Positions 1-64,000 of a DNA stretch of 64,000 nt are shown in pieces (position 1 is the first letter of the stretch; each line of letters begins with the position of its first letter). The stretch is taken from positions 2,304,001-2,368,000 of the forward strand of contig OY762654.1 in NCBI GenBank assembly GCA_963666205.1, read 5' to 3'. The notes below the pieces were generated by a model. It was not told the origin of the DNA and searched no databases. It worked only from the letters and a program-made list of their open reading frames with translations. Source of the DNA: Synergistales bacterium (GTDB taxonomy: Bacteria; Synergistota; Synergistia; Synergistales; JAFGMB01). A program made the translations under genes and the position numbers.

Positions 1-298
1 TATCGAGTCTGGGATAGTTGCGGCCTGGTACAAGAATGTGGAAGGGATCGCACCACTTGAACTTTCTCCATATCTGTATGATCTCGTAGGACACCCTGAT
101 ACTCAGGTTGTGATCGGAAAGATGAGCGGTATTCCAACAGTTGAGATCTATATGGACAAACTTGGAATGGCAACTGAAGACAAGGATCTGAAAATGGAAA
201 TAGTCAAGAGGGTAAAGGACAAGGCTTTTGAGAAATATGGTCTTCTTACTCTAGAGGAGTTTGGGGAAATAGCAAAGACTGTGTTGGATAGAGGATAG
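1..298 (+). CDS. 3' end of a LeuA/homocitrate-synthase-like (HMGL/pyruvate carboxyltransferase family) protein, truncated by the window edge
   Basis: Frame open from base 2: IESGIVAAW...LELSPY...VGHP...VVIGKMSG, resembling the ESGI/PE.VG/GK.SG motifs after the TIM barrel of DRE-TIM enzymes. Confidence 0.65.
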   Translation, partial: IESGIVAAWYKNVEGIAPLELSPYLYDLVGHPDTQVVIGKMSGIPTVEIYMDKLGMATEDKDLKMEIVKRVKDKAFEKYGLLTLEEFGEIAKTVLDRG

Positions 299-336
299 CC
301 GGGAAAATTGCCCTGGAAAGCGTCTTATCCCGGCTA
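296..336 (+). terminator. Stem-loop after the upstream CDS
   Basis: tagccggga...tcccggcta inverted repeat with a long loop, followed by attt. Confidence 0.45.
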
Positions 337-436
337 ATTTATGAAACAGTTCATCCTAATCTAAATGAATGCGGGAAAAAATGCAAGATATGGTAACTGA
401 TTAGAGTTCATACTAAAACTGTGGAGGTGTAACGGA

Positions 437-1465
437 ATGAGAGGAAGATCTTTAGTATTAAGGGTTGCATTTGTTCTGTTGATCGGTCTGCTTGCTTTTT
501 CAATGGTAGGAAGAGTAGAGGCAGCAAAAAAACCGATAGTAGTAAAGTTCGCCCATAATGGGAATACCATTCCTGAGGATCCACAAAATGTAGCCTGTTA
601 CAAGTTCAAAGAGATGGTGGAGGAAAAATCCAACGGAGAACTTAAGGTAGATATTTACCCTGCTGCCCAGCTGGGTGATGCAAGAACAATCGTCGAAGGA
701 GTTCAGATGGGTAGCATCGAAATGGCAGATATCGAAAATGGCCCCATGGGCAGGTTTGTCCCTGAAGCCATGCTTTGGGATTTGCCTTTCATTTTCAGAG
801 ATATTGATCATGCCCATAAAGTTCTGGATGGGGATGTAGGCAAGTATGTCCAGAAAAAATATATTGCGGTCGGGATAAGACACCTGGCATTTAATGATGG
901 AGGATTCAGGTACTTTACAAATAACGTGAGACCTATAAATAAAATGGCTGACATTGAGGGCCTGAAGATCAGGGTAATGGAAAGCAAGGTAATGATAGAT
1001 ACTATTAATGCCTTTGGTTCCTCTGCTGTTCCCATGGCTTTTGGAGAACTTTACACTGCTCTTCAACAGGGAGTTGTTGACGGACAGGAAAATCCGATGA
1101 ATCTTATTTACAGCCAGAAATTTTATGAGGTTCAGAAATATCTTTCAAGAAGTGGCCATTTCTATTACCCTCGACAGTACATCGCTTCTGAAAACTGGTG
1201 GAATACCCTGAGTGATGAACACAAGCAGATCCTTGCAGAATGTTCAGTTACAGCTTGTAATATCCAGAGAGAAGAACTTGTTGCATATGAAGTTAAAATG
1301 ATGACAGTCCTGAGAGAAAAGGGCATGGAGATCAATGAAGTCGATAAGTCTGATTTTATAAAAGCTGCCCAGTCAAAAATCTATCCGTCTTATTACGAGG
1401 TTGTTGGCGGTGGAGATGAAGCATACGGTAAGGAGCTTGTCCAAAGGGTAGTTGATACCAAGTAG
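437..1465 (+). CDS. dctP: TRAP transporter substrate-binding protein
   Basis: Signal peptide; YPAAQLG, GLKIRVM, PMAFGELYTALQQGVVDGQENP motifs; ggagg RBS. Confidence 0.95.
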   Translation: MRGRSLVLRVAFVLLIGLLAFSMVGRVEAAKKPIVVKFAHNGNTIPEDPQNVACYKFKEMVEEKSNGELKVDIYPAAQLGDARTIVEGVQMGSIEMADIENGPMGRFVPEAMLWDLPFIFRDIDHAHKVLDGDVGKYVQKKYIAVGIRHLAFNDGGFRYFTNNVRPINKMADIEGLKIRVMESKVMIDTINAFGSSAVPMAFGELYTALQQGVVDGQENPMNLIYSQKFYEVQKYLSRSGHFYYPRQYIASENWWNTLSDEHKQILAECSVTACNIQREELVAYEVKMMTVLREKGMEINEVDKSDFIKAAQSKIYPSYYEVVGGGDEAYGKELVQRVVDTK

Positions 1466-1480
1466 CAGGGTAAATAAATT

Positions 1481-1519
1481 AAATCAGGGGAGAAAGATGA
1501 AACCCTTCTCCCCTGATTT
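1481..1519 (+). promoter_or_regulatory. Intercistronic hairpin after dctP (mRNA stabiliser or partial terminator)
   Basis: aaatcaggggagaa / ttctcccctgattt 14-bp stem. Confidence 0.65.
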
Positions 1520-1596
1520 GAATTTTATCTGAAATATTGTTCTCGTAGCGTTTTATGGAAACAGAACACTTGTTAATATGTCTGGGGATGAAATTA

Positions 1597-2094
1597 ATGG
1601 CTTATTCAGAAAAAAAGAGCCTTTTCGAAAAGTTCAACACAATTGTAAAATGGTTTTTAGCCATTCTCATGATGATTATTGCAACTTTAACATTTTACCA
1701 GGTTGTTATGAGATATGTGTTCAACAATGCTCCATCATGGAGTGAAGAAATGGTACGTTTCATGTTTGTATGGTCGAGCTTCATTGCTGCTGCTATAGGT
1801 ATTAAAGAACATATTCATATAGGAGTGGATGTGTTTGTAAACCTTTTGCCTAAGTCGGTTGCTCGAATTGTTCAAATTGGCGTTAATCTTATAATTATCA
1901 TTTTTGCAGGATACATGATCAAGTATGGTTTGGCGGTAACAGTTATGACTCAAAGACAACCCTCTCCGGCTCTGGGGCTTCCGATGAGTTGGGTATACAG
2001 TTCTATCCCAGTTATGGGTGTTCTTCTAATTCTATATTGTGTAATGGAAATTGTGTATGGTTTCCAGAAAGTACGCGCTGAAGGGGAGGCATAA
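1597..2094 (+). CDS. dctQ: TRAP transporter small permease
   Basis: QVVMRYVFN, WSEE..R, HIGVD motifs; four TM segments; start could be 1555, 1588 or 1597. Confidence 0.93.
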   Translation: MAYSEKKSLFEKFNTIVKWFLAILMMIIATLTFYQVVMRYVFNNAPSWSEEMVRFMFVWSSFIAAAIGIKEHIHIGVDVFVNLLPKSVARIVQIGVNLIIIIFAGYMIKYGLAVTVMTQRQPSPALGLPMSWVYSSIPVMGVLLILYCVMEIVYGFQKVRAEGEA

Positions 2095-2097
2095 GGC

Positions 2098-3372
2098 ATG
2101 CTTGCAGCTTTGGTAATAACTCTTGTTGTTTGCTTTGTTACAAATGTACCAATAGGTTTTGCTCTTGGAATTGCTGCACTTGCCAGTTTATTAGCATCTG
2201 GAACAATGCCCATTTCAATGATACCCCAGAGGATGGTAGCGGGTGCGAATTCTTTCCCACTACTCGCAATTCCTTTTTTTATGCTGGCAGGAGCTATCAT
2301 GGAAAGAGGAGGCGTTTCTAAAAGGATAGTTGATTTAGCGAGTTCTATAGTAGGACACATCAGTGGAGGTCTCGCTGCAGTTTCTATAGTTGCCTGTACT
2401 TTTTTTGCAGCTATCTCAGGTTCAACGCCGGCAACAGCAGCAGCTGTTGGTGGTTTGACCATCCCAGAAATGGAAAAACGAGGATACGATCGTAGTTATG
2501 CTTCAGCCGTTGTAGCTGCAGCATCTTGTCTTGGGGTAATCATTCCACCGAGTATTACTATGGTTATTTTTGGCATAGTGGCTAATGTTTCAGTAGGTCA
2601 ATTATTGATAGGTGGAATAATTCCCGGATTATTTCTGTCTTTCCTCTTGATTGTTGTAAATCTGATTCGTTCAAGGCAGCTGGGTTATCCTACTGAAAGA
2701 AAAAGGACCTGGAAGGAGAGGCGTAGTTCTTTCGCTGAAGCCATCTGGGGATTGATGATGCCTATCATAATACTTGGAGGAATAATGACCGGCATCTTTA
2801 CTCCTACAGAATCTGCTGCAATAGCTGTTGTTTATGGTCTCTTCGTCAGTTTTTTTATTTACAAGGAACTGAGCGTAAAAGATCTGGTCCCGATTTTCTA
2901 CAAGGCTTCTTTGAATTCGGCAATGATTATGTTACTGATAGGAGCTGCAAGCCCTTTTGGTTGGATAATGACCGTTCAGCAGGTTCCACAAATGGCTTCA
3001 ACTGCTATTCTTGGTCTTTCAAGCAATCAGCATGTTATTTATGCTCTTATGCTTGTCATTTACCTGATGCTTGGAACTTTTATGGAAACCGGTGCAATTA
3101 TTCTCCTTGTTGTTCCTATTTTTGCACCTATTGCCACTCAGTTGGGAATTGATATGGTGCAATTCGGTGTTGTAACCGTTATCGCTCTTGCGATTGGAAT
3201 GGCAACTCCACCAGTTGGTATTGCCCTTTTTGCAACTTGTGGTATCGCTGATATTACCATCGGTCAAATCACATGGAAAATATTGCCCTTTCTATTTACT
3301 CTTATAGCAGGGCTTTTTATCCTGGCTTATGTTCCTGTATTATCGACATTCCTGCCAGATCTATTGTTCTAG
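2098..3372 (+). CDS. dctM: TRAP transporter large permease
   Basis: FPLLAIPFFMLAG, ISGS, IIPPSI, GIFTPTESA and TPPVG motifs. Confidence 0.95.
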   Translation: MLAALVITLVVCFVTNVPIGFALGIAALASLLASGTMPISMIPQRMVAGANSFPLLAIPFFMLAGAIMERGGVSKRIVDLASSIVGHISGGLAAVSIVACTFFAAISGSTPATAAAVGGLTIPEMEKRGYDRSYASAVVAAASCLGVIIPPSITMVIFGIVANVSVGQLLIGGIIPGLFLSFLLIVVNLIRSRQLGYPTERKRTWKERRSSFAEAIWGLMMPIIILGGIMTGIFTPTESAAIAVVYGLFVSFFIYKELSVKDLVPIFYKASLNSAMIMLLIGAASPFGWIMTVQQVPQMASTAILGLSSNQHVIYALMLVIYLMLGTFMETGAIILLVVPIFAPIATQLGIDMVQFGVVTVIALAIGMATPPVGIALFATCGIADITIGQITWKILPFLFTLIAGLFILAYVPVLSTFLPDLLF

Positions 3373-3484
3373 TTTTTTCTAGTTTCCATTAGGTAAATGT
3401 TGTTCTGATTCAGATTTAAAAAACGTCAATTTTGCATCTCTGACATTATACGTCCTGATATCTTTCTGGACATGGTCTTCTTGC

Positions 3485-3524
3485 GATTTATGCCTCTTTG
3501 TTAAGAGGCATAAATCCTGTTTTT
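3485..3524 (+). terminator. Intrinsic terminator of the TRAP operon
   Basis: gatttatgcctctt-tgtt-aagaggcataaatc followed by ctgttttt. Confidence 0.7.
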
Positions 3525-3713
3525 ATAAAAGGGTCATGACTATAACCTATAATTTCCCCAAAGATTGTAAGAACCAGCTTACCGAAGTCCTGCACTCGAT
3601 TATTAAATTTAAACTCCCATTTTTTATAGTTTGAATTCGAATCATATTATCCTCAGTTTTATTCTGTTGGAGATAGATTTTCATATGAGCTGGCGGGATG
3701 CAGGTAAAAAATA

Positions 3714-3922
3714 TCACTGAACTTGGAATATTCCCATAATGCCCAGATGATCATGTTCCAGAATATGACAGTGATAAACTACTCTATCTAGGTGAAGGAA
3801 CCTGGCTGTAAACATGAGTGTTTCACCAGAATACACCAGTACAGTATCTGAAACTGGACGCCATTCATACGGAAAGGATGGGCCATGATAATTTCCATAT
3901 CTCTTTCCATCATACGCCCCAT
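3714..3922 (-). pseudogene. Multicopper oxidase (CueO/CotA-like) C-terminal remnant
   Basis: One frame gives MGRMM...MAHPFRMNGVQFQIL (degenerate HPFHxHG); the adjacent frame gives DTVLVYSGET...YHCHILEHDHLGIM (HCHxxxH-x4/5-M copper motif). Confidence 0.75.
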
Positions 3923-4084
3923 AAAGTATCCTCTCATTGATCCTCTTTCCTCTTGTAGCCTTGATCACTGGTCCCGGATAATCTTTGTTGTAACCGTATA
4001 TCTCAGTACTTGTACCTTCAAAAAAAGAATGGTGGTATTTATTTACATTAATGTAAAAAATAAAGATATCAGAGGAGGGGATCC

Positions 4085-4177
4085 GTGTCTTTCAACAACT
4101 CTGAAATCTCCAGGTGATTTCTTTTAATTGGAAAAGAATTAATATTCTCGAAAGGAATTTTCCCTTTCAGAGTCTGA
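4085..4177 (+). pseudogene. Possible N-terminal remnant of a PolX/PHP DNA polymerase
   Basis: Strong RBS then GTG; MSFNNSEISR*F...G.FPFRV* resembles the PolX start (N.EI...F...G.NPFRVRAY); in-frame stops. Confidence 0.3.
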
Positions 4178-4604
4178 ATGGGGTGGGCAAAAATCATATA
4201 GAAAGAACAGGAATAAAGGAAATAGATGTATCTTAATCACTCTTCTCATCACCAGGTTTCTCCTTATCCTTAATGACTTTAAGAAGCATGTGGATGTGTG
4301 ATTGCGCTAGGGTAGATGGATCAGAAATTTATAAACCTTAGGCAGTGAATGGAATAACCCAGTATATATTTATCAATATCATTCTAACAGGACATCATTC
4401 TAAAAAAATATTACCTATAGATCTCTTGTCTGTAAGACCCGTACTGAATAGTCCAACAGGCCTGTCCAGTACGGGACTTTGTGCCTTGAAAAATAGTTCA
4501 TTCACTCCTTGATAGAAATATCTACTCTCGTATATTGTATTTAGGTAGAGAAAAGTCCATCTACTATTCTTCATTACATATATTTTTTCAGGAGGCAGAA
4601 AGAT

Positions 4605-5390
4605 ATGAAAAAGGTTTTTTCATCCCGGGAAAGGGGTTTTACCCTCGTAGAAATCCTGGTAGTGATAGTAATAGCTGGGATACTGTCAGGCAGTTTAGTG
4701 CTGGCAATGGGCAAGGCTGATGTTAAACCCAAGGCATCAAAGATCATCAGTGATATCAGAACGGTCAAGGCAGGAGCACTGATGTATGTCCTGGATAATG
4801 GAAGAAGCATTAATGGCGGTGCAGACATAAGCGTTCTTCAACCTTATGCCAGTCCGGAGATACTGAATAATGAAGATGTAACATACAGCTTTGTGACCAT
4901 TGAGGGACAGACCTATCTTAAGGTGAACCTGAGCGCCGTTGAAGATGAAGTTAAGGAAAAAATAGCAGAGATGATTGATGGAAACGAATTCTATCAACCT
5001 CAGGCCTCTCTTCATCTTTACAGAGAATTGATGAATCTTGCTTTTGATTCGAGAAATAACGTTATTTCTTTTTTTGCAGCTAAACCTGCTTATGCAGGTA
5101 ACAACGGTAACAACGGTAACAATGGTAACAATGGTAACAATGGTAACAACGGTAACAACGGTAACAACGGTAACAATGGTAACAATGGTAACACCAACGA
5201 TAATACTGGCAATAATCAAGATAATAATCAAGATAATAATCAAGACAATGGAAACAATATCGGTATTACTTTTAATGATAACGTCGATACCGAAAATGGA
5301 GATTATGAATTATCAGAAGAAAATGATGATGTGAAAGATACAGAATTAGAAAACTACAATGGTGGGGATATCATCCTTATCAGGATCTGA
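4605..5390 (+). CDS. Prepilin-type N-terminal cleavage/methylation protein (type IV pilin or pseudopilin) with an Asn/Gly low-complexity tail
   Basis: RERG|FTLVEILVVIVIAGIL class III signal with Glu5; aggagg RBS. Confidence 0.9.
   Translation: MKKVFSSRERGFTLVEILVVIVIAGILSGSLVLAMGKADVKPKASKIISDIRTVKAGALMYVLDNGRSINGGADISVLQPYASPEILNNEDVTYSFVTIEGQTYLKVNLSAVEDEVKEKIAEMIDGNEFYQPQASLHLYRELMNLAFDSRNNVISFFAAKPAYAGNNGNNGNNGNNGNNGNNGNNGNNGNNGNNGNTNDNTGNNQDNNQDNNQDNGNNIGITFNDNVDTENGDYELSEENDDVKDTELENYNGGDIILIRI
5097..5195 (+). repeat. 9-bp tandem repeat ggtaacaa(c/t) x10 plus one variant unit, encoding (GNN)10-GNT
   Basis: Read directly from the sequence. Confidence 0.97.
5211..5246 (+). repeat. 12-bp tandem repeat aataatcaagat x3, encoding (NNQD)3
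   Basis: Read directly; the last unit ends in gac. Confidence 0.9.
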
Positions 5391-5427
5391 AGGAAGATAT
5401 CTTAACCAGTAATAAATATGAAATATT

Positions 5428-5457
5428 GAGCCGGCGGTATATCTGCCGGCTCTTTCC
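5428..5457 (+). terminator. Hairpin after the pilin gene
   Basis: gagccggcg-gtatatc-tgccggctc followed by tttcc. Confidence 0.55.
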
Positions 5458-5459
5458 TA

Positions 5460-6008
5460 TTGTTTTCTCCTTCTCTTCTAGGACTATCTGGAAGTAGTAT
5501 CAGCGTTTTCGAGGGGGTTCTTAATGGAACATGCAACTTAATTATGGATCTTCTCCAGAATGGGGAAGAATTTGAGGAGGCTCTAAGAAGGTTCAGCAGA
5601 GGGGATATGCAGAAGTCGATCCTTCCATGGATATTGATGGAATAGATACTGCTCTTAAGGCAATGATACTTTCTCAGGTTCTTATGAATTCTCCTGTTCC
5701 GGATATTGGTGCCATGGAGGTAAAGGGGATATCAGATCTTGATCCTGTATATATTAACAGCGCAAGGGATAAAAATGAACGGATCCGTCTTATCGCCAAG
5801 GGCGAAAGGATGAATGGTGATATCCGGATATCAGTGAAACCGATATCTCTTGCACCTGATCATCCTCTGTATTATCTTCCAGGAGCAGTCAACGGGATCA
5901 TTCTGTCTTACGATGTCCTTGATTCAATTTGTCTTACCGGTGCACGTACTGGTTCAAGGGAAACAGGTTTTGCTCTGCTTCATGATCTGCTATCCTTGTG
6001 GGGGGTAG
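5460..6008 (+). pseudogene. hom: Homoserine dehydrogenase remnant: no N-terminal NAD-binding domain, frameshifted, stop codon out of frame
   Basis: FEGVLNGTCN...EEAL in one frame, then VQQRGYAEVDPSMDIDGIDTALK in another (shift near 5588); TAG at 6006-6008 follows a G6 run and is out of frame. Confidence 0.8.
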
Positions 6009-6061
6009 AATTTAAGATTCTCCAGTTCTGCTTTTTCTTTAAAATGAGGAGGTTCCCGCAT

Positions 6062-7111
6062 TTGATCGTTCAAAAATATGGAGGTTCTTCTCTTTCATGT
6101 TCCGAAAAGATTCTTAAAGTGGCTGAAAGAATAGTATATGATCTTTCTTCCCATGGAAAAATGGTAGTAGTAGTTTCTGCTATGGGAGATACCACAGATT
6201 ATCTTCTTGATCTTGCTGAACTGGTTTCTGAAAAACCTCTTTCCCGGGAAGTAGATGTTCTTCTTTCAACGGGAGAGCAGATATCAGCCTCACTTCTGGC
6301 CATGGCTCTGGGCACAAAGGGGATATGTGCAAGATCTTTCAATGCTTTCCAGCTTGGAATCATTACGGATGATCATCATGGAAATGCCCGTATAATCTCT
6401 ATAGATAAGGGGAAAATCGAAGAATCTTTTAAAGATAATGATGTACTTGTCGTAACCGGCTTTCAGGGTATTAACTCCCTTGGTGATATAACGACCCTCG
6501 GCAGGGGGGGGTCTGATATTACTGCTGTAGCCATAGCTTCCTGCTGTAACTGCCCCTGTGAAATATACAGTGATGTGGCTGGTATATATACCTGCGATCC
6601 CGGATTGATACCTGGAGCTAAAAAACTGGAATTTATAACGTATGACCATATGCTTATTCTGGCCATGGCTGGTGCTGAAGTTCTTAATCCTGTTGCCGTA
6701 GAAAAAGCAAAAAATGATGGGGTTCCTCTCTATTGTGGCTCCACTTTCTCAGACGAAAAAGGAACGAGAGTGGTGGATTCCTTTCCTGATGAAATGGAAC
6801 TTCAGGATGTTATCGGTATTGCAACTGAAATAGTAGATGGGAAACTTTTTCACACGAAAGTGGGGGCTGATTATCCGGAATTTTCTCTCTCCAATTCTTT
6901 TTTCAGTGGTCCTTTGACAAGGATAACTGCAGTGGGAAATAGGAGAGATCATGAAGCTTTGGGAAACCATGTTCTTTTGTCCCTCAATATGGCAGGGATA
7001 CACCTTTTTGAAGCCAGTGTTAATCCTGGTAATTTTTCAGCTTTGATAAGTACAGAGGACCGGAAACGTTCTGTTGAGGTTTTGGCTTTAGAATTTGGTT
7101 TGCTGAGATAG
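6062..7111 (+). CDS. lysC: Aspartate kinase with a shortened regulatory region
   Basis: gaggagg RBS then TTG; IVQKYGGSS, VVSAMG.TTD, STGEQISA, GFQG, TTLGRGGSD, SDV.GIYT.DP. Confidence 0.9.
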   Translation: MIVQKYGGSSLSCSEKILKVAERIVYDLSSHGKMVVVVSAMGDTTDYLLDLAELVSEKPLSREVDVLLSTGEQISASLLAMALGTKGICARSFNAFQLGIITDDHHGNARIISIDKGKIEESFKDNDVLVVTGFQGINSLGDITTLGRGGSDITAVAIASCCNCPCEIYSDVAGIYTCDPGLIPGAKKLEFITYDHMLILAMAGAEVLNPVAVEKAKNDGVPLYCGSTFSDEKGTRVVDSFPDEMELQDVIGIATEIVDGKLFHTKVGADYPEFSLSNSFFSGPLTRITAVGNRRDHEALGNHVLLSLNMAGIHLFEASVNPGNFSALISTEDRKRSVEVLALEFGLLR

Positions 7112-7443
7112 GAACTTGTCGCAAATACAGATCCCTTTTCTGATTTGTAATCATGTGATTTTAGTAGAAGGGTTATTGAAGAGATGTTAATGATCCAGGG
7201 CTATAAGATAATTATGGAGGTTCCCTATGGTGAAATTACCCTTGAGGGATGAACATTCGGGCAGTTTTTCCACTTGTAGAGGGGTAACGGTTAAGGGTGG
7301 TATATGGTTGACTGGCATTACAGTTATTCTGGTTGAGATGAGCCACTGCATATGTCCTTTCCCAATAAATAGATGAAGAATGGATCTTCCTATCGGGGAC
7401 ATGCTGTTTTTCTAACAATGATTTTTATTTCAGGAGGTCCTCA

Positions 7444-7851
7444 ATGGCAAAAAAACAGTTTTTTTCTGACAGGGTACCAGAACCAAGAGGATGTTATTCA
7501 CAGGCAATTATTCTGGGAGATACCCTCTATTCATCCGGACAGTTGCCTGTAGATCCTGATTCGGGAAACCTGGTAAGGGGAAGTGTTTCGGAACAGACAA
7601 TACAGATAATGGAAAATCTGAAGGCTCTTCTGGAAGACGCCGGTTCTTCAATTGATAATATTGTAAAAACGACCATATTTCTGCGTGATGTATCTTTTTG
7701 GGAAGAAATAAACAGGGTTTATTCTGCATATTTCCAAGATAGGGTTCCGCCCGCAAGGACTGTCGTCAGTGGTATAGATATCCATTATGGACTCGATGTT
7801 GAGATGGAAGTAATCGCATATGTCCCTGATATCCAGGAAAAGGAGAAATGA
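7444..7851 (+). CDS. ridA: RidA/YjgF enamine-imine deaminase
   Basis: YSQA, SGQLP, VKTTIFL, PPART, VEME motifs. Confidence 0.92.
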   Translation: MAKKQFFSDRVPEPRGCYSQAIILGDTLYSSGQLPVDPDSGNLVRGSVSEQTIQIMENLKALLEDAGSSIDNIVKTTIFLRDVSFWEEINRVYSAYFQDRVPPARTVVSGIDIHYGLDVEMEVIAYVPDIQEKEK

Positions 7852-7855
7852 TCCT

Positions 7856-9007
7856 TTGCTCTATTGCCCGAAGTGTTCCCGAAATTATCCTGAAAGCAGC
7901 CTTTTATGGAAGTGCAGTTGCGGTAGTTTCCTGATTTATAGACCTGAAAAAAAACGGTTACCTGACAAAAAAGATATATCTTCCAGGCCCAATGATATAT
8001 GGCGTTATAGAGAAGTTCTCCCCCTTTCCGGGGATGTGGACCCTGTTTCAATGGGAGAAGGGATGACCCCTCTGGTCTTATCATCATGGAAAGGAAAAGA
8101 TGTCCTCTTTAAACTTGATTATCTTTGTCCGACCGGTTCATATAAGGATCGGGGAGTATCATACCTTGTCAGCAAACTGAAAGAACTCGGGGTGGACAGA
8201 ATAATAGAGGACTCTTCCGGCAATGCCGGAGCTTCCATGGCAGCCTATTGTACCAGGGCTTCAATTGAATGCGAGATATTTGTTCCTGATTACACTTCTG
8301 CCGGTAAATGTCTTCAGATCGAAATGTATGGAGCAAAACTGCGCAGGATTCCCGGAACAAGGGAAGCTACGACAAGGGCGGCTGAAGCTGAGGCCGCAAA
8401 AATATATTATGCAAGCCATAACTGGAGTCCATACTTTGTACACGGAATCAAGACCTTTGCCTATGAGATATGGGAACAGATGGGTTGGAAGGTCCCTGAT
8501 AACATAGTTCTTCCAGCCGGTCAGGGCAGCCTTGTTATGGGGGCAAGGCTTGGTTTTCAGGAACTTATGGATTCAGGAAGGACAGAAAGATTACCAAGGA
8601 TCTTTGCTGTCCAGTCCGCAAACTGTGCTCCCCTCTATGAAGCCTTTAGGACGGGGCAGAATGATCCGATAAAGATCATTAAAAAGGAAACCATTGCTGA
8701 AGGAATAAGTTCTGCCGAACCAGTGAAAGGTGATATGGTCCTTTCTGATGTGAGAACCAGTAAAGGGCAGATCCTTAAAGCGGAAGAGAAGGATATATGG
8801 AACAGTTTTCTCCGGCTTTGTTCACTGGGTTTCTATGTTGAACCCACAAGTGCAATAGTGGGAGCAGCTCTTGAAGTTCTTTACGCTGCAGGTTCTATTT
8901 CTGAAAAACAAGTTACAGTAGCACTTCTGACGGGGTCCGGATTGAAGGCAACGGACAAAATACTTCATTACCGGGAGGAATTCACAGCCTGGTCCGGGGC
9001 CAGGTAG
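7856..9007 (+). CDS. thrC: Threonine synthase (fold-type II PLP enzyme)
   Basis: N-terminal CxxC/CxC knuckle; GEGMTPL, PTGSYKDRG, SSGNAG, EPTSA, LTGSGLK; TTG start after aggag. Confidence 0.88.
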   Translation: MLYCPKCSRNYPESSLLWKCSCGSFLIYRPEKKRLPDKKDISSRPNDIWRYREVLPLSGDVDPVSMGEGMTPLVLSSWKGKDVLFKLDYLCPTGSYKDRGVSYLVSKLKELGVDRIIEDSSGNAGASMAAYCTRASIECEIFVPDYTSAGKCLQIEMYGAKLRRIPGTREATTRAAEAEAAKIYYASHNWSPYFVHGIKTFAYEIWEQMGWKVPDNIVLPAGQGSLVMGARLGFQELMDSGRTERLPRIFAVQSANCAPLYEAFRTGQNDPIKIIKKETIAEGISSAEPVKGDMVLSDVRTSKGQILKAEEKDIWNSFLRLCSLGFYVEPTSAIVGAALEVLYAAGSISEKQVTVALLTGSGLKATDKILHYREEFTAWSGAR

Positions 9008-9101
9008 ATCAGGTCCCCTTCTTACGAGTCTGAAATATGAATTTATCCAGCGATGGAGTAGAATATCAGTATGAAATAAGAAGGTAGGGGGGTGAGAATG
9101 G

Positions 9102-9503
9102 ATGTTCTTTTTCAAACTTCTGGCACTAATGCTTGGTGTCGAGATGGTTTCCCTTGCTCCAGTTTTCATTCTTATGCACAAAGAGTTCAAAAAGATTCTG
9201 TTTAATGTTCTCTGTCCGGAACAGCGTCCTTCATGGATGTGGTTCCCTATCACCGGAGTCGCAGGTCTGATATTACTTGCCTGGTATGTTGAGTTGACAA
9301 CGAAGGTAAATCTGTCCTGGATAATTACCCTTTATCTGACCCTCGGGTTTGTCAAGTTCTACCTGATAATTTTCAGATATGATCAGTTTAGAGATATTAT
9401 GATCGACTTTAGTCGGAAAGAACGTTTTTTTCAGTGGGGGTTAGGATCATTGATATACTTTATTGGTATCTTTTTTCTGATCCTTGGGATGTTCGGCTTC
9501 TGA
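9102..9503 (+). CDS. Hypothetical membrane protein
   Basis: 133-aa ORF with about four hydrophobic segments and a G-rich RBS. Confidence 0.65.
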   Translation: MFFFKLLALMLGVEMVSLAPVFILMHKEFKKILFNVLCPEQRPSWMWFPITGVAGLILLAWYVELTTKVNLSWIITLYLTLGFVKFYLIIFRYDQFRDIMIDFSRKERFFQWGLGSLIYFIGIFFLILGMFGF

Positions 9504-9540
9504 TATCCTGTTCATAGTGTCTGGTTCATCTGATCTTTCA

Positions 9541-9580
9541 GTAAAAGGTGGCCCCCCTTTACCAGAGGGGCACCTTTTAC
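9541..9580. terminator. Bidirectional terminator between convergent genes
   Basis: gtaaaaggtg-cccc...gggg-caccttttac inverted repeat. Confidence 0.75.
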
Positions 9581-9590
9581 TTTTCATTTT

Positions 9591-9875
9591 TTAATTGGCC
9601 GGAGTATAGATATTGACTTCACTGCTTTCCCTGATCTCACCCAATCGGGGGACCAGAGCAGTGAAGTGGGGAGCTTTAAAATGAGCTTCCAGACTCTCCA
9701 TGGTATCCCATACTTCCAGAAAAGTAAGAATCAAGGGGTTATCCTTATCCTGGTAAAGAGCATATGAAATGCATCCCTTTTCTTTACGTGTCATATCGAC
9801 AAGTTCATAGGCTATCTTTTTGTACTCCTCCTGTAACTCTTTCTTGACTATTGATTTAGCTACTACGTGTATCAA
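9591..9875 (-). CDS. Antibiotic biosynthesis monooxygenase family protein (YgiN/LsrG-like)
   Basis: TRKEKGCISYAL, FLEVW, LEAHFKAPHF; ggagggg RBS then TTG. Confidence 0.88.
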   Translation of the reverse strand: MIHVVAKSIVKKELQEEYKKIAYELVDMTRKEKGCISYALYQDKDNPLILTFLEVWDTMESLEAHFKAPHFTALVPRLGEIRESSEVNIYTPAN

Positions 9876-10240
9876 CTATTTCCCCTCCATTTAATTCAGA
9901 TACAAAAAACCTTCTGGATTGAATAATTTTATCACAGGAAGATTTTAATAAGGATAATGGCTGACATTAGTTGACTCATTAAAAATTTATTCATTCGTGA
10001 ATTTGTTCTAAGTTATTATAATTACAACAGAATCTTCTACAGGTATAGAATGATCTTAATAAAAAGGGTATAAGAGCCTGACCAAAACTGCTCTATATCT
10101 GATCTTTTGTCATATTTCATAATGAGAGAATAGATAATCATGTTAGCGATAAGACATATTTAGATGGCATTGTGTAGAGTCTGACTGGATCCTGTAAATA
10201 TATTCCACAGATTCCATCAGTGAATTAATTTGTAACAATA

Positions 10241-10522
10241 ACTTGTATATGTGCTGTTCGTCTGGATATTATAGCTATTCCTGGAGAAACCTCCCCTTCT
10301 CCTCTTTCTGCAATTATTGCAGATGAAGCTGCCTCGGTAATATCAACCGTAAGATCACTGCTGTCAGTCTCATTCATTTCCCGGGAAAAAATTAGGTGAT
10401 GTTGTCGAATTTGGAGGATTATCAGGGAGAGCTTTCGTAATGTTGGTTAGCACCTTCGGTTCTGAGATGTTTATTGCCAGGGGAGGGAGGTCCCTGCCCC
10501 TGTTATTGTTTTGAATAATTGA
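10241..10522 (+). pseudogene. C-terminal remnant of a DUF711/UPF0210 (PFL-family) protein
   Basis: Three frameshifts join TCICAVRLDIIAIPGET...SAIIADEAA / [12 protein letters not shown] / [16 protein letters not shown] / PAPV..LNN*. Confidence 0.8.
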
Positions 10523-10528
10523 AAGGAT

Positions 10529-10783
10529 CTAACCATTATGTTTGAGTTTTCTGACCAGTATCAGAACAGCCATCCATATAAAGGCAACTGAGCAAGAGGC
10601 TTGAATGCTATTGCTTGCAAGATATCCGAAATATCCGGAGAGGCAGGGTGTCCCGATAGTGACCCCCTGTCTCATGAGGATAAGTAAATAAGGATCGGGA
10701 ATCACCCTTTTCAGGATCAGATAAACTCCCAGGAAGGGGAATGTCCAGAGAGAAGCGCCAAGAGCTGTTGCGAAAGAGATCAT
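10529..10783 (-). CDS. Small hypothetical membrane protein
   Basis: aaggag RBS; hydrophobic 84-aa ORF; might be the frameshifted end of a gene starting at 10829. Confidence 0.45.
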   Translation of the reverse strand: MISFATALGASLWTFPFLGVYLILKRVIPDPYLLILMRQGVTIGTPCLSGYFGYLASNSIQASCSVAFIWMAVLILVRKLKHNG

Positions 10784-10903
10784 TCTGTTTTTTCTCCTTT
10801 TGATTTCCAGTCATTTTATGTATTTTCACTCGAAAAATGCATATCTGAAAGGTCTGGCCCCTTTGTTCATTGATTATTCAGGCCACCGACTTACCTATTC
10901 TTT

Positions 10904-11311
10904 TTAAAATAGTCGTTTTATGATGTAACCCCAGAATAATGGTGCCAGGAGCATTGTTCCAAGAACAATCAACCCTAATCTACCCTCCTTTATTCTGTAA
11001 TCATAAAGGATAAGAGATATGGGTGTTCTGAGAAGAAAATACATTATTAAGGTCTCTGTTATAACACTGAGGATTACCCATATTATACCTGTCAGCAGGA
11101 GAAAAGGGATAGATGCTTCAATGCTGGAAGTGCCTACAAGAAGCCAGAAAAGAAATAGGATTACCAGTATGATCATTGATGTTTCTGTCTGGTGGGACCT
11201 TCTTTCTCCTGCGAAAGGAACGAGAAATACGTTTTTGAATCCTCTGATGATAATTTTTAAAAAAACAAGAACTACCCAGAACCTCAAAGCCCACATGATA
11301 AGATCATCCAT
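10904..11311 (-). CDS. Hypothetical membrane protein
   Basis: Four TM segments with GE..SHQ and DY...EGRL motifs; start 11311 preferred to 11359. Confidence 0.7.
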   Translation of the reverse strand: MDDLIMWALRFWVVLVFLKIIIRGFKNVFLVPFAGERRSHQTETSMIILVILFLFWLLVGTSSIEASIPFLLLTGIIWVILSVITETLIMYFLLRTPISLILYDYRIKEGRLGLIVLGTMLLAPLFWGYIIKRLF

Positions 11312-11596
11312 TGACAACGTCCTTCCGGTGTTTTGTTCATGTAATTCCTTTCGAATCATTTCAAGAGATATTATAGATCAGATTTTATACCCAGCCGGGG
11401 ATACATTGTCAAAAGAAAATGATGTTGACATTCCCCTTCTTAACACTTCTGTTTAAGCCCTTTGGTACTGTTTTACAGATTGTTTTACTTTACCAGTTCT
11501 CCAATACATCATTTGACCATGATAGAGAAAAGATGTATCATCTATTCACGTATATGAATCAGCGTTTATGAGTGGGGTACAGGAGGAGTGAATGTT

Positions 11597-12028
11597 ATGA
11601 CAAAAATGCAGGTTAATTATGTTTATTTTGCTCTTGTTCTTTTACTTTCCATGCTTCTTCTTATAACCGGTCGCATAATGGTTGCACAAAGCTATTCTTC
11701 TGAGACTGAAAATGTCGGGAGGGTAGAAGTAGCACAGGCAAGGCAGAGAATTCTTACAGGAGAGAGTCTTTTTGTTTGTGCATACGATGGTATTGAAAAA
11801 TACAGATCCGTTGCTCTTGAAGGATCCATATCCCTCAATAGTTTCAAGGAGGTATTGAATGAAATACCTCTGGATAAAGAGATAATATTTTACTGAGCAT
11901 GACCGGAGGAAGCTTCAGCAGTCCGTGTGGCTGCGTCCTTTCTTGAGCAGGGCTACAATGTCAAAGCTCTTCTCGGAGGAGTAGATGCGTGGAAAGATGC
12001 AGGTTATATTGATCTTGTATGTGAATGA
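11597..12028 (+). CDS. Exported rhodanese-like selenoprotein with two in-frame UGA codons (FY-U-A-U-PEE)
   Basis: Past TGA 11894 and TGA 11900 the frame continues PEEASAVRVAASFLEQGYNVKALLGGVDAWKDAGY, which completes the rhodanese fold; downstream hairpin; N-terminal hydrophobic signal. Confidence 0.85.
11918..11934 (+). promoter_or_regulatory. Candidate bacterial SECIS element of the rhodanese selenoprotein
   Basis: gcag(t)cc-gtgt-ggctgc hairpin; loop G lies 22 nt after the second UGA and 28 nt after the first. Confidence 0.6.
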
Positions 12029-12053
12029 GTTATCACTTTATGTGTCTTTAAAA

Positions 12054-12160
12054 TAGGGGAAACGAATATAATCCGCGTAAATCTCGTTCGGTTGAAGAAC
12101 CCATAAAAACAGAAACAGGCGATATGTTACTGTAGAAGTGGAAAAAGATTTGCAATGATG
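12054..12160 (+). pseudogene. Possible second rhodanese remnant (Cys type)
   Basis: IGETNII...RLKNP*KQKQAICYCRSGKR resembles GAINI...K..IVVYC.SG.R; internal stop, no start. Confidence 0.4.
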
Positions 12161-12396
12161 GGGCTGAAAAGCCCCTTTCCAGTTTTATTCTCTTGGTTAT
12201 TTTACTTAAGGATCGTATATGGATCTTTTCCCATATCTGAATGCTATCAGGCCCCCCACGGGTATTCTGGTAGAAGGGAAAATGAGGGGTATTTCGTTAA
12301 TGGCATTTCCCTTTGGCGAGAGTGTTCTTTATTGAACTGGGAAATTCGGTATTCTATTCTGAAAATTGCCATTATCATTTTTTAGAAAAATAATGG

Positions 12397-12425
12397 TTGA
12401 CTCATTCTATAAACATGTGTAAGAT
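12397..12425 (+). promoter_or_regulatory. Sigma70-type promoter of the ilv operon
   Basis: TTGACT-17 bp-TAAGAT. Confidence 0.75.
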
Positions 12426-12470
12426 GACCACTAATTTACTTTCAGCAGCCACAGCAAAGGAGGGATAGCA

Positions 12471-12572
12471 GTGAAAGGAACGTCATTTATCAAGATCCAG
12501 CACATCAACGTAATAATTATAGCCATCATTATTAGCTGCGGGTCCCTTCCTGGAGCGTTTGTTGGCTGTTAA
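12471..12572 (+). CDS. ilv attenuator leader peptide 1 (MKGTSFIKIQHINVIIIAIIISCGSLPGAFVGC)
   Basis: aaggaggg RBS then GTG; 9 Ile codons; followed by a terminator. Confidence 0.85.
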   Translation: MKGTSFIKIQHINVIIIAIIISCGSLPGAFVGC

Positions 12573-12593
12573 CATCTGACCAGCATGCATTTC

Positions 12594-12632
12594 AGGGCCG
12601 GGATTCCCCGAAGGGGTTCCGGCCCTTTTTTT
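12594..12632 (+). terminator. Attenuator terminator 1
   Basis: agggccggga-ttccccgaagggg-ttccggccct plus T run; ggtccct in the leader could pair with the agggcc arm as an antiterminator. Confidence 0.9.
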
Positions 12633-12711
12633 GTGGAAATCAAAGAAGTGATTCAGTAGCGATATAGAGATGGATTGTTAGCGATACCTTGTCAACAAAG
12701 GAGGGATAGCA

Positions 12712-12813
12712 GTGAAAGGAACGTCATTTGTAAAGATCCAGTACATCAACATAATAATTATAGCCATCATTATTAACTGCGGGTCCCTTCCTGGAGCATT
12801 TGTTGGCTGTTAA
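12712..12813 (+). CDS. ilv attenuator leader peptide 2 (MKGTSFVKIQYINIIIIAIIINCGSLPGAFVGC)
   Basis: Same RBS and GTG start; 9 Ile codons, 3 of them ATA. Confidence 0.85.
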   Translation: MKGTSFVKIQYINIIIIAIIINCGSLPGAFVGC

Positions 12814-12834
12814 CATATCACCAGCAGGCATTTC

Positions 12835-12871
12835 AGGGCCGGGACTCCCGAAGGGGTCCCGGCCCTTTTTT
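12835..12871 (+). terminator. Attenuator terminator 2
   Basis: agggccgggactccc-gaa-ggggtcccggccct plus T run, directly upstream of the first ilv gene. Confidence 0.9.
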
Positions 12872-12903
12872 GTGGAGAAACTGAGGATAAGGGAGGGAAA
12901 GTT

Positions 12904-13155
12904 ATGGAGGGTTATCTCAAGGTAGTAGCAGAAGACAATCCGGCAACTCTTGTTAAGATATCAAGTCTTCTGTGCAGGAAAGGTTATGAAGTTAAAAGCC
13001 TGACTTTTGGGCCTGATTCATCTGAAGGATTGTCTCTTTTCAACATTGTCCTGAGGGATAACGGAAAAGAAGCCATCAGGATCCTTAAGCAGATAAACAA
13101 GCTGATCGAAGTTGTTGAAGTGAGATCAGTAGAGCCTGAAGGAGTGACTGTATAA
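12904..13155 (+). CDS. ilvN: Short ACT-domain acetolactate synthase regulatory subunit
   Basis: 83 aa; N...L.KISSL..RKGY.V.SL, KQINKLIEVVEV; first gene of the ilv operon. Confidence 0.8.
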   Translation: MEGYLKVVAEDNPATLVKISSLLCRKGYEVKSLTFGPDSSEGLSLFNIVLRDNGKEAIRILKQINKLIEVVEVRSVEPEGVTV

Positions 13156-13214
13156 GTATCCTGATACATAGAGAAACGTGGAGACAGAAAGAATTACTAA
13201 TATAAAAGGAGTGC

Positions 13215-14231
13215 ATGACATTGGCAAAGATCTATTACGACAAAGATACGGATATGAAGGTTCTTGAGGGAAAGACAGTAGCAGTACTTGGATATGGAAG
13301 CCAGGGGCATGCCCATGCCCAGAATCTTAGGGACAGTGGTGTGAATGTAGTGGTAGGACTCTATGAAGGCAGTCGTTCTGCCGTTACTGCAAGAGCAGAC
13401 GGATTTGAGGTTTTTTCTGTTGGTGAAGCGACATCTCTGGCAGATGTAGTAATGTTCCTTATGCCCGATCATCTTCAGGGCAGGGTCTTTCATGAAAGTG
13501 TTAAGCCCAATCTTAAGCAGGGAATGGCCCTTGCCTTTGCCCATGGATTCTCAATCCACTTCAACCAGGTTGAACCACCTGCAGGAGTGGATGTATTCAT
13601 GATCTCTCCCAAGAGTCCTGGTCACCTGGTGAGGTCCATGTACAAGGAAGGTAAGGGAGTACCTGCTCTTGTGGCGGTAAGGGAGAATGCGTCAGGTAAT
13701 GCCATGGATATAGCGCTGGCCTATGGTTCAGGTATAGGTGCAGGCAGGGCAGGGATTCTTGAGACTAATTTCAAGGAAGAAACGGAGACCGATCTTTTTG
13801 GTGAGCAGGTAGTTCTCTGCGGAGGCATCACTGAACTTATGAAAGCTGGTTTTGAAGTTCTGACCGAGGCAGGTTACGATCCTGAGATCGCCTACTTCGA
13901 GTGTCTTAATGAGATGAAGCTCATAGTGGATCTTATGTTCGAGGGTGGAATTTCGTGGATGAGATACAGTGTGAGTGATACTGCCAACTATGGAGATATG
14001 TGTGTGGGTCCCAGGATCATAGATGAGGATGCAAGAGAGAAGATGAGAGAAGTCCTCCGCAATGTTCAGGATGGGGTTTTTGCAAAGGACTGGATCCTTG
14101 AGAATCAGACAGGCCGTCCCCGCTTAAAGAAGTGGATGAAGAGTGAACAGGAACACCCAATAGAGACGGTTGGTTCCCAGCTCAGGGATATGATGCCATG
14201 GCTTAATGCCAAAAGGGTTCCTAAACCCTAG
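13215..14231 (+). CDS. ilvC: Ketol-acid reductoisomerase
   Basis: [44 protein letters not shown]. Confidence 0.98.
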
Positions 14232-14302
14232 AAAACAACTCATCCATAAAAGTATCGTTCTTTAGGTCCGGAGTGTGAGAAAGGGAACAGGAGGAAGAAT
14301 TC

Positions 14303-15967
14303 ATGAAAATGACAGGTGCTGAAATGGTCGTTAAATCCCTTGAAAAAGAGAATATTGGCTGTGTGTTCGGATTACCGGGAGGGACGGTGATACCCCTTTA
14401 TGATGCCTTGTACGATGCCTCGTTTCTTCATGTCCTGATGCGGCATGAACAGGCGGCATGTCATGCCGCGGAAGGTTATGCCCGTATAAAGGGAAAAGCG
14501 GGAGTATGCATTGTAACCTCCGGTCCGGGGGCCACCAATGCTATTACGGGATTGTCAAATGCCATGCTTGATTCAGTTCCTCTTGTTCTTATAGCAGGCC
14601 ATGTCGCAAATTCGATGATGGGGACAGATGCCTTTCAGGAGGCAGATATTTTCGGGAGCAGCTTTTCCTTTGTCAAACACAGTTTCTTTGTTAAAAAAAT
14701 AGAAGAACTGACCTATGCCATGAAAAATGCATTTGCTCTTGCAGAATCCGGCCGACCTGGTCCTGTCCTGATAACTCTTCCGGTAGATGTTCAGCGTTCG
14801 GTAGGGGAGTTCGAATATCCTGATAGAGCTGCCCTGCCGACGTCCGGTATGGTTTCCTTTCCGGATCCTGATCTGATCAAATCTACATTTAGTGCGATTC
14901 AGGATTCCTTTCGACCTGTAATCCTTGCAGGAGGAGGAATTTTAAGTTCCAGGGCAAGTTCTGAACTATCAGAATTTGCAGAAAAAATGAATATACCTGT
15001 AGCTACGACCCTTATGGGGAAGGGTGCTTTCCCCGAGAGTTCTGATCTTTCCCTGGGAATGGCTGGTATGCATGGAACCCCCCAGGCAAATCTGGCTATA
15101 TCCAATTCCGATCTTCTGATTGCAGTAGGGACTAGATTCAGTGACAGGACTACCGGTAATCTCGGCAAATTTGCTCCCTCTGCCCGTGTCATTCATGTCG
15201 ATATTGATGAATCGGAATTTGACAAGATTCGTAAGGCAGACTTTCCTGTTCATGGTGATGCAGGAGCCGTATTAAAGGAACTATCTTCAAAAACCGGATC
15301 GCGACATTCTCCGACCCAGTGGCTTGATCAGATTGCTGAATGGAAAGATACTTATCCTCTCGAACCCGAAGAAGACTCCCTATCTGCTCCCCTGATTATC
15401 AGGAAACTTAGAGAAAAGGTAGGAACGGACTGTATTCTAACCACTGAAGTCGGTCAGAACCAGATGTGGTCTGCTCTTCACTGGACAGTTGATAAACCGG
15501 GAAAATTTATCACATCGGGGGGGCTTGGGACCATGGGCTTTGGCTTTCCTGCAGCTATCGGGGCATCTTTTGCCAGAGGTAAAGAACCAGTGGTCTGCGT
15601 TGCAGGAGATGGAAGCCTTCTTATGAATCTCCAGGAACTTGAAACATGTGCGAGATATGAACTACCGGTCAAGATCTTCCTGCTGAATAACGGAACCCTT
15701 GGAATGGTGAGGCAGTGGCAGGAAATGTTTGCCAATGAGAGATATTCCCATACTGTTACCGGGGATAAATGTAATTTCCCCCAAATTGCGGAAGCATGCG
15801 GAATAATGGGCCTTCATGTGGATTCAGTGGCAGATCTGGAAAGAGCTCTTGAAACTGTTTTTCTTCACAATGGTCCGGTTCTGGTTGACTGTCGAATACC
15901 TCTTGAGGAAAAGGTCATGCCGATGGTCCCTCCAGGTAGAGGCCTTGCCGAGTTCCTGTACCGGTAA
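14303..15967 (+). CDS. ilvB: Acetolactate synthase large subunit
   Basis: FGLPGG, RHEQ, TSGPGATN, GTDAFQE, SGGLGTMG, GDGS...NN TPP motif, GMVRQWQ. Confidence 0.97.
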   Translation: MKMTGAEMVVKSLEKENIGCVFGLPGGTVIPLYDALYDASFLHVLMRHEQAACHAAEGYARIKGKAGVCIVTSGPGATNAITGLSNAMLDSVPLVLIAGHVANSMMGTDAFQEADIFGSSFSFVKHSFFVKKIEELTYAMKNAFALAESGRPGPVLITLPVDVQRSVGEFEYPDRAALPTSGMVSFPDPDLIKSTFSAIQDSFRPVILAGGGILSSRASSELSEFAEKMNIPVATTLMGKGAFPESSDLSLGMAGMHGTPQANLAISNSDLLIAVGTRFSDRTTGNLGKFAPSARVIHVDIDESEFDKIRKADFPVHGDAGAVLKELSSKTGSRHSPTQWLDQIAEWKDTYPLEPEEDSLSAPLIIRKLREKVGTDCILTTEVGQNQMWSALHWTVDKPGKFITSGGLGTMGFGFPAAIGASFARGKEPVVCVAGDGSLLMNLQELETCARYELPVKIFLLNNGTLGMVRQWQEMFANERYSHTVTGDKCNFPQIAEACGIMGLHVDSVADLERALETVFLHNGPVLVDCRIPLEEKVMPMVPPGRGLAEFLYR

Positions 15968-15999
15968 TCGTGTTGTGACCTGTTTCCTCGATTCTTGGT

Positions 16000-16150
16000 A
16001 TGGAGGGTATTTCCAATGTAAATGGAGTTAACAGGTTAGTCCTGCTTATCCTTAACTGCTGGTTCCCTTCTGGAGCGATTGTTGACGGTTAGCTTCTCAC
16101 CGTAAGACATTCAAGGGCCGGAACCCACAAAATATGTCTGGTCTTTCGTT
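16000..16150 (+). promoter_or_regulatory. Third, degenerate attenuator with a Leu-rich leader (MEGISNVNGVNRLVLLILNCWFPSGAIVDG, 16000-16092)
   Basis: ttaactgc.gg..cc...tggagc..ttgttg.c.gtta...agggccgg homologous to attenuators 1 and 2; terminator arms agggccgga/tctggtctt pair only with G-U. Confidence 0.65.
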
Positions 16151-16185
16151 ATTGTTTCATAGGGAAAAAGAAGGGATGTTTTAAG

Positions 16186-16701
16186 ATGAAAGGATATCTA
16201 AGTGTTCTGACCCGGAATAGCCCTGGTGTTTTCATGAAAATCTCCAGTCTTCTTTACAAAAGTGGTCTGGAAATGGAAAATCTGACTTTTGGACAGGATT
16301 CATCGGTAGTCTGTTTCCGTTTCAACATTGCTGTAACCACAGGCAGAGTGAATTCTTATCAGGTGGTAAATCAGCTCAAAAAACTGGTCGAGGTGATCGA
16401 CGTCAAAGAAGCAGAGAAAGATTGCCTGGTTGAACAATGTATGATAAATCTCAAGGTAAGGAAAACCATGCAGAACGGACCTCGCCTTTTTCTGATAGCT
16501 GACCTTTTTAATGCAAGGGTGGTTCATCATGATCAGGAAACGACAACATTTGAACTCATGGGAGATAGCGTAGAGACTGGAGCCTGTCTCGGTGCTTTAA
16601 AGTCCTTTGAAATAGTTGAATTGTCCGTCTTCAATGTTGATGAAATCGTCAAGGGCGATTTTAAATGTAATAGAAAGAGTTCTCTGCAGATTACAGTATA
16701 A
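16186..16701 (+). CDS. ilvH: Acetolactate synthase small subunit, full-length two-domain type, diverged
   Basis: LSVLTRNSPGV..KISSL, QLKKLVEVIDV, LFNARVV, ELMGD. Confidence 0.7.
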   Translation: MKGYLSVLTRNSPGVFMKISSLLYKSGLEMENLTFGQDSSVVCFRFNIAVTTGRVNSYQVVNQLKKLVEVIDVKEAEKDCLVEQCMINLKVRKTMQNGPRLFLIADLFNARVVHHDQETTTFELMGDSVETGACLGALKSFEIVELSVFNVDEIVKGDFKCNRKSSLQITV

Positions 16702-16715
16702 ATAAGTGCATTAGG

Positions 16716-16861
16716 CTGGTCATAACCGGATATGGAAACCAGTATTATGACCGTATTCGGAACCTTGAAGACAGAAAGGGAATTCGGGAATAGTCTATGA
16801 AGATGTCAGTTCTGCATTTCCAGCCTGTATATACGGTTTCCTGGTTTATCCAGTCGGATAA
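16716..16861 (+). pseudogene. ilvC: Decayed ilvC 5' fragment
   Basis: VITGYGNQ....RNLED / VYEDVSSAFPA...GFLVYPVG* aligns with VLGYGSQ....QNLRD / [11 protein letters not shown]...GFEVFSVG of the intact ilvC. Confidence 0.6.
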
Positions 16862-17006
16862 GGTATTTTTTCCTGTTGAAGCAAAATTGGGCCTTTATTT
16901 GGACAATGGTAAATTCTTCACGATTTTTTTCAAAAGAATCTCTTTACTTATATCTAGTCTTAACTAATTATCTTAAATATTATATACTTGCAAACAAGAG
17001 GGAGAA

Positions 17007-17579
17007 GTGATGTTGAAAATGAAGATTATTATATCCTTACTCTTCCTTTTTTTCTTTTCAGCAGGTTGTTCCTCAGGGGAAGAGGGAATAGAAAAAGTTC
17101 TGTTTGCGTTTGAGAGAAAAGACGCTTTGCAGGGATGGGTTTCAATGAATGATAACGTAATGGGCGGTGTATCTTCTGGTGAAATATCCTGGGATAATGG
17201 TATGGCTGTTTTTCGAGGGAATCTCTCCCTTGAGAATAACGGAGGTTTCAGTTCTACAAGGTCTCCAGAAATAACATCAGATATTGTATCCTTCAAGGGA
17301 CTCTCGGCAATGATAAGAGGAGATGGAAGAAAATATTCATTCACCCTTCAAGGCGCATCCGGGGATAGTGGGTATCTTTTCCAGTCTCCTTTTTTAACGA
17401 AATCGGGAAAATGGGAGGAAATAAAGATTCCCTTTTCTGATTTTGTGGCGACATTCAGAGGAATTTCCCTTCCTTTCATGTCCTTGAACCTTAAAAAAAT
17501 CAAAAGAATAGGCATACTGATCGCAGATAAAAAGGAGGGACCCTTTAAACTGGATATCCTTTGGTTTAAGGTTTTTTGA
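17007..17579 (+). CDS. CIA30 (complex I intermediate-associated protein 30) family protein, probable lipoprotein
   Basis: W..MND.VMGG.S, G.LSLENNGGF, RGDGRKY, IADKKEGPF; lipobox FSAGC. Confidence 0.9.
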   Translation: MMLKMKIIISLLFLFFFSAGCSSGEEGIEKVLFAFERKDALQGWVSMNDNVMGGVSSGEISWDNGMAVFRGNLSLENNGGFSSTRSPEITSDIVSFKGLSAMIRGDGRKYSFTLQGASGDSGYLFQSPFLTKSGKWEEIKIPFSDFVATFRGISLPFMSLNLKKIKRIGILIADKKEGPFKLDILWFKVF

Positions 17580-17754
17580 TCATGGATCTTTCTCCATATC
17601 CGGATTACTCACTTTATCCAGTCAGTCCTGAATCCTGTTTCTTCTCATCAAAACTACCTCTTGGGCTATGTTGGTAACAAATGCAAAAGAAATAATTTAC
17701 CTGGATCCAGAATTACCCTTCCTTGCCTCAGCTCAGTCAAAAATGCAGCATCTG

Positions 17755-17783
17755 TTGACTTTAAAACATTTCAATTGTATTAT
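17755..17783 (+). promoter_or_regulatory. Sigma70-type promoter of the small ORF at 17835
   Basis: TTGACT-17 bp-TATTAT. Confidence 0.65.
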
Positions 17784-17795
17784 ACAACCAAATTA

Positions 17796-17810
17796 AGCAA
17801 CCGGTTGCAT
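17796..17810. promoter_or_regulatory. Palindromic operator, LacI/GalR-like
   Basis: Perfect palindrome gcaaccggttgc just downstream of the promoter. Confidence 0.5.
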
Positions 17811-17834
17811 AATAGAATTGGGGAGGTTATACAA

Positions 17835-18023
17835 ATGTGGATAAAAGATTCCAGGGGAAATTGGTTTGTTTCTGAAAAAAATCTTATTGGACAAGTGTTT
17901 ACTCCCGAGATTAAGGCCGTCTGGATAAAGGACGGTAATGGTAACTGGTATATGGCTGATGAAACCACATATGTTCCTCCTGTTTATGATACAGGGCAAT
18001 CTGAAGAAAAGCTTGCATCCTGA
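17835..18023 (+). CDS. 62-aa hypothetical protein with a duplicated WIKDxxGNW motif
   Basis: ggggaggt RBS, own promoter, internal repeat. Confidence 0.75.
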   Translation: MWIKDSRGNWFVSEKNLIGQVFTPEIKAVWIKDGNGNWYMADETTYVPPVYDTGQSEEKLAS

Positions 18024-18190
18024 AACACTCATTGAAATGCTTCAGTAAATTTTCAAATCCTCTGAAAAATATTTTTGAACCCCATTAGTATCATTTGATG
18101 TATTTTCTCTTTGGTTCCTTTGCAGGTTTAGTCTGGTTCCCCCTCCTTGTGAAGTAGTCCTTTCTGGTATCCTCGCTGTCATTCTTTATG

Positions 18191-18229
18191 ATGCAAGCGG
18201 TTGCATGGAATATCTATTGCTGTTACAAT
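18191..18229 (+). promoter_or_regulatory. pyr operon promoter with an overlapping LacI-like palindrome
   Basis: atgcaagcggttgcat overlaps TTGCAT-17 bp-TACAAT with an extended TG. Confidence 0.6.
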
Positions 18230-18308
18230 TCTCTATAAAGCTCGACTGTAGAGTCCCTATTATATGGCCTGTGGAATAAGGTCAATTTCCAGGAAAGAGG
18301 GTGTACTT

Positions 18309-18869
18309 TTGGTCTATATAGAGAAAGCACACATCATGAACGAAGAAGATATGAAGAGAGTATTAAGGAGAATAGCAATTGAGATCATAGAAAGGAACAG
18401 GGGGCTTGAAGATGTAGTCCTTCTCGGGATCCAGAGAAGGGGTGTATATCTTGCATGCAGACTCAAGGAGCTCCTTAAAGATATAGAAGGAGTGAAAGTT
18501 CCTACAGGCGAACTTGATATAACCCTTTACAGGGATGATATCCCCACCCTTCTTGAACAGCCCGTAGTTCACAGTACTTCCATTCCCGTAGATATCGCAG
18601 GTAAGAAACTGATCCTTGTTGATGATGTTCTTTATACCGGAAGGACTATCCGCGCTGCCCTTGATGCTCTCATGGATCTTGGCAGACCGGATAACGTGCA
18701 GCTTGTGATACTTGTTGACAGGGGACACAGGGAACTTCCTATCCAGGCGGATTATGTAGGTAAGGTCATTCCGACTTCCCGAAATGAGATGGTTGAGGTG
18801 TTTATGGAAGAACTGGATGGCAAGGACCAGGTCGTTATTACAGAAGAAAGTGAGGTGCAGGTGGATTGA
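18309..18869 (+). CDS. pyrR: Pyrimidine regulator / uracil phosphoribosyltransferase
   Basis: [35 protein letters not shown]. Confidence 0.96.
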
Positions 18870-19792
18870 ACTGGAGACATAAATGCCTTCTTGATCTTGA
18901 TGACTGGACCAGAGAAGAACTTTCCCTTTTTCTGGAACAGGCTAACTATATGGAAGAGCTTCTTAATCGGCCTATCAAGAAAGTACCGGCCTTAAGAGGC
19001 AAAATGATAGTTAACTTCTTCTTTGAACCCTCTACGCGAACAAGGGTTTCCTTTGAACTTGCAGAGAAAATGCTGAGTGCAGACGTCGTAAACTGGTCAG
19101 CTTCCGGATCTAGTGTGAGCAAAGGTGAAACTCTGAGGGATACTGCGTGGACTTTGGAATCAATGGGGGCTGATGCTGTAGTAATGAGACATGGGGCAGT
19201 GGGAGCTGCTGACTATCTTGCTAGAAAGTTGAGAAAAGCTTCTGTATTTAATGCAGGAGACGGCACCCACGGTCACCCTACCCAGGCTCTTCTTGATTTA
19301 CACTCAGCCTGGAAGAAACTTGGATCTCTGGAAGGTGCAAAAATGGTCATTGTTGGAGATGTTCTCCATAGCAGAGTGGCAAGATCTGATATAAAGGCCT
19401 TTTCCAAAATGGGAGTAAATGTTGTCCTTTCAGGTCCGGCTACACTCATGCCAAGGGATATTTCATGTCTTGGAGCGGAATATGAACCTGTCCCAGAAGT
19501 TGCGCTGAAAGACTCTAATATGGTTTACCTTCTGAGGATCCAGCAGGAAAGACAGAAGCAGGGTCTTATTCCTTCTCTGGATGAATATCATGTCAGATAT
19601 GGTGCTACTGAGGATCTGTTGAAATTCGCCAGACCTGATGCCCTGGTAATGCATCCTGGCCCGATTAACAGGAGAGTAGAGATAGCATCCGAAATTGCTG
19701 ATGGGAATCAGAGTATTATTCTCGAGCAGGTCCGCAGCGGTGTGGCTGTTCGTATGGCCCTTCTATATCTATGTGTTGGAGGTGGCAAATAA
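18866..19792 (+). CDS. pyrB: Aspartate carbamoyltransferase
   Basis: [27 protein letters not shown]. Confidence 0.97.
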
Positions 19793-21090
19793 TGATCCTG
19801 TTGAAGGGTGGAACCATATTTGACGGTAAAAATATATTACAAGGAACGGCCGATGTCCTGATTGAAGAAGGAAGGGTCAGCAGGATAGCACCCTCTATAG
19901 AAAAAGAGGGAGTCACCGAATTTGATGTTAGTGGGAAGATTATATGTCCTGGCTTTATAGATATCCATGTTCACTTCAGGGATCCTGGTTTTGAATGGCG
20001 GGAGGATATACAGTCCGGTTCCAGGGCCGCCGCCGCTGGCGGGTATTCCACAGTTGTCGTTATGCCCAACACGGATCCTCCAGTTGATAATGCTCCCATG
20101 ATCGAATATGTAAATTCAAAAGGAGCAAAGACAGCAGGAGCAAGAGTTCTTCCTTCGGGCTGTGTAAGTAGGGAAAGAAAGGGAGAATTAATGGCAGAAC
20201 TTGGCAAAATGGCCAGGGCAGGAGCCGTTTTTTTTACAGATGATGGTTCTCCCCTTGCCAATACCGATCTCATGAGAACAGCGCTGCTTTATACAAGAGA
20301 TATGGATGTCAGGATCATGGAGCATCCGGAAGATCCCTATCTTACTGCAAAAGGGCAGGTGAATGATGGTCTTGCCTCTTCTCTGAGCGGTCTTAAGGGA
20401 ATGCCAGCTTCTGCGGAATATATAGATATAGCAAAGGGTATCGCTCTATGCAGGGAAACAGGATCTCCTATCCACTTCACCCACGTAAGCACCAGAATGG
20501 CCATGGAAGCTATAAGTTCTGCAAAAAATGAAGGACTCCCCGTTACCTGTGATGTTACCGCTCATCATCTATCTCTGGACGAAAATCATGTAATGGTAAG
20601 TAAATTTGATTCCGTCTACAAGGTTAACCCTCCTCTTAGGAGTAAAGATGATGTTAAAGCTCTTTGGAAGTATTTATCCCAAGGGGTTGTAGATGCAATA
20701 ATTACAGATCACGCCCCATGGCATGAAGATGAAAAGGATGTTCCCTTCCAGGAGTCTCCTTTCGGGATCGCATCTCTTGAATGTTCTGTAGCAGTGGTAT
20801 TTGATACATGGATAAAACTGGGCAAACCCGTTGACCTTGCCATGCTGCTTTCCCTCTTTACCCGTTGTCCAGCCCAACTCCTTCCCGATCCCTGGAAGAC
20901 GGAGCTTGGAAGGCTGGAAGAAGGTTGTATAGCGGATATTACTGTCCTTGATCTTGACGAATCCAGAACGGTTGACCTGGCTCAATGGAAAAGCAAGGCC
21001 AGAAACTGTCCCTGGAGGGGCGAACTCCTTTCCGGATGGACAACCCTTACTATGATTGAAGGCCGAATAGTGTATTCGGGAGTCGAATAA
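19792..21090 (+). CDS. pyrC: Dihydroorotase
   Basis: PGFIDIHVHFRDPG, MPNT, KVNPPLR, TDHAP. Confidence 0.96.
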   Translation: MILLKGGTIFDGKNILQGTADVLIEEGRVSRIAPSIEKEGVTEFDVSGKIICPGFIDIHVHFRDPGFEWREDIQSGSRAAAAGGYSTVVVMPNTDPPVDNAPMIEYVNSKGAKTAGARVLPSGCVSRERKGELMAELGKMARAGAVFFTDDGSPLANTDLMRTALLYTRDMDVRIMEHPEDPYLTAKGQVNDGLASSLSGLKGMPASAEYIDIAKGIALCRETGSPIHFTHVSTRMAMEAISSAKNEGLPVTCDVTAHHLSLDENHVMVSKFDSVYKVNPPLRSKDDVKALWKYLSQGVVDAIITDHAPWHEDEKDVPFQESPFGIASLECSVAVVFDTWIKLGKPVDLAMLLSLFTRCPAQLLPDPWKTELGRLEEGCIADITVLDLDESRTVDLAQWKSKARNCPWRGELLSGWTTLTMIEGRIVYSGVE

Positions 21091-21091
21091 T

Positions 21092-21886
21092 ATGTGTGAT
21101 GGTGGATCATCCATCCCTGCTGGTGACTTCAAAGGTACCGTAAGGGATATAAGACAGATAACAGAAACTGTTTTTTACATACGCATTGTCTGTCCCGTCA
21201 TATCCAGACTGGTGAGACCCGGGCAATTCATAATGGTCCGCTTCCCGAACAGATATGATCCTCTTCTGGGAAGGCCTCTGGCAGTTTCTTCTGCAGAGGG
21301 AGATGATGTTTCCATATGTTTTCAGGTAGTGGGCAGAATGACAGAATTGTTATCCAGGATTCTTCCAGGTGAAATTCTTTCCCTGAGAGGTCCAATGGGG
21401 AACGGTTTCGGATCGCCATCTTCAACAAGGGTTACTATGGTGGCAGGAGCCCTCGGGGCAGCTCCTCTGATCTTTGCATATAATAGAATACCTGAAAATA
21501 TTGGGAAAGATTTTATCCTTGGTGTTGCAGACTGTTCATGGTACCCATTCTGTGAGTGGATTAAACAGCTGATACCGGAAGTAAGGTTTTTTTCTGAGGA
21601 TGGCAGTATCGGTGAAAAGGGGACAGTCCTTAATGGTCTGGTTGAGGAATTATCTCCAGAGGAAGAGATCTGGACATGTGGTCCCATTCCCATGATGAGA
21701 GTCATAGGAGAGAAATATACCAGGGGAAGAGAGAGGATCAGGGTCAGTCTGGAAACCCGTATGGCTTGTGGAATGGGAGGATGTCAGGGATGTGTAATCA
21801 ACACCCTGAAGGGCAAAAAAAGGGTCTGTGTTGATGGGCCCGTTTTTTCTGCAGAGGAGGTATGCTGGGATGACCTCAAAGGATAA
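21092..21886 (+). CDS. pyrK: Dihydroorotate dehydrogenase electron-transfer subunit
   Basis: PGQF, RPL, GPMGNGF, CGP, MACGMGGCQGC...CVDGPVF. Confidence 0.93.
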   Translation: MCDGGSSIPAGDFKGTVRDIRQITETVFYIRIVCPVISRLVRPGQFIMVRFPNRYDPLLGRPLAVSSAEGDDVSICFQVVGRMTELLSRILPGEILSLRGPMGNGFGSPSSTRVTMVAGALGAAPLIFAYNRIPENIGKDFILGVADCSWYPFCEWIKQLIPEVRFFSEDGSIGEKGTVLNGLVEELSPEEEIWTCGPIPMMRVIGEKYTRGRERIRVSLETRMACGMGGCQGCVINTLKGKKRVCVDGPVFSAEEVCWDDLKG

Positions 21887-22793
21887 ATCCCTCTGCGTCA
21901 ATATCGGTGGAGTCCTCCTTGATTCTCCTATCGTAATCGCATCAGGGGTCTGGCCCTATGAAGAGGAACTATGGTCTCGTGAACGCCTGAAAGGAGTAGG
22001 TGCGTTATCTACCAAGGCAGTTACTCTTGAACCCCGGATCGGCAATCCGGGTACCAGGGTCTGGGAAACACCTTCGGGAATGCTCAACAGTATAGGCCTC
22101 CAGAATGGTGGAGTAGATACCTTTATTAAAGAATATCTTCCCATTGTGAGAAAAAGTGGATTACCTTTTGTCGTTAATGTTGCAGTGGAACGACCTGCAG
22201 AAACAGAGGCTACCCTGAAAAGGCTTAATGAAATCAGGGAGATCATTCCGGCAGTGGAACTGAACGTTTCCTGTCCGAATGTTGATGATGGGGGAATGTG
22301 CTGGGGGCTTTTTCCTGAAAGTGCAGCCCAGGCTGTATCTCTTGCAAGAGAATTCTGGAAGGGGTCCCTATGGGTAAAACTTACCCCTCAGTCTCCCGAT
22401 ATCATGGGTGTGGCATCAGCTGCAGAGGACGCTGGTGCAGATGCGCTTGTAGTAGCTAATACGTGGCTTGGTATGGCTATCGATACAAGGACTGCAAGGC
22501 CCGTTTTTGAAAGGACCTGTGCTGGCCTTTCCGGACCTGCTATTTTCCCCCTTGCTCTCAAAGCTGTATGGGATGTAGCGTCTACTGTAAATATACCCAT
22601 TGTCGGTTGCGGAGGTGTAATCAGTTATCAGGACTGTCTGGCCATGATAATGGCTGGAGCTTCCGCTGTTGAGATCGGAACGGCGATGTTCATCGACTTT
22701 GAAACTCCTGCAAGGATATGCAATGGTCTTTCAGATTATCTTGAAGAAAAAGGTCTTTTCGATCTGGGTGAACTTGTTGGTATAGCAAGATAA
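21870..22793 (+). CDS. pyrD: Dihydroorotate dehydrogenase 1B catalytic subunit
   Basis: NSIGLQN, ELNVSCPN, VKLTP, GLSGPA. Confidence 0.95.
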   Translation: MTSKDKSLCVNIGGVLLDSPIVIASGVWPYEEELWSRERLKGVGALSTKAVTLEPRIGNPGTRVWETPSGMLNSIGLQNGGVDTFIKEYLPIVRKSGLPFVVNVAVERPAETEATLKRLNEIREIIPAVELNVSCPNVDDGGMCWGLFPESAAQAVSLAREFWKGSLWVKLTPQSPDIMGVASAAEDAGADALVVANTWLGMAIDTRTARPVFERTCAGLSGPAIFPLALKAVWDVASTVNIPIVGCGGVISYQDCLAMIMAGASAVEIGTAMFIDFETPARICNGLSDYLEEKGLFDLGELVGIAR

Positions 22794-22812
22794 AAAGAGA
22801 TACTCCCCCGGT

Positions 22813-23274
22813 TTAGCAGGGGGAGTATCTCTTTTCCCATAGTTCCTTAAAGGAATGAAAGGCTCGTTCCATCCTTTCCCTGCAGATAGGGGTTATCTCT
22901 TCTTTAAAATCAAAGGAGTGTCCGCTGACAGAAAGAAGTAAAGTTTCCGGATAAGGTATTTTTAAGGATTCCATGAGGTGAAGGACCCAGGCTGGACCCA
23001 TGGAGTGAATGTTCAGGCCTTCTATATTCGGATCAGGTTTCATTACCTCAAGGAGAAATCCTTCAGGCAGACCTTCGGCAGAGGCATCTATAAATATAGC
23101 AAGATCCTTATCTCTCAGATCCTCTACGATCTCCGGGAGCAATTGCTGTTCTATCCACGTTTCAGCTTCTACTCCCTTTGATATAAGAAATTCACAAACA
23201 AGGGGTGCCAGTTCATGGCCGAGCCTGTCATCTTCACGAAAGGGATTGCCATAGCCCGCAACGAGGACTTTCAT
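22813..23274 (-). CDS. Hydrogenase maturation protease (HoxW/HycI family)
   Basis: GYGNPFREDD.LG, FIDA and HS motifs; follows the large subunit. Confidence 0.9.
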   Translation of the reverse strand: MKVLVAGYGNPFREDDRLGHELAPLVCEFLISKGVEAETWIEQQLLPEIVEDLRDKDLAIFIDASAEGLPEGFLLEVMKPDPNIEGLNIHSMGPAWVLHLMESLKIPYPETLLLSVSGHSFDFKEEITPICRERMERAFHSFKELWEKRYSPC

Positions 23275-23287
23275 CTTTTCACCTCTC

Positions 23288-23330
23288 AAAAATAAATAAG
23301 GGGCCAGGTTGAAACTGGCCCCCTTTTTTT
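23288..23330 (-). terminator. Terminator-like hairpin between the hydrogenase large subunit and the protease
   Basis: ggggccag/ctggcccc stem with T-rich tails on both strands. Confidence 0.7.
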
Positions 23331-23344
23331 ACAGCGTATTATGC

Positions 23345-24787
23345 TCAGTGTTTCTCGATGCGTGTTAGTTCTTTTCCCTTATGGTCAACAACAGTTACCA
23401 TAAGAGGCATTTTGCCTACAGCATGAGTCGAGCAGGAGAGACATGGGTCATAGCAGCGGATGACGTGTTCCATACGGTTGAGAACGCCTTCCTTGATATC
23501 CGGGCCTTTGATGAATTCTCTGGCTACCATTTCAACACCCTTGTTCATTGCATAATTATTATGTCCAGTAGCAACAATAAGGTTTACCTTTTCGATAGCC
23601 CCTTTATCGTTGACCTCATAATGATGGATAAGGGTACCTCTGGGTGCCTCGATAACACCTATACCTTCGGGCTGAAGGTTGGTTGAGGTTACACGCAGGT
23701 CACTACCGGTGATATCCGGATCATTGAGAAGTTCCTCCGTGCGTTCAAAAGCGTAAAGAATTTCCATAAGCCTGGCATAATGATAGTACAGTGTGTAGTG
23801 TACAACCCCATCATCGGTCATTGAACGGAATTCTGCAAGTTCTGCAGATGCTTCAGGAGTAGAGAAGTCGTCACAGGCATTAACCCTTCCAAGAGGTCCT
23901 ACCCTGTATGATCCATGGGGGAAACCGAGAGAGCGATAGAAGGGGAACTTCAGATAACTCCAGCTTTCTACATGTTCTCCCAGATATTTATAGTAGTCTT
24001 TGTTGGCAAATTCATCTGTTATCCTTCCTCGTGGGCTCCGGAGGCGGATATCTCCATCGTAAAGTTCAAGCTTGCCTCCATTAACCAGGCCAAGGTAAGA
24101 ACTTTCAAGCGTAGCAAAAGTTCTTGCCAGTTCATGGTTTTGGGAAAGATAGTCCTTAACCAGTCCTATTGTCTCTTTAAGTTTTTCCTTAAGGGCGGGT
24201 ATACCCTTGAGGATCTCATCCTTCTCTGTAGTCTTAAGGCTTCTGTTGACACCTCCGGGGATGCTGTGCCACGGATGTACTTTTTTGCTGCCCAGGGTTT
24301 TGATGATCTCCTGTCCATACTTCCTCATGCCTATTCCAACCAGTGCAAGTTCGGGATATTTCTGAGCCACTCCGACCACATTCCTTATAGCAGGATCTGC
24401 GTCGAATCCGAAGAGAATATCCGGGCTTGAAAGATGGAAAAAACTCAAGGCATGGGATTGAATGAACTGTCCCATGTGCATAAGTTCTCGAAGCTTATGG
24501 GCGGTCGGTGTTATCTGAACCCCCAGAATGGCATCGCATGCCTTGGCCGATGCCAGATGGTGGCTAACAGGGCAGATCCCACATATTCTTGGGGTAATAA
24601 CAGGCATTTCTCTGAAATCCCTACCCCTGGAGAAGACTTCAAATCCCCTGAACTGGGTTACGTGAAACCTGGCATTATCAACCTGTCCGTCTTCTCTGAG
24701 GGCTACTGTGATCTTGCCGTGACCCTCGATACGGGTGACTGGATTTACTTCTATAGTTCTTGTCGTTGTGTTATTTTTCATTTTCAA
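23345..24787 (-). CDS. hoxH: Group 3 [NiFe] hydrogenase large subunit (HydL/HoxH-like)
   Basis: TRIEGH, RICGICPVSH (L1) and YDPCLSCSTH (L2) with a 25-aa C-terminal extension. Confidence 0.95.
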   Translation of the reverse strand: MKMKNNTTTRTIEVNPVTRIEGHGKITVALREDGQVDNARFHVTQFRGFEVFSRGRDFREMPVITPRICGICPVSHHLASAKACDAILGVQITPTAHKLRELMHMGQFIQSHALSFFHLSSPDILFGFDADPAIRNVVGVAQKYPELALVGIGMRKYGQEIIKTLGSKKVHPWHSIPGGVNRSLKTTEKDEILKGIPALKEKLKETIGLVKDYLSQNHELARTFATLESSYLGLVNGGKLELYDGDIRLRSPRGRITDEFANKDYYKYLGEHVESWSYLKFPFYRSLGFPHGSYRVGPLGRVNACDDFSTPEASAELAEFRSMTDDGVVHYTLYYHYARLMEILYAFERTEELLNDPDITGSDLRVTSTNLQPEGIGVIEAPRGTLIHHYEVNDKGAIEKVNLIVATGHNNYAMNKGVEMVAREFIKGPDIKEGVLNRMEHVIRCYDPCLSCSTHAVGKMPLMVTVVDHKGKELTRIEKH

Positions 24788-24793
24788 TTCCTC

Positions 24794-25333
24794 CTAGTCG
24801 TACCGCATCATGTCAACAGGAACTTTGGGAATTCTCCCCTGGAGAATTTCCTGGAAGACGTAGAGGATGGTGTCGGGATCGGGAGGACACCCGGGCACGT
24901 AAACGTCGACCTTGACCTTGTAATCGATGGGTATAGCCTTCGGCAGAAGGGCTGGTACGTCTCCTCCCGGAATAATCCCTTCGGGATTTACAGTGCTGAC
25001 TCCGTTTTTATATCCTTCGTTAAGGACTTCACTGGCATCCATGAAATTCCTCATACAATTAATTCCGCCAAATACCGCACAATCTCCCCATGCTATGAGA
25101 ATTTTGCACTGTTTTCGCATTTTCTCAGCTATATGCAATTCTTCTTCGTTACCTAAAGCACCGGAAATAACTCCAACATCGACCTGGGGTATTTCTTTTA
25201 TATCAGTGATAGGTGTTGAAGTAAGTTCAACGGCATCGAGAAGATCGACGATACGCTCGTCAATATCAAGGAAGGACATGTGACATCCAGCACAGGCCTC
25301 GAGCCAGGTAGTAGCAATTTTTGGTTTCGTCAT
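24794..25333 (-). CDS. hoxY: [NiFe] hydrogenase small subunit (HydS/HoxY-like, single cluster)
   Basis: CAGCHMS, GDCA..GGI, VPGCPP; 179 aa. Confidence 0.93.
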   Translation of the reverse strand: MTKPKIATTWLEACAGCHMSFLDIDERIVDLLDAVELTSTPITDIKEIPQVDVGVISGALGNEEELHIAEKMRKQCKILIAWGDCAVFGGINCMRNFMDASEVLNEGYKNGVSTVNPEGIIPGGDVPALLPKAIPIDYKVKVDVYVPGCPPDPDTILYVFQEILQGRIPKVPVDMMRYD

Positions 25334-25336
25334 TTC

Positions 25337-27325
25337 CTACACCTCCTCCAGGACAGCCATCTGAGCCTTTTCGGGTGGGACCTGGTTCGTGAAGATATTT
25401 TCACAGGGCCTTACCTCTGAACTGGCAATGGAAATTCCCATTTTATCAGTAATGGTGTTGAATATTTCTGATAGTCCCTTAAGATCCTTCTGCGGGCGGA
25501 CTATCACATTGAGTCTTCTCCGTTCGCCTTCTATGGTACAGAAGTGTCCACTTCTCTCATACCATGCCGGTGCCGGGAGAAGGATATCTGCCATGTTCAC
25601 CAGGGGATGAACCATGAACGGGGTCTGTACAACGCAGAATCGGGCCATGCTCATTGCCTCAAGAGATTGCGGGGCTTCAGGAACAAGTCCTGTGGAAGAG
25701 ACATAGAGACAGTCAATATCTGCTGTCTCAAGCCAGGCTTCTTCTCCCAGAACTGTGTTAATGGCGGCCAGACTATTGCCGCTTCTCACCATGGGTACGA
25801 TCCCAAGACCATCTGCAAAGAAAGCCCTGGATGCAATTGCGAGGTTTGTAGCCGCTGTAATATTTGCGGCTTCATCTGCCAGTTTGCCGCCAAGGATCAG
25901 TACGGGTTTCTCTGCTTTTTCGAGCATCCTGGCAAGGGTATTCAGTTCAGGATTACCAGTGATCTCAGATCCATCGCTTACCGCCTGGACAAGCTGTAAA
26001 AGAATTTTCCTGACCTCTTTTCTGTCAGATCTGATATCCACATCTGTGATTCCCTTGAAGGGTGTAGTGCAATCGCAGATGTTTGCCAGTTTTGCTTCTT
26101 TCTGGATAGTTGCTACGCGGATGTAGCTTGCAACTACCGGAGCTTCATCCTGGGGGTCCGCTTCTATGGTCAGGATCATGTCGCTCTCCAGGATGTTATG
26201 AGCAGCGGTAAAGGGATGGACACCCTGTTCCACAAAAGGTTGAAATCCTTTCTTGAAACCTCTCAGAACATCTCCTGAAAAACAGTCGATGTATTTGAGG
26301 TTTAGAGAATTCTTGAAGACATCGCTATAAAGGGTAAGTTCTTCATCAGTATGAAGACCGGAGAGTATTGCCCCAGCCTTCGATTTACTCCAAGCATCTT
26401 TCATCTTCAAGGCAGCCTTGGTAAGGGCTTCATCCCAGGATGCTTCCCTGAATGTGGAACCTTCCCGGATCATTGGAACAGAAAGACGCTCTCTTTCTGT
26501 TGATTCCGGAAGCCCCCATCTGCCCTTATGACAGAGCTGTCCTCCGTCAGGACCTTCTGCATTTGAACCTTCAACTCTTGCAATGCTTCCAGTGCGGACG
26601 TAGCCCTTTATCTCACAACCGACTGAACACATGGGGCAGATACTTTCCACAACTTCGTCGCAATCATGCCTTCTTCCCCTGTAGACAAACTCCCGTATGG
26701 TGATGGTACCGGTAGGACAGACCTGTGCACAGGCTCCGCAGTTTATGCAGGTTTCGCTGTCTCCCATCATCTCTCCCAGATCTGAGATCACACTTGCGCT
26801 CCAGCCTCTTTTCTTGAGATCAAGGGTATGTGCTCCCACTTTTTCTGCACACATTCGGATGCATCTGCCACAGAGTATGCAACGGTTATGATCCATTTGA
26901 AGATCAGCTGAAGTAGCGTCGTTTTCAAAATCGTGATAGAGATAGGGATACCTAACACTGTCCATTCCATGTTCAATGGCAAGAGTCTGGAGTTCACAGT
27001 CTCCGCTCTGGGAACAGAACATACAGAAGTGGTTTCTTCCAGCGAAGAGGAGTTCCAGTATCTGTTTTCTGTAGTTGAACAATTTATCTGTCTTTGTACT
27101 TACTACCATACCGTCCTGAGCAGGGGTTGTACATGAGGTAAGAAGTTTGTTGCTTCCCTCTACCTCGACTACGCACATACGGCATGCTCCCGAAGGAGAA
27201 AGACCTTTCAGGTAGCAGAGGGTAGGTATATAGGTATCATTTCTGCGGGCAACCTCAAGGATAGTGTCCCCCTGGAGGCCCTTACAAGTTTTTCCGTCTA
27301 TGATCAAAGTGATCTCGCTCATCAT
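25337..27325 (-). CDS. HydA/BfuA-like Fe-S subunit: NuoG-type clusters plus a non-catalytic molybdopterin-oxidoreductase fold
   Basis: 2Fe-2S (CY...CRMC...C), HxCxxC-x5-C, two 4Fe-4S motifs, CPMCSVGC...LCHKG; no H-cluster motifs, no Mo-ligand motif, no domain IV. Confidence 0.88.
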   Translation of the reverse strand: MMSEITLIIDGKTCKGLQGDTILEVARRNDTYIPTLCYLKGLSPSGACRMCVVEVEGSNKLLTSCTTPAQDGMVVSTKTDKLFNYRKQILELLFAGRNHFCMFCSQSGDCELQTLAIEHGMDSVRYPYLYHDFENDATSADLQMDHNRCILCGRCIRMCAEKVGAHTLDLKKRGWSASVISDLGEMMGDSETCINCGACAQVCPTGTITIREFVYRGRRHDCDEVVESICPMCSVGCEIKGYVRTGSIARVEGSNAEGPDGGQLCHKGRWGLPESTERERLSVPMIREGSTFREASWDEALTKAALKMKDAWSKSKAGAILSGLHTDEELTLYSDVFKNSLNLKYIDCFSGDVLRGFKKGFQPFVEQGVHPFTAAHNILESDMILTIEADPQDEAPVVASYIRVATIQKEAKLANICDCTTPFKGITDVDIRSDRKEVRKILLQLVQAVSDGSEITGNPELNTLARMLEKAEKPVLILGGKLADEAANITAATNLAIASRAFFADGLGIVPMVRSGNSLAAINTVLGEEAWLETADIDCLYVSSTGLVPEAPQSLEAMSMARFCVVQTPFMVHPLVNMADILLPAPAWYERSGHFCTIEGERRRLNVIVRPQKDLKGLSEIFNTITDKMGISIASSEVRPCENIFTNQVPPEKAQMAVLEEV

Positions 27326-27341
27326 TTTACCTCCCTGGACC

Positions 27342-29135
27342 CTATTCTTTCGATATGGCATCGAAGGGACACTTCTCATAACATGTGCCGCACTTGATGC
27401 ACGCATCCTGATCGATGAAATATGGAGTCTGTCTGTCCCCTGTTATACATTTGACAGGACAGTTCCTTGCGCAGAGGCCGCATTTCTTGCACGCTTCAGG
27501 GTCTATTACAAAACGTACGAGTTTTGTGCAGGCACCGGCAGGACAGCGTTTTTCATTAATATGGGCTTCGTACTCGTCCCTGAAGTACCGGAGAGTTGTA
27601 AGAACAGGGTTCGGAGCAGTCTGACCAAGTCCACAGAGGGACATGTCCTTGACCATCTGCGCCAGGTTTTCAAGGGTAACAAGGTCCTCAAGGGTTCCTT
27701 CTCCCCTGGTTATTTTATCCAGGAGAAGCAGCATCTGTTTTGTACCTTCCCTGCAGGGTGTACACTTTCCGCAGGACTCGGCCTGGGTGAATTCCAGGAA
27801 GAACTTTGCTACATCGACCATGCAGTTGTCCTCGTCCATTACGACCAGGCCACCTGAACCCATTATTGCCCCTACCTCTGCAAGGGACTCATAGCTTATG
27901 GGTATATCTAGATGTTCCTCGGTAAGGCATCCTCCGGAAGGTCCGCCGATCTGGACAGCCTTGAATTTCTTGTCGTTCAGGATCCCTCCGCCTATCTCCA
28001 TCACTACCTCGCGAAGGGTTATCCCCATGGGTACTTCAACAAGTCCTGTATGTTTTACCTTCCCCGTCAGTGCAAAGACCTTGGTCCCCTTGGATTTTTC
28101 CGTGCCCATGGAGGCATACCACTCCCCTCCATTACGAAGAACGGGGGGAACGTCGGCCCAGGTCTCCACGTTGTTGATGTTTGTGGGTTTGCCCCATAGT
28201 CCGCTAACTGCGGGGAAGGGGGGTCTAGGTCTTGGCATACCTCTCTGTCCCTCGATGGACCCCATGAGGGCGGTCTCTTCACCGCATACGAAGGCACCTG
28301 CTCCCTCCTTGACATGGAGATCGAAGGAGAAGTCCGTTCCAAGGATGTTCTGTCCCAGAAGGCCGTATTCCTCGGCCTGTGCGATGGCAGTATTGAGATG
28401 TTTTATGGCAAGGGGATACTCGGCTCGACAGTATATGTAGCCTTCGTTGGCGCCCATGGCGTAGGCTCCGATAAGCATGCCTTCGATGACCGCATGGGGA
28501 TCTCCTTCCAGGATCGACCTGTCCATGAATGCCCCCGGGTCGCCTTCGTCAGCATTGCAGATGACATACTTCTTGTCGCCCTGAGATTTAGCGCAGAAGC
28601 TCCACTTGAGACCGGTGGGGAAGCCGCCGCCTCCACGGCCCCTGAGCCCCGAGGTCTTTACTTCTTCGATGACATCACCGGGTGTCATTTCTTTAAGAAC
28701 CTTTGCCAGGGCCACGTAGCCGTCACGGCTGATATATTCATCTATGCTGTCCGGATTAATGTAACCACAGTTGGCAAGGGCCACACGGTGCTGCTTCCCG
28801 TAGAAGGGGATATCCTTGTAATGGGGAACCTTGGGTTTTTCCTCGGTCCCTGTGTAGAGAAGGCGTTCCACTATCCTTCCCTTGTAAAGATGTTCCTCTG
28901 TTATTTCGGACACATCTTCAGGTGATACCCTGCAGTAAAAGGTACCTTCAGGATACACAACAACGATGGGACCCATCTCGCACATTCCATGACAACCGGT
29001 GGGTACAACAAGGATCTCATCGGAGAGACCCTTCTTTTCGATCTCCGATTTGAATTTTTCTATGACTTCATGGGAACCGCTGGAAGCACAGCCGGTTCCG
29101 GTACATACAAGAACATGAGATCTGTAGATCGGCAT
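27342..29135 (-). CDS. hndC: NuoF/HydB/HndC-like FMN and NADH-binding subunit, hydrogenase copy
   Basis: GLRGRGGGGFPTG, DEGDPGAFMDR, GAFVCGEET, GGPSGG, ESCGKC..CREG, C-terminal 2x[4Fe-4S]. Confidence 0.93.
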   Translation of the reverse strand: MPIYRSHVLVCTGTGCASSGSHEVIEKFKSEIEKKGLSDEILVVPTGCHGMCEMGPIVVVYPEGTFYCRVSPEDVSEITEEHLYKGRIVERLLYTGTEEKPKVPHYKDIPFYGKQHRVALANCGYINPDSIDEYISRDGYVALAKVLKEMTPGDVIEEVKTSGLRGRGGGGFPTGLKWSFCAKSQGDKKYVICNADEGDPGAFMDRSILEGDPHAVIEGMLIGAYAMGANEGYIYCRAEYPLAIKHLNTAIAQAEEYGLLGQNILGTDFSFDLHVKEGAGAFVCGEETALMGSIEGQRGMPRPRPPFPAVSGLWGKPTNINNVETWADVPPVLRNGGEWYASMGTEKSKGTKVFALTGKVKHTGLVEVPMGITLREVVMEIGGGILNDKKFKAVQIGGPSGGCLTEEHLDIPISYESLAEVGAIMGSGGLVVMDEDNCMVDVAKFFLEFTQAESCGKCTPCREGTKQMLLLLDKITRGEGTLEDLVTLENLAQMVKDMSLCGLGQTAPNPVLTTLRYFRDEYEAHINEKRCPAGACTKLVRFVIDPEACKKCGLCARNCPVKCITGDRQTPYFIDQDACIKCGTCYEKCPFDAISKE

Positions 29136-29149
29136 AATTCCAGACCCCC

Positions 29150-29527
29150 CTAGTCAGCTTTCCCAATGGCAAGATCTTCCACGATCCTGCCGTTGACGAC
29201 ATGTTCAGCTATGATCCTGCTGACATCCTCTTTCCTGACATTCCCGTAGGTTATTCTTTCCTTACCGGGGATTATGACATCAAGAAGGGGTTCCTGCTGG
29301 CACATTCCGATGCAGCCTGTGGTCTGGACAGACACGTCATGGATGCTTCTTCTTTCAAGTTCCCTGAGAACTTCGTCCATTATCTCCCTGGCTCCTGCTG
29401 CTATGCCGCATGTACCCATTCCAATAACAACGGTCTTGTTGCCGGTACTTCTTGTCGAGGTCAGATCACCGCAGGATTCCTTGATCTTACGGAGATCGTC
29501 AAGACTCTTGATCTTAGCCATTGCCAT
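29150..29527 (-). CDS. hndB: Thioredoxin-like ferredoxin subunit (HndB/HydD-like)
   Basis: GMGTCGIAAGA and TGCIGMC..EP motifs. Confidence 0.88.
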   Translation of the reverse strand: MAMAKIKSLDDLRKIKESCGDLTSTRSTGNKTVVIGMGTCGIAAGAREIMDEVLRELERRSIHDVSVQTTGCIGMCQQEPLLDVIIPGKERITYGNVRKEDVSRIIAEHVVNGRIVEDLAIGKAD

Positions 29528-29532
29528 CCTCC

Positions 29533-30003
29533 TTACTCGAACTTGTCAAGTATTCCCTGAACTTTGTCAGGGGTAAGCCTTCCGAAGGTCTGGTCATCTA
29601 CCACCATTACAGGAGCGAGGCCGCAGGCTCCCAGACAGGCCACTGGCTCGATGGTGAAACGAAGATCATCGGTAGTTTCGTTTTCCTGGATACCTGTTAT
29701 GCCTTTGACCCTTTCCAGGATTTTAAGGCTCCCCCTTACGTGGCAGGCAGTTCCTCTGCAGACCCTGATCACGTGTCTTCCACGTGGAGACAGGTGGAAC
29801 TGTGCGTAAAAGGTGGCAACGCCGTAGATCTCGGCAGTCGGGATCTTGAGTTCCCTGGAAACGGTACGCATTGCCTCTTCCGGCAGATAACCGAAATAAC
29901 CCTGGATCTCCTGAAGAATGGGGATAAGCCCGCCCTTCTTCTCCTTCCAGGGCGATACGATCTCTTCCGTCTTCTGCACAAATTCTTCTTTCGTGTACGC
30001 CAT
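29533..30003 (-). CDS. hndA: NuoE/HydC/HndA-like [2Fe-2S] subunit
   Basis: GVATFY, VCRGTAC, CLGAC. Confidence 0.93.
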   Translation of the reverse strand: MAYTKEEFVQKTEEIVSPWKEKKGGLIPILQEIQGYFGYLPEEAMRTVSRELKIPTAEIYGVATFYAQFHLSPRGRHVIRVCRGTACHVRGSLKILERVKGITGIQENETTDDLRFTIEPVACLGACGLAPVMVVDDQTFGRLTPDKVQGILDKFE

Positions 30004-30200
30004 GTTTTCCTCCTTAATCGCATTGGTATATAGAATAATGTGATGATTTTCACTTTCTTGAAAATAAGACGACCATTTACATTTAACAGAGAACTGGAAA
30101 AATCTACCGATAAATGCTATCTCGTTTACTCACTAAAACGATAACAACGTTTTTTGAAGGATATTATAGTAAAACGATGAAGGTCACTGAAAAAGATTCT

Positions 30201-30277
30201 ATTCACAATAACGTTCTGGCAATGTTAACATGATGTAATTGCCTGTACAAGGATGGATATATTATACAAAAATACAA
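30201..30277 (-). promoter_or_regulatory. Promoter of the hydrogenase operon with flanking operator-like motifs
   Basis: Minus strand TTGTAC-17 bp-TAACAT with extended TG; same architecture as 38609-38685. Confidence 0.65.
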
Positions 30278-30532
30278 CCTGAAAAGCAGGATGAATATTT
30301 CATGTGTATGCAACTGCTGAATAAAAATATCACTTCAGCAAGACCATATGGCAGTAAGGCCTCGTTATGCCAGGGGAGCAACGTGCTCTAGCAATGTCTT
30401 TGATGTCTGGAGTTGTCATTTTATTTGTGACTTGATCCTGTTCAATATTGGCCATTGAAAGATCTTTAATATATTATTATGGCTCAGATAAGTGCTCTCA
30501 CTTCAGGAAATACGATTCGACAGGAGGGGATT

Positions 30533-31339
30533 ATGCTGGAGTCAGCTATTCGTAACGTTGAAATCCTCAGGATCTATTCTTCCGGTTCCAGGGAAAGGAG
30601 GATGGACGAGGTTATGGAGGAGAGACCCTTTATTCTGGAAGTGGATGGTCAGGAAGAGGTATCGGTGATCCTATCCCCGGGAAACGAGAAATATTGGGCA
30701 CTGGGACATCTTGCATGCCGTGGAATGATAACTTCCCTTGATGATGTAGACCGAATTACTGTTATAAAGGATAGGATCTGTGTTTTTCGAAATGTGAAGA
30801 AGACAGGTATTACCCTTACAAATAAAATGATACATACAGCATCTACCAGATTGATCGAGGGAACTTCACTTATAAAAGCTTTTCCATGTCCACTCGATGT
30901 TAAATGGAGCGTTTCCCCTTCGATATTGATAAAGGCAGTTGAAGAATTGGCTGATTCGTCGCTGTTTATTCGAACAGGGGGTGTTCATGTTGTTCTTTTG
31001 GCTTCGATTGAGGGAGAGATTCTTTTTCGAGTAGAAGACATAGGAAGGCATAATGCTGTGGACAAGTCAATAGGATGGGCCCTTGCTCACGGAATAGAAA
31101 TGGGGAAATGTTTTATGGCCGTATCAGGAAGGCTGCCAGCTGATATGGTTTACAAGGCAATCGGTTCGGGTATACCCATGCTTGCGAGTGTTTCTGCAGT
31201 AACGGCTTCAGGAGTTGATGCCGCGGTCAAGGGTGGAATAACCCTGATCGGCTTTGCCAGGAACGGACGGTTCAATGTTTATAGTTTCCCCGAGCGTATA
31301 AAGGTCTCTCAAAAAGTCAAGGGAGCCGGGGGTTTATAA
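30533..31339 (+). CDS. fdhD: Formate dehydrogenase accessory sulfurtransferase
   Basis: F.RTGGVH, EDIGRHNAVDK, SGR..DMV.K, TLIGFAR. Confidence 0.92.
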   Translation: MLESAIRNVEILRIYSSGSRERRMDEVMEERPFILEVDGQEEVSVILSPGNEKYWALGHLACRGMITSLDDVDRITVIKDRICVFRNVKKTGITLTNKMIHTASTRLIEGTSLIKAFPCPLDVKWSVSPSILIKAVEELADSSLFIRTGGVHVVLLASIEGEILFRVEDIGRHNAVDKSIGWALAHGIEMGKCFMAVSGRLPADMVYKAIGSGIPMLASVSAVTASGVDAAVKGGITLIGFARNGRFNVYSFPERIKVSQKVKGAGGL

Positions 31340-31982
31340 GATTTCGAAGCTCCTCGGGTGTGTTAATGCCTCTGAAGGAACGCCTGTATCCAGGTAGTAC
31401 CCTCAGAGCATCCTCGGGAACTATGGTTACACTAACGTCCCCGTAAAAGGACGTTAGTTTTCGTTTTTCCAGGAAGAGGCTGTTTCGAATTGCTGGAATA
31501 CAGGATGTTTTGTAAAAGGCGTGCAGGGGTTCAATGAAACCATTAAGGCGGGCGCATATTATGGAACTGTCTGCCTCCTTTGACCGCCACATGGATCTCA
31601 GTACAGCTTCCTTGACATCCGGCATATCACATCCTATTGCAAAAGCCCATTCAGTCCGGATGTTCTCAAGCCCGGTTGCAAGACCTTCCAGAGGCCCGTT
31701 CCCAGGATGGGCATCCACAACGATCCTCAGATTCCAATGTTTTCTTGCTGGATTCAGAACATTTTCCAGAGTTTCTTTGTCCTTCGACCCAACTGCAATA
31801 ATGATTTCATTGAACCAGCCAGAGAGGCGACAGATCACTCTTTCGATAAGAAGTGTTTCATCGACGGACAGAAAAAGTTTATTTCCGCCAATACGTCTTC
31901 CTTTTCCACCGCCTAGAATAATGGCGGAGGCAGGAATAATCCCGCATCCGCCGAAAGGTTTTTCCTGGACTTCAGAATTCAC
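31317..31982 (-). CDS. mobA: Molybdenum cofactor guanylyltransferase
   Basis: IILGGGKGRRIG..K, GPLEG, CDMP, EPLHA.Y, INTPEE; GTG start right after the focA stop. Confidence 0.9.
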   Translation of the reverse strand: MNSEVQEKPFGGCGIIPASAIILGGGKGRRIGGNKLFLSVDETLLIERVICRLSGWFNEIIIAVGSKDKETLENVLNPARKHWNLRIVVDAHPGNGPLEGLATGLENIRTEWAFAIGCDMPDVKEAVLRSMWRSKEADSSIICARLNGFIEPLHAFYKTSCIPAIRNSLFLEKRKLTSFYGDVSVTIVPEDALRVLPGYRRSFRGINTPEELRNLINPRLP

Positions 31983-31983
31983 G

Positions 31984-32811
31984 TTAATCCAGTTTCTCAA
32001 GTTTTTCTTTGTAGACCAGGAAATAGAATACTGCCACAAAGAGAATGCCGCCCACCATGTTACCGAGGGTAACTGGAACCAGATTATGGATGAAACCTCC
32101 CCACGTTACTGAGGCCAGTTTTTCTGGTGCCAGGTTTGCTGCAGAGACGATGGCTTCGCTGCCACGTACGAACAGTCCCATAGCCATGAAGTACATATTG
32201 GCTATGCTGTGTTCAAAACCTGAGGCTACGAAGAGCATGATGGGGAAGAAACATGCAAATATCTTGCCGATAACGTCTGTGGCAGCCATAGACATCCAGA
32301 CTGCGAGTACGACGATCCAGTTACAGAGGAGACCTCGAAAGAATGCCTGCCCCATAGGCAAAGACATCTTCCCAGCGGCTATCTTTAAGGCATTTACACC
32401 TACCGGTCCGTGCCAGAGTCCGGTATTATAGATCAGTATAGCAATAAGGATGGAGCCAATGAAGTTAGCGATATATACCCAGAACCAGTTGCGAAGGATA
32501 CCCTTCAAGGGGGTACAGCCAGCCAGGCTTCCCAATGGCATCATGCAGTTGCCTGTGAAAAGTTCGGCACCAGCTATAACCACGAGCATGAGTCCGACAG
32601 AGAAAACAGCTCCACCCATGAATTTGGTGAAACCCACTCCCATGTATTTTGCCATATCTTGAGTTACAACAGTGCATAAATAACCTGCAAAAGCTATGTA
32701 AGCTCCAGCAAGGATTCCCAATATTAACATCTGGGATACTGACCATTTGCTTTTTGCCTGGGATGCGGTACATGCGGCTTTTGCCAACTCGATCGGAGTT
32801 TTGAAGCTCAT
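31984..32811 (-). CDS. focA: Formate/nitrite transporter family channel
   Basis: LAGAYI, GAELFTGN, LCNW.V, GFEHSIANM, VTLGN.VGG. Confidence 0.93.
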   Translation of the reverse strand: MSFKTPIELAKAACTASQAKSKWSVSQMLILGILAGAYIAFAGYLCTVVTQDMAKYMGVGFTKFMGGAVFSVGLMLVVIAGAELFTGNCMMPLGSLAGCTPLKGILRNWFWVYIANFIGSILIAILIYNTGLWHGPVGVNALKIAAGKMSLPMGQAFFRGLLCNWIVVLAVWMSMAATDVIGKIFACFFPIMLFVASGFEHSIANMYFMAMGLFVRGSEAIVSAANLAPEKLASVTWGGFIHNLVPVTLGNMVGGILFVAVFYFLVYKEKLEKLD

Positions 32812-32858
32812 AAGTATTATTCCTCCCTAAAAAAATTGTTTTATAAACTCAAAATGAT

Positions 32859-32881
32859 GGGGAAGGGAACTTCCCTTCCCC
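32859..32881. promoter_or_regulatory. Intercistronic hairpin between fdhF and focA
   Basis: ggggaaggga-act-tcccttcccc perfect 10-bp stem. Confidence 0.6.
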
Positions 32882-32907
32882 TTATGATTGGAGCCTAATC
32901 TTTTTCT

Positions 32908-35727
32908 TTATGCTTTTTCAGCATTAACACTGCAGACCTTGGAGTCGTGAGTATCGGAATCCAGGATGATGGTATGTGGGGCAGGTATTTTACCTGAATT
33001 CTCTTCGGTAACTTTTTCTATATTAACAGCACTTATCTTGTAGGCAGGAGTGTCTGAATCCGGATCGGTGACCGCTGCTGTCAGCACATTTGCAGAAGCT
33101 TCACTGAAATGGAAGGGAAGGAATATCATCCCTGGTGCTACACGGTCTGTGATCTTTGCTTTACCTTCCACAGTTCCACGACGGGAGGTTACACGAACGG
33201 TTCTGCCTTCTTCTATGTTTATCTCCAGTGCATCCTCAGGGTTGATCTCCACATAGAGTTCCTTGATGAACTCAGCGGGTGAACTGCGCCTGGACATGCT
33301 TCCGGAATGGTAATGGTAAAGAAGTCTTCCTGTAGTTGCGAGGAATGGATAATCATCATCCGGCCACTCGTGGGGAGCCTGCCATTCACAGGGAGAGAAG
33401 TAGCCTTTACCATTGGGTCTGGCAAATTTAGTCGTGTGAAGAATGGGCGTTCCCGGGTGATCCGGTGTAGGACATGGCCAGGCCAGGGAACCTTCTTCAA
33501 GGCGAGAATAGCTTATCCCCGCGTAACTGGGAGTGCATTCCGCAATGGCTTCAAAAACCTCAGATGAACTGTTGAAGTTCCATGCCGCTCCGAATCTCTG
33601 GGCGAGATCGGTAAGGATTTCCCAGTCTGGACGAGCTTCTCCAGGTGATTCAACAGCTTTGCGAACCCGCTGGACAGCACGTGTGGTATTAGTAAAAGTT
33701 CCGTCCTTTTCTCCCCAGCAGGCAGCAGGAAGGATTACGTCAGCCATCTGTGCTGTTTCGGTAAGGAATATATCCTGTACTACGAGAAGATCCAGATTGC
33801 CCAGGCAATGTCTGACATGATTTGTATCAGGATCGGTGACCATTGGATTTTCGCCCATTATGTAGAGTGCTTTTAATTCTCCCTTACCTGCACCTTCCAT
33901 CATTTTCATGACGGTAAGCCCTGGGTTGGATGGGATATCTGCTCCGTTCCAGAGAGAGTTCATCTTTTCCCGAATATCGGAATCCGTAACTTTCTGGTAA
34001 CCCGTAACAACATTCGGAAGGCAGCCCATATCACAGGCTCCCTGGACGTTATTCTGTCCCCGAAGCGGGTTGACTCCTGTACCAGGACGGCCAAGCATGC
34101 CGCAGAGCAGAGCCAGATTCGCAAGGGTACGGACGTTATTGGTGCCGGTAATATGCTGTGTAATGCCCATTGTGTAGAATATGGCGGAGTTTGGTCCCTG
34201 TGCATAGATCCTTGCGGCCTTTTCTATCATAGCAGAAGGGATGCCGGTAATTTCGCTGGTTCTTTCTGGAGTATATGTGCTCACCATTGATTCGAGTGCT
34301 TCGAAATTCTCTACTCTTTCTTCTACAAATGCTTTATTGTGAAGATTGTCCCTGAGGATGACATGCATGATCCCGTTAATAAGAGCCACATCAGTGCCGC
34401 TTTTCTGGCGGATGTGTATATCTGCACGTTCTGCGAGTTCGATCTTACGTGGGTCACAGACGATCAGCTTTGCTCCGTTTCGTGTTCGCTCCTTGATCCA
34501 TGATCCTATAACGGGGTGCGTTTCTGTAGTGTTCGAGCCAATGACAAAGATAACATCGGCTTCTTTGATAGATTTGAAATCATTTGTCATTGCACCGCTT
34601 CCGAGGGTCTCAACGAGACCCTTGACTGTGGCACTGTGTCACAAATGGGCACAATGGTCAACGTTGTTTGTTCCGATCACCTCTCTGGCCATTCTCTGTA
34701 CCAGGTAGTTTTCTTCGTTTGTGCAGCGGGCAGAGGAGAAGAAACCTATTGAATCAGGGCCAAAATCTTTCCTGATATTATCCATTCGACTTACGATAAA
34801 GTTCAGGGCTTCGTCCCAGGTAGATTCGTGAAAGGCTCCATCTTTCCTGATCAGAGGCTGGGTAAGTCTATCCTCGCTGTGAACGAACTGCCATGCGAAT
34901 CTGCCTTTTACACAGCAACGGCCTTCGTTCAGGGATGTTTTACTCGAATAGTCGGTTTTGACATTGGCTATTCGGCCGGTTTTGTCGTTGACCTGGATAT
35001 TAAGTTCGCAGCCTACACCACAGTAGGAGCAGATGGTTTTGACAGAAGACATTTCCCAGGGGCGGCCTTGTCCCATAGCTGTTTTTTCAGACAGGGCACC
35101 CACAGGGCACATCTGAACACACTGTCCACAGAAAGTGCAGTCTGAGTGTTCCAGGTCGACCCCTACCGGTGTCTGAACCATTGTTTTTATACCCCGGTTC
35201 TGGAAGTCTATGGCATGATACTGGGCCAGACTGTCACAGGTCCGTATGCAGCGGCCGCAAAGGATACACTTGTTAAGATCCCTTACGTAGAAGGGATTGG
35301 CATTTTCCAGGGGATAGTTCCTGCAAGTGTCGCCTTCATCGGCAAAACGGGATTCCTTGATCCCAAGTTCGTAGGCTACATCCTGTAGTTCACACTTCCC
35401 GTTGCTCGGGCAGGAGAAACAGTCCAGGGGATGTCTGATCAAAATAAGTTCAACTACAGCCCTTCGAGCCTCTATTACTCGGTGGGAATGGGTATAAATA
35501 ACCATTCCTGAAGCAGCCGGGGTTGTGCATGAGGGGAGGAGTTTGTTGCTTCCTTCCAGCTCAACGAGACATACTCTGCAGGCTCCGGCTGATTTAAGGG
35601 CCGGGTGGTCGCAGAGTGTGGGGATATGAATGCCGTTAGCCCGGGCAGCCTGCAGGATTGTCATGCCGGGCTCGGCAAAGATCTTCTTGCCATTTATTAT
35701 CATTTCGATACCTTGCATGGTTTCCAT
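32908..35727 (-). CDS. fdhF: Selenocysteine-containing formate dehydrogenase alpha subunit (one gene; the ORF track splits it at the Sec UGA)
   Basis: NNVDHCAHL-TGA(34639-34641)-HSATVKGL...GSGAMTN in frame; LRGQNNVQG; N-terminal Fe-S domains; start may be 35718. Confidence 0.95.
34604..34622 (-). promoter_or_regulatory. SECIS element of fdhF
   Basis: agggtctc-gtt-gagaccct perfect hairpin starting 16 nt after the UGA. Confidence 0.85.
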
Positions 35728-35737
35728 TACCTCCTAT

Positions 35738-37531
35738 TTAGTTTCGGGAAATGGCCGTCACAGGACAGGCCTCTGCGCAGGCGCCGCATTTGATACACTT
35801 TTCCGTATCGATCCTATGTGGTTTCTTTACTTCTCCCGAAATGGCCTGAACTGGACAGACCCGGGCGCATTTAGTGCAACCAATGCATTTTTCCGGGTCT
35901 ATTACATAGCTTGTAAGGGCTACACATGCACCGGCAGGACATCTTTTTTCATAAATGTGGGCTTCGTACTCGTCCCTGAAGTACCTGATAGTAGTGAGTA
36001 TAGGGTTGGGAGCGGTCTGACCAAGTCCGCAAAGAGATGTTTCTTTAATCATTTTTGCCAGATATTCAAGTTTCTCGATGTCACCCGGGACACCTTTCCC
36101 CTCTGTCATGCGGGTAAGGATATCGAGCATTTTTTTTGTTCCTTCCCTGCATGGAACGCATTTACCGCAGGACTCGGCCTGGGTGAACTCCAGGAAAAAC
36201 TTTGATACATCGACCATGCAGTTGTCCTCGTCCATTACGACCAGGCCACCTGAACCCATTATTGCCCCTACCTCTGCAAGGGACTCATAGCTTATGGGTA
36301 TATCTAGATGTTCCTCGGTAAGGCATCCTCCGGAAGGTCCGCCGATCTGGACAGCCTTGAATTTCTTGTCGTTCAGGATCCCCCCGCCTATCTCCATCAC
36401 TACCTCGCGAAGGGTTATCCCCATGGGTACTTCAACAAGTCCTGTATGTTTTACCTTCCCCGTCAGTGCAAAGACCTTGGTCCCCTTGGATTTTTCCGTG
36501 CCCATGGAGGCATACCACTCCCCTCCATTACGAAGAACGGGGGGAACGTCGGCCCAGGTCTCCACGTTGTTGATGTTTGTGGGTTTGCCCCATAGTCCGC
36601 TAACTGCGGGGAAGGGGGGTTTAGGTCTTGGCATACCTCTCTGTCCCTCGATGGACCCCATGAGGGCGGTCTCTTCACCGCATACGAAGGCACCTGCTCC
36701 CTCCTTGACATGGAGATCGAAGGAGAAGTCCGTTCCAAGGATGTTCTGTCCCAGAAGGCCGTATTCCTCGGCCTGTGCGATGGCAGTATTGAGATGTTTT
36801 ATGGCAAGGGGATACTCGGCTCGACAGTATATGTAGCCTTCGTTGGCGCCCATGGCGTAGGCTCCGATAAGCATGCCTTCGATGACCGCATGGGGATCTC
36901 CTTCCAGGATCGACCTGTCCATGAATGCCCCCGGGTCGCCTTCGTCAGCATTACAGATGACATACTTCTTGTCGCCCTGAGATTTAGCGCAGAAGCTCCA
37001 CTTGAGACCGGTGGGGAAGCCGCCGCCTCCACGGCCCCTGAGCCCCGAGGTCTTTACTTCTTCGATGACATCACCGGGTGTCATTTCTTTAAGAACCTTT
37101 GCCAGGGCCACGTAGCCGTCACGGCTGATATATTCATCTATGCTGTCCGGATTAATGTAACCACAGTTGGCAAGGGCCACACGGTGCTGCTTCCCGTAGA
37201 AGGGGATATCCTTGTAATGGGGAACCTTGGGTTTTTCCTCGGTCCCTGTGTAGAGAAGGCGTTCCACTATCCTTCCCTTGTAAAGATGTTCCTCTGTTAT
37301 TTCGGACACATCTTCAGGTGATACCCTGCAGTAAAAGGTACCTTCAGGATACACAACAACGATGGGACCCATCTCGCACATTCCATGACAACCGGTGGGT
37401 ACAACAAGGATCTCATCGGAGAGACCCTTCTTTTCGATCTCCGATTTGAATTTTTCTATGACTTCATGGGAACCGCTGGAAGCACAGCCGGTTCCGGTAC
37501 ATACAAGAACATGAGATCTGTAGATCGGCAT
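35738..37531 (-). CDS. hndC: NuoF/HydB/HndC-like subunit, formate dehydrogenase copy
   Basis: Same motifs as 27342-29135; near-identical except for the C-terminal ~150 aa. Confidence 0.93.
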   Translation of the reverse strand: MPIYRSHVLVCTGTGCASSGSHEVIEKFKSEIEKKGLSDEILVVPTGCHGMCEMGPIVVVYPEGTFYCRVSPEDVSEITEEHLYKGRIVERLLYTGTEEKPKVPHYKDIPFYGKQHRVALANCGYINPDSIDEYISRDGYVALAKVLKEMTPGDVIEEVKTSGLRGRGGGGFPTGLKWSFCAKSQGDKKYVICNADEGDPGAFMDRSILEGDPHAVIEGMLIGAYAMGANEGYIYCRAEYPLAIKHLNTAIAQAEEYGLLGQNILGTDFSFDLHVKEGAGAFVCGEETALMGSIEGQRGMPRPKPPFPAVSGLWGKPTNINNVETWADVPPVLRNGGEWYASMGTEKSKGTKVFALTGKVKHTGLVEVPMGITLREVVMEIGGGILNDKKFKAVQIGGPSGGCLTEEHLDIPISYESLAEVGAIMGSGGLVVMDEDNCMVDVSKFFLEFTQAESCGKCVPCREGTKKMLDILTRMTEGKGVPGDIEKLEYLAKMIKETSLCGLGQTAPNPILTTIRYFRDEYEAHIYEKRCPAGACVALTSYVIDPEKCIGCTKCARVCPVQAISGEVKKPHRIDTEKCIKCGACAEACPVTAISRN

Positions 37532-37545
37532 AATTCCAGACCCCC

Positions 37546-37923
37546 CTAGTCAGCTTTCCCAATGGCAAGATCTTCCACGATCCTGCCGTTGACGACATGT
37601 TCAGCTATGATCCTGCTGACATCCTCTTTCCTGACATTCCCGTAGGTTATTCTTTCCTTACCGGGGATTATGACATCAAGAAGGGGTTCCTGCTGGCACA
37701 TTCCGATGCAGCCTGTGGTCTGGACAGACACGTCATGGATGCTTCTTCTTTCAAGTTCCCTGAGAACTTCGTCCATTATCTCCCTGGCTCCTGCTGCTAT
37801 GCCGCATGTACCCATTCCAATAACAACGGTCTTGTTGCCGGTACTTCTTGTCGAGGTCAGATCACCGCAGGATTCCTTGATCTTACGGAGATCGTCAAGA
37901 CTCTTGATCTTAGCCATTGCCAT
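37546..37923 (-). CDS. hndB: Thioredoxin-like ferredoxin subunit, second copy
   Basis: Protein identical to 29150-29527. Confidence 0.88.
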   Translation of the reverse strand: MAMAKIKSLDDLRKIKESCGDLTSTRSTGNKTVVIGMGTCGIAAGAREIMDEVLRELERRSIHDVSVQTTGCIGMCQQEPLLDVIIPGKERITYGNVRKEDVSRIIAEHVVNGRIVEDLAIGKAD

Positions 37924-37928
37924 CCTCC

Positions 37929-38399
37929 TTACTCGAACTTGTCAAGTATTCCCTGAACTTTGTCAGGGGTAAGCCTTCCGAAGGTCTGGTCATCTACCAC
38001 CATTACAGGAGCGAGGCCGCAGGCTCCCAGACAGGCCACTGGCTCGATGGTGAAACGAAGATCATCGGTAGTTTCGTTTTCCTGGATACCTGTTATGCCT
38101 TTGACCCTTTCCAGGATTTTAAGGCTCCCCCTTACGTGGCAGGCAGTTCCTCTGCAGACCCTGATCACGTGTCTTCCACGTGGAGACAGGTGGAACTGTG
38201 CGTAAAAGGTGGCAACGCCGTAGATCTCGGCAGTCGGGATCTTGAGTTCCCTGGAAACGGTACGCATTGCCTCTTCCGGCAGATAACCGAAATAACCCTG
38301 GATCTCCTGAAGAATGGGGATAAGCCCGCCCTTCTTCTCCTTCCAGGGCGATACGATCTCTTCCGTCTTCTGCACAAATTCTTCTTTCGTGTACGCCAT
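37929..38399 (-). CDS. hndA: NuoE-like [2Fe-2S] subunit, second copy
   Basis: Protein identical to 29533-30003. Confidence 0.93.
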   Translation of the reverse strand: MAYTKEEFVQKTEEIVSPWKEKKGGLIPILQEIQGYFGYLPEEAMRTVSRELKIPTAEIYGVATFYAQFHLSPRGRHVIRVCRGTACHVRGSLKILERVKGITGIQENETTDDLRFTIEPVACLGACGLAPVMVVDDQTFGRLTPDKVQGILDKFE

Positions 38400-38608
38400 G
38401 TTTTCCTCCCCCTTGAAACAATTTAGGTGTAATAAAGATATTTCTATAACTTGAAGCCTGGAGATCCTGTTTTATCCCAGTTTTCCAGGCAATTAAATAT
38501 CGGGATCTATGGGTACTCTCAAGTCTGTTCTTCGTGGAGGGTCAAGCCTTGGTTCCCAATGTTCCGGAAAGCATACTTTTCTGAATAAACAGACATAAAA
38601 ATTATTAA

Positions 38609-38685
38609 ATTCACAAGCATACCCGAGCGATAGTATCACGACGTAATTGTATATACAACTATGTATATATTATACATAATTCAAC
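38609..38685 (-). promoter_or_regulatory. Promoter of the formate dehydrogenase operon with palindromic operators
   Basis: Minus strand TTGTAT-17 bp-TACTAT with extended TG; palindromes ttgtatatacaa (38647-38658) and atgtata-tat-tatacat (38661-38677). Confidence 0.7.
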
Positions 38686-38889
38686 GATTATATTTTGTTC
38701 ATGGAATACAAAGGGAGGGTCAAAGAATTCCTGAAATATTTCAGATATCTATGGAATCTAATGGGAAATAACTCTGTATATTTCCCTAGTATTCCTTATT
38801 ATTCTGGTCTTGGTATAATTAACCTGACAAATAAGTAAACAAGATTGGGGTTGAAGTATCCTTTTCTAAAAAAATTAAGGAGGTATAGG

Positions 38890-40701
38890 ATGAAAAACAG
38901 GGCGTTGTTAATATCAATTATGATCATAGGTTTCCTGTCATTGTTTCCCTGTTTGTCTGTTGCCGGAATGGGAGATATACAAAGTTTCACTTATACAGGT
39001 CTGAATCAGGACCTTTTAGGGAAGAACGGCAGTTATAACCCCGACGGATCACCTGATGGCATGTTTCATGTTTCTATTTCAGGAGTAGGTGCCATAGCCG
39101 GATTTTCCATCAGATCCCAGGAGAGTGGAAGAGCCTGGAACTCTGCACCGGATCCGGGAGAATGGTCTCTTCTGGTGATTGATACAAGTGGAAAAAAACT
39201 GAACGATGGTGGAGGTTTTTCCATAATTCCATTTCTTCTCAGCTCAGAATTTGATCTTTATATAGCTGACGACGGCCATTTAACTTCAACAACAGATACG
39301 TATATTCTGGAAGTCAAGTACATAGATGGTTCGTCTTCGTCTTCCAAGGTCGTTATTCAATCTTCTTCCGGAGGTGTTTCCGGGACCCATGAGCCCTCGG
39401 GGTTTAAAAGATCTATCGAAGCCCGGTTAACAGGTTTTAGCGAAACAGATCTTGCCGGACCCAATGAAATACTAGCTCCTGATGGTGCCAGGGATGTAAG
39501 GGTAAAAATGAAAATCTGGCAGAGTGGAGTGATCACTTCTATAACGGTTAAAAGTAGAACCGGGAGATTCTCCATCTGGGATACAGAACCTTTAAATGGG
39601 AAATGGTCCATAGTAGTGGTTAAGGATGGAGAAATACGTAATTCAACAGATGGTTCAATTTTACTCCAAGTTTCAGAAGGCACTGAATTAGACATGTTCT
39701 TTGCTGACAATGGTTCTGTAAAAGCCGGGGATACAACCTATGAAGTCATTGTAGTCTATAAAGATGGAAGAAGGGACTCAGTTCCGTTGAGATCAGAAGG
39801 AGAGATCCTGGAAGAAAAGAAACCTTTTACAGCTATATTGTACGGGAAGTCCGGAGTAGAATCGAAACCTGGAATCCCCGACATACTGACCTTCGAGAAT
39901 GACTATACCTCTGCTTCCGAGATAATATCCGGAAATGGTGAACCAGACTGGGGGATCCAGTTCAGGGTGAATATGGCCACTTCCATAATATCTTTTAAAA
40001 TTGAAAATATTGATGGTGAGTACGGAATCTGGGATACCCTCCCACAAAATGGAAAATGGCTTATTGTTATAACTGATGAATATGGGAAGATCCTTAACGA
40101 AAGTAACGGGAGTGTTGATCTGAAGATCTCCTCTCCACTCACACTCTGGTTATGGTTTACGGATACCGGAGCCATGGGTAGAGGTAAGACGCGTTATCAG
40201 GTCGGAATTATGACAGGAAAGGGAGAGACCTATTCTGTTCCGCTGGAAAAATATTCACCCCTGGTATCGGTCAGGAAACCGGAAATGATCAAGGTGGAGC
40301 CTCAGCCTGTATTCAAAGCAAGATATCTGGGAGTTGGAGATAAGGATTTTGTAGGCAGATATGACAGATTAAAAAGTGATGGTTCCAGAGATACTAAGAT
40401 GAGAATCTTTTTAGATAAACTGGATAGCCGGATAGATGAGATAGTACTGAAAGATACAAAGGGTAAAAATCTTGTCTGGGATACGATTGCGGGTAATAAA
40501 AGGTGGTCAATTATGGTAACTACATCAGGTGGTACACCCCTTAATTCAACTGATGGAAGTGTCTCAATCCCTGTAAAAGGTCCAAAGACACTGAACCTTT
40601 GGGTTGAAGATAACGGTAACCTGAAGAAGGGGGATATACCCTTTGAAATCCAGTTAAAACTTAAGGATGGAAGGATTCTGAAAACACCTGTCCTCAGATG
40701 A
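38890..40701 (+). CDS. Secreted protein with four ~140-aa internal repeats, function unknown
   Basis: Signal peptide; repeated D...(P)DG..D, WDT...N.KW, G..LN...GS and L...D.G motifs. Confidence 0.85.
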   Translation: MKNRALLISIMIIGFLSLFPCLSVAGMGDIQSFTYTGLNQDLLGKNGSYNPDGSPDGMFHVSISGVGAIAGFSIRSQESGRAWNSAPDPGEWSLLVIDTSGKKLNDGGGFSIIPFLLSSEFDLYIADDGHLTSTTDTYILEVKYIDGSSSSSKVVIQSSSGGVSGTHEPSGFKRSIEARLTGFSETDLAGPNEILAPDGARDVRVKMKIWQSGVITSITVKSRTGRFSIWDTEPLNGKWSIVVVKDGEIRNSTDGSILLQVSEGTELDMFFADNGSVKAGDTTYEVIVVYKDGRRDSVPLRSEGEILEEKKPFTAILYGKSGVESKPGIPDILTFENDYTSASEIISGNGEPDWGIQFRVNMATSIISFKIENIDGEYGIWDTLPQNGKWLIVITDEYGKILNESNGSVDLKISSPLTLWLWFTDTGAMGRGKTRYQVGIMTGKGETYSVPLEKYSPLVSVRKPEMIKVEPQPVFKARYLGVGDKDFVGRYDRLKSDGSRDTKMRIFLDKLDSRIDEIVLKDTKGKNLVWDTIAGNKRWSIMVTTSGGTPLNSTDGSVSIPVKGPKTLNLWVEDNGNLKKGDIPFEIQLKLKDGRILKTPVLR

Positions 40702-40826
40702 TACTTTGGAGTTGCCATATCCTCACCAGGTGATCTTTGGGGGGAGATCCGAATCCATAGAGGATCTCCCCTTTTCAGATATTGCCCCTTATTTTGATAA
40801 TCAAATGATTGAAGGGAAAATCTTTT

Positions 40827-41750
40827 ATGAGAATAAGACTTGTTCTCTTGTTTGTTATAACATCTTTTTTCTTGATTTCCAGTCCTATCTCGACCTGTAC
40901 TGCCGCGTCAGTCGAATTTTCAGCTCCTGAAAAAACAGGTCTCGGAGAGCCTTTTCTTGTTAAGTTTGAAAGTGATACTGAACTGACAGGACTTGAAATT
41001 TCATGGCAGGAAGAAACCTTTTACCCTGAAGTAATAAGGAAGGGAGATGATTATCAGGCTTTTCTGATTCTTGGAAGCGATACGAAAGATGTTATTCCAG
41101 GTATTCATCTGCTTAAGGTAAGGGGACAAAGTGTGGATGAAGAGATCTGTTTCAGCTGGCAGATCCGGATCCTTGAAAAAATTTATCCTGTTGAGTACCT
41201 CAATGTTGAGGTTTCCATGGTGACCCCTCCCGGGGAGGTTCTTTCCAGGATCAAGCATGAAAAGATTGAGATAGAAAAGGCCCTTGAAACCAATACTTCG
41301 AGCAGATATTGGAGACTTCCGTTTTCAAGACCTCTGGAAGGGGATTTTACAAGTACATATGGAAAAAGGCGTTTTTTTAATGGCCTTTCAAGAAGCCGAC
41401 ATGGAGGGGTTGATATCAGGGCAGCCAGTGGGACTTCTGTAAAAGCTGTTTCTGATGGTACGGTTATATTGACGGGTGATCATTATTTTGCAGGGAAAAG
41501 CATTTATATTGATCATGGTAATGGGTTAGTTTCCATGTATTTCCATCTTTCCAGAATAGATGTTGTCCCTGGTCAGAAAGTTCTAAAGGGAGACAGACTG
41601 GCCCTTTCGGGATGTACAGGAAGAGTTACAGGTCCTCATCTTCACTTCGGGGTCAGTGTGAAAGGTGAAATGATAGATCCTGTTCCTCTTTTCAATATGG
41701 ATGTGGAAGGATTTATCTCTTCGAACCGTACTATGATATTCACACCATAA
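40827..41750 (+). CDS. M23 family metallopeptidase
   Basis: HGGVD, IDHG.G, YFHL, TGPHLH; signal peptide. Confidence 0.93.
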   Translation: MRIRLVLLFVITSFFLISSPISTCTAASVEFSAPEKTGLGEPFLVKFESDTELTGLEISWQEETFYPEVIRKGDDYQAFLILGSDTKDVIPGIHLLKVRGQSVDEEICFSWQIRILEKIYPVEYLNVEVSMVTPPGEVLSRIKHEKIEIEKALETNTSSRYWRLPFSRPLEGDFTSTYGKRRFFNGLSRSRHGGVDIRAASGTSVKAVSDGTVILTGDHYFAGKSIYIDHGNGLVSMYFHLSRIDVVPGQKVLKGDRLALSGCTGRVTGPHLHFGVSVKGEMIDPVPLFNMDVEGFISSNRTMIFTP

Positions 41751-41778
41751 ATCAATTCAGAAATGAGATGAAAACAGG

Positions 41779-42648
41779 TTGTATATGATCATAATTCTGG
41801 TTATTATCATCCTTTTTCTCCTTTCTATGGCATGCCTTTTTCAGGAATACATAATGTTCAACCCCGGATGGCGTTTCTATCCTCTTCCGGAGAATCCGGG
41901 GTTTACCATTGAAGACGTGTATTTTCCCACTGAAGATGGACATAAAATTCACGGATGGCATATTTATCCTTCAAAGATAGATTCTTCATTTACCATCCTT
42001 ATATGTCATGGAACCAGGGGTAATCTTACAGAGCCTTTCAGGGTGTCCCTGATACAGGCTCTTTCTGAATTGGGGATGGAAATGTTTATTTTTGATTATT
42101 CCGGGATCGGCAGAAGCGATGGCAGAGTATCAGAAAATAATGCATACAGAGATGCTATGGCAGCCTTCAGATATGTATCTTCCTATAAGGGGCTTTCGAA
42201 TGAGCAGATAATAGTATTCGGCAGATCCCTTGGAGGACCTGTAGCCTGTAAGCTTGCTGCTGAGATAGACCCGTTTCTTCTTATCCTTGAATCCACTTTT
42301 TACAGTATGGCAGAAGAGGTTCATTATCTTCTTCCTTTCGTGCCTGAATTCCTTATTAGAGGTATTGTGGGCGACAGGTTTCCAACTTACAGATATTACA
42401 GGGATGTAAGATGTCCATCTCTATGTCTGCATGGAAACAGGGACAGGCTGGTTCCATGCAGCTCCGGGCAACGCTTGTACGGAGAATCTTCCAATCCTCT
42501 ACGGGTTTTTATAACCATGGAGGGCGGGGGACATAAATTTTTTTTAAATCATAGGAACCTTTATGTGACCAATCTCCTGAGGGGACTTTCCCTTGTTTCC
42601 CCTGATTATGAAAAAGACAGGTCTGATAGTTCATCTCAAAGGGTATAA
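41779..42648 (+). CDS. Alpha/beta hydrolase
   Basis: CHG, FDY.G.G.S.G, GRSLGG nucleophile elbow, HG..D. Confidence 0.88.
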   Translation: MYMIIILVIIILFLLSMACLFQEYIMFNPGWRFYPLPENPGFTIEDVYFPTEDGHKIHGWHIYPSKIDSSFTILICHGTRGNLTEPFRVSLIQALSELGMEMFIFDYSGIGRSDGRVSENNAYRDAMAAFRYVSSYKGLSNEQIIVFGRSLGGPVACKLAAEIDPFLLILESTFYSMAEEVHYLLPFVPEFLIRGIVGDRFPTYRYYRDVRCPSLCLHGNRDRLVPCSSGQRLYGESSNPLRVFITMEGGGHKFFLNHRNLYVTNLLRGLSLVSPDYEKDRSDSSSQRV

Positions 42649-42677
42649 TATCCTAAGAATTTTTAAGTCTAACGGGA

Positions 42678-43076
42678 GTGGAGATCATGGTCATTATCTT
42701 CAGACTAATCAGGTTTATTCTTCCATTACTTCTGATGTACCTGGTTTTCCAGGTGCTGAGGAATTTCCTTTATTACTTTGGAGCCTCAGGTTACCAGGGC
42801 CGGGGATCTTCCTATTCAGGAGGGAGTGGTGATTCAAGGTCTCATAACAGGGGTGCTTCCCGCAAAACAAGGGATCCCTACCTGATCCTCGGATGCAGTC
42901 CCCATGCTACAGATGAAGAGGTTAAAAGCTGTTATCGCAGAATGGTTGGCCGTTATCACCCTGACAGATTCATAGGCCAGGAACTGGATCAGGAGTTTAT
43001 AGACCTTGCCACAGAACGTTTCAAAGAGATTCAGGACGCTTATGATCATATAAGAAAGATAAGGGGAATGGTATGA
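42678..43076 (+). CDS. J-domain protein with N-terminal membrane anchor (DjlA-like)
   Basis: DPY.ILG, YHPD, FKEIQDAY. Confidence 0.88.
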   Translation: MEIMVIIFRLIRFILPLLLMYLVFQVLRNFLYYFGASGYQGRGSSYSGGSGDSRSHNRGASRKTRDPYLILGCSPHATDEEVKSCYRRMVGRYHPDRFIGQELDQEFIDLATERFKEIQDAYDHIRKIRGMV

Positions 43077-43088
43077 AGGAGATACGGA

Positions 43089-43583
43089 ATGAAGGGGCTC
43101 GATGAGAACAGGTATGCTTTTAATCTGGTAATAGTCTTTTGTTATCTCCTCAGGGACAGTGATATTCTTCTGATCCGGAGACGGAAAGAGCCTTACAGGG
43201 GACATCTGACCGTACCTGGAGGAAAAAAGGAGCGGGGAGAATCACTCGTTGAAACATGTAGAAGGGAAGTGCTTGAAGAGACTGGTTTGATAGTGGATGA
43301 TATCTCTCTTTCAGGAATAGTGTCCAATTACGGGAATTCTATCAATACGGAAGTAATGTCGTTTTATTTTTTATCCCGATCTTTTCGTGGTGTCCCGTGC
43401 TCCGGACCTGAAGGTGATGTAGACTGGTACAATATTGACCAGAGTTTTTTTACTGAAAGGATAAGCCCTTTCTATAAGCTCATTTCGCCCCTGGTCCTGG
43501 AAGAAAGGAACAGGCTTTTCCATGGCAGGATCAATATAGATGATTACGGAAATATCCAGAGCTCGGATCTTTCATTTTTATGA
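43089..43583 (+). CDS. NUDIX hydrolase
   Basis: Nudix box GGKKERGESLVETCRREVLEETG. Confidence 0.92.
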   Translation: MKGLDENRYAFNLVIVFCYLLRDSDILLIRRRKEPYRGHLTVPGGKKERGESLVETCRREVLEETGLIVDDISLSGIVSNYGNSINTEVMSFYFLSRSFRGVPCSGPEGDVDWYNIDQSFFTERISPFYKLISPLVLEERNRLFHGRINIDDYGNIQSSDLSFL

Positions 43584-43668
43584 TTTTGTAGATATCTTTC
43601 GAATTTCAGGGCTAAGCCTGGTTGATCAATACCCATTGGTAGATAGCAGGCGGTAGTATCCATAAAGA

Positions 43669-43705
43669 AAAAAGGGACCGCGTAAATTGGGGAACGGTCC
43701 CTTTT
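43669..43705. terminator. Terminator between convergent genes
   Basis: aaaagggaccg...cggtccctttt. Confidence 0.7.
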
Positions 43706-43735
43706 CTGTTCTTATGTCATTTCCATGATCCATTA

Positions 43736-44911
43736 TCAGGAGGATAATTTTTTAAATTTATTTCTATCAGGAATTTGCCTTTTCCCTTTTTCAAAGGAAA
43801 TGGCACCAACGGGGCATGAATTCATACATGTGGCACAGGAGAAACAGTCGGGAATTGTCTTCCCCTCCTGTCTCAGAATGGCATGCATAACGGTGGAAGG
43901 ACAGGCTTCTTCGCATGCTCCACAGGCAATACATTTATCATAGTTGACCTTTATCTTGTAAATGCTAGTCTTTTCGAGAAACCAGCCCACAAGCCCGAAG
44001 GGGCAGAAAAAATGGCACCAGGGACGATATATGAACAATGAAAGGAAAAACAGTGAAACTATAAAAAGAAATCCAGTTATCCCAAGGGCAGCTGGTTTGA
44101 ATATTTTGAAAGGGTCTATCGGTTCCAGGATATCTATTCTCCAAAGTAACGTTCCAAGGATCAGAAAAATGAATGTCCCAACCCTGATGGTGTTCGTAAG
44201 TATAAAGGGCAGTTTGTACTGCTTCAATATGCCCTTGTTATCGCTCTCATCCCTGTTAAGTCTGAAAAGAGCATCCTGAAGTGTCCCTGCCTGACATCCC
44301 CAGGAGCATATGAATTTATTTGCAAGGACAACTGTTCCCAGCAGGAGTGACATTGCAATGAGTCTCGGAGGGAAAATAGCGCCAGTTGTTCCTAAAAGAA
44401 CGACAGCATCTTTGACAGTTCCCATTGGTCCGGGATCAGAACCTAAAAGTACTCCGAAAAGAGAAAAGGAAAATAAGTAATACCATTTTCTATTCACAGG
44501 GGTTATCTTCTTTTTCCTGATCATAATGAACATGTAGGACATAAAGATAAACCAGAGACCGAATTTAAGAGGGATCTTTAACCAGTTTTTGGACTCGTAT
44601 TCTTCCTTGAGGGCAGTCGACCTGGTCAGTTTAATTTTTACCTGCTCTTCCGTCATCCCAAGTTCATCAAACTTCTTTTCAAGATCTGATGGTGAAGTAA
44701 GTTTGAAAATTTCTTTGAGAGTCGGGTTTGGTATGTTATTTGCCTTTCCAAACTCTGCAAGGGACATGCCTGGCAGTATCTGTAGTTCCTCTGCTGTTGA
44801 AGAGATCTCCTTCTCTTCCAGCCAGAGTGAGCTGCTCAGGTTTGAAAGGAACATTACCAACCCTATCATTATGAGGGCACAGCCCAGAATCTTGATTGAT
44901 CTTGTTTTCAT
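43736..44911 (-). CDS. Membrane 4Fe-4S binding protein (NapH/MauN/RdxA-like)
   Basis: CSWGC..G, RPWCHFFCPFG, two CxxCxxCxxxCP motifs, several TM helices. Confidence 0.88.
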   Translation of the reverse strand: MKTRSIKILGCALIMIGLVMFLSNLSSSLWLEEKEISSTAEELQILPGMSLAEFGKANNIPNPTLKEIFKLTSPSDLEKKFDELGMTEEQVKIKLTRSTALKEEYESKNWLKIPLKFGLWFIFMSYMFIMIRKKKITPVNRKWYYLFSFSLFGVLLGSDPGPMGTVKDAVVLLGTTGAIFPPRLIAMSLLLGTVVLANKFICSWGCQAGTLQDALFRLNRDESDNKGILKQYKLPFILTNTIRVGTFIFLILGTLLWRIDILEPIDPFKIFKPAALGITGFLFIVSLFFLSLFIYRPWCHFFCPFGLVGWFLEKTSIYKIKVNYDKCIACGACEEACPSTVMHAILRQEGKTIPDCFSCATCMNSCPVGAISFEKGKRQIPDRNKFKKLSS

Positions 44912-44971
44912 TCCAGATATTCCTCCTTATGGGACAGGTTGCAGTACTCCGATGGCGATAGGGTTAGATGT

Positions 44972-46333
44972 CTATTCTCCCTTTAGCAGATCTTTGATTG
45001 CATTTCGGATTTCCTGAACTTCCTTTCCCAGTTCCTGGGCAATGGTTTTGATGGGTAGTGCCTGGTCAGATCCGGAAGGCCACCCAGCCTTCTCAAATAT
45101 TTTTTCCCCGTCAAGTCCGTAGGTTGCGGCAATTTCGCTCATAGTCATTGATCCCTTTATTTCATCTGGTGGAAGTATCTGTGAAGGTTGCGATGTTTCA
45201 GAGGGTGGCCGGGTTCCCAATCCCTCCTTTAAATTTTCTTTAAGTAATTCGTCATTGACCCCTTCTATATTTTTTACAGGTACGTCCAGGGGGATGTCTT
45301 GTGGAAGTTTTCCCAGTTTGATGACTTCGTCAACTGAAATTGCAAGGGTTTCAGCTATCTTTTCTATGCTCATCCATCCGAAAATCGCTTCTGTAGGGTC
45401 TTTTTCTACTATGGTAGCAGTGGGGGAAGCCCATGTCTGCCATAGGTTTGCTACCCTGGCGTAACCATATGCCCCGAAGAAAATAAACAGGCCAATTATT
45501 CCAACAGTAAGGGTTTTAATGGTTTTGCCTTTCAGGGCAAAGTAAAGGGCTTTTTCCTTTGGACAAGCTTCAACACACTGCCCACATGCCAGACATTCAG
45601 CGCTTGTAACTGTATCTGAAGATTCCGGATCAAGTCTGACAGGACAGTTTGAGCTGCATAAATGGCAGTGAATGCAATGTTCTTCGTTTCTGTTAATCTT
45701 GATTAAAGATATTTTCTGAAGAGGAGCAAGCAAGGCTCCCAGTGGGCACAAATAGCGGCACCAGAATCGTTCGATCTTGAAGCTGGCAAATATGACTGTC
45801 CCGAAAAGAATTATAAAAGCCCATGGTTTTTCGACCATTTCCGATAATCCTGCGGATAGATGCATATAAGCTACCCACGGGTCATAGTCTCTCCATACGA
45901 GGGTCCCCATTTGCCAGGTGAAGTAAATGATAACAAGGAAAATAACATACTTGAGATAACGTAGTTTTGAGTCAACTGCGGGGGGTAGTTCTGATTTTTT
46001 TATTCCCAGTTTTTTCCCGATCTTTGCGCTTAACTCACCAAGAGTTCCCAGTGGGCATATCCAGCCGCAAAAAGTCCTCCCCGTAACGATAGTCATAAGG
46101 ATTACTGCTACAAGGAGAATGAGGGCGCTTGGTGCAACCCTTCTTAGCCAGCCTCCAGAGGTCAGGAAAATATACAGACTTTCCATGCCCCCGAAGGGAC
46201 ATAGGGCATCAACTGCAGGGGCTCCATCAGGACCGCCTCCGAGCATCTGGTGTCTGATACCCACCCAGGTCAGGAAAAGGAGAAAGCCTATCTGTACTGA
46301 CATTCTGATTTTAGAAGACTTCATTTCCAGCAT
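44972..46333 (-). CDS. Membrane 4Fe-4S binding protein (NapH/MauN-like) with a C-terminal repeated soluble module
   Basis: LCPFGG, GRTFCGWICPLG, RFWCRYLCPLG, two CxxCxxCxxxCP motifs. Confidence 0.9.
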   Translation of the reverse strand: MLEMKSSKIRMSVQIGFLLFLTWVGIRHQMLGGGPDGAPAVDALCPFGGMESLYIFLTSGGWLRRVAPSALILLVAVILMTIVTGRTFCGWICPLGTLGELSAKIGKKLGIKKSELPPAVDSKLRYLKYVIFLVIIYFTWQMGTLVWRDYDPWVAYMHLSAGLSEMVEKPWAFIILFGTVIFASFKIERFWCRYLCPLGALLAPLQKISLIKINRNEEHCIHCHLCSSNCPVRLDPESSDTVTSAECLACGQCVEACPKEKALYFALKGKTIKTLTVGIIGLFIFFGAYGYARVANLWQTWASPTATIVEKDPTEAIFGWMSIEKIAETLAISVDEVIKLGKLPQDIPLDVPVKNIEGVNDELLKENLKEGLGTRPPSETSQPSQILPPDEIKGSMTMSEIAATYGLDGEKIFEKAGWPSGSDQALPIKTIAQELGKEVQEIRNAIKDLLKGE

Positions 46334-46473
46334 CTTCCTTTCTGGTGAATTTTAATATATTGCAACAAAGAAGAATTAAAGGATTATACAATTTATTATA
46401 ACTGCAAAATCTCCCGATATACACATGGGGAGTTAAAGAACCGCTTCTTCGGAATAAAGTGCAGGTGTGTTTT

Positions 46474-46504
46474 AAAAAAGCCGTCCCCAAGGGAACGGCT
46501 TTAA
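46474..46504 (-). terminator. Terminator after the BFD-like gene
   Basis: aaagccgt-ccccaaggga-acggcttt with an A6 run (U tail on the minus strand). Confidence 0.75.
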
Positions 46505-46524
46505 GATTGATTAAATCCATGAAA

Positions 46525-46539
46525 GCAGTTAACAACTGC
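46525..46539 (-). promoter_or_regulatory. Candidate SECIS of the BFD-like selenoprotein
   Basis: gcagtt-gtt-aactgc perfect hairpin; loop G 19 nt after the UGA; same GTT loop as the fdhF SECIS. Confidence 0.7.
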
Positions 46540-46789
46540 CGCTGCAACCAGCTCAGCCTCCGCCGCAACCACCTTTAAGAGCTGCATATATGGGAACATA
46601 TATATCCAGTATTTCCTGAATATTTTTGTGGCAGTCTTCGTGGGAGGGATCTGAACATGTTCCTGTTACAGAAAGAACCTCTTCGATGGAATCAGCATCT
46701 CTAAGGGCTATTGCTTTAACCACATCCCTGAGTGACAGGTTGCATTCCTCACATACCTTGGTATCCCCTGAAGCTTTAGACCAATCCAT
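46529..46789 (-). CDS. BFD-like (2Fe-2S)-binding protein, predicted selenoprotein ending GGCGGG-U-AGCSGSC
   Basis: VCEEC...GTC...C core; TGA at 46553-46555 sits inside a Cys/Gly-rich motif that continues to TAA at 46529-46531. Confidence 0.75.
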
Positions 46790-47153
46790 TGTTTCACCCC
46801 CCTTGGTTGGCAGGAAAAATATTTGTTTTCTCTGGAATGCCAGTTATAAATTAATTTTATACCCCCGAAAGGTATCATAAGAAGATCGTTTATTCAACTC
46901 CTTTTTTACATTTAAGTAAAAATACTTATCTATTGATTTTCTGCTGGAATATCAGACTAATTCTGTGAGAATTTCCTATCACAACCTGGGTCGCTAGAGA
47001 TACAGATTCTTCGTGTAAGTCGAAAAGATCTATACATTGCATTTTTCTGTCATTAATAATCTCAAGGATCTTCATTTCGTAATGCTATAATATAAACAGA
47101 TAATAGCTTCCAATGTTATCTGATGCTGGTTTATTTTGAGGAGGGTAAGACCA

Positions 47154-47519
47154 ATGGATAAAAAACTTGTAAGTTTGTTCTCTGTGATGATAATTTTAAT
47201 ATCCCTTTTCTTCCTGAGTCCTGGTGCTATTCTGGCACATCCACCATCCGGCTTGACCCTTAGTTATGATCCCGCAACCCAGATACTGGATGTACTTGCA
47301 AAACATAACGTTAAAAATCCAGAGTCTCATTTTATAGCTGAATTCAAGGTTTTTGTAGATGATAAGCAGATATACGAGCTTGAAGCTTCTGTTCAGTTTT
47401 CCGAGTCAACTGGAAAAGCACTGTTCTATCTGCCAGATCTGAAAGCAGGGGCAGAAATAACAGTTGAGGTTGAGTGCAATAAGTTCGGGTCAAGTAAACA
47501 GAGCATTAAGGTAGAGTAA
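47154..47519 (+). CDS. Secreted hypothetical protein with superoxide-reductase/desulfoferrodoxin-like His/Cys pattern
   Basis: Signal peptide, mature N-terminus HPP, H.V...HFI, C-terminal ECNKFG. Confidence 0.7.
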   Translation: MDKKLVSLFSVMIILISLFFLSPGAILAHPPSGLTLSYDPATQILDVLAKHNVKNPESHFIAEFKVFVDDKQIYELEASVQFSESTGKALFYLPDLKAGAEITVEVECNKFGSSKQSIKVE

Positions 47520-47540
47520 AGAACCCGATATATCTGGAAA

Positions 47541-47562
47541 GGGCCCGGGGTTTCCCGGGCCT
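47541..47562. terminator. Hairpin between convergent genes
   Basis: ggcccggg-gttt-cccgggcc. Confidence 0.65.
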
Positions 47563-47568
47563 GATATT

Positions 47569-47943
47569 TTATTGAGTACTTGCAACCGATATGGCTATGT
47601 AAACAAGTGGATAATGACCAACGTTTTCCAGAGAATGGTTAAGTCCCTTCTGTGTAAGAATAACATCCCCGGCATCAACTTTTTCCTGAACGCCATCTTC
47701 TGTGTATATGCCCATTCCGTATATTATGATTTTCGCTTCTTCACATCCTTCATGTTTGTGCTCCGGTATTACCGTATCCGGAGGCATCTCCACCCAGTTG
47801 ATTTCATGGAACATGCTCTGTTCGGGGAAATCTTCAGGAGTTATGAATTCATCCGGATTGAGAGTTCTGACCTTTATTCCCTCCAGCTTTCCGTATAGCG
47901 GATGAGTTGTTACATTGTTCATTTGTGTATCCTTGATAATCAC
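47569..47943 (-). CDS. Cupin domain protein
   Basis: PEHKHEGCEE...G.G and AGD...G..HSLEN cupin motifs. Confidence 0.88.
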   Translation of the reverse strand: MIIKDTQMNNVTTHPLYGKLEGIKVRTLNPDEFITPEDFPEQSMFHEINWVEMPPDTVIPEHKHEGCEEAKIIIYGMGIYTEDGVQEKVDAGDVILTQKGLNHSLENVGHYPLVYIAISVASTQ

Positions 47944-48157
47944 TAAACTCACCTCCTGGTAACTATTCTCAATATTATCATATCAGTTATTATACCTCTT
48001 CATTATGTTAATATCATCAAGGGCTTTCCGTTATAGTTATGATATAGATCAAGAATATGAAAATGAGTAGTTTATACTTAAACCAGTTATGGATTATATT
48101 TCTTCATACAAAGGTTTTGGATAATATTTCCCCATTGCCGTTGAGGAGGGATATGAA

Positions 48158-48436
48158 ATGTCCCGTAGACAGGTTCGTGTTACTATTTCCGGGCTTGTTC
48201 AGGGAGTTGGCTTTCGCCATTCTCTCTTGAGACAGGCCCGTAAAAGAGATATTTCAGGATGGGTTCGGAACATGACAAATGGTACAGTAGAGGCCCTTTT
48301 TCAGGGAGAAATGGATTCCATAGATGATCTTATCGAATGGTGCAGGATCGGGCCTGTTTTTGCAGAAGTATCCGAGGTCCATGTTATATGGCAGAATAGA
48401 GAAGAGAACCTTGATTCCTTTGAGATCCGTGCATGA
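48158..48436 (+). CDS. acyP: Acylphosphatase
   Basis: SGLVQGVGFR, GWVRN..GTVE, GP..A.V. Confidence 0.95.
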   Translation: MSRRQVRVTISGLVQGVGFRHSLLRQARKRDISGWVRNMTNGTVEALFQGEMDSIDDLIEWCRIGPVFAEVSEVHVIWQNREENLDSFEIRA

Positions 48437-48638
48437 AACATTCGTTATCTCAATAGAATGGTAAGTGAAAGGTCTTTCATTAGTGTGAAAATTGAGAAGA
48501 TAGGACAGGATATGTATCCTGAAGTCCATCCGGGTGATATATTTAATATGAGAGTAATACATTGCCTGATTTCCCGTATCTCTTGTCCAGGGAGACTTAT
48601 GCTCTGGTGCTGATTTGAATTCAAAGGAGACCGAGAGA

Positions 48639-50660
48639 ATGAATATTAGAAAAGATATCAAAGTTGCCGAATGCTCCGGGAATGATATGGAAGAAGGGGA
48701 AAAAACTTTAATTTTCAACAATGACGATTTTCTTTCGGATCTTCAGAAACGGTCTCAATATCTGGAATTTGTGTTTCATAATTCTCCTCAAGGAATTGTA
48801 TGCTGTGATGAAAAAGGCATTATCAGAGATGTTAACAGTATGTTCAGCATGATTTTTGGCTTTGAACGCAGTGATGTTCTTGGTAAAACAATCAATGACA
48901 TCGTTGCACAATCGGAAGAAGTTAAAAAAGATGTGGATTCCATATGTAAGGAAATTCATAGTGGAAGAAGTGTCAGCAAAAAAACATACAGAAACAGGAA
49001 AGATGGGTCTCTCTTTCCTGTTTCTGTTACTTGCTTTCCCGTTGATATTGCCGGACATCCTTTCTATCATTATGCATACAGTGACATGTCTTCTTCGGTT
49101 GATTCAGGTAGTAGAATGAAACGCAGGAATGGACTTGAGAAGCTCATGCCAGGTCTATTCATCCGTTTCGAAAATTCCAGAAACCTGGATGAAGCTACAA
49201 GAATATCTCTTGCAGAGCTTGGCACATTAATGGGGGCAAGCTCATGCAATATATATTTTCCCAGTAAGAATAATGGAGTAATGGAACCCGGCTATGAATG
49301 GACTATTCCAGAAGAGGAGCCTCTTTCAGAAAGATTGATAAAGATCCCTGAAGAAAAACAGTTATTGTTATGGGAGAAGATCAGGAAGACAGGATCCGGA
49401 AGCACCAGGAACGTTATCGCTGATTCAGAATTAGAAGAAATTATTAAAGAGATACCTGTCCTTGCCTTTTCTTCCTCTCTTCTGGTGATCCCTTTTTGTG
49501 CCGGTACTGAAACTTGCGGGTTACTTATTTTCGAAAATATTCCTCCGGATTCCCAGCCCGATAGTGCCGAAATGTCCCTGCTTCGAATATTCAGCGATTT
49601 TCTGGGAAATATTTTTTTAAAATCCCATACAGGGAAAGACCTTCATAAACAACAGGTCAGGTATTATTCAATTGTTGATGATCAGCTTGATTTCGTTAAT
49701 ACAATGGATCCGGAATACAGGATTACCTTCGCTAACACAGCTTTCTGTAATTATTTTGATATTTCCAGAAATGAGATTGTAGGTAAAAACTTCCTGGAAC
49801 TCCTTCCGGATATGGACAGGAGATCGATGGAAGAACAGTTACTTGGTCTTTCAAAAGAGACCCCCATAATTGTTACAGAGGGCAGAACGGTTCTTCCTTC
49901 TGGCGGGGTTATATGGCAGCAATGGATCAGTAAGGGCATTTTCGATGAAGAAGGAGATCTTATTGAAATACTCGGGGTTGGACGTGATATAACAAGAAGG
50001 AAAAGAGTCGAGGATGAACTTAAAAGAACAATAGGAACCCTGAAGAATAATTTTGAGGCTACCATTAATGGAATGGGCAAAATAATAGAAATAAAAGACC
50101 CGTATACTGCAGGGCATCAGCAGAACGTGGCTCTTCTTGCCAGAAGGATTGCAGAAGAAATGCATCTTTCTCAGGATCAGATTGAGAGTGTGTATTATGC
50201 ATCTCTCGTTCATGACATTGGCAAGATTCAGATCCCTTCAGAGATATTGAACAAGCCTGGTAAATTAAACGAACTTGAATATTCCCTTGTTAAAAGCCAT
50301 CCCATCCATAGTTCAGAGATTATGAAGACAGTTGACTTTCCATGGCCTATCGCTGACATAGTTCTCCAGCACCATGAGCGTATCAATGGAGCAGGATATC
50401 CTAATGGGGTCAAGGGAGAAGATCTGGTTATAGAGGCAAGGATCATGGGTGTTGCGGATGTGGTTGAAGCCATGTCAGCTCACCGCCCTTATCGTATAAG
50501 CCTTGGAATAGACAAAGCTTTGGAAGAAATTGAGGCCTATAGTGGTGTACTCTATGACCCGGGAGTTGTAAAGATCTGTGTATCTCTTTTCAGGGAAAAA
50601 GGTTTTTCCTTTGAGCGTGAAAAAGGATCTGTACAAGGATCCAAACACGATTTTGCATGA
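48639..50660 (+). CDS. PAS-GAF-PAS / HD-GYP cyclic-dinucleotide phosphodiesterase
   Basis: DPYTAGHQ, HDIGK, HHERINGAGYP, ADVVEAM, HRPYR; two PAS/PAC segments. Confidence 0.93.
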   Translation: MNIRKDIKVAECSGNDMEEGEKTLIFNNDDFLSDLQKRSQYLEFVFHNSPQGIVCCDEKGIIRDVNSMFSMIFGFERSDVLGKTINDIVAQSEEVKKDVDSICKEIHSGRSVSKKTYRNRKDGSLFPVSVTCFPVDIAGHPFYHYAYSDMSSSVDSGSRMKRRNGLEKLMPGLFIRFENSRNLDEATRISLAELGTLMGASSCNIYFPSKNNGVMEPGYEWTIPEEEPLSERLIKIPEEKQLLLWEKIRKTGSGSTRNVIADSELEEIIKEIPVLAFSSSLLVIPFCAGTETCGLLIFENIPPDSQPDSAEMSLLRIFSDFLGNIFLKSHTGKDLHKQQVRYYSIVDDQLDFVNTMDPEYRITFANTAFCNYFDISRNEIVGKNFLELLPDMDRRSMEEQLLGLSKETPIIVTEGRTVLPSGGVIWQQWISKGIFDEEGDLIEILGVGRDITRRKRVEDELKRTIGTLKNNFEATINGMGKIIEIKDPYTAGHQQNVALLARRIAEEMHLSQDQIESVYYASLVHDIGKIQIPSEILNKPGKLNELEYSLVKSHPIHSSEIMKTVDFPWPIADIVLQHHERINGAGYPNGVKGEDLVIEARIMGVADVVEAMSAHRPYRISLGIDKALEEIEAYSGVLYDPGVVKICVSLFREKGFSFEREKGSVQGSKHDFA

Positions 50661-51103
50661 TCTATTTCTCCAGAGAGATATATTCTCCACCTGGTTCTTT
50701 AGTGACTGAAAGTCTTTATCCAGATTGTGATATTGAATTCTTTTAGAAAATCCAATTATCCATATCATCAAAATGGTGCAATATTTGCTTCATGTCTGGA
50801 GAATAGATTTTCTGACCGGAGAAATTCTGTGTGATTTTCAATTGATATGCTTTCAGCATTGGTTAATAGAGACAGGTTTTACTACACTATCCGTGATAGA
50901 ATGTGTTCCGCTTTTTTTCTGAAGTCAGGGGGGGAAATAGCCTATTCATAGGATTCTGTCTGATAATTATCATAATGTAGTATATTTATGATAATTGACT
51001 GAAAATAAGGGATAAAAATAAAAGGACTTGTCCCTTTCCTTCAAACCGTGTAAAGTTAAAAAACGGGTTAACCGAATTCAAGAGAGAAGGGGTCGATATC
51101 TGC

Positions 51104-51397
51104 ATGGTGCTTGAAAACAATGTCAAGGTTGCAGGTTTGCTCCATCTTATCAAGGGGCACATGGAAGATGAGAACCAGCTTGGGCATTATGTCAATTTTT
51201 CTCTGAAACAGGATACTCCATGTGAAGATGGAAGAGTTCGCCACGATTTTCTGAGGATGAGGGCATACGATCCTGAAATTCAGGAATGGGTGAAAAGTCA
51301 GGCTGAAGGAACTCCTATAAGGGTTCAAGGAGAGGCGAAATCTTCATTGGGAAGCGGTGAAATGTATATCCTTGTAAGAAATATCGAAAAATTATAA
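51104..51397 (+). CDS. Hypothetical protein, possibly SSB-like OB fold
   Basis: 97 aa; NNV.VAG, VNFSL, DFL, GTPIRVQG pattern; followed by a terminator. Confidence 0.65.
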   Translation: MVLENNVKVAGLLHLIKGHMEDENQLGHYVNFSLKQDTPCEDGRVRHDFLRMRAYDPEIQEWVKSQAEGTPIRVQGEAKSSLGSGEMYILVRNIEKL

Positions 51398-51459
51398 ATC
51401 CCTGGTTATATTCAAGGATATGGAACATTTACTCTCCAACTGTTACATCTAGAAAACCA

Positions 51460-51493
51460 GAGAGACCTCCGATAAGGGAGGTCTCTTCTTTTT
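51460..51493 (+). terminator. Intrinsic terminator
   Basis: agagacctcc-gataag-ggaggtctct followed by tcttttt. Confidence 0.8.
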
Positions 51494-51553
51494 GGATTTC
51501 TGCTTCATAACACTTTATTCTTGCCAGAGTGCTTTTCGGTAACAGTATTTTTG

Positions 51554-51586
51554 AATCTTGACAAAACAAGTCGGGTATAGTAATCT
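51554..51586 (+). promoter_or_regulatory. isc promoter with an overlapping IscR type-1-like site
   Basis: aatcttgacaaaacaagtcgggtat resembles ATASYYGACTRWWWYAGTCRRSTAT; TTGACA-17 bp-TAATCT. Confidence 0.65.
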
Positions 51587-51629
51587 TCGCTTGTATAAGC
51601 TTTCACAAGATTTCGGGATGGTGAAACTC

Positions 51630-52070
51630 ATGAAATTATCCACCAAAACACGTTACGGTATGAGAGCCATGATAGACCTTGCTCTCCTGCATGAATTTGA
51701 TGAACCTACAACTATCAGGGAAATAGCAAGGCGTAACAGGATCCCGGAAAGCTTTTTGGAACAGCTTCTGGGTAAACTGAGAAAAGAGGGGCTTGTACAG
51801 AGCATCAGGGGGCCTCAGGGTGGTTATATACTTGCAAAAGAACCTGAAGAAATCAGAGTTTCAGATATTATTAATTCCCTGGAGGGCCCAATAAGGCTTG
51901 CTGAATGTATAGAAGTTCCTCTATGCGGAGAGGCCAGGAACTGCCCATCCAGGGTGCTATGGACAAGGATCAGGGATAGTATCGACGAGATAACACAGAC
52001 CACTACTCTTAAAGATCTGATAAGCGAATATGGCGACTCTGCTGAAAGGAAGGGAATCTGTAATGACTAG
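51630..52070 (+). CDS. iscR: Rrf2 family regulator, IscR/CymR type with three Cys
   Basis: MKLSTKTRYG, LEQL, S.RG.QGGY.LA, C-x5-C-x5-C. Confidence 0.85.
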   Translation: MKLSTKTRYGMRAMIDLALLHEFDEPTTIREIARRNRIPESFLEQLLGKLRKEGLVQSIRGPQGGYILAKEPEEIRVSDIINSLEGPIRLAECIEVPLCGEARNCPSRVLWTRIRDSIDEITQTTTLKDLISEYGDSAERKGICND

Positions 52071-53256
52071 AAAGGTATACATGGATAATGCTGCTACTAC
52101 CTATACTTCGCCTGAAGTGCTTGATGAGATGTTACCTTATTTTTCAGAATCTTTTGGTAATCCTTCTTCTATCTATTCTTTTTCCGAGGGGAATAAAAAG
52201 GCGTTGAACAACGCCAGACAGCGGGTAGCCAATGCTCTCAATGCTGACCCGGACGAAATATTCTTTACGAGTGGCGGTACAGAGTCTGATAACTGGGCTC
52301 TTAAGGGTATAGCATTTTCCCATAAAGACCAGGGCAACCATATAATTACTACAAGGATTGAACATCATGCTATTCTCCATTCTGCCGATTTTCTTGAAAA
52401 AAATGGTTTTGATGTTACCTATATCGGCGTAGATAAAAAGGGGCGGGTAGATCTTTCTGAACTGGAAAGATCTATAACGGATAAGACGATCCTTGTATCT
52501 GTGATGTTCGCGAATAATGAAGTTGGTACCATCCAGCCAATCCGGGAAATAGGATCAATGTGTCGGGAAAGGGGAGTTGCCTTTCATACAGATGCTGTTC
52601 AGGCAATGGGGCACGTTCCGGTTGATGTAAGGGAAATGAACATAGACCTCCTCTCCCTTTCTGCTCATAAATTCCATGGACCCAAAGGAGTGGGCGCGCT
52701 GTTCATAAGAAATGGACTCAGGATTGAGAACTTCATGCATGGCGGGGGACAGGAAAGGGGACGAAGGGCCAGTACTGAAAATGTGCCTGGTATAGTAGGG
52801 CTGGGCAAGGCTCTGGATATCTCTTTTTCAAAGCTTCAGGAAGAACATCGAAGGCTTTCCTGTATGAGAGACAGGCTAATCAATGGAATAATGGATGCTG
52901 TACCTCATGCGAAGCTTAATGGAGCAGTTGGAGCGGAGCGCCTTCCAAACAATATAAACTTCAGCTTTATAGGTGTTGAGGGAGAAACTCTTCTCTTTGA
53001 TCTGGACGGTGTTGGTATTTCGGCTTCGACTGGAAGTGCATGTTCTTCCGGTTCCCTTGATCCATCCCATGTTCTTATGTCTTTGGGATTGGATCATGCC
53101 ATGGCTCATGGTTCCTTGAGACTTTCCATGGGAGAGTCCACTTCCGAAGAGGATGTCGATTATGTTCTCGAGGTTCTTCCTGAGATCGTAAGAAAAAGAA
53201 GAGAAATGTCTCCTCTCTGGGAGGATTACCTTAAAAAGTTGGAAGAGGTGAAATAG
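52063..53256 (+). CDS. iscS: Cysteine desulfurase (IscS/NifS)
   Basis: YMDNAAT, FTSGGTESDN, HTDAVQ, SAHKFHGPKG, STGSACSSG. Confidence 0.97.
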   Translation: MTRKVYMDNAATTYTSPEVLDEMLPYFSESFGNPSSIYSFSEGNKKALNNARQRVANALNADPDEIFFTSGGTESDNWALKGIAFSHKDQGNHIITTRIEHHAILHSADFLEKNGFDVTYIGVDKKGRVDLSELERSITDKTILVSVMFANNEVGTIQPIREIGSMCRERGVAFHTDAVQAMGHVPVDVREMNIDLLSLSAHKFHGPKGVGALFIRNGLRIENFMHGGGQERGRRASTENVPGIVGLGKALDISFSKLQEEHRRLSCMRDRLINGIMDAVPHAKLNGAVGAERLPNNINFSFIGVEGETLLFDLDGVGISASTGSACSSGSLDPSHVLMSLGLDHAMAHGSLRLSMGESTSEEDVDYVLEVLPEIVRKRREMSPLWEDYLKKLEEVK

Positions 53257-53259
53257 ACG

Positions 53260-53685
53260 ATGTACTCGGAAAAGGTAATGGATCATTTCCGTAACCCAAG
53301 AAATGTGGGAGAAATAGAGAATGCGGATGGGATCGGTCAAGTAGGGAATCCCAAATGCGGAGACATAATGAAAGTTTATATCAAGGTTAAAGATGATGTT
53401 ATTGAAGATATAAAATTCAAGACTTTCGGGTGTGCTTCGGCCATAGCTTCATCCAGTATGGCCACGGAAATGGTGAAGGGGAAAAATGTGAGGGATGCCT
53501 GGGAACTTACCAACAGGGCAGTAGCTGAGGCGTTGGATGGCCTGCCTCCCGTAAAGATGCACTGTTCTCTTCTGGCCGAAGGAGCCATTCATAGTGCCAT
53601 AAATGATTACAGGAACCGTAATGGACTGGTGCCATGGGAAGAAGACAAGGTGCACAGGGCAGTAATGGAGGAACATGAACACTGA
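53260..53685 (+). CDS. iscU: Fe-S cluster scaffold (IscU / NifU N-terminal type)
   Basis: DHFRNPRNVG, CGD, FGCASA, LPPVKMHCS. Confidence 0.95.
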   Translation: MYSEKVMDHFRNPRNVGEIENADGIGQVGNPKCGDIMKVYIKVKDDVIEDIKFKTFGCASAIASSSMATEMVKGKNVRDAWELTNRAVAEALDGLPPVKMHCSLLAEGAIHSAINDYRNRNGLVPWEEDKVHRAVMEEHEH

Positions 53686-53806
53686 TCAGGACTTTTTGAA
53701 TAATAGAAATGGAACTTTCCGATCAACTGTAATATGCCTAAGTTTCAGGATCTTTCTTAAATTAAGTAATTGACGGATCAAGTAGTTCCTGAGGAGGAAC
53801 AGGATC

Positions 53807-54694
53807 ATGGTTAAACTGAATTTTCATCGGCTTACAATATCGGATAGAGACAGTTATAAGGACTGTTTTAGACAATGTTCTGAACAGGCTTCCGACTACA
53901 GTTTTATTAACCTTTTCGCGTGGGATCATTATAGGCATTATGATATGGCCTTTGAGTCAGATCTTTGCTGGTTGAGAGTAAATAACCCGACAGAGAGCTA
54001 CTGGAGTCCCGTAGGTTCGTGGATTGATAGAGATTGGGAAAAGATCTTATCGGAAATCTTCCCTGAAGGGATCGTCCTTGAAAGGGTTCCGGAAAAACTT
54101 GCTGTGCAACTGAAAGGATTATTGGGGGAAAGGATCTCCCTGGAAGAAGAAAGATCAGAATGGGAATATATATACGACGTAAAGGATCTTATAGAATTAA
54201 AGGGTAACAGATTACATAAGAAAAAGAACCTTCTTAACCAGTTCAGGTCCAATTTTGACTGGAGATATAAAGATGTTGACCTTTCCGATGTTCGGATGAT
54301 CCTCGAAATGCAGAAAATATGGTGCGAATGGAAAAACTGTGACGGGAGTCCAGGCCTCAAGGCAGAACATGACGCCATCAAAAAAATATTGGAATACTGG
54401 GAAGATCTTCCAGGGTTGATTGGAGGGACACTGTTTGTGGGAGATGAGATGGTCGCATATACCATCGGTGAAGCTCTCGATAAAGAAACGGTTATCATCC
54501 ATTTTGAGAAGGGTCTTGGTGATTACAAAGGTGTCTATCAGGCTGTTAACAAGTTGTTCCTGGAGAGATCTGCTGTCCAGTTTCAGTGGGTAAACAGGGA
54601 GCAGGATATGGGAAATGAAGGGCTCAGAAAGGCAAAAATGTCCTATGAGCCTCATCATTTTCTGAAAAAATATCTTCTTTCCTGGAAACCGTAG
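53807..54694 (+). CDS. DUF2156 / phosphatidylglycerol lysyltransferase-like domain protein
   Basis: YIY...DL..LKG...KK.N..N.F, IHFEK, G.YQ, VNREQD.G.EGLRKAK.SY.P. Confidence 0.88.
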   Translation: MVKLNFHRLTISDRDSYKDCFRQCSEQASDYSFINLFAWDHYRHYDMAFESDLCWLRVNNPTESYWSPVGSWIDRDWEKILSEIFPEGIVLERVPEKLAVQLKGLLGERISLEEERSEWEYIYDVKDLIELKGNRLHKKKNLLNQFRSNFDWRYKDVDLSDVRMILEMQKIWCEWKNCDGSPGLKAEHDAIKKILEYWEDLPGLIGGTLFVGDEMVAYTIGEALDKETVIIHFEKGLGDYKGVYQAVNKLFLERSAVQFQWVNREQDMGNEGLRKAKMSYEPHHFLKKYLLSWKP

Positions 54695-54889
54695 CCTGGA
54701 TCTATGAAAGGTTGAATTTCTCCGGATGGGTTTGAACCTGATTTATAGTAGTAAAATAAAGTCAGAAAAAAGCGGGTAATTTCCTCTTTTCTTTCTGACT
54801 TTAATATGTCCGGGATTGTTCAACCCAAGTATATATCAGGCCAGCTTCTTTGAAATATCAGAAATCCCTGACTTGACCAAAGAGGGGGT

Positions 54890-55345
54890 ATGGATATGAT
54901 TTTCAGGATCTTTTCAGGTTCTTTCAATTATGGAGATGTTATACCGGTGAAATTTACTTGTGAAGGGCAGGATCTGAGTCCTGATCTTGAATGGGATAAC
55001 GTTCCTCCAGGCACGGAAAGCTTTGTGCTTGTCTTTGATGATCCTGATGCTCCTTCCGGGACCTGGACTCACTGGGTAGTCTATGACATCCCCGGCAGAC
55101 TTAAAAGACTCAATGAGGGGGAAGTCGCTGGCAAGGAAGGGATTAACAGCTGGGGCCGCAAGGGATATGGTGGTCCGTGTCCTCCTCCCGGCCATGGGCC
55201 TCACAGGTATTTTTTGAAAATGTATGCTATTGATACCATAACAGTTGATCTTCCTTCAGGTGCGGCTATCGGAGAGATCAAGGCGGCCTTTAATGGACAT
55301 GTACTTGCTGTTGCAGAACACATGGGAACATATGAGAGGCGATGA
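54890..55345 (+). CDS. YbhB/YbcL (PEBP / Raf kinase inhibitor-like) protein
   Basis: DPDAP, HW, YGGPCPP, HRY. Confidence 0.93.
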   Translation: MDMIFRIFSGSFNYGDVIPVKFTCEGQDLSPDLEWDNVPPGTESFVLVFDDPDAPSGTWTHWVVYDIPGRLKRLNEGEVAGKEGINSWGRKGYGGPCPPPGHGPHRYFLKMYAIDTITVDLPSGAAIGEIKAAFNGHVLAVAEHMGTYERR

Positions 55346-55348
55346 CAT

Positions 55349-55391
55349 AGGGCAGAGATGATGCGTGCTTTATTAAGGACATCTCTGCCCT
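55349..55391. terminator. Hairpin between the convergent ybhB-like gene and carB
   Basis: agggcagagatg...catctctgccct. Confidence 0.6.
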
Positions 55392-55399
55392 GCATCATA

Positions 55400-58300
55400 T
55401 CAAAGACGATCCGAAGATAGTGCAATTGCGACGGCTGATGCTGCTTCAAGAGAGTGCAGGCATGGTATGCCTTCTTCTATGGCTGTCCGTCGGATGGCAT
55501 ATCCGTCTTTAATATTACCTGGATGAAGCCCCGGTAGATTAATTATCAGATCCCATTTCCTGTTTCTGATATCATCAAGAAGTTTTTCCCCCTTACGGGC
55601 AGAACCTACTTTTAATCCCCATTTCTCCAGAAGATCAGCTGTTCCTGGTGTAGCGTCCACATTCCAGCCATGGGAAGCAAAAAGAGCTGCTATAGCGGGT
55701 GTATCCCCTTTTCGCTCGTTTCTAACAGACAAAAGGATCCTTCCCTTCTCGGGGATCTTCCATTCAGATCCACGAAGTGCTTCCCATAAGGCCTGGCTTA
55801 CCGTTCCATGGACACCCAGTGCTTCTCCGGTAGATTGCATTTGTGGTCCCAGACGATGGTCCAGTCCGGGCAGCTTTTCCGTAGAAAATACAGGGGTTTT
55901 TACCCCAAAGGGGCCTTTATATTCATACAGACCTCTTTTGGAAAATGTATCCCGGAGCTTTTCTCCAAGAGCGATCCCTACAGCGATATCGACCATGGGT
56001 ATTTGTGTAAGTTTGCTGACAATCGGTATTGTTCTGCTAGCCCGGGGATTTGCTTCAATAACGTAAACAGTTCCCTGGTTCAAAACGAACTGGACATTCA
56101 TCAATCCTTTAAGATCAAGGTGTGAAGAGAGTTTCATTACCGATTCACAGATATCATTTCGCTGAGCATCGGTGAGTGAGATATCCGGAAATATAGCTAT
56201 AGAATCACCGGAATGAACCCCTGCCGGATCAAGGTGTTCAAAGATTCCAGGGATCAATACATCTTCTCCGTCACAAAGGGCATCAATCTCGAATTCTTTT
56301 CCAGGGAGAAAACGGTCGATCAGGATTTTCTGGTCCGGTTCTGCTGCAAATGCAGCTCTTACAACATCGAGAAATTCCTCAGACCGGTTGACCACCTGCA
56401 TAGCTATGCCCCCGATGACAAAATTAGGTCTTACCATTAATGGAAATCCTATATCTTTTGCTATCTCAAGGGCTTCAGCCTCCGTAGAAGCTGTATCTCC
56501 CTTGGGATGGAGAATAGCCAGTTTGTCAAGGATCGAAGCAAATCGTCCTCTGTCTTCCGTAGCATCAACTGAATCACATGTATTTCCAAGGATCCTGATG
56601 CCCCGTTTATCAAGCTGTTGTCCCATCTTCAGTGATGTCTGTCCCCCAAAAGAGGTGAACACACCGCTTATGCGTTCCCTCTCAAGGACATCCATTACAT
56701 CCTCTTCATGAATTGGTTCTACGTAGAGGGCATCCGAGATATCATGATCTGTACTGACCGTTTCCGGATTGTTATTTATCATTACCGCCCTGTAGTTTCT
56801 TTTCCGCACAGCTTCTACCGCTTTTACGCAGCAATAATCAAATTCAACTCCCTGTGCTATCCTTATTGCTCCTGAACCGATAACAGCAATGGCTGGTCTT
56901 TCGTCGGCAGGAAAGGGATCCCCTCCAGGTCCATAGGTCCCGTAATAATACCCTGAACCGCTTGGGATCTCTCCAGCACAACCGTCAACTTCCCTATAGG
57001 CCTTCTTTAATCCTGTATCAACTTTAATTTTCTGTACATTTTCAAGGTCTATTCCAGAAAAAAAAGCTATGGATTCGTCTGACAGTCCCATTTTCTTAGC
57101 CTGAATTAAATTCTTTTCGGATAATGGTGCATCTGATAATTTTCTTTCCAGATCTGAGATCTGTTTAAGCTGTTCTATGAAATAGGGATGGATCCAGGTC
57201 TTTTTGCTTATTTCAGAAGAGGTTATCCCTCTTCGTAGAAGTTGAAGGATGGACTGGATCCGTCTATCCGTGGGAAGCAGAACTTCTTTCCAGAGGCTGT
57301 CTTCTTCCATTTCAGAAATTATCTGATCCCTTAGCCTGTCCGGACCGTCAAGGGAACGGAAAGCCTTAAGAAGAGCCTGGTTGAAGGTAAGTCCCAGAGC
57401 AAGTACCTCTCCTGTAGCCTTCATTTTTGTGCCAAGGGTTGTATCAGCCTGTGGAAAACTATCAAAAGGCCAGCGTGGGAGTTTAACTACCACGTAATCC
57501 AGCGCAGGTTCAGAAAGGGAACTTCCAATGCCTGTTACAGGATTAGGCATTTCTGTCAATGTTTTTCCAAGAGCTATCTTCGCTGCCATCCTGGCTATTG
57601 GGTATCCTGTAGCCTTGCTTGCCAGTGCACTGGAACGGCTGGCCCTTGGATTTACTTCTATAACGGCATATTCATTTCCCTCTGGATGGAGAGCGAGCTG
57701 GACATTACAGGCACCTTCTACGCCAATAGCATCGACTATATCCAGAGAAGCTTTTCTGAGTTTCTGCCATTGTCTGTCGTTCAGTGTAAGAACAGGAGAT
57801 ACAACTATCGAATCACCAGTATGTATTCCCATGGGATCAATGTTTTCCATTGAGCAGACACAAAGAGAATTTCCTGTGCTATCCCTTACTACTTCTGCTT
57901 CTATCTCTCTCCATCCCTCCAGGTATCTCTCTACCAGGACCCTGTTAACCGGGGATGCTCTCAGTCCCACAGAGACCCTCTCTTTCAGTTCTTCGATATC
58001 CCTTGCCACTCCGCCTCCTGTTCCCCCAAGGGTAAAGTCGGGTCGGATTATGAAGGGATACTTATCGTTGGAACAAAAATCAAGGGCTTCTTCTACAGTT
58101 GAGACATATCTGCTTGGCACGACTGGTTGCCCTATGGAAAGCATGGTTCGCCGGAAAGCATCCCTACCCTCAGCTTTCAGGATCGAAGCCACTGGCGTTC
58201 CGAGGATGCGGGTTCCGTATGCAGCCCACATACCTGTTTCTTCACACTGTACACAGAGGTTGAGTGCTGTTTGTCCTCCCAGGGTTGCAACAACACCGTA

Positions 58301-58537
58301 AGGATGATGTTCATCCAATATGTCTTTGATTACATCAGCAGTTAGGGGTTGAATATATACCAGGTCTGCCATTGACTGGTCTGTCTGAATAGTAGCTGGA
58401 TTGCTGTTGAGAAGGATAACCTTTACTCCCTCTTCTTTCAGAGCTCTGCAGGCCTGGCTTCCGGAGTAGTCAAATTCGGCAGCCTGACCGATCCTTATAG
58501 GTCCTGAACCGAGCACTAATATGGTTTTGTCGGTCAT
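55400..58537 (-). CDS. carB: Carbamoyl-phosphate synthase large subunit
   Basis: GSGPIRIGQAAEFDYSG, two ATP-grasp domains (EVNPR, EANPRASR), MGS-like C-terminus. Confidence 0.97.
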   Translation of the reverse strand: MTDKTILVLGSGPIRIGQAAEFDYSGSQACRALKEEGVKVILLNSNPATIQTDQSMADLVYIQPLTADVIKDILDEHHPYGVVATLGGQTALNLCVQCEETGMWAAYGTRILGTPVASILKAEGRDAFRRTMLSIGQPVVPSRYVSTVEEALDFCSNDKYPFIIRPDFTLGGTGGGVARDIEELKERVSVGLRASPVNRVLVERYLEGWREIEAEVVRDSTGNSLCVCSMENIDPMGIHTGDSIVVSPVLTLNDRQWQKLRKASLDIVDAIGVEGACNVQLALHPEGNEYAVIEVNPRASRSSALASKATGYPIARMAAKIALGKTLTEMPNPVTGIGSSLSEPALDYVVVKLPRWPFDSFPQADTTLGTKMKATGEVLALGLTFNQALLKAFRSLDGPDRLRDQIISEMEEDSLWKEVLLPTDRRIQSILQLLRRGITSSEISKKTWIHPYFIEQLKQISDLERKLSDAPLSEKNLIQAKKMGLSDESIAFFSGIDLENVQKIKVDTGLKKAYREVDGCAGEIPSGSGYYYGTYGPGGDPFPADERPAIAVIGSGAIRIAQGVEFDYCCVKAVEAVRKRNYRAVMINNNPETVSTDHDISDALYVEPIHEEDVMDVLERERISGVFTSFGGQTSLKMGQQLDKRGIRILGNTCDSVDATEDRGRFASILDKLAILHPKGDTASTEAEALEIAKDIGFPLMVRPNFVIGGIAMQVVNRSEEFLDVVRAAFAAEPDQKILIDRFLPGKEFEIDALCDGEDVLIPGIFEHLDPAGVHSGDSIAIFPDISLTDAQRNDICESVMKLSSHLDLKGLMNVQFVLNQGTVYVIEANPRASRTIPIVSKLTQIPMVDIAVGIALGEKLRDTFSKRGLYEYKGPFGVKTPVFSTEKLPGLDHRLGPQMQSTGEALGVHGTVSQALWEALRGSEWKIPEKGRILLSVRNERKGDTPAIAALFASHGWNVDATPGTADLLEKWGLKVGSARKGEKLLDDIRNRKWDLIINLPGLHPGNIKDGYAIRRTAIEEGIPCLHSLEAASAVAIALSSDRL

Positions 58538-59580
58538 TCCCGTTTACCTCCCGTTTTTTCAAGAAAATGATCGAAAAGAATACTTGCATCCCATGGACCT
58601 GGACTTGCTTCAGGGTGAAACTGAACTCCAAAAGCGTTGAACTTCTCATGTTCAACTCCTTCAACCGTTCCATCCGAGAGGTGGCGAAATGTTGTCTTTA
58701 AACCAGTTCCTTCAAGAGTTTCTTCAATTATGGCATAACCGTGGTTCTGACTTGTAACGTAGCCTTTCCCTGAATTCTCCTCAAGGACAGGCTGGTTTGC
58801 CCCCCTGTGGCCGTAGGGCAGTTTGGCTGTTTTGGCTCCGCATGAAAGAGCAAGAAGCTGAGTTCCAAGACATATGCCGAAAAGGGGTAGTTTTCCCAGA
58901 AGTTCCTTTATTGTATTTGTTTCTTCTTCCAGCAGGGAAGGATCCCCTGGTCCATTACTCAGGATAAGGCCATCAAGTTGGGATAAAAGTATTTTTTCAG
59001 AAGATGTGTTATGGGGAAGAAGGGTCACTCTGCAATTCCTTTTTTCAAGTTCCCGTACGATATTCTGTTTCACTCCGAAATCCAGGATGCCGATGTGAGT
59101 GTTCCCCTGGCCATGAGATATTATTTGTTTTACCGAAACATCTGAAACAAGGGAATTCGGCAGGGTGTTCATTGATGGGATAGAAATATCGTCTGAAATC
59201 CGACCCATAAGGGTTCCGCACTCTCTCAAATGAAGGATAAGTCCTCTGCAGTCAAGGTCTGATAAAAGGGGTACATTCCATTGTTCAAGCCATTGTTCAA
59301 GCTGGACTACTTCCTTTACGGGTGATATCTCCAGATTCTGAACAATGACCGCGGATATCCATGGTCTTGTGCCCTCGAGATGATCCAGGTCTACACCATA
59401 TATACCTATAGGAGGAAATGCGAAAACAAGTATCTGGCCTTTGTAGGAAGGATCGCTCAGAGATTGTGGATAGCCTCCGTTTGCGGTGGTAAAGACAACT
59501 TCTCCCTCAATATTCTGCAGAGGAGTTCTACTGGAACCTGACCAGAATGTTCCGTCTGACAGGGTAAGCCAGTATTTCAT
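58534..59580 (-). CDS. carA: Carbamoyl-phosphate synthase small subunit
   Basis: GEVVF, DPSY.GQI, LSNGPGDP, GICLG, SQNHG, QFHPE. Confidence 0.96.
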   Translation of the reverse strand: MKYWLTLSDGTFWSGSSRTPLQNIEGEVVFTTANGGYPQSLSDPSYKGQILVFAFPPIGIYGVDLDHLEGTRPWISAVIVQNLEISPVKEVVQLEQWLEQWNVPLLSDLDCRGLILHLRECGTLMGRISDDISIPSMNTLPNSLVSDVSVKQIISHGQGNTHIGILDFGVKQNIVRELEKRNCRVTLLPHNTSSEKILLSQLDGLILSNGPGDPSLLEEETNTIKELLGKLPLFGICLGTQLLALSCGAKTAKLPYGHRGANQPVLEENSGKGYVTSQNHGYAIIEETLEGTGLKTTFRHLSDGTVEGVEHEKFNAFGVQFHPEASPGPWDASILFDHFLEKTGGKRE

Positions 59581-59660
59581 TTCGTACACCTCCCGAAGTA
59601 ATAGTAAAATAAAGTTAAAAAAAATCAGAAACATTAACCAATGTTTATATTTTCCGGGTA

Positions 59661-59688
59661 ATTATACATGTAACGAGGGATAAGTCAA
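59661..59688 (-). promoter_or_regulatory. carAB promoter
   Basis: TTGACT-16 bp-TATAAT on the minus strand. Confidence 0.7.
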
Positions 59689-59734
59689 CACGAATAATAG
59701 TCATGGTGAATTCTGTCTTGGATCTGTTGCTCAC

Positions 59735-59771
59735 AAAATGTCCCGGAACATCAATTGATCGTTCCGGGACA
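59735..59771 (-). terminator. Terminator of the DHODH-like gene
   Basis: tgtcccggaac...gttccgggaca, followed by tttt on the minus strand. Confidence 0.7.
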
Positions 59772-59804
59772 GTGTAACCTTTTCTCTCGGAAATGAAAAG
59801 AAAT

Positions 59805-60818
59805 TCAGAAAAGGGGATAATCTCCTATGCTTTTTCCAGAATCAAGAAGGATCTTAACATATTGTGCCCTTTCATATGCATATGGATCGGTGCTTTGACT
59901 CCTGTCCATAATCCCTCTGAAACTTTCCAGATCTTCAAAACCGTTATTTCTCATCCACTCATGGATCTCTTCGAGAACTGAACCAAGCCAGGATATACTG
60001 TGAAGGTAGAGTGAGCTTACCATCTGAACACAGTTTGCTCCTGCAAGGATCATCTTGATTACGTCTTTTCCAGAATGGATTCCGGTGCTGCAGCAGATAT
60101 CACCCTTCAGCCTTCCATGCAAAAGAGCTGCAAAGCGCATAGGAAGCCTGTTCTCGAGGGGGCTACTGAGATCAAAAGTATATCTGGAAGATCTGTCATA
60201 AATGTCTATATCGGGTTGGAAAAAACGGTTGAACAGGATAAATGCATCTGCTCCGGCTCTGTCCATTTTTACCATCACATTCAGCGGATTAGTGTAAAAG
60301 GGACTCAGCTTTACGCTTACAGGAATGTTTATTGATTCCTTGACTTTACGGATTATTCTGACCTCATTATCCTCAAGATCTGAGGATGTTCTGTCAAATC
60401 TTAGAGGAACGGAATAAAAATTAAGTTCAAGTCCATCTATTCCAGTTGATTCAAGCCTTTTGGCCCAATCCACCCATATTTCTTCCCTGGTTGCGTTAAG
60501 GCTTGCGAATACAGGAATACTCAGGTTTTCCCTGGCTTTCTGTACCCATTTCAGATGTTCTTCCGGGATGGAAAGATCATCCTGCGATGGTAGATTCAGT
60601 TCTGTCTGATGCATTCCCCCAAGATCCAGAAAAGAATCTTCGAGCCTTTCTGTTTCTGTGTTTATCTGTTCTTCAAAAAGAGATGCAGTTACTATGGCCG
60701 CAGCTCCCTCTTCTTCAATTTTTTTTAAAAGGTCCATATCTGCAGTAAGCTTACTTGCTCCAACGATAAGGGGATTTTTTAATTCTATGCCCATATAACT
60801 GGTTTTAAGCTCAGTCAT
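59805..60818 (-). CDS. Dihydroorotate dehydrogenase-like FMN protein
   Basis: YMG.ELKNPL, SLFEEQI, LELN, PVSVKLSP, LFNRF.QPDID, YERAQY; ELNFY replaces the catalytic ELN.SCPN loop. Confidence 0.88.
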   Translation of the reverse strand: MTELKTSYMGIELKNPLIVGASKLTADMDLLKKIEEEGAAAIVTASLFEEQINTETERLEDSFLDLGGMHQTELNLPSQDDLSIPEEHLKWVQKARENLSIPVFASLNATREEIWVDWAKRLESTGIDGLELNFYSVPLRFDRTSSDLEDNEVRIIRKVKESINIPVSVKLSPFYTNPLNVMVKMDRAGADAFILFNRFFQPDIDIYDRSSRYTFDLSSPLENRLPMRFAALLHGRLKGDICCSTGIHSGKDVIKMILAGANCVQMVSSLYLHSISWLGSVLEEIHEWMRNNGFEDLESFRGIMDRSQSTDPYAYERAQYVKILLDSGKSIGDYPLF

Positions 60819-60958
60819 TTATAATACCTCCCTTTACCATTCAATAGTATTCCCTCGTTAAATTGTATCCTACTGATGCAACCATATCAACATTTTACTA
60901 CAAAGATGTGTGAAACACGTCTTATCTGGAAATAAGAGTATTTCAGCCTAGCGAGTAG

Positions 60959-61105
60959 TTAGCCAGCCCTGGTTATGAAAAGAGAAAACCTTTCTTCTTC
61001 AGAATAGGTGGCTAATGATCTTGTCCCGAGTTCACTAAAGGCCTTCAATACTTTAATAGCTATTTCTCCACGATTTGCTCCAGGAAGCCTCTTTATTCCA
61101 GCAAT
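60959..61105 (-). pseudogene. pyc: N-terminal remnant of pyruvate carboxylase / biotin carboxylase
   Basis: IKRLPGANRGEIAIKVLKAFSELGTRSLATYSEEERFSLFITRAG* matches the K.LVANRGEIAIR...ELG..TVAIYSEED..SL start of Pyc. Confidence 0.75.
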
Positions 61106-61581
61106 ATGACTTTTCTTTTAAAGAAAGATTCTGCACAGTATAGAAATGATCCTGACTTCTTCAATCCAATGCTTTTAATGTTCTCTTTAACTCTTTCCTG
61201 ATCCTGAAACTGGTTTAATGAGACTCAGGACCTAAGCTGATGGGTATTTTTAGTTCTATAGACCCAGGGTGGATATGCCAATAGCCCTATACGTCACCTA
61301 GTCGACATAATATAATGACATTAATTCTATAATGAAATAATGTACAACTTTACACTGATAAATATTTGTATGTTTTGCTTATTCGTGGTGTAACTCTATT
61401 TTGCCTTTTAAATCCATTATCAGTTATTCCATATCCGATAAAAGAATTTTATGATAAAGGCTTTTTCCGCTTAAGACCCTGTATCGGAAGGAGGAGTGCA
61501 GTTGGTGAGAACTGATTCATTTTCCAGATAGCGAAGGAAATATTTCTCGTTTACTATTCAGAAAGAGTTGTTTTTGAGATC

Positions 61582-61665
61582 AAACGAAAAGGCAAAGCTG
61601 CCGAAAGGCGGTGACGCAAAGCCGCGGGTCTAAAGTTGAAAAACCATGACAGCCGGGCTGCCGAA
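61582..61665 (+). ncRNA. Cyclic di-GMP-I (GEMM) riboswitch
   Basis: GGCAAA-gctgcc-GAAA-ggcggt-GACGCAAA-gcc..gggtCTAA...TGac.gc.gggctgCC; GNRA tetraloop and receptor; lies 5' of the next CDS. Confidence 0.93.
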
Positions 61666-61694
61666 CCTATTGTAATGTAGGGGAGGTATTTACT

Positions 61695-63842
61695 ATGCGA
61701 ATTAAATCAGGTGTTGTAGCTATTGTAGCCCTTTGTTTGGTGTTTCTCTTCGCTTCCGCTTCAGTCGCGGAGATCCCTCCGGGATGGGAAAAGGTAGGAG
61801 ACGGAGGGCTTGTTGACGGCACTCCTGCCCCAGGTGGGCCTTACGACTCAAAACCTGCAAGGAACAATTCCTATGCGTGGTCCATGGGGACTCTCCAGTG
61901 TGAGGAAGATCTTTATCTTTACATTGGGGCTTATCGTAATTTCCCTCACGGTGCATTTCTTGGACCCATTTCTCCCTTCCCCATAGATTCTTCCCTCTTC
62001 GGGGAGAGCATTCCGCCTGAAGAGACCTGGGATCTTGGAACAGTGGAGATCATGCGCAAGAATATCACCGATGACGGGCCGTGGGAGATAGTGCCCCTGA
62101 CCCCTTATGTGGGTGCCGGAGACCTTTCCGGGAACCAGGGGTTCCGGAAAATGTACAGTTACAAGGATGTGCTTTATGCCGGGACCATGAACATGAAGTT
62201 GACATTCCAGGGTTGGGATGGGGTACCCAAGATCCTGGCAATAAGCAATTGTGAAGATGAACCTGTTGATGTAAGCCCGCCTGTTGTTTCTGCTGATCTT
62301 GAGGAGAACAAGGCTTACTCATACAGGGGAATGGTGGAGCATAATGAGATTTTCTATGTTGCCTATGAATATGGTGTTTTTTCCAGTATAGATCCTTCTT
62401 CGGGCTGGAGCCGACTTTCTGATAACGGAAGGATGGGTTATATCACAGACCTGGTCTCTTTCCAGGGTAGCCTGTGGGCAGTGACCAGTGATGGAGAGGA
62501 TGGATGGAGGCTTTTCAGATGGCATCCCACCCTGACCCCTTTCGGGAACCCTGTTCTCAACGGGTCATGGGAAGACATGACACCTTCATTAAAACAGGCT
62601 GTTCATGTTGGAGCAAATGGTTTTGTGTACGATGATCATCTTTATATAGCCACCCTGAACGGTGGATTCCCCCTCTATGATGTGGATCTTCTAAACGCGG
62701 ATGTGCAGACTCTCCTTGATAGAATGATAAAGGTTTTCTACCCATCCTACCTGTATCGTTTTGATGGAGAGAACTGGGAAACCGTAATGGGAAACGGGAT
62801 AGGTATAAAAGGGCCCGGTTTTGGCGTTCCTACCAACGTATATCTCTGGACGAACGGGATCCATGATGGGGATCTCTACATCTCCACCTTTGACTTGAGA
62901 TCTATGTTTTATGCCATTGACTGGGACAACATTGAACTCATCGAAACCGGAGACAACGTGATGGTGGATGCCCTGAAATCCCTGGTATCGGTCCACATAA
63001 TGGGACTTTGCCAGATGGCAGGTATTACACTTCCTCAAGCACCAACACTCTCTGAAATAGTGCATGCCTTCCTGAACCATGGATCACCTGTGGGTTTCGA
63101 CCTCTTCCGCTCCGAGGACGGGGTCAACTTTGAACCGGTTATGCAGGATGGTTTCGGGGATCCTATGCAGTATGGAGGACGCACCATGCTGACCACCCGG
63201 GAGAACTGCAAGGATATCCTCTGGCTCGGAACAGCCAATCCCGGAAATGGTTGCCAGGTATGGCGTTATGAGAAGGTCCCCCTTGCGACTGAGACTGAAG
63301 GGTTCTTCCCCGATCCTGATGGCATCAGATATTCGGTCAGAGTAACTCCCTGCAGCGAGGAGAACAATGGAGAAGTAAGCGGGGATATCCGGGAAACCCT
63401 TGTGGATGTTGCTTCACTGCTGTCTGGTGTTGCCACTGAGGATGACAGTGTCTTCTTCGAGCTGGAACTTGTCGCCTCTGATGATATCTGCTCCGTTGAG
63501 TTATGTGTATATCTGGATGAGGCTGAAAATGAGTGGCTTCCTGAAACCCAGCCAAACCTGTGGTGGTTCGATGGTGTGGAGTGGAATGAACTGGATGTTA
63601 TATGGACCGACCTTGGAGAGGGTCAGTGGAAGGCATGTGCAGAACTTCCAGGTGAAAGCTGGGGGAGCGTATTTGCAGCAGCTCTTGATCCATCAATCTT
63701 TGAGGCTGATGTTCCCTCTGGCGAAGAGCCGGGTGGAAGTACTGGCGGAGGCTCAGGGTGTAATGTAGGCAGTGTCCTCCCTGGCATGTTACTGGTTGTT
63801 ATGCCTCTTATAGTTCTCTTTTCGAGAAAAAATATCAAGTAA
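61695..63842 (+). CDS. Surface protein with SYNERG-CTERM sorting signal, probably beta-propeller-rich
   Basis: Signal peptide; repeated LY.GT and GFG...N/Q.Y motifs; C-terminal GGGSGCNVG + hydrophobic helix + RK. Confidence 0.88.
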   Translation: MRIKSGVVAIVALCLVFLFASASVAEIPPGWEKVGDGGLVDGTPAPGGPYDSKPARNNSYAWSMGTLQCEEDLYLYIGAYRNFPHGAFLGPISPFPIDSSLFGESIPPEETWDLGTVEIMRKNITDDGPWEIVPLTPYVGAGDLSGNQGFRKMYSYKDVLYAGTMNMKLTFQGWDGVPKILAISNCEDEPVDVSPPVVSADLEENKAYSYRGMVEHNEIFYVAYEYGVFSSIDPSSGWSRLSDNGRMGYITDLVSFQGSLWAVTSDGEDGWRLFRWHPTLTPFGNPVLNGSWEDMTPSLKQAVHVGANGFVYDDHLYIATLNGGFPLYDVDLLNADVQTLLDRMIKVFYPSYLYRFDGENWETVMGNGIGIKGPGFGVPTNVYLWTNGIHDGDLYISTFDLRSMFYAIDWDNIELIETGDNVMVDALKSLVSVHIMGLCQMAGITLPQAPTLSEIVHAFLNHGSPVGFDLFRSEDGVNFEPVMQDGFGDPMQYGGRTMLTTRENCKDILWLGTANPGNGCQVWRYEKVPLATETEGFFPDPDGIRYSVRVTPCSEENNGEVSGDIRETLVDVASLLSGVATEDDSVFFELELVASDDICSVELCVYLDEAENEWLPETQPNLWWFDGVEWNELDVIWTDLGEGQWKACAELPGESWGSVFAAALDPSIFEADVPSGEEPGGSTGGGSGCNVGSVLPGMLLVVMPLIVLFSRKNIK

Positions 63843-63863
63843 TAAAACAGGAAGCTGATTAAC

Positions 63864-63901
63864 GCGGGGCTCCTCCAAAAGGGGAGCCCCGCTCTTTGTT
63901 T
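63864..63901 (+). terminator. Intrinsic terminator
   Basis: gcggggctcctc-caaaa-ggggagccccgc followed by tctttgttt. Confidence 0.85.
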
Positions 63902-64000
63902 AGTTTCCAGGCGAAGATGAATATTTATTCTATCTGATAATTAATAAATCTGGTTCCTACTTATAGTGTATATGAAGTATCCTCTCGGGGATCGAAGGAT

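Follow-up and report, generated by a model that had tools for sequence, protein, structure and literature searches.

Positions 11597-12028 of the 64,000-nucleotide stretch of Synergistales DNA analysed here (the window) are best explained, with considerable confidence, as one functional gene for a selenoprotein of 143 residues that has a rhodanese fold and, in its active site, the motif Sec100-Ala-Sec102. Positions 11891-11905 read TAC TGA GCA TGA CCG, and both UGAs very probably encode selenocysteine (Sec). The corresponding ORF in the table-11 list (11588..11896) ends at ...EIIFY; when TGA is read through, the frame from the ATG at 11597 stays open for 143 codons, up to a third TGA (Table 1), and the 41 codons past the UGAs stay in frame and give a complete rhodanese domain. 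A preliminary description of the window had proposed that the gene encodes a rhodanese-like selenoprotein, with both in-frame UGAs falling in the active-site loop and a frame that continues for 41 codons past TAC-TGA-GCA-TGA-CCG to finish the rhodanese fold. The Pfam match and the AlphaFold2 model described below agree with this proposal, and the loop is residues 100-102 in the model.

An in-frame GTG at 11588 lies only 1 nt past the AGGAGG sequence, while the ATG at 11597 lies at a spacing of 10 nt, so the ATG is the likely translation start. No hairpin was found after the third TGA. Use of TGA as a sense codon throughout the genome was considered and ruled out, since the window is filled by long table-11 ORFs and since a close homologue stops with TAA at the position of the third TGA.

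Table 1. Features of the selenoprotein gene and its surroundings, with positions in the window
Feature	Position	Strand	Basis
Conserved multi-pass membrane protein of 151 aa, divergent	10904..11359	-	Adjacent in 5/5 f1 loci
Shine-Dalgarno-like AGGAGG	11581..11586	+	10 nt before ATG 11597
Predicted selenoprotein gene, 143 codons and TGA stop	11597..12028	+	Translation with TGA as U; full-length homologues at 45-98% identity
N-terminal hydrophobic helix (core approximately residues 8-24) and linker, codons 1-37	11597..11707	+	AlphaFold2 helix 3-37; conserved hydrophobic segment
UGA 1 (site 1), very probably Sec100, canonical catalytic Cys position of rhodanese	11894..11896	+	Codons in 57 relatives; profile alignment
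UGA 2 (site 2), very probably Sec102, invariant Sec of the family	11900..11902	+	TGA in 57/57; corresponds to the U of the NF041203 C-A-U motif
Predicted SECIS element	11906..11944	+	Conserved core hairpin 11918-11934: covariation and register in 57/57
Third TGA, true stop codon	12026..12028	+	Homologue L026 (C-N-U) stops with TAA at the same aligned position (...SCE)

The host is equipped to insert Sec. Its genome (complete, 2.95 Mb) carries all four components of the machinery above curated cut-offs: selA (565 bits, cut-off 268), selB next to selA (364 bits, cut-off 242), tRNA-Sec (77 bits, cut-off 47), and selD (334 bits, cut-off 125), whose own gene has one in-frame TGA. The preliminary description had also placed a Sec-containing formate dehydrogenase in the window, and this was found at approximately 33019-35037 on the minus strand, with 905 bits against a cut-off of 666 and one in-frame TGA. 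The Synergistetes are described as a selenoprotein-rich phylum in an excerpt of PMC5029168.

Sequencing or assembly error was ruled out as the source of the two TGAs. A same-genus genome and a MAG share the identical nine bases TGAGCATGA, and contigs of four runs from four studies were compared with positions 11400-12200. Three of these runs, each from a different study, have contigs in which both TGAs at 11894-11902 are intact: X7 (RNA library; 11654-12200) has one difference, at 12159; X8 (11727-11945) has none; and X9, from the DNA of a diverged strain, covers the whole stretch with 11 substitutions and a 10-nt upstream deletion, none of them at 11894-11902. Five of the X9 substitutions are in the ORF and two of these are synonymous, among them the sole one 3' of the UGAs (codon 126). 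The remaining run, X16 (RNA library), covers 11608-11869 and 11999-12028 only, so the UGAs are outside its cover. The gene is probably expressed. Contigs assembled from RNA libraries are nevertheless no proof of transcription, and that of X7 could stem from DNA.

The predicted protein has a rhodanese domain that spans both UGAs. The Pfam rhodanese family PF00581 matches residues 79-134 with 27.9 bits against a cut-off of 22.2. The AlphaFold2 model, built from a 58-row alignment (mean pLDDT 92.6), has a helix at residues 3-37 followed by an alpha/beta domain in which strand 95-99 leads into helix 103-116 with residues 100-102 as the only loop between them. The catalytic residue is directly past the central strand in the model (residue 100 after strand 95-99), and a profile alignment to PDB sequences pairs site 1 with the catalytic Cys of 6mxv; site 1 is the canonical rhodanese catalytic position. 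Foldseek gave 38 PDB matches at E <= 0.001, and all listed ones are rhodanese domains: the top match is BH2092 (3nhv, E 2.9e-6), and others include persulfide reductase rhodanese domains, GlpE, Sud, and YgaP (2mrm). The active-site loop of the family exceeds that of 6mxv by two residues and equals that of BH2092 in length; the canonical six-residue active-site cradle (C-x4-R/S type) was not matched, the model having only the loop of residues 100-102. Most members of the family keep the canonical Cys, and two residues further, where the next helix begins, they have an invariant Sec; here both are Sec. Cys61 of the VCAY motif is also invariant across the family and, from the usual topology of the rhodanese sheet, presumably sits on a strand beside the active site.

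The N-terminal helix may be a cleaved signal peptide, a signal anchor, or a segment of opposite topology. A rhodanese domain that faces outward is the mildly favored arrangement; the competing arrangement, a serious contender at a somewhat lower probability, puts the N-terminus on the outside and leaves the rhodanese domain cytoplasmic, which would make the protein a membrane-tethered carrier of sulfur or selenium like Escherichia coli YgaP, not an exported one. Close homologues share the hydrophobic N-terminus, as do all five loci of the Synergistales family f1, and the f1 proteins also conserve an Arg (or Ser-Arg) directly past the hydrophobic core. This Arg would suit a cytoplasmic domain, and each flank has a single positive charge, but the charge balance points the other way, at +1 on the N-terminal side and net -1 over the 15 residues past the core. 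The single unbroken helix of residues 3-37 in the model and the presence of the YgaP rhodanese domain among the fold matches are likewise consistent with a cytoplasmic domain; however, the linker past the helix resembles the post-cleavage linker of relatives with signal peptides (L053, L063, L062, L087 and others), and two paralogues in the same genome that belong to the family NF041203 have classical signal peptides, which argues for export. Classical signal peptides are also found in a deltaproteobacterial subclade of the family. No signal-peptidase site is common to all the close homologues, a further point for the cytoplasmic arrangement; by eye, a plausible cleavage site precedes a conserved Y-S in about 6 of 8 close sequences, with the Arg following the core. 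The segment had earlier been called a signal peptide, and that label goes too far: the hydrophobic helix is present, but it has no signal-peptidase site that every close homologue shares and has a conserved Arg past its core.

What is specific to the Synergistales clade is this N-terminal membrane helix, with export putative, together with the conserved gene for a 151-aa membrane protein next door. The 151-aa protein occurs in 5 of the 61 related genomes, exactly those of family f1, has 34-95% identity across the five f1 loci, and has a conserved loop motif and no Cys. It has no Pfam or NCBIfam family, the Atlas gave just "hypothetical protein" (score 0.88), and a word-based search gave only one close homologue. 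A profile search with the same protein gave 544 proteins at E <= 0.001; the 14 of these that were scanned have no Pfam family over the matched part, and the four longer ones among them have unrelated or sub-threshold domains elsewhere. By these matches the protein belongs to a broad unnamed family of proteins of roughly 130-140 aa. The rhodanese possibly works with this divergent neighbor, although adjacency within a single family is weak evidence of a functional link because kin share synteny. A fuller proposal is a two-gene membrane module, in which a diselenide-forming U-x-U rhodanese would be held on the outer face of the cytoplasmic membrane, beside the conserved four-helix membrane protein, and would handle extracytoplasmic sulfur or selenium species, with both UGAs decoded via a single unmodified SECIS; taken as a whole this is speculative and rather unlikely. 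If true, such a module, with UGAs six bases apart, would be a natural test of the reach and reload speed of SelB.

Relatives of the gene were collected with stops read through. A six-frame search found it in 15 of 61 related genomes, including 4 of 4 in family f1, and 47 loci came from a scan limited to one genome for each species. The 59 non-duplicate rows that were kept comprise 45 C-x-U sequences, 12 U-x-U sequences, and two Sec-free C-D-S paralogues. Left out were four partial sequences at contig ends (L036, L041, L088, L089), a weak match without the motif (L037), a Sec-free C-D-T paralogue (L040), an NF041203-type paralogue (L042), and the duplicates L043 and L044 of L024 and L026; L073, which has masked bases, was excluded from alignment A3 only. 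The signature of the family is VCAY...FY-[C/U]-x-U, with UGA invariably at the second site and Cys or Sec at the first. Among the 57 Sec-bearing rows the codon at site 1 is TGC in 42, TGT in 3, and TGA in 12, with no others, and the codon at site 2 is TGA in all 57, with no TGC, TGT, or any other. Relatives of the C-x-U type are thus present, and Cys and Sec alternate at the first column. A Cys at the homologous column was found for site 1 only (45/57); at site 2 there is none in the 57 family members, and the Sec-free C-D-S paralogues have Ser there.

The U-x-U rows are spread over four phyla, as judged by record titles: four are from the Synergistales family f1 (the host's own genome, G001, G003, and G004), three are Nitrospirota MAGs, four are deltaproteobacterial or Syntrophaceae loci, and one is a Gemmatimonadota MAG. 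The arrangement TGA-x-TGA with an open downstream frame therefore recurs in 11 other non-duplicate loci, which is more than chance. On a maximum-likelihood tree built with both sites masked, the state of site 1 needs six changes, an estimate given that the tree comes from 104 columns and has many open forks; well-supported branches force at least three. A five-row Synergistales f1 clade (SH-aLRT 100) holds four U-x-U sequences and one C-x-U sequence, and U-x-U is retained in a clade spanning 45-98% identity. Downstream of the UGAs, A112, G119, G128, and W132 are invariant. An exchange that is restricted to Cys codons and TGA, is repeated, and is followed by invariant residues has the standard signature of a Sec codon, and U-x-U is a common form in the family that arose, or was reverted, more than once. 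The arrangement had been described as a rare design; this was not borne out, both with 12 of the 57 Sec-bearing members across four phyla having it in this sample and with U-x-U already in print in 2007 (PMC1976440, in the portion available).

The proteins deposited in databases look different. A protein search gave ten matches, one of which is the window's own 99-residue call. When the other nine were aligned, five were found to end exactly at ...IFY, two end at ...IFYC-x, and two read C-A-W-P and go on. Eight of the ten, the window's own included, end at the first or second TGA, and the other two read W at site 2; the latter (P0007 and P0010) are suspected to have TGA called as Trp under code 4.

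A hairpin follows the UGAs and has the features of a bacterial SECIS. Its core is a 6-bp stem (11918-11923 with 11929-11934) that closes a 5-nt loop, CGUGU (11924-11928); a lower stem (11906-11912 with 11938-11944) is predicted in the window's gene only. The energy is -8.1 kcal/mol for the core hairpin and -13.6 with the lower stem. According to the Fig. 2 legend of PMC13188914, the bSECIS model has a loop of 3-9 nt, a stem of at least 4 bp, a G within the first two loop bases, a UGA-to-loop distance of 16-37 nt, and a minimum free energy of -7.5 kcal/mol or lower, and the core hairpin agrees with this model for both UGAs. The preliminary description had inferred one hairpin, with a G-initiated loop, that would serve both UGAs. 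The hairpin lies at 11918-11934, inside the region proposed for folding (11894-11945), and is under the energy threshold, and its loop starts 27 nt past the first UGA and 21 nt past the second, both inside the range; only the loop has to be restated, as its G is at position 2, which still fits the model. Rfam gave no SECIS family in the window at gathering thresholds. The only Rfam match in the window at those thresholds is a c-di-GMP-I riboswitch.

All 57 Sec-bearing members have the hairpin, at one fixed codon register past site 2; neither Sec-free paralogue has it. In an ungapped 60-nt alignment, 80.3% of the cells of an 8-pair helix are paired compared to 72.2% after shuffling (0 of 500 shuffles reach the observed value), and covariation is 0.322 compared to 0.144 in shuffles (again matched by 0 of 500) and no more than 0.155 in slid registers. 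Columns 27 and 39, both third codon positions, are paired in 57/57 (UA 30, CG 19, GC 3, UG 3, AU 2). The outermost pair (23-43) is unpaired in 50/57, so the real stem is 5-7 bp. A G is within the first two loop bases in 57/57 and a U is next in 52. Taken whole, the 67-nt region is no more stable in folding than shuffled sequence (z = 0.34), and for that reason the case for a SECIS rests on comparison and not on energy. The U-x-U members have no special SECIS: the mean energy is -11.68 kcal/mol in U-x-U and -11.51 in C-x-U members (p = 0.99), and the hairpin is no longer in the former than in the latter (p = 0.40). One ordinary SECIS apparently suffices, and a single element would serve both UGAs.

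That the SECIS keeps a constant register to site 2, with no compensating change in the U-x-U members, leaves room for another reading, in which only UGA 2 is efficiently decoded as Sec and UGA 1 mostly terminates or is read by another tRNA; UGA 1 would then be a selenium-dependent throttle and the mature protein would rarely or never be U-x-U. It would also avoid the need, which decoding of both UGAs would bring, for one hairpin to deliver SelB twice in the space of two codons. This reading is nevertheless improbable: site 1 is confined to Cys codons (45) and TGA (12) among 57 sequences, with no TGG or any other codon, it has switched at least three and probably six times, and U-x-U has been kept in a clade as diverse as 45-98% identity. 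The 27-nt spacing of UGA 1 also lies inside the 16-37 nt of the bSECIS model, and other families with closely spaced Sec pairs are catalogued, including ULPU (in an excerpt of PMC5029168) and TsoB UxxxxU (in an excerpt of PMC13188914). A decaying pseudogene, or a real product equal to the 99-residue table-11 ORF, would account for the ten database proteins that stop at a TGA or read W, but can be dismissed as extremely unlikely, since the 41 downstream codons are in frame, show conservation throughout the relatives, invariant residues included, and are required for a complete rhodanese fold, and a covarying SECIS comes after the UGAs, whereas a 99-residue product would be without the active-site loop and two secondary-structure elements.

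If both UGAs are decoded as Sec, SelB with Sec-tRNA(Sec) would bind the single SECIS and decode each in turn. Within two codons, a second SelB complex would then have to load onto the hairpin that the first had used, because one SECIS serves UGAs at 27 and 21 nt that are both in the 16-37 nt range. The two selenols would be placed on the loop of three residues that links the active-site strand to the start of the following helix, where they would most likely act as a very low-potential redox pair or a chalcogen-carrying pair, either as a diselenide or with a bound sulfur or selenium atom. The Sec pair would take over the role that Cys-x-Sec has in most relatives, but with the more reactive residue at each of the two positions, and the N-terminal helix would keep the protein at the membrane.

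All database gene calls for this protein and its close relatives appear to be wrong, eight of ten by truncation and two of ten by a W, and annotation pipelines will keep truncating the group because no curated NCBIfam model reaches its cut-off (0 of 16 members tested). The family is of wider use as an unusually clean case of repeated exchange between Cys and Sec at a catalytic position beside an invariant Sec, and thus a good system in which to study the benefit of Sec over Cys; the gene itself could be used to ask if a single bacterial SECIS is enough for two UGAs close together. Current knowledge is not overturned, because U-x-U rhodaneses and other double-Sec bacterial proteins have already been catalogued. 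What is added here is the frequency of U-x-U, the assignment of site 1 to the catalytic position, one covarying SECIS at a fixed register that fits both UGAs, a sister group that is missed by the curated model, and, for the Synergistales clade, a membrane helix and a conserved neighboring gene.

The curated model in question is NF041203 (rhodanese_LYCAU, rhodanese-related (seleno)protein), which is the best NCBIfam match of the window's protein, with a score of 51.5 bits where 115 are required. All 16 tested members with VCAY...FY[C/U]xU fall short of this cut-off (40-71 bits), ordinary C-A-U members included; PspE is a weak NCBIfam match for one of the loci (L082). The same genome has two tandem NF041203 paralogues on the minus strand, at approximately 1272043-1272441 and 1272690-1273097 of G000 (149 and 162 bits). 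Because all 16 tested members fall below the cut-off and the two same-genome paralogues pass it, the window's gene is placed by these scores as a sister group of NF041203, not a member, that shares its Sec site and SECIS. The paralogues resemble the window's gene in the C-A-U-P Sec site, the hairpin register, the N-terminal hydrophobic leader, and the host, but differ in passing the cut-off, in having signal peptides that look cleavable in the classical way, and in having Cys at site 1; with respect to the C-A-U motif of NF041203, the second-site Sec is present in the window's protein and the first site is Sec and not Cys. The known C-x-U form, which is called COG0607 form 2 in an excerpt of PMC9312934 and form 3 (NF041203, CxU, 1 Sec) in an excerpt of PMC13188914, shares with the window's gene a single rhodanese domain, a Sec two residues past the catalytic position, and the SECIS type and codon register; the window's group differs in having VCAY in place of the IDxR strand motif.

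The closest precedent for the motif itself is the U-x-U variant reported in 2007 by Zhang and Gladyshev from Olavius symbionts (PMC1976440), the one relevant paper among those found by a literature search on UxU with selenocysteine. As far as the available portion of that paper goes, both it and the window's gene have two Sec separated by one residue in a rhodanese active site; its Table 1 has no Cys homologues for the rhodanese-related sulfurtransferase. Other known systems share one feature or another. BH2092 from Bacillus halodurans (3nhv, 3o3w), a structural-genomics rhodanese, has the same loop length and a Pro three residues past the catalytic Cys, but is without Sec and without a membrane helix. 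Two UGAs a few codons apart are found in the ULPU-containing selenoprotein, in TsoB (UxxxxU), and in MbdU, according to excerpts of PMC5029168 and PMC13188914, although these have unrelated folds or are fusions. Sud of Wolinella (1qxn), PspE, and YgaP are single-domain rhodaneses active in sulfur transfer at or beyond the membrane and may offer a functional analogy; unlike the window's protein, they have the canonical six-residue Cys loop and no Sec.

In all five genomes of the Synergistales family that includes the window's own, the rhodanese gene is divergent from a gene for a multi-pass membrane protein. The 151-aa sequence of this neighbour in the window contains no Cys and has a conserved loop motif, K-N-x-F-x-x-P-x-x-G-E-R-R-S-H; its kin (544 matches at E ≤ 0.001) form a wide family with sizes of approximately 130-140 aa, for which Pfam, NCBIfam, and Atlas gave no name. 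On the other side of the rhodanese gene, a stretch of about 870 nt, which holds no convincing ORF and gave no Rfam match at gathering thresholds, lies between it and an ilvN-like ACT gene; the two ORFs that follow the latter appear, by eye, to be ilvC and ilvB.

Elsewhere in the window, each copy of a direct duplication encodes a 597-aa NuoF-like flavoprotein subunit (Complex1_51K, NADH_4Fe-4S); one copy is adjoined by a Sec-free molybdopterin oxidoreductase and the other by a Sec-containing FdhA. The 715-aa ORF that starts just downstream of a c-di-GMP-I riboswitch matched no Pfam family at E ≤ 1e-5.

Features of the window, of its genome (G000, contig C1), and of a Syntrophaceae MAG
Feature	Position	Strand	Remark
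Membrane protein gene	window 10904-11359	-	151 aa
Intergenic region	window 12029-12903
ilvN-like ACT gene	window 12904-13155		then 338-aa and 554-aa ORFs
Molybdopterin oxidoreductase	window 25337-27406
Duplication, 2.49 kb	window 27529-30013 and 35925-38409		97.1% identity between copies
FdhA	window about 33019-35037
c-di-GMP-I riboswitch	window 61581-61665	+	86.5 bits
715-aa ORF	window 61695-63842
Sec-free paralogue (L039)	G000:C1:922309-922599	+	F-Y-C-D-S at the two sites
Tandem rhodanese pair (L090)	G000:C1 about 1272043-1273100	-	NF041203 scores 149 and 162 bits
selD	G000:C1:2905894-2906826	-	one in-frame TGA
VCAY-family pair (L069)	2995-3312 and 4037-4363		Syntrophaceae MAG

The in-frame TGA of selD marks the selenophosphate synthetase of this genome as a selenoprotein, too; the genome also encodes a tandem pair of predicted exported rhodanese selenoproteins. 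Both have classical signal peptides, the active-site motif [LI]-Y-C-A-U, and the SECIS register of the window's rhodanese gene, and their scores make them true members of NF041203, the sister group of the VCAY family. The same genome has a Sec-free VCAY-family paralogue that lacks a SECIS-type hairpin; a similar copy is present in a same-genus genome (L038), and a Sec-free paralogue in another relative (L040, genome G003) has C-D-T at the sites. In the Syntrophaceae MAG, C-A-U and U-G-U copies of the VCAY family lie on the same contig with approximately 1 kb between them, a natural pair that could allow the two forms to be compared within one organism.
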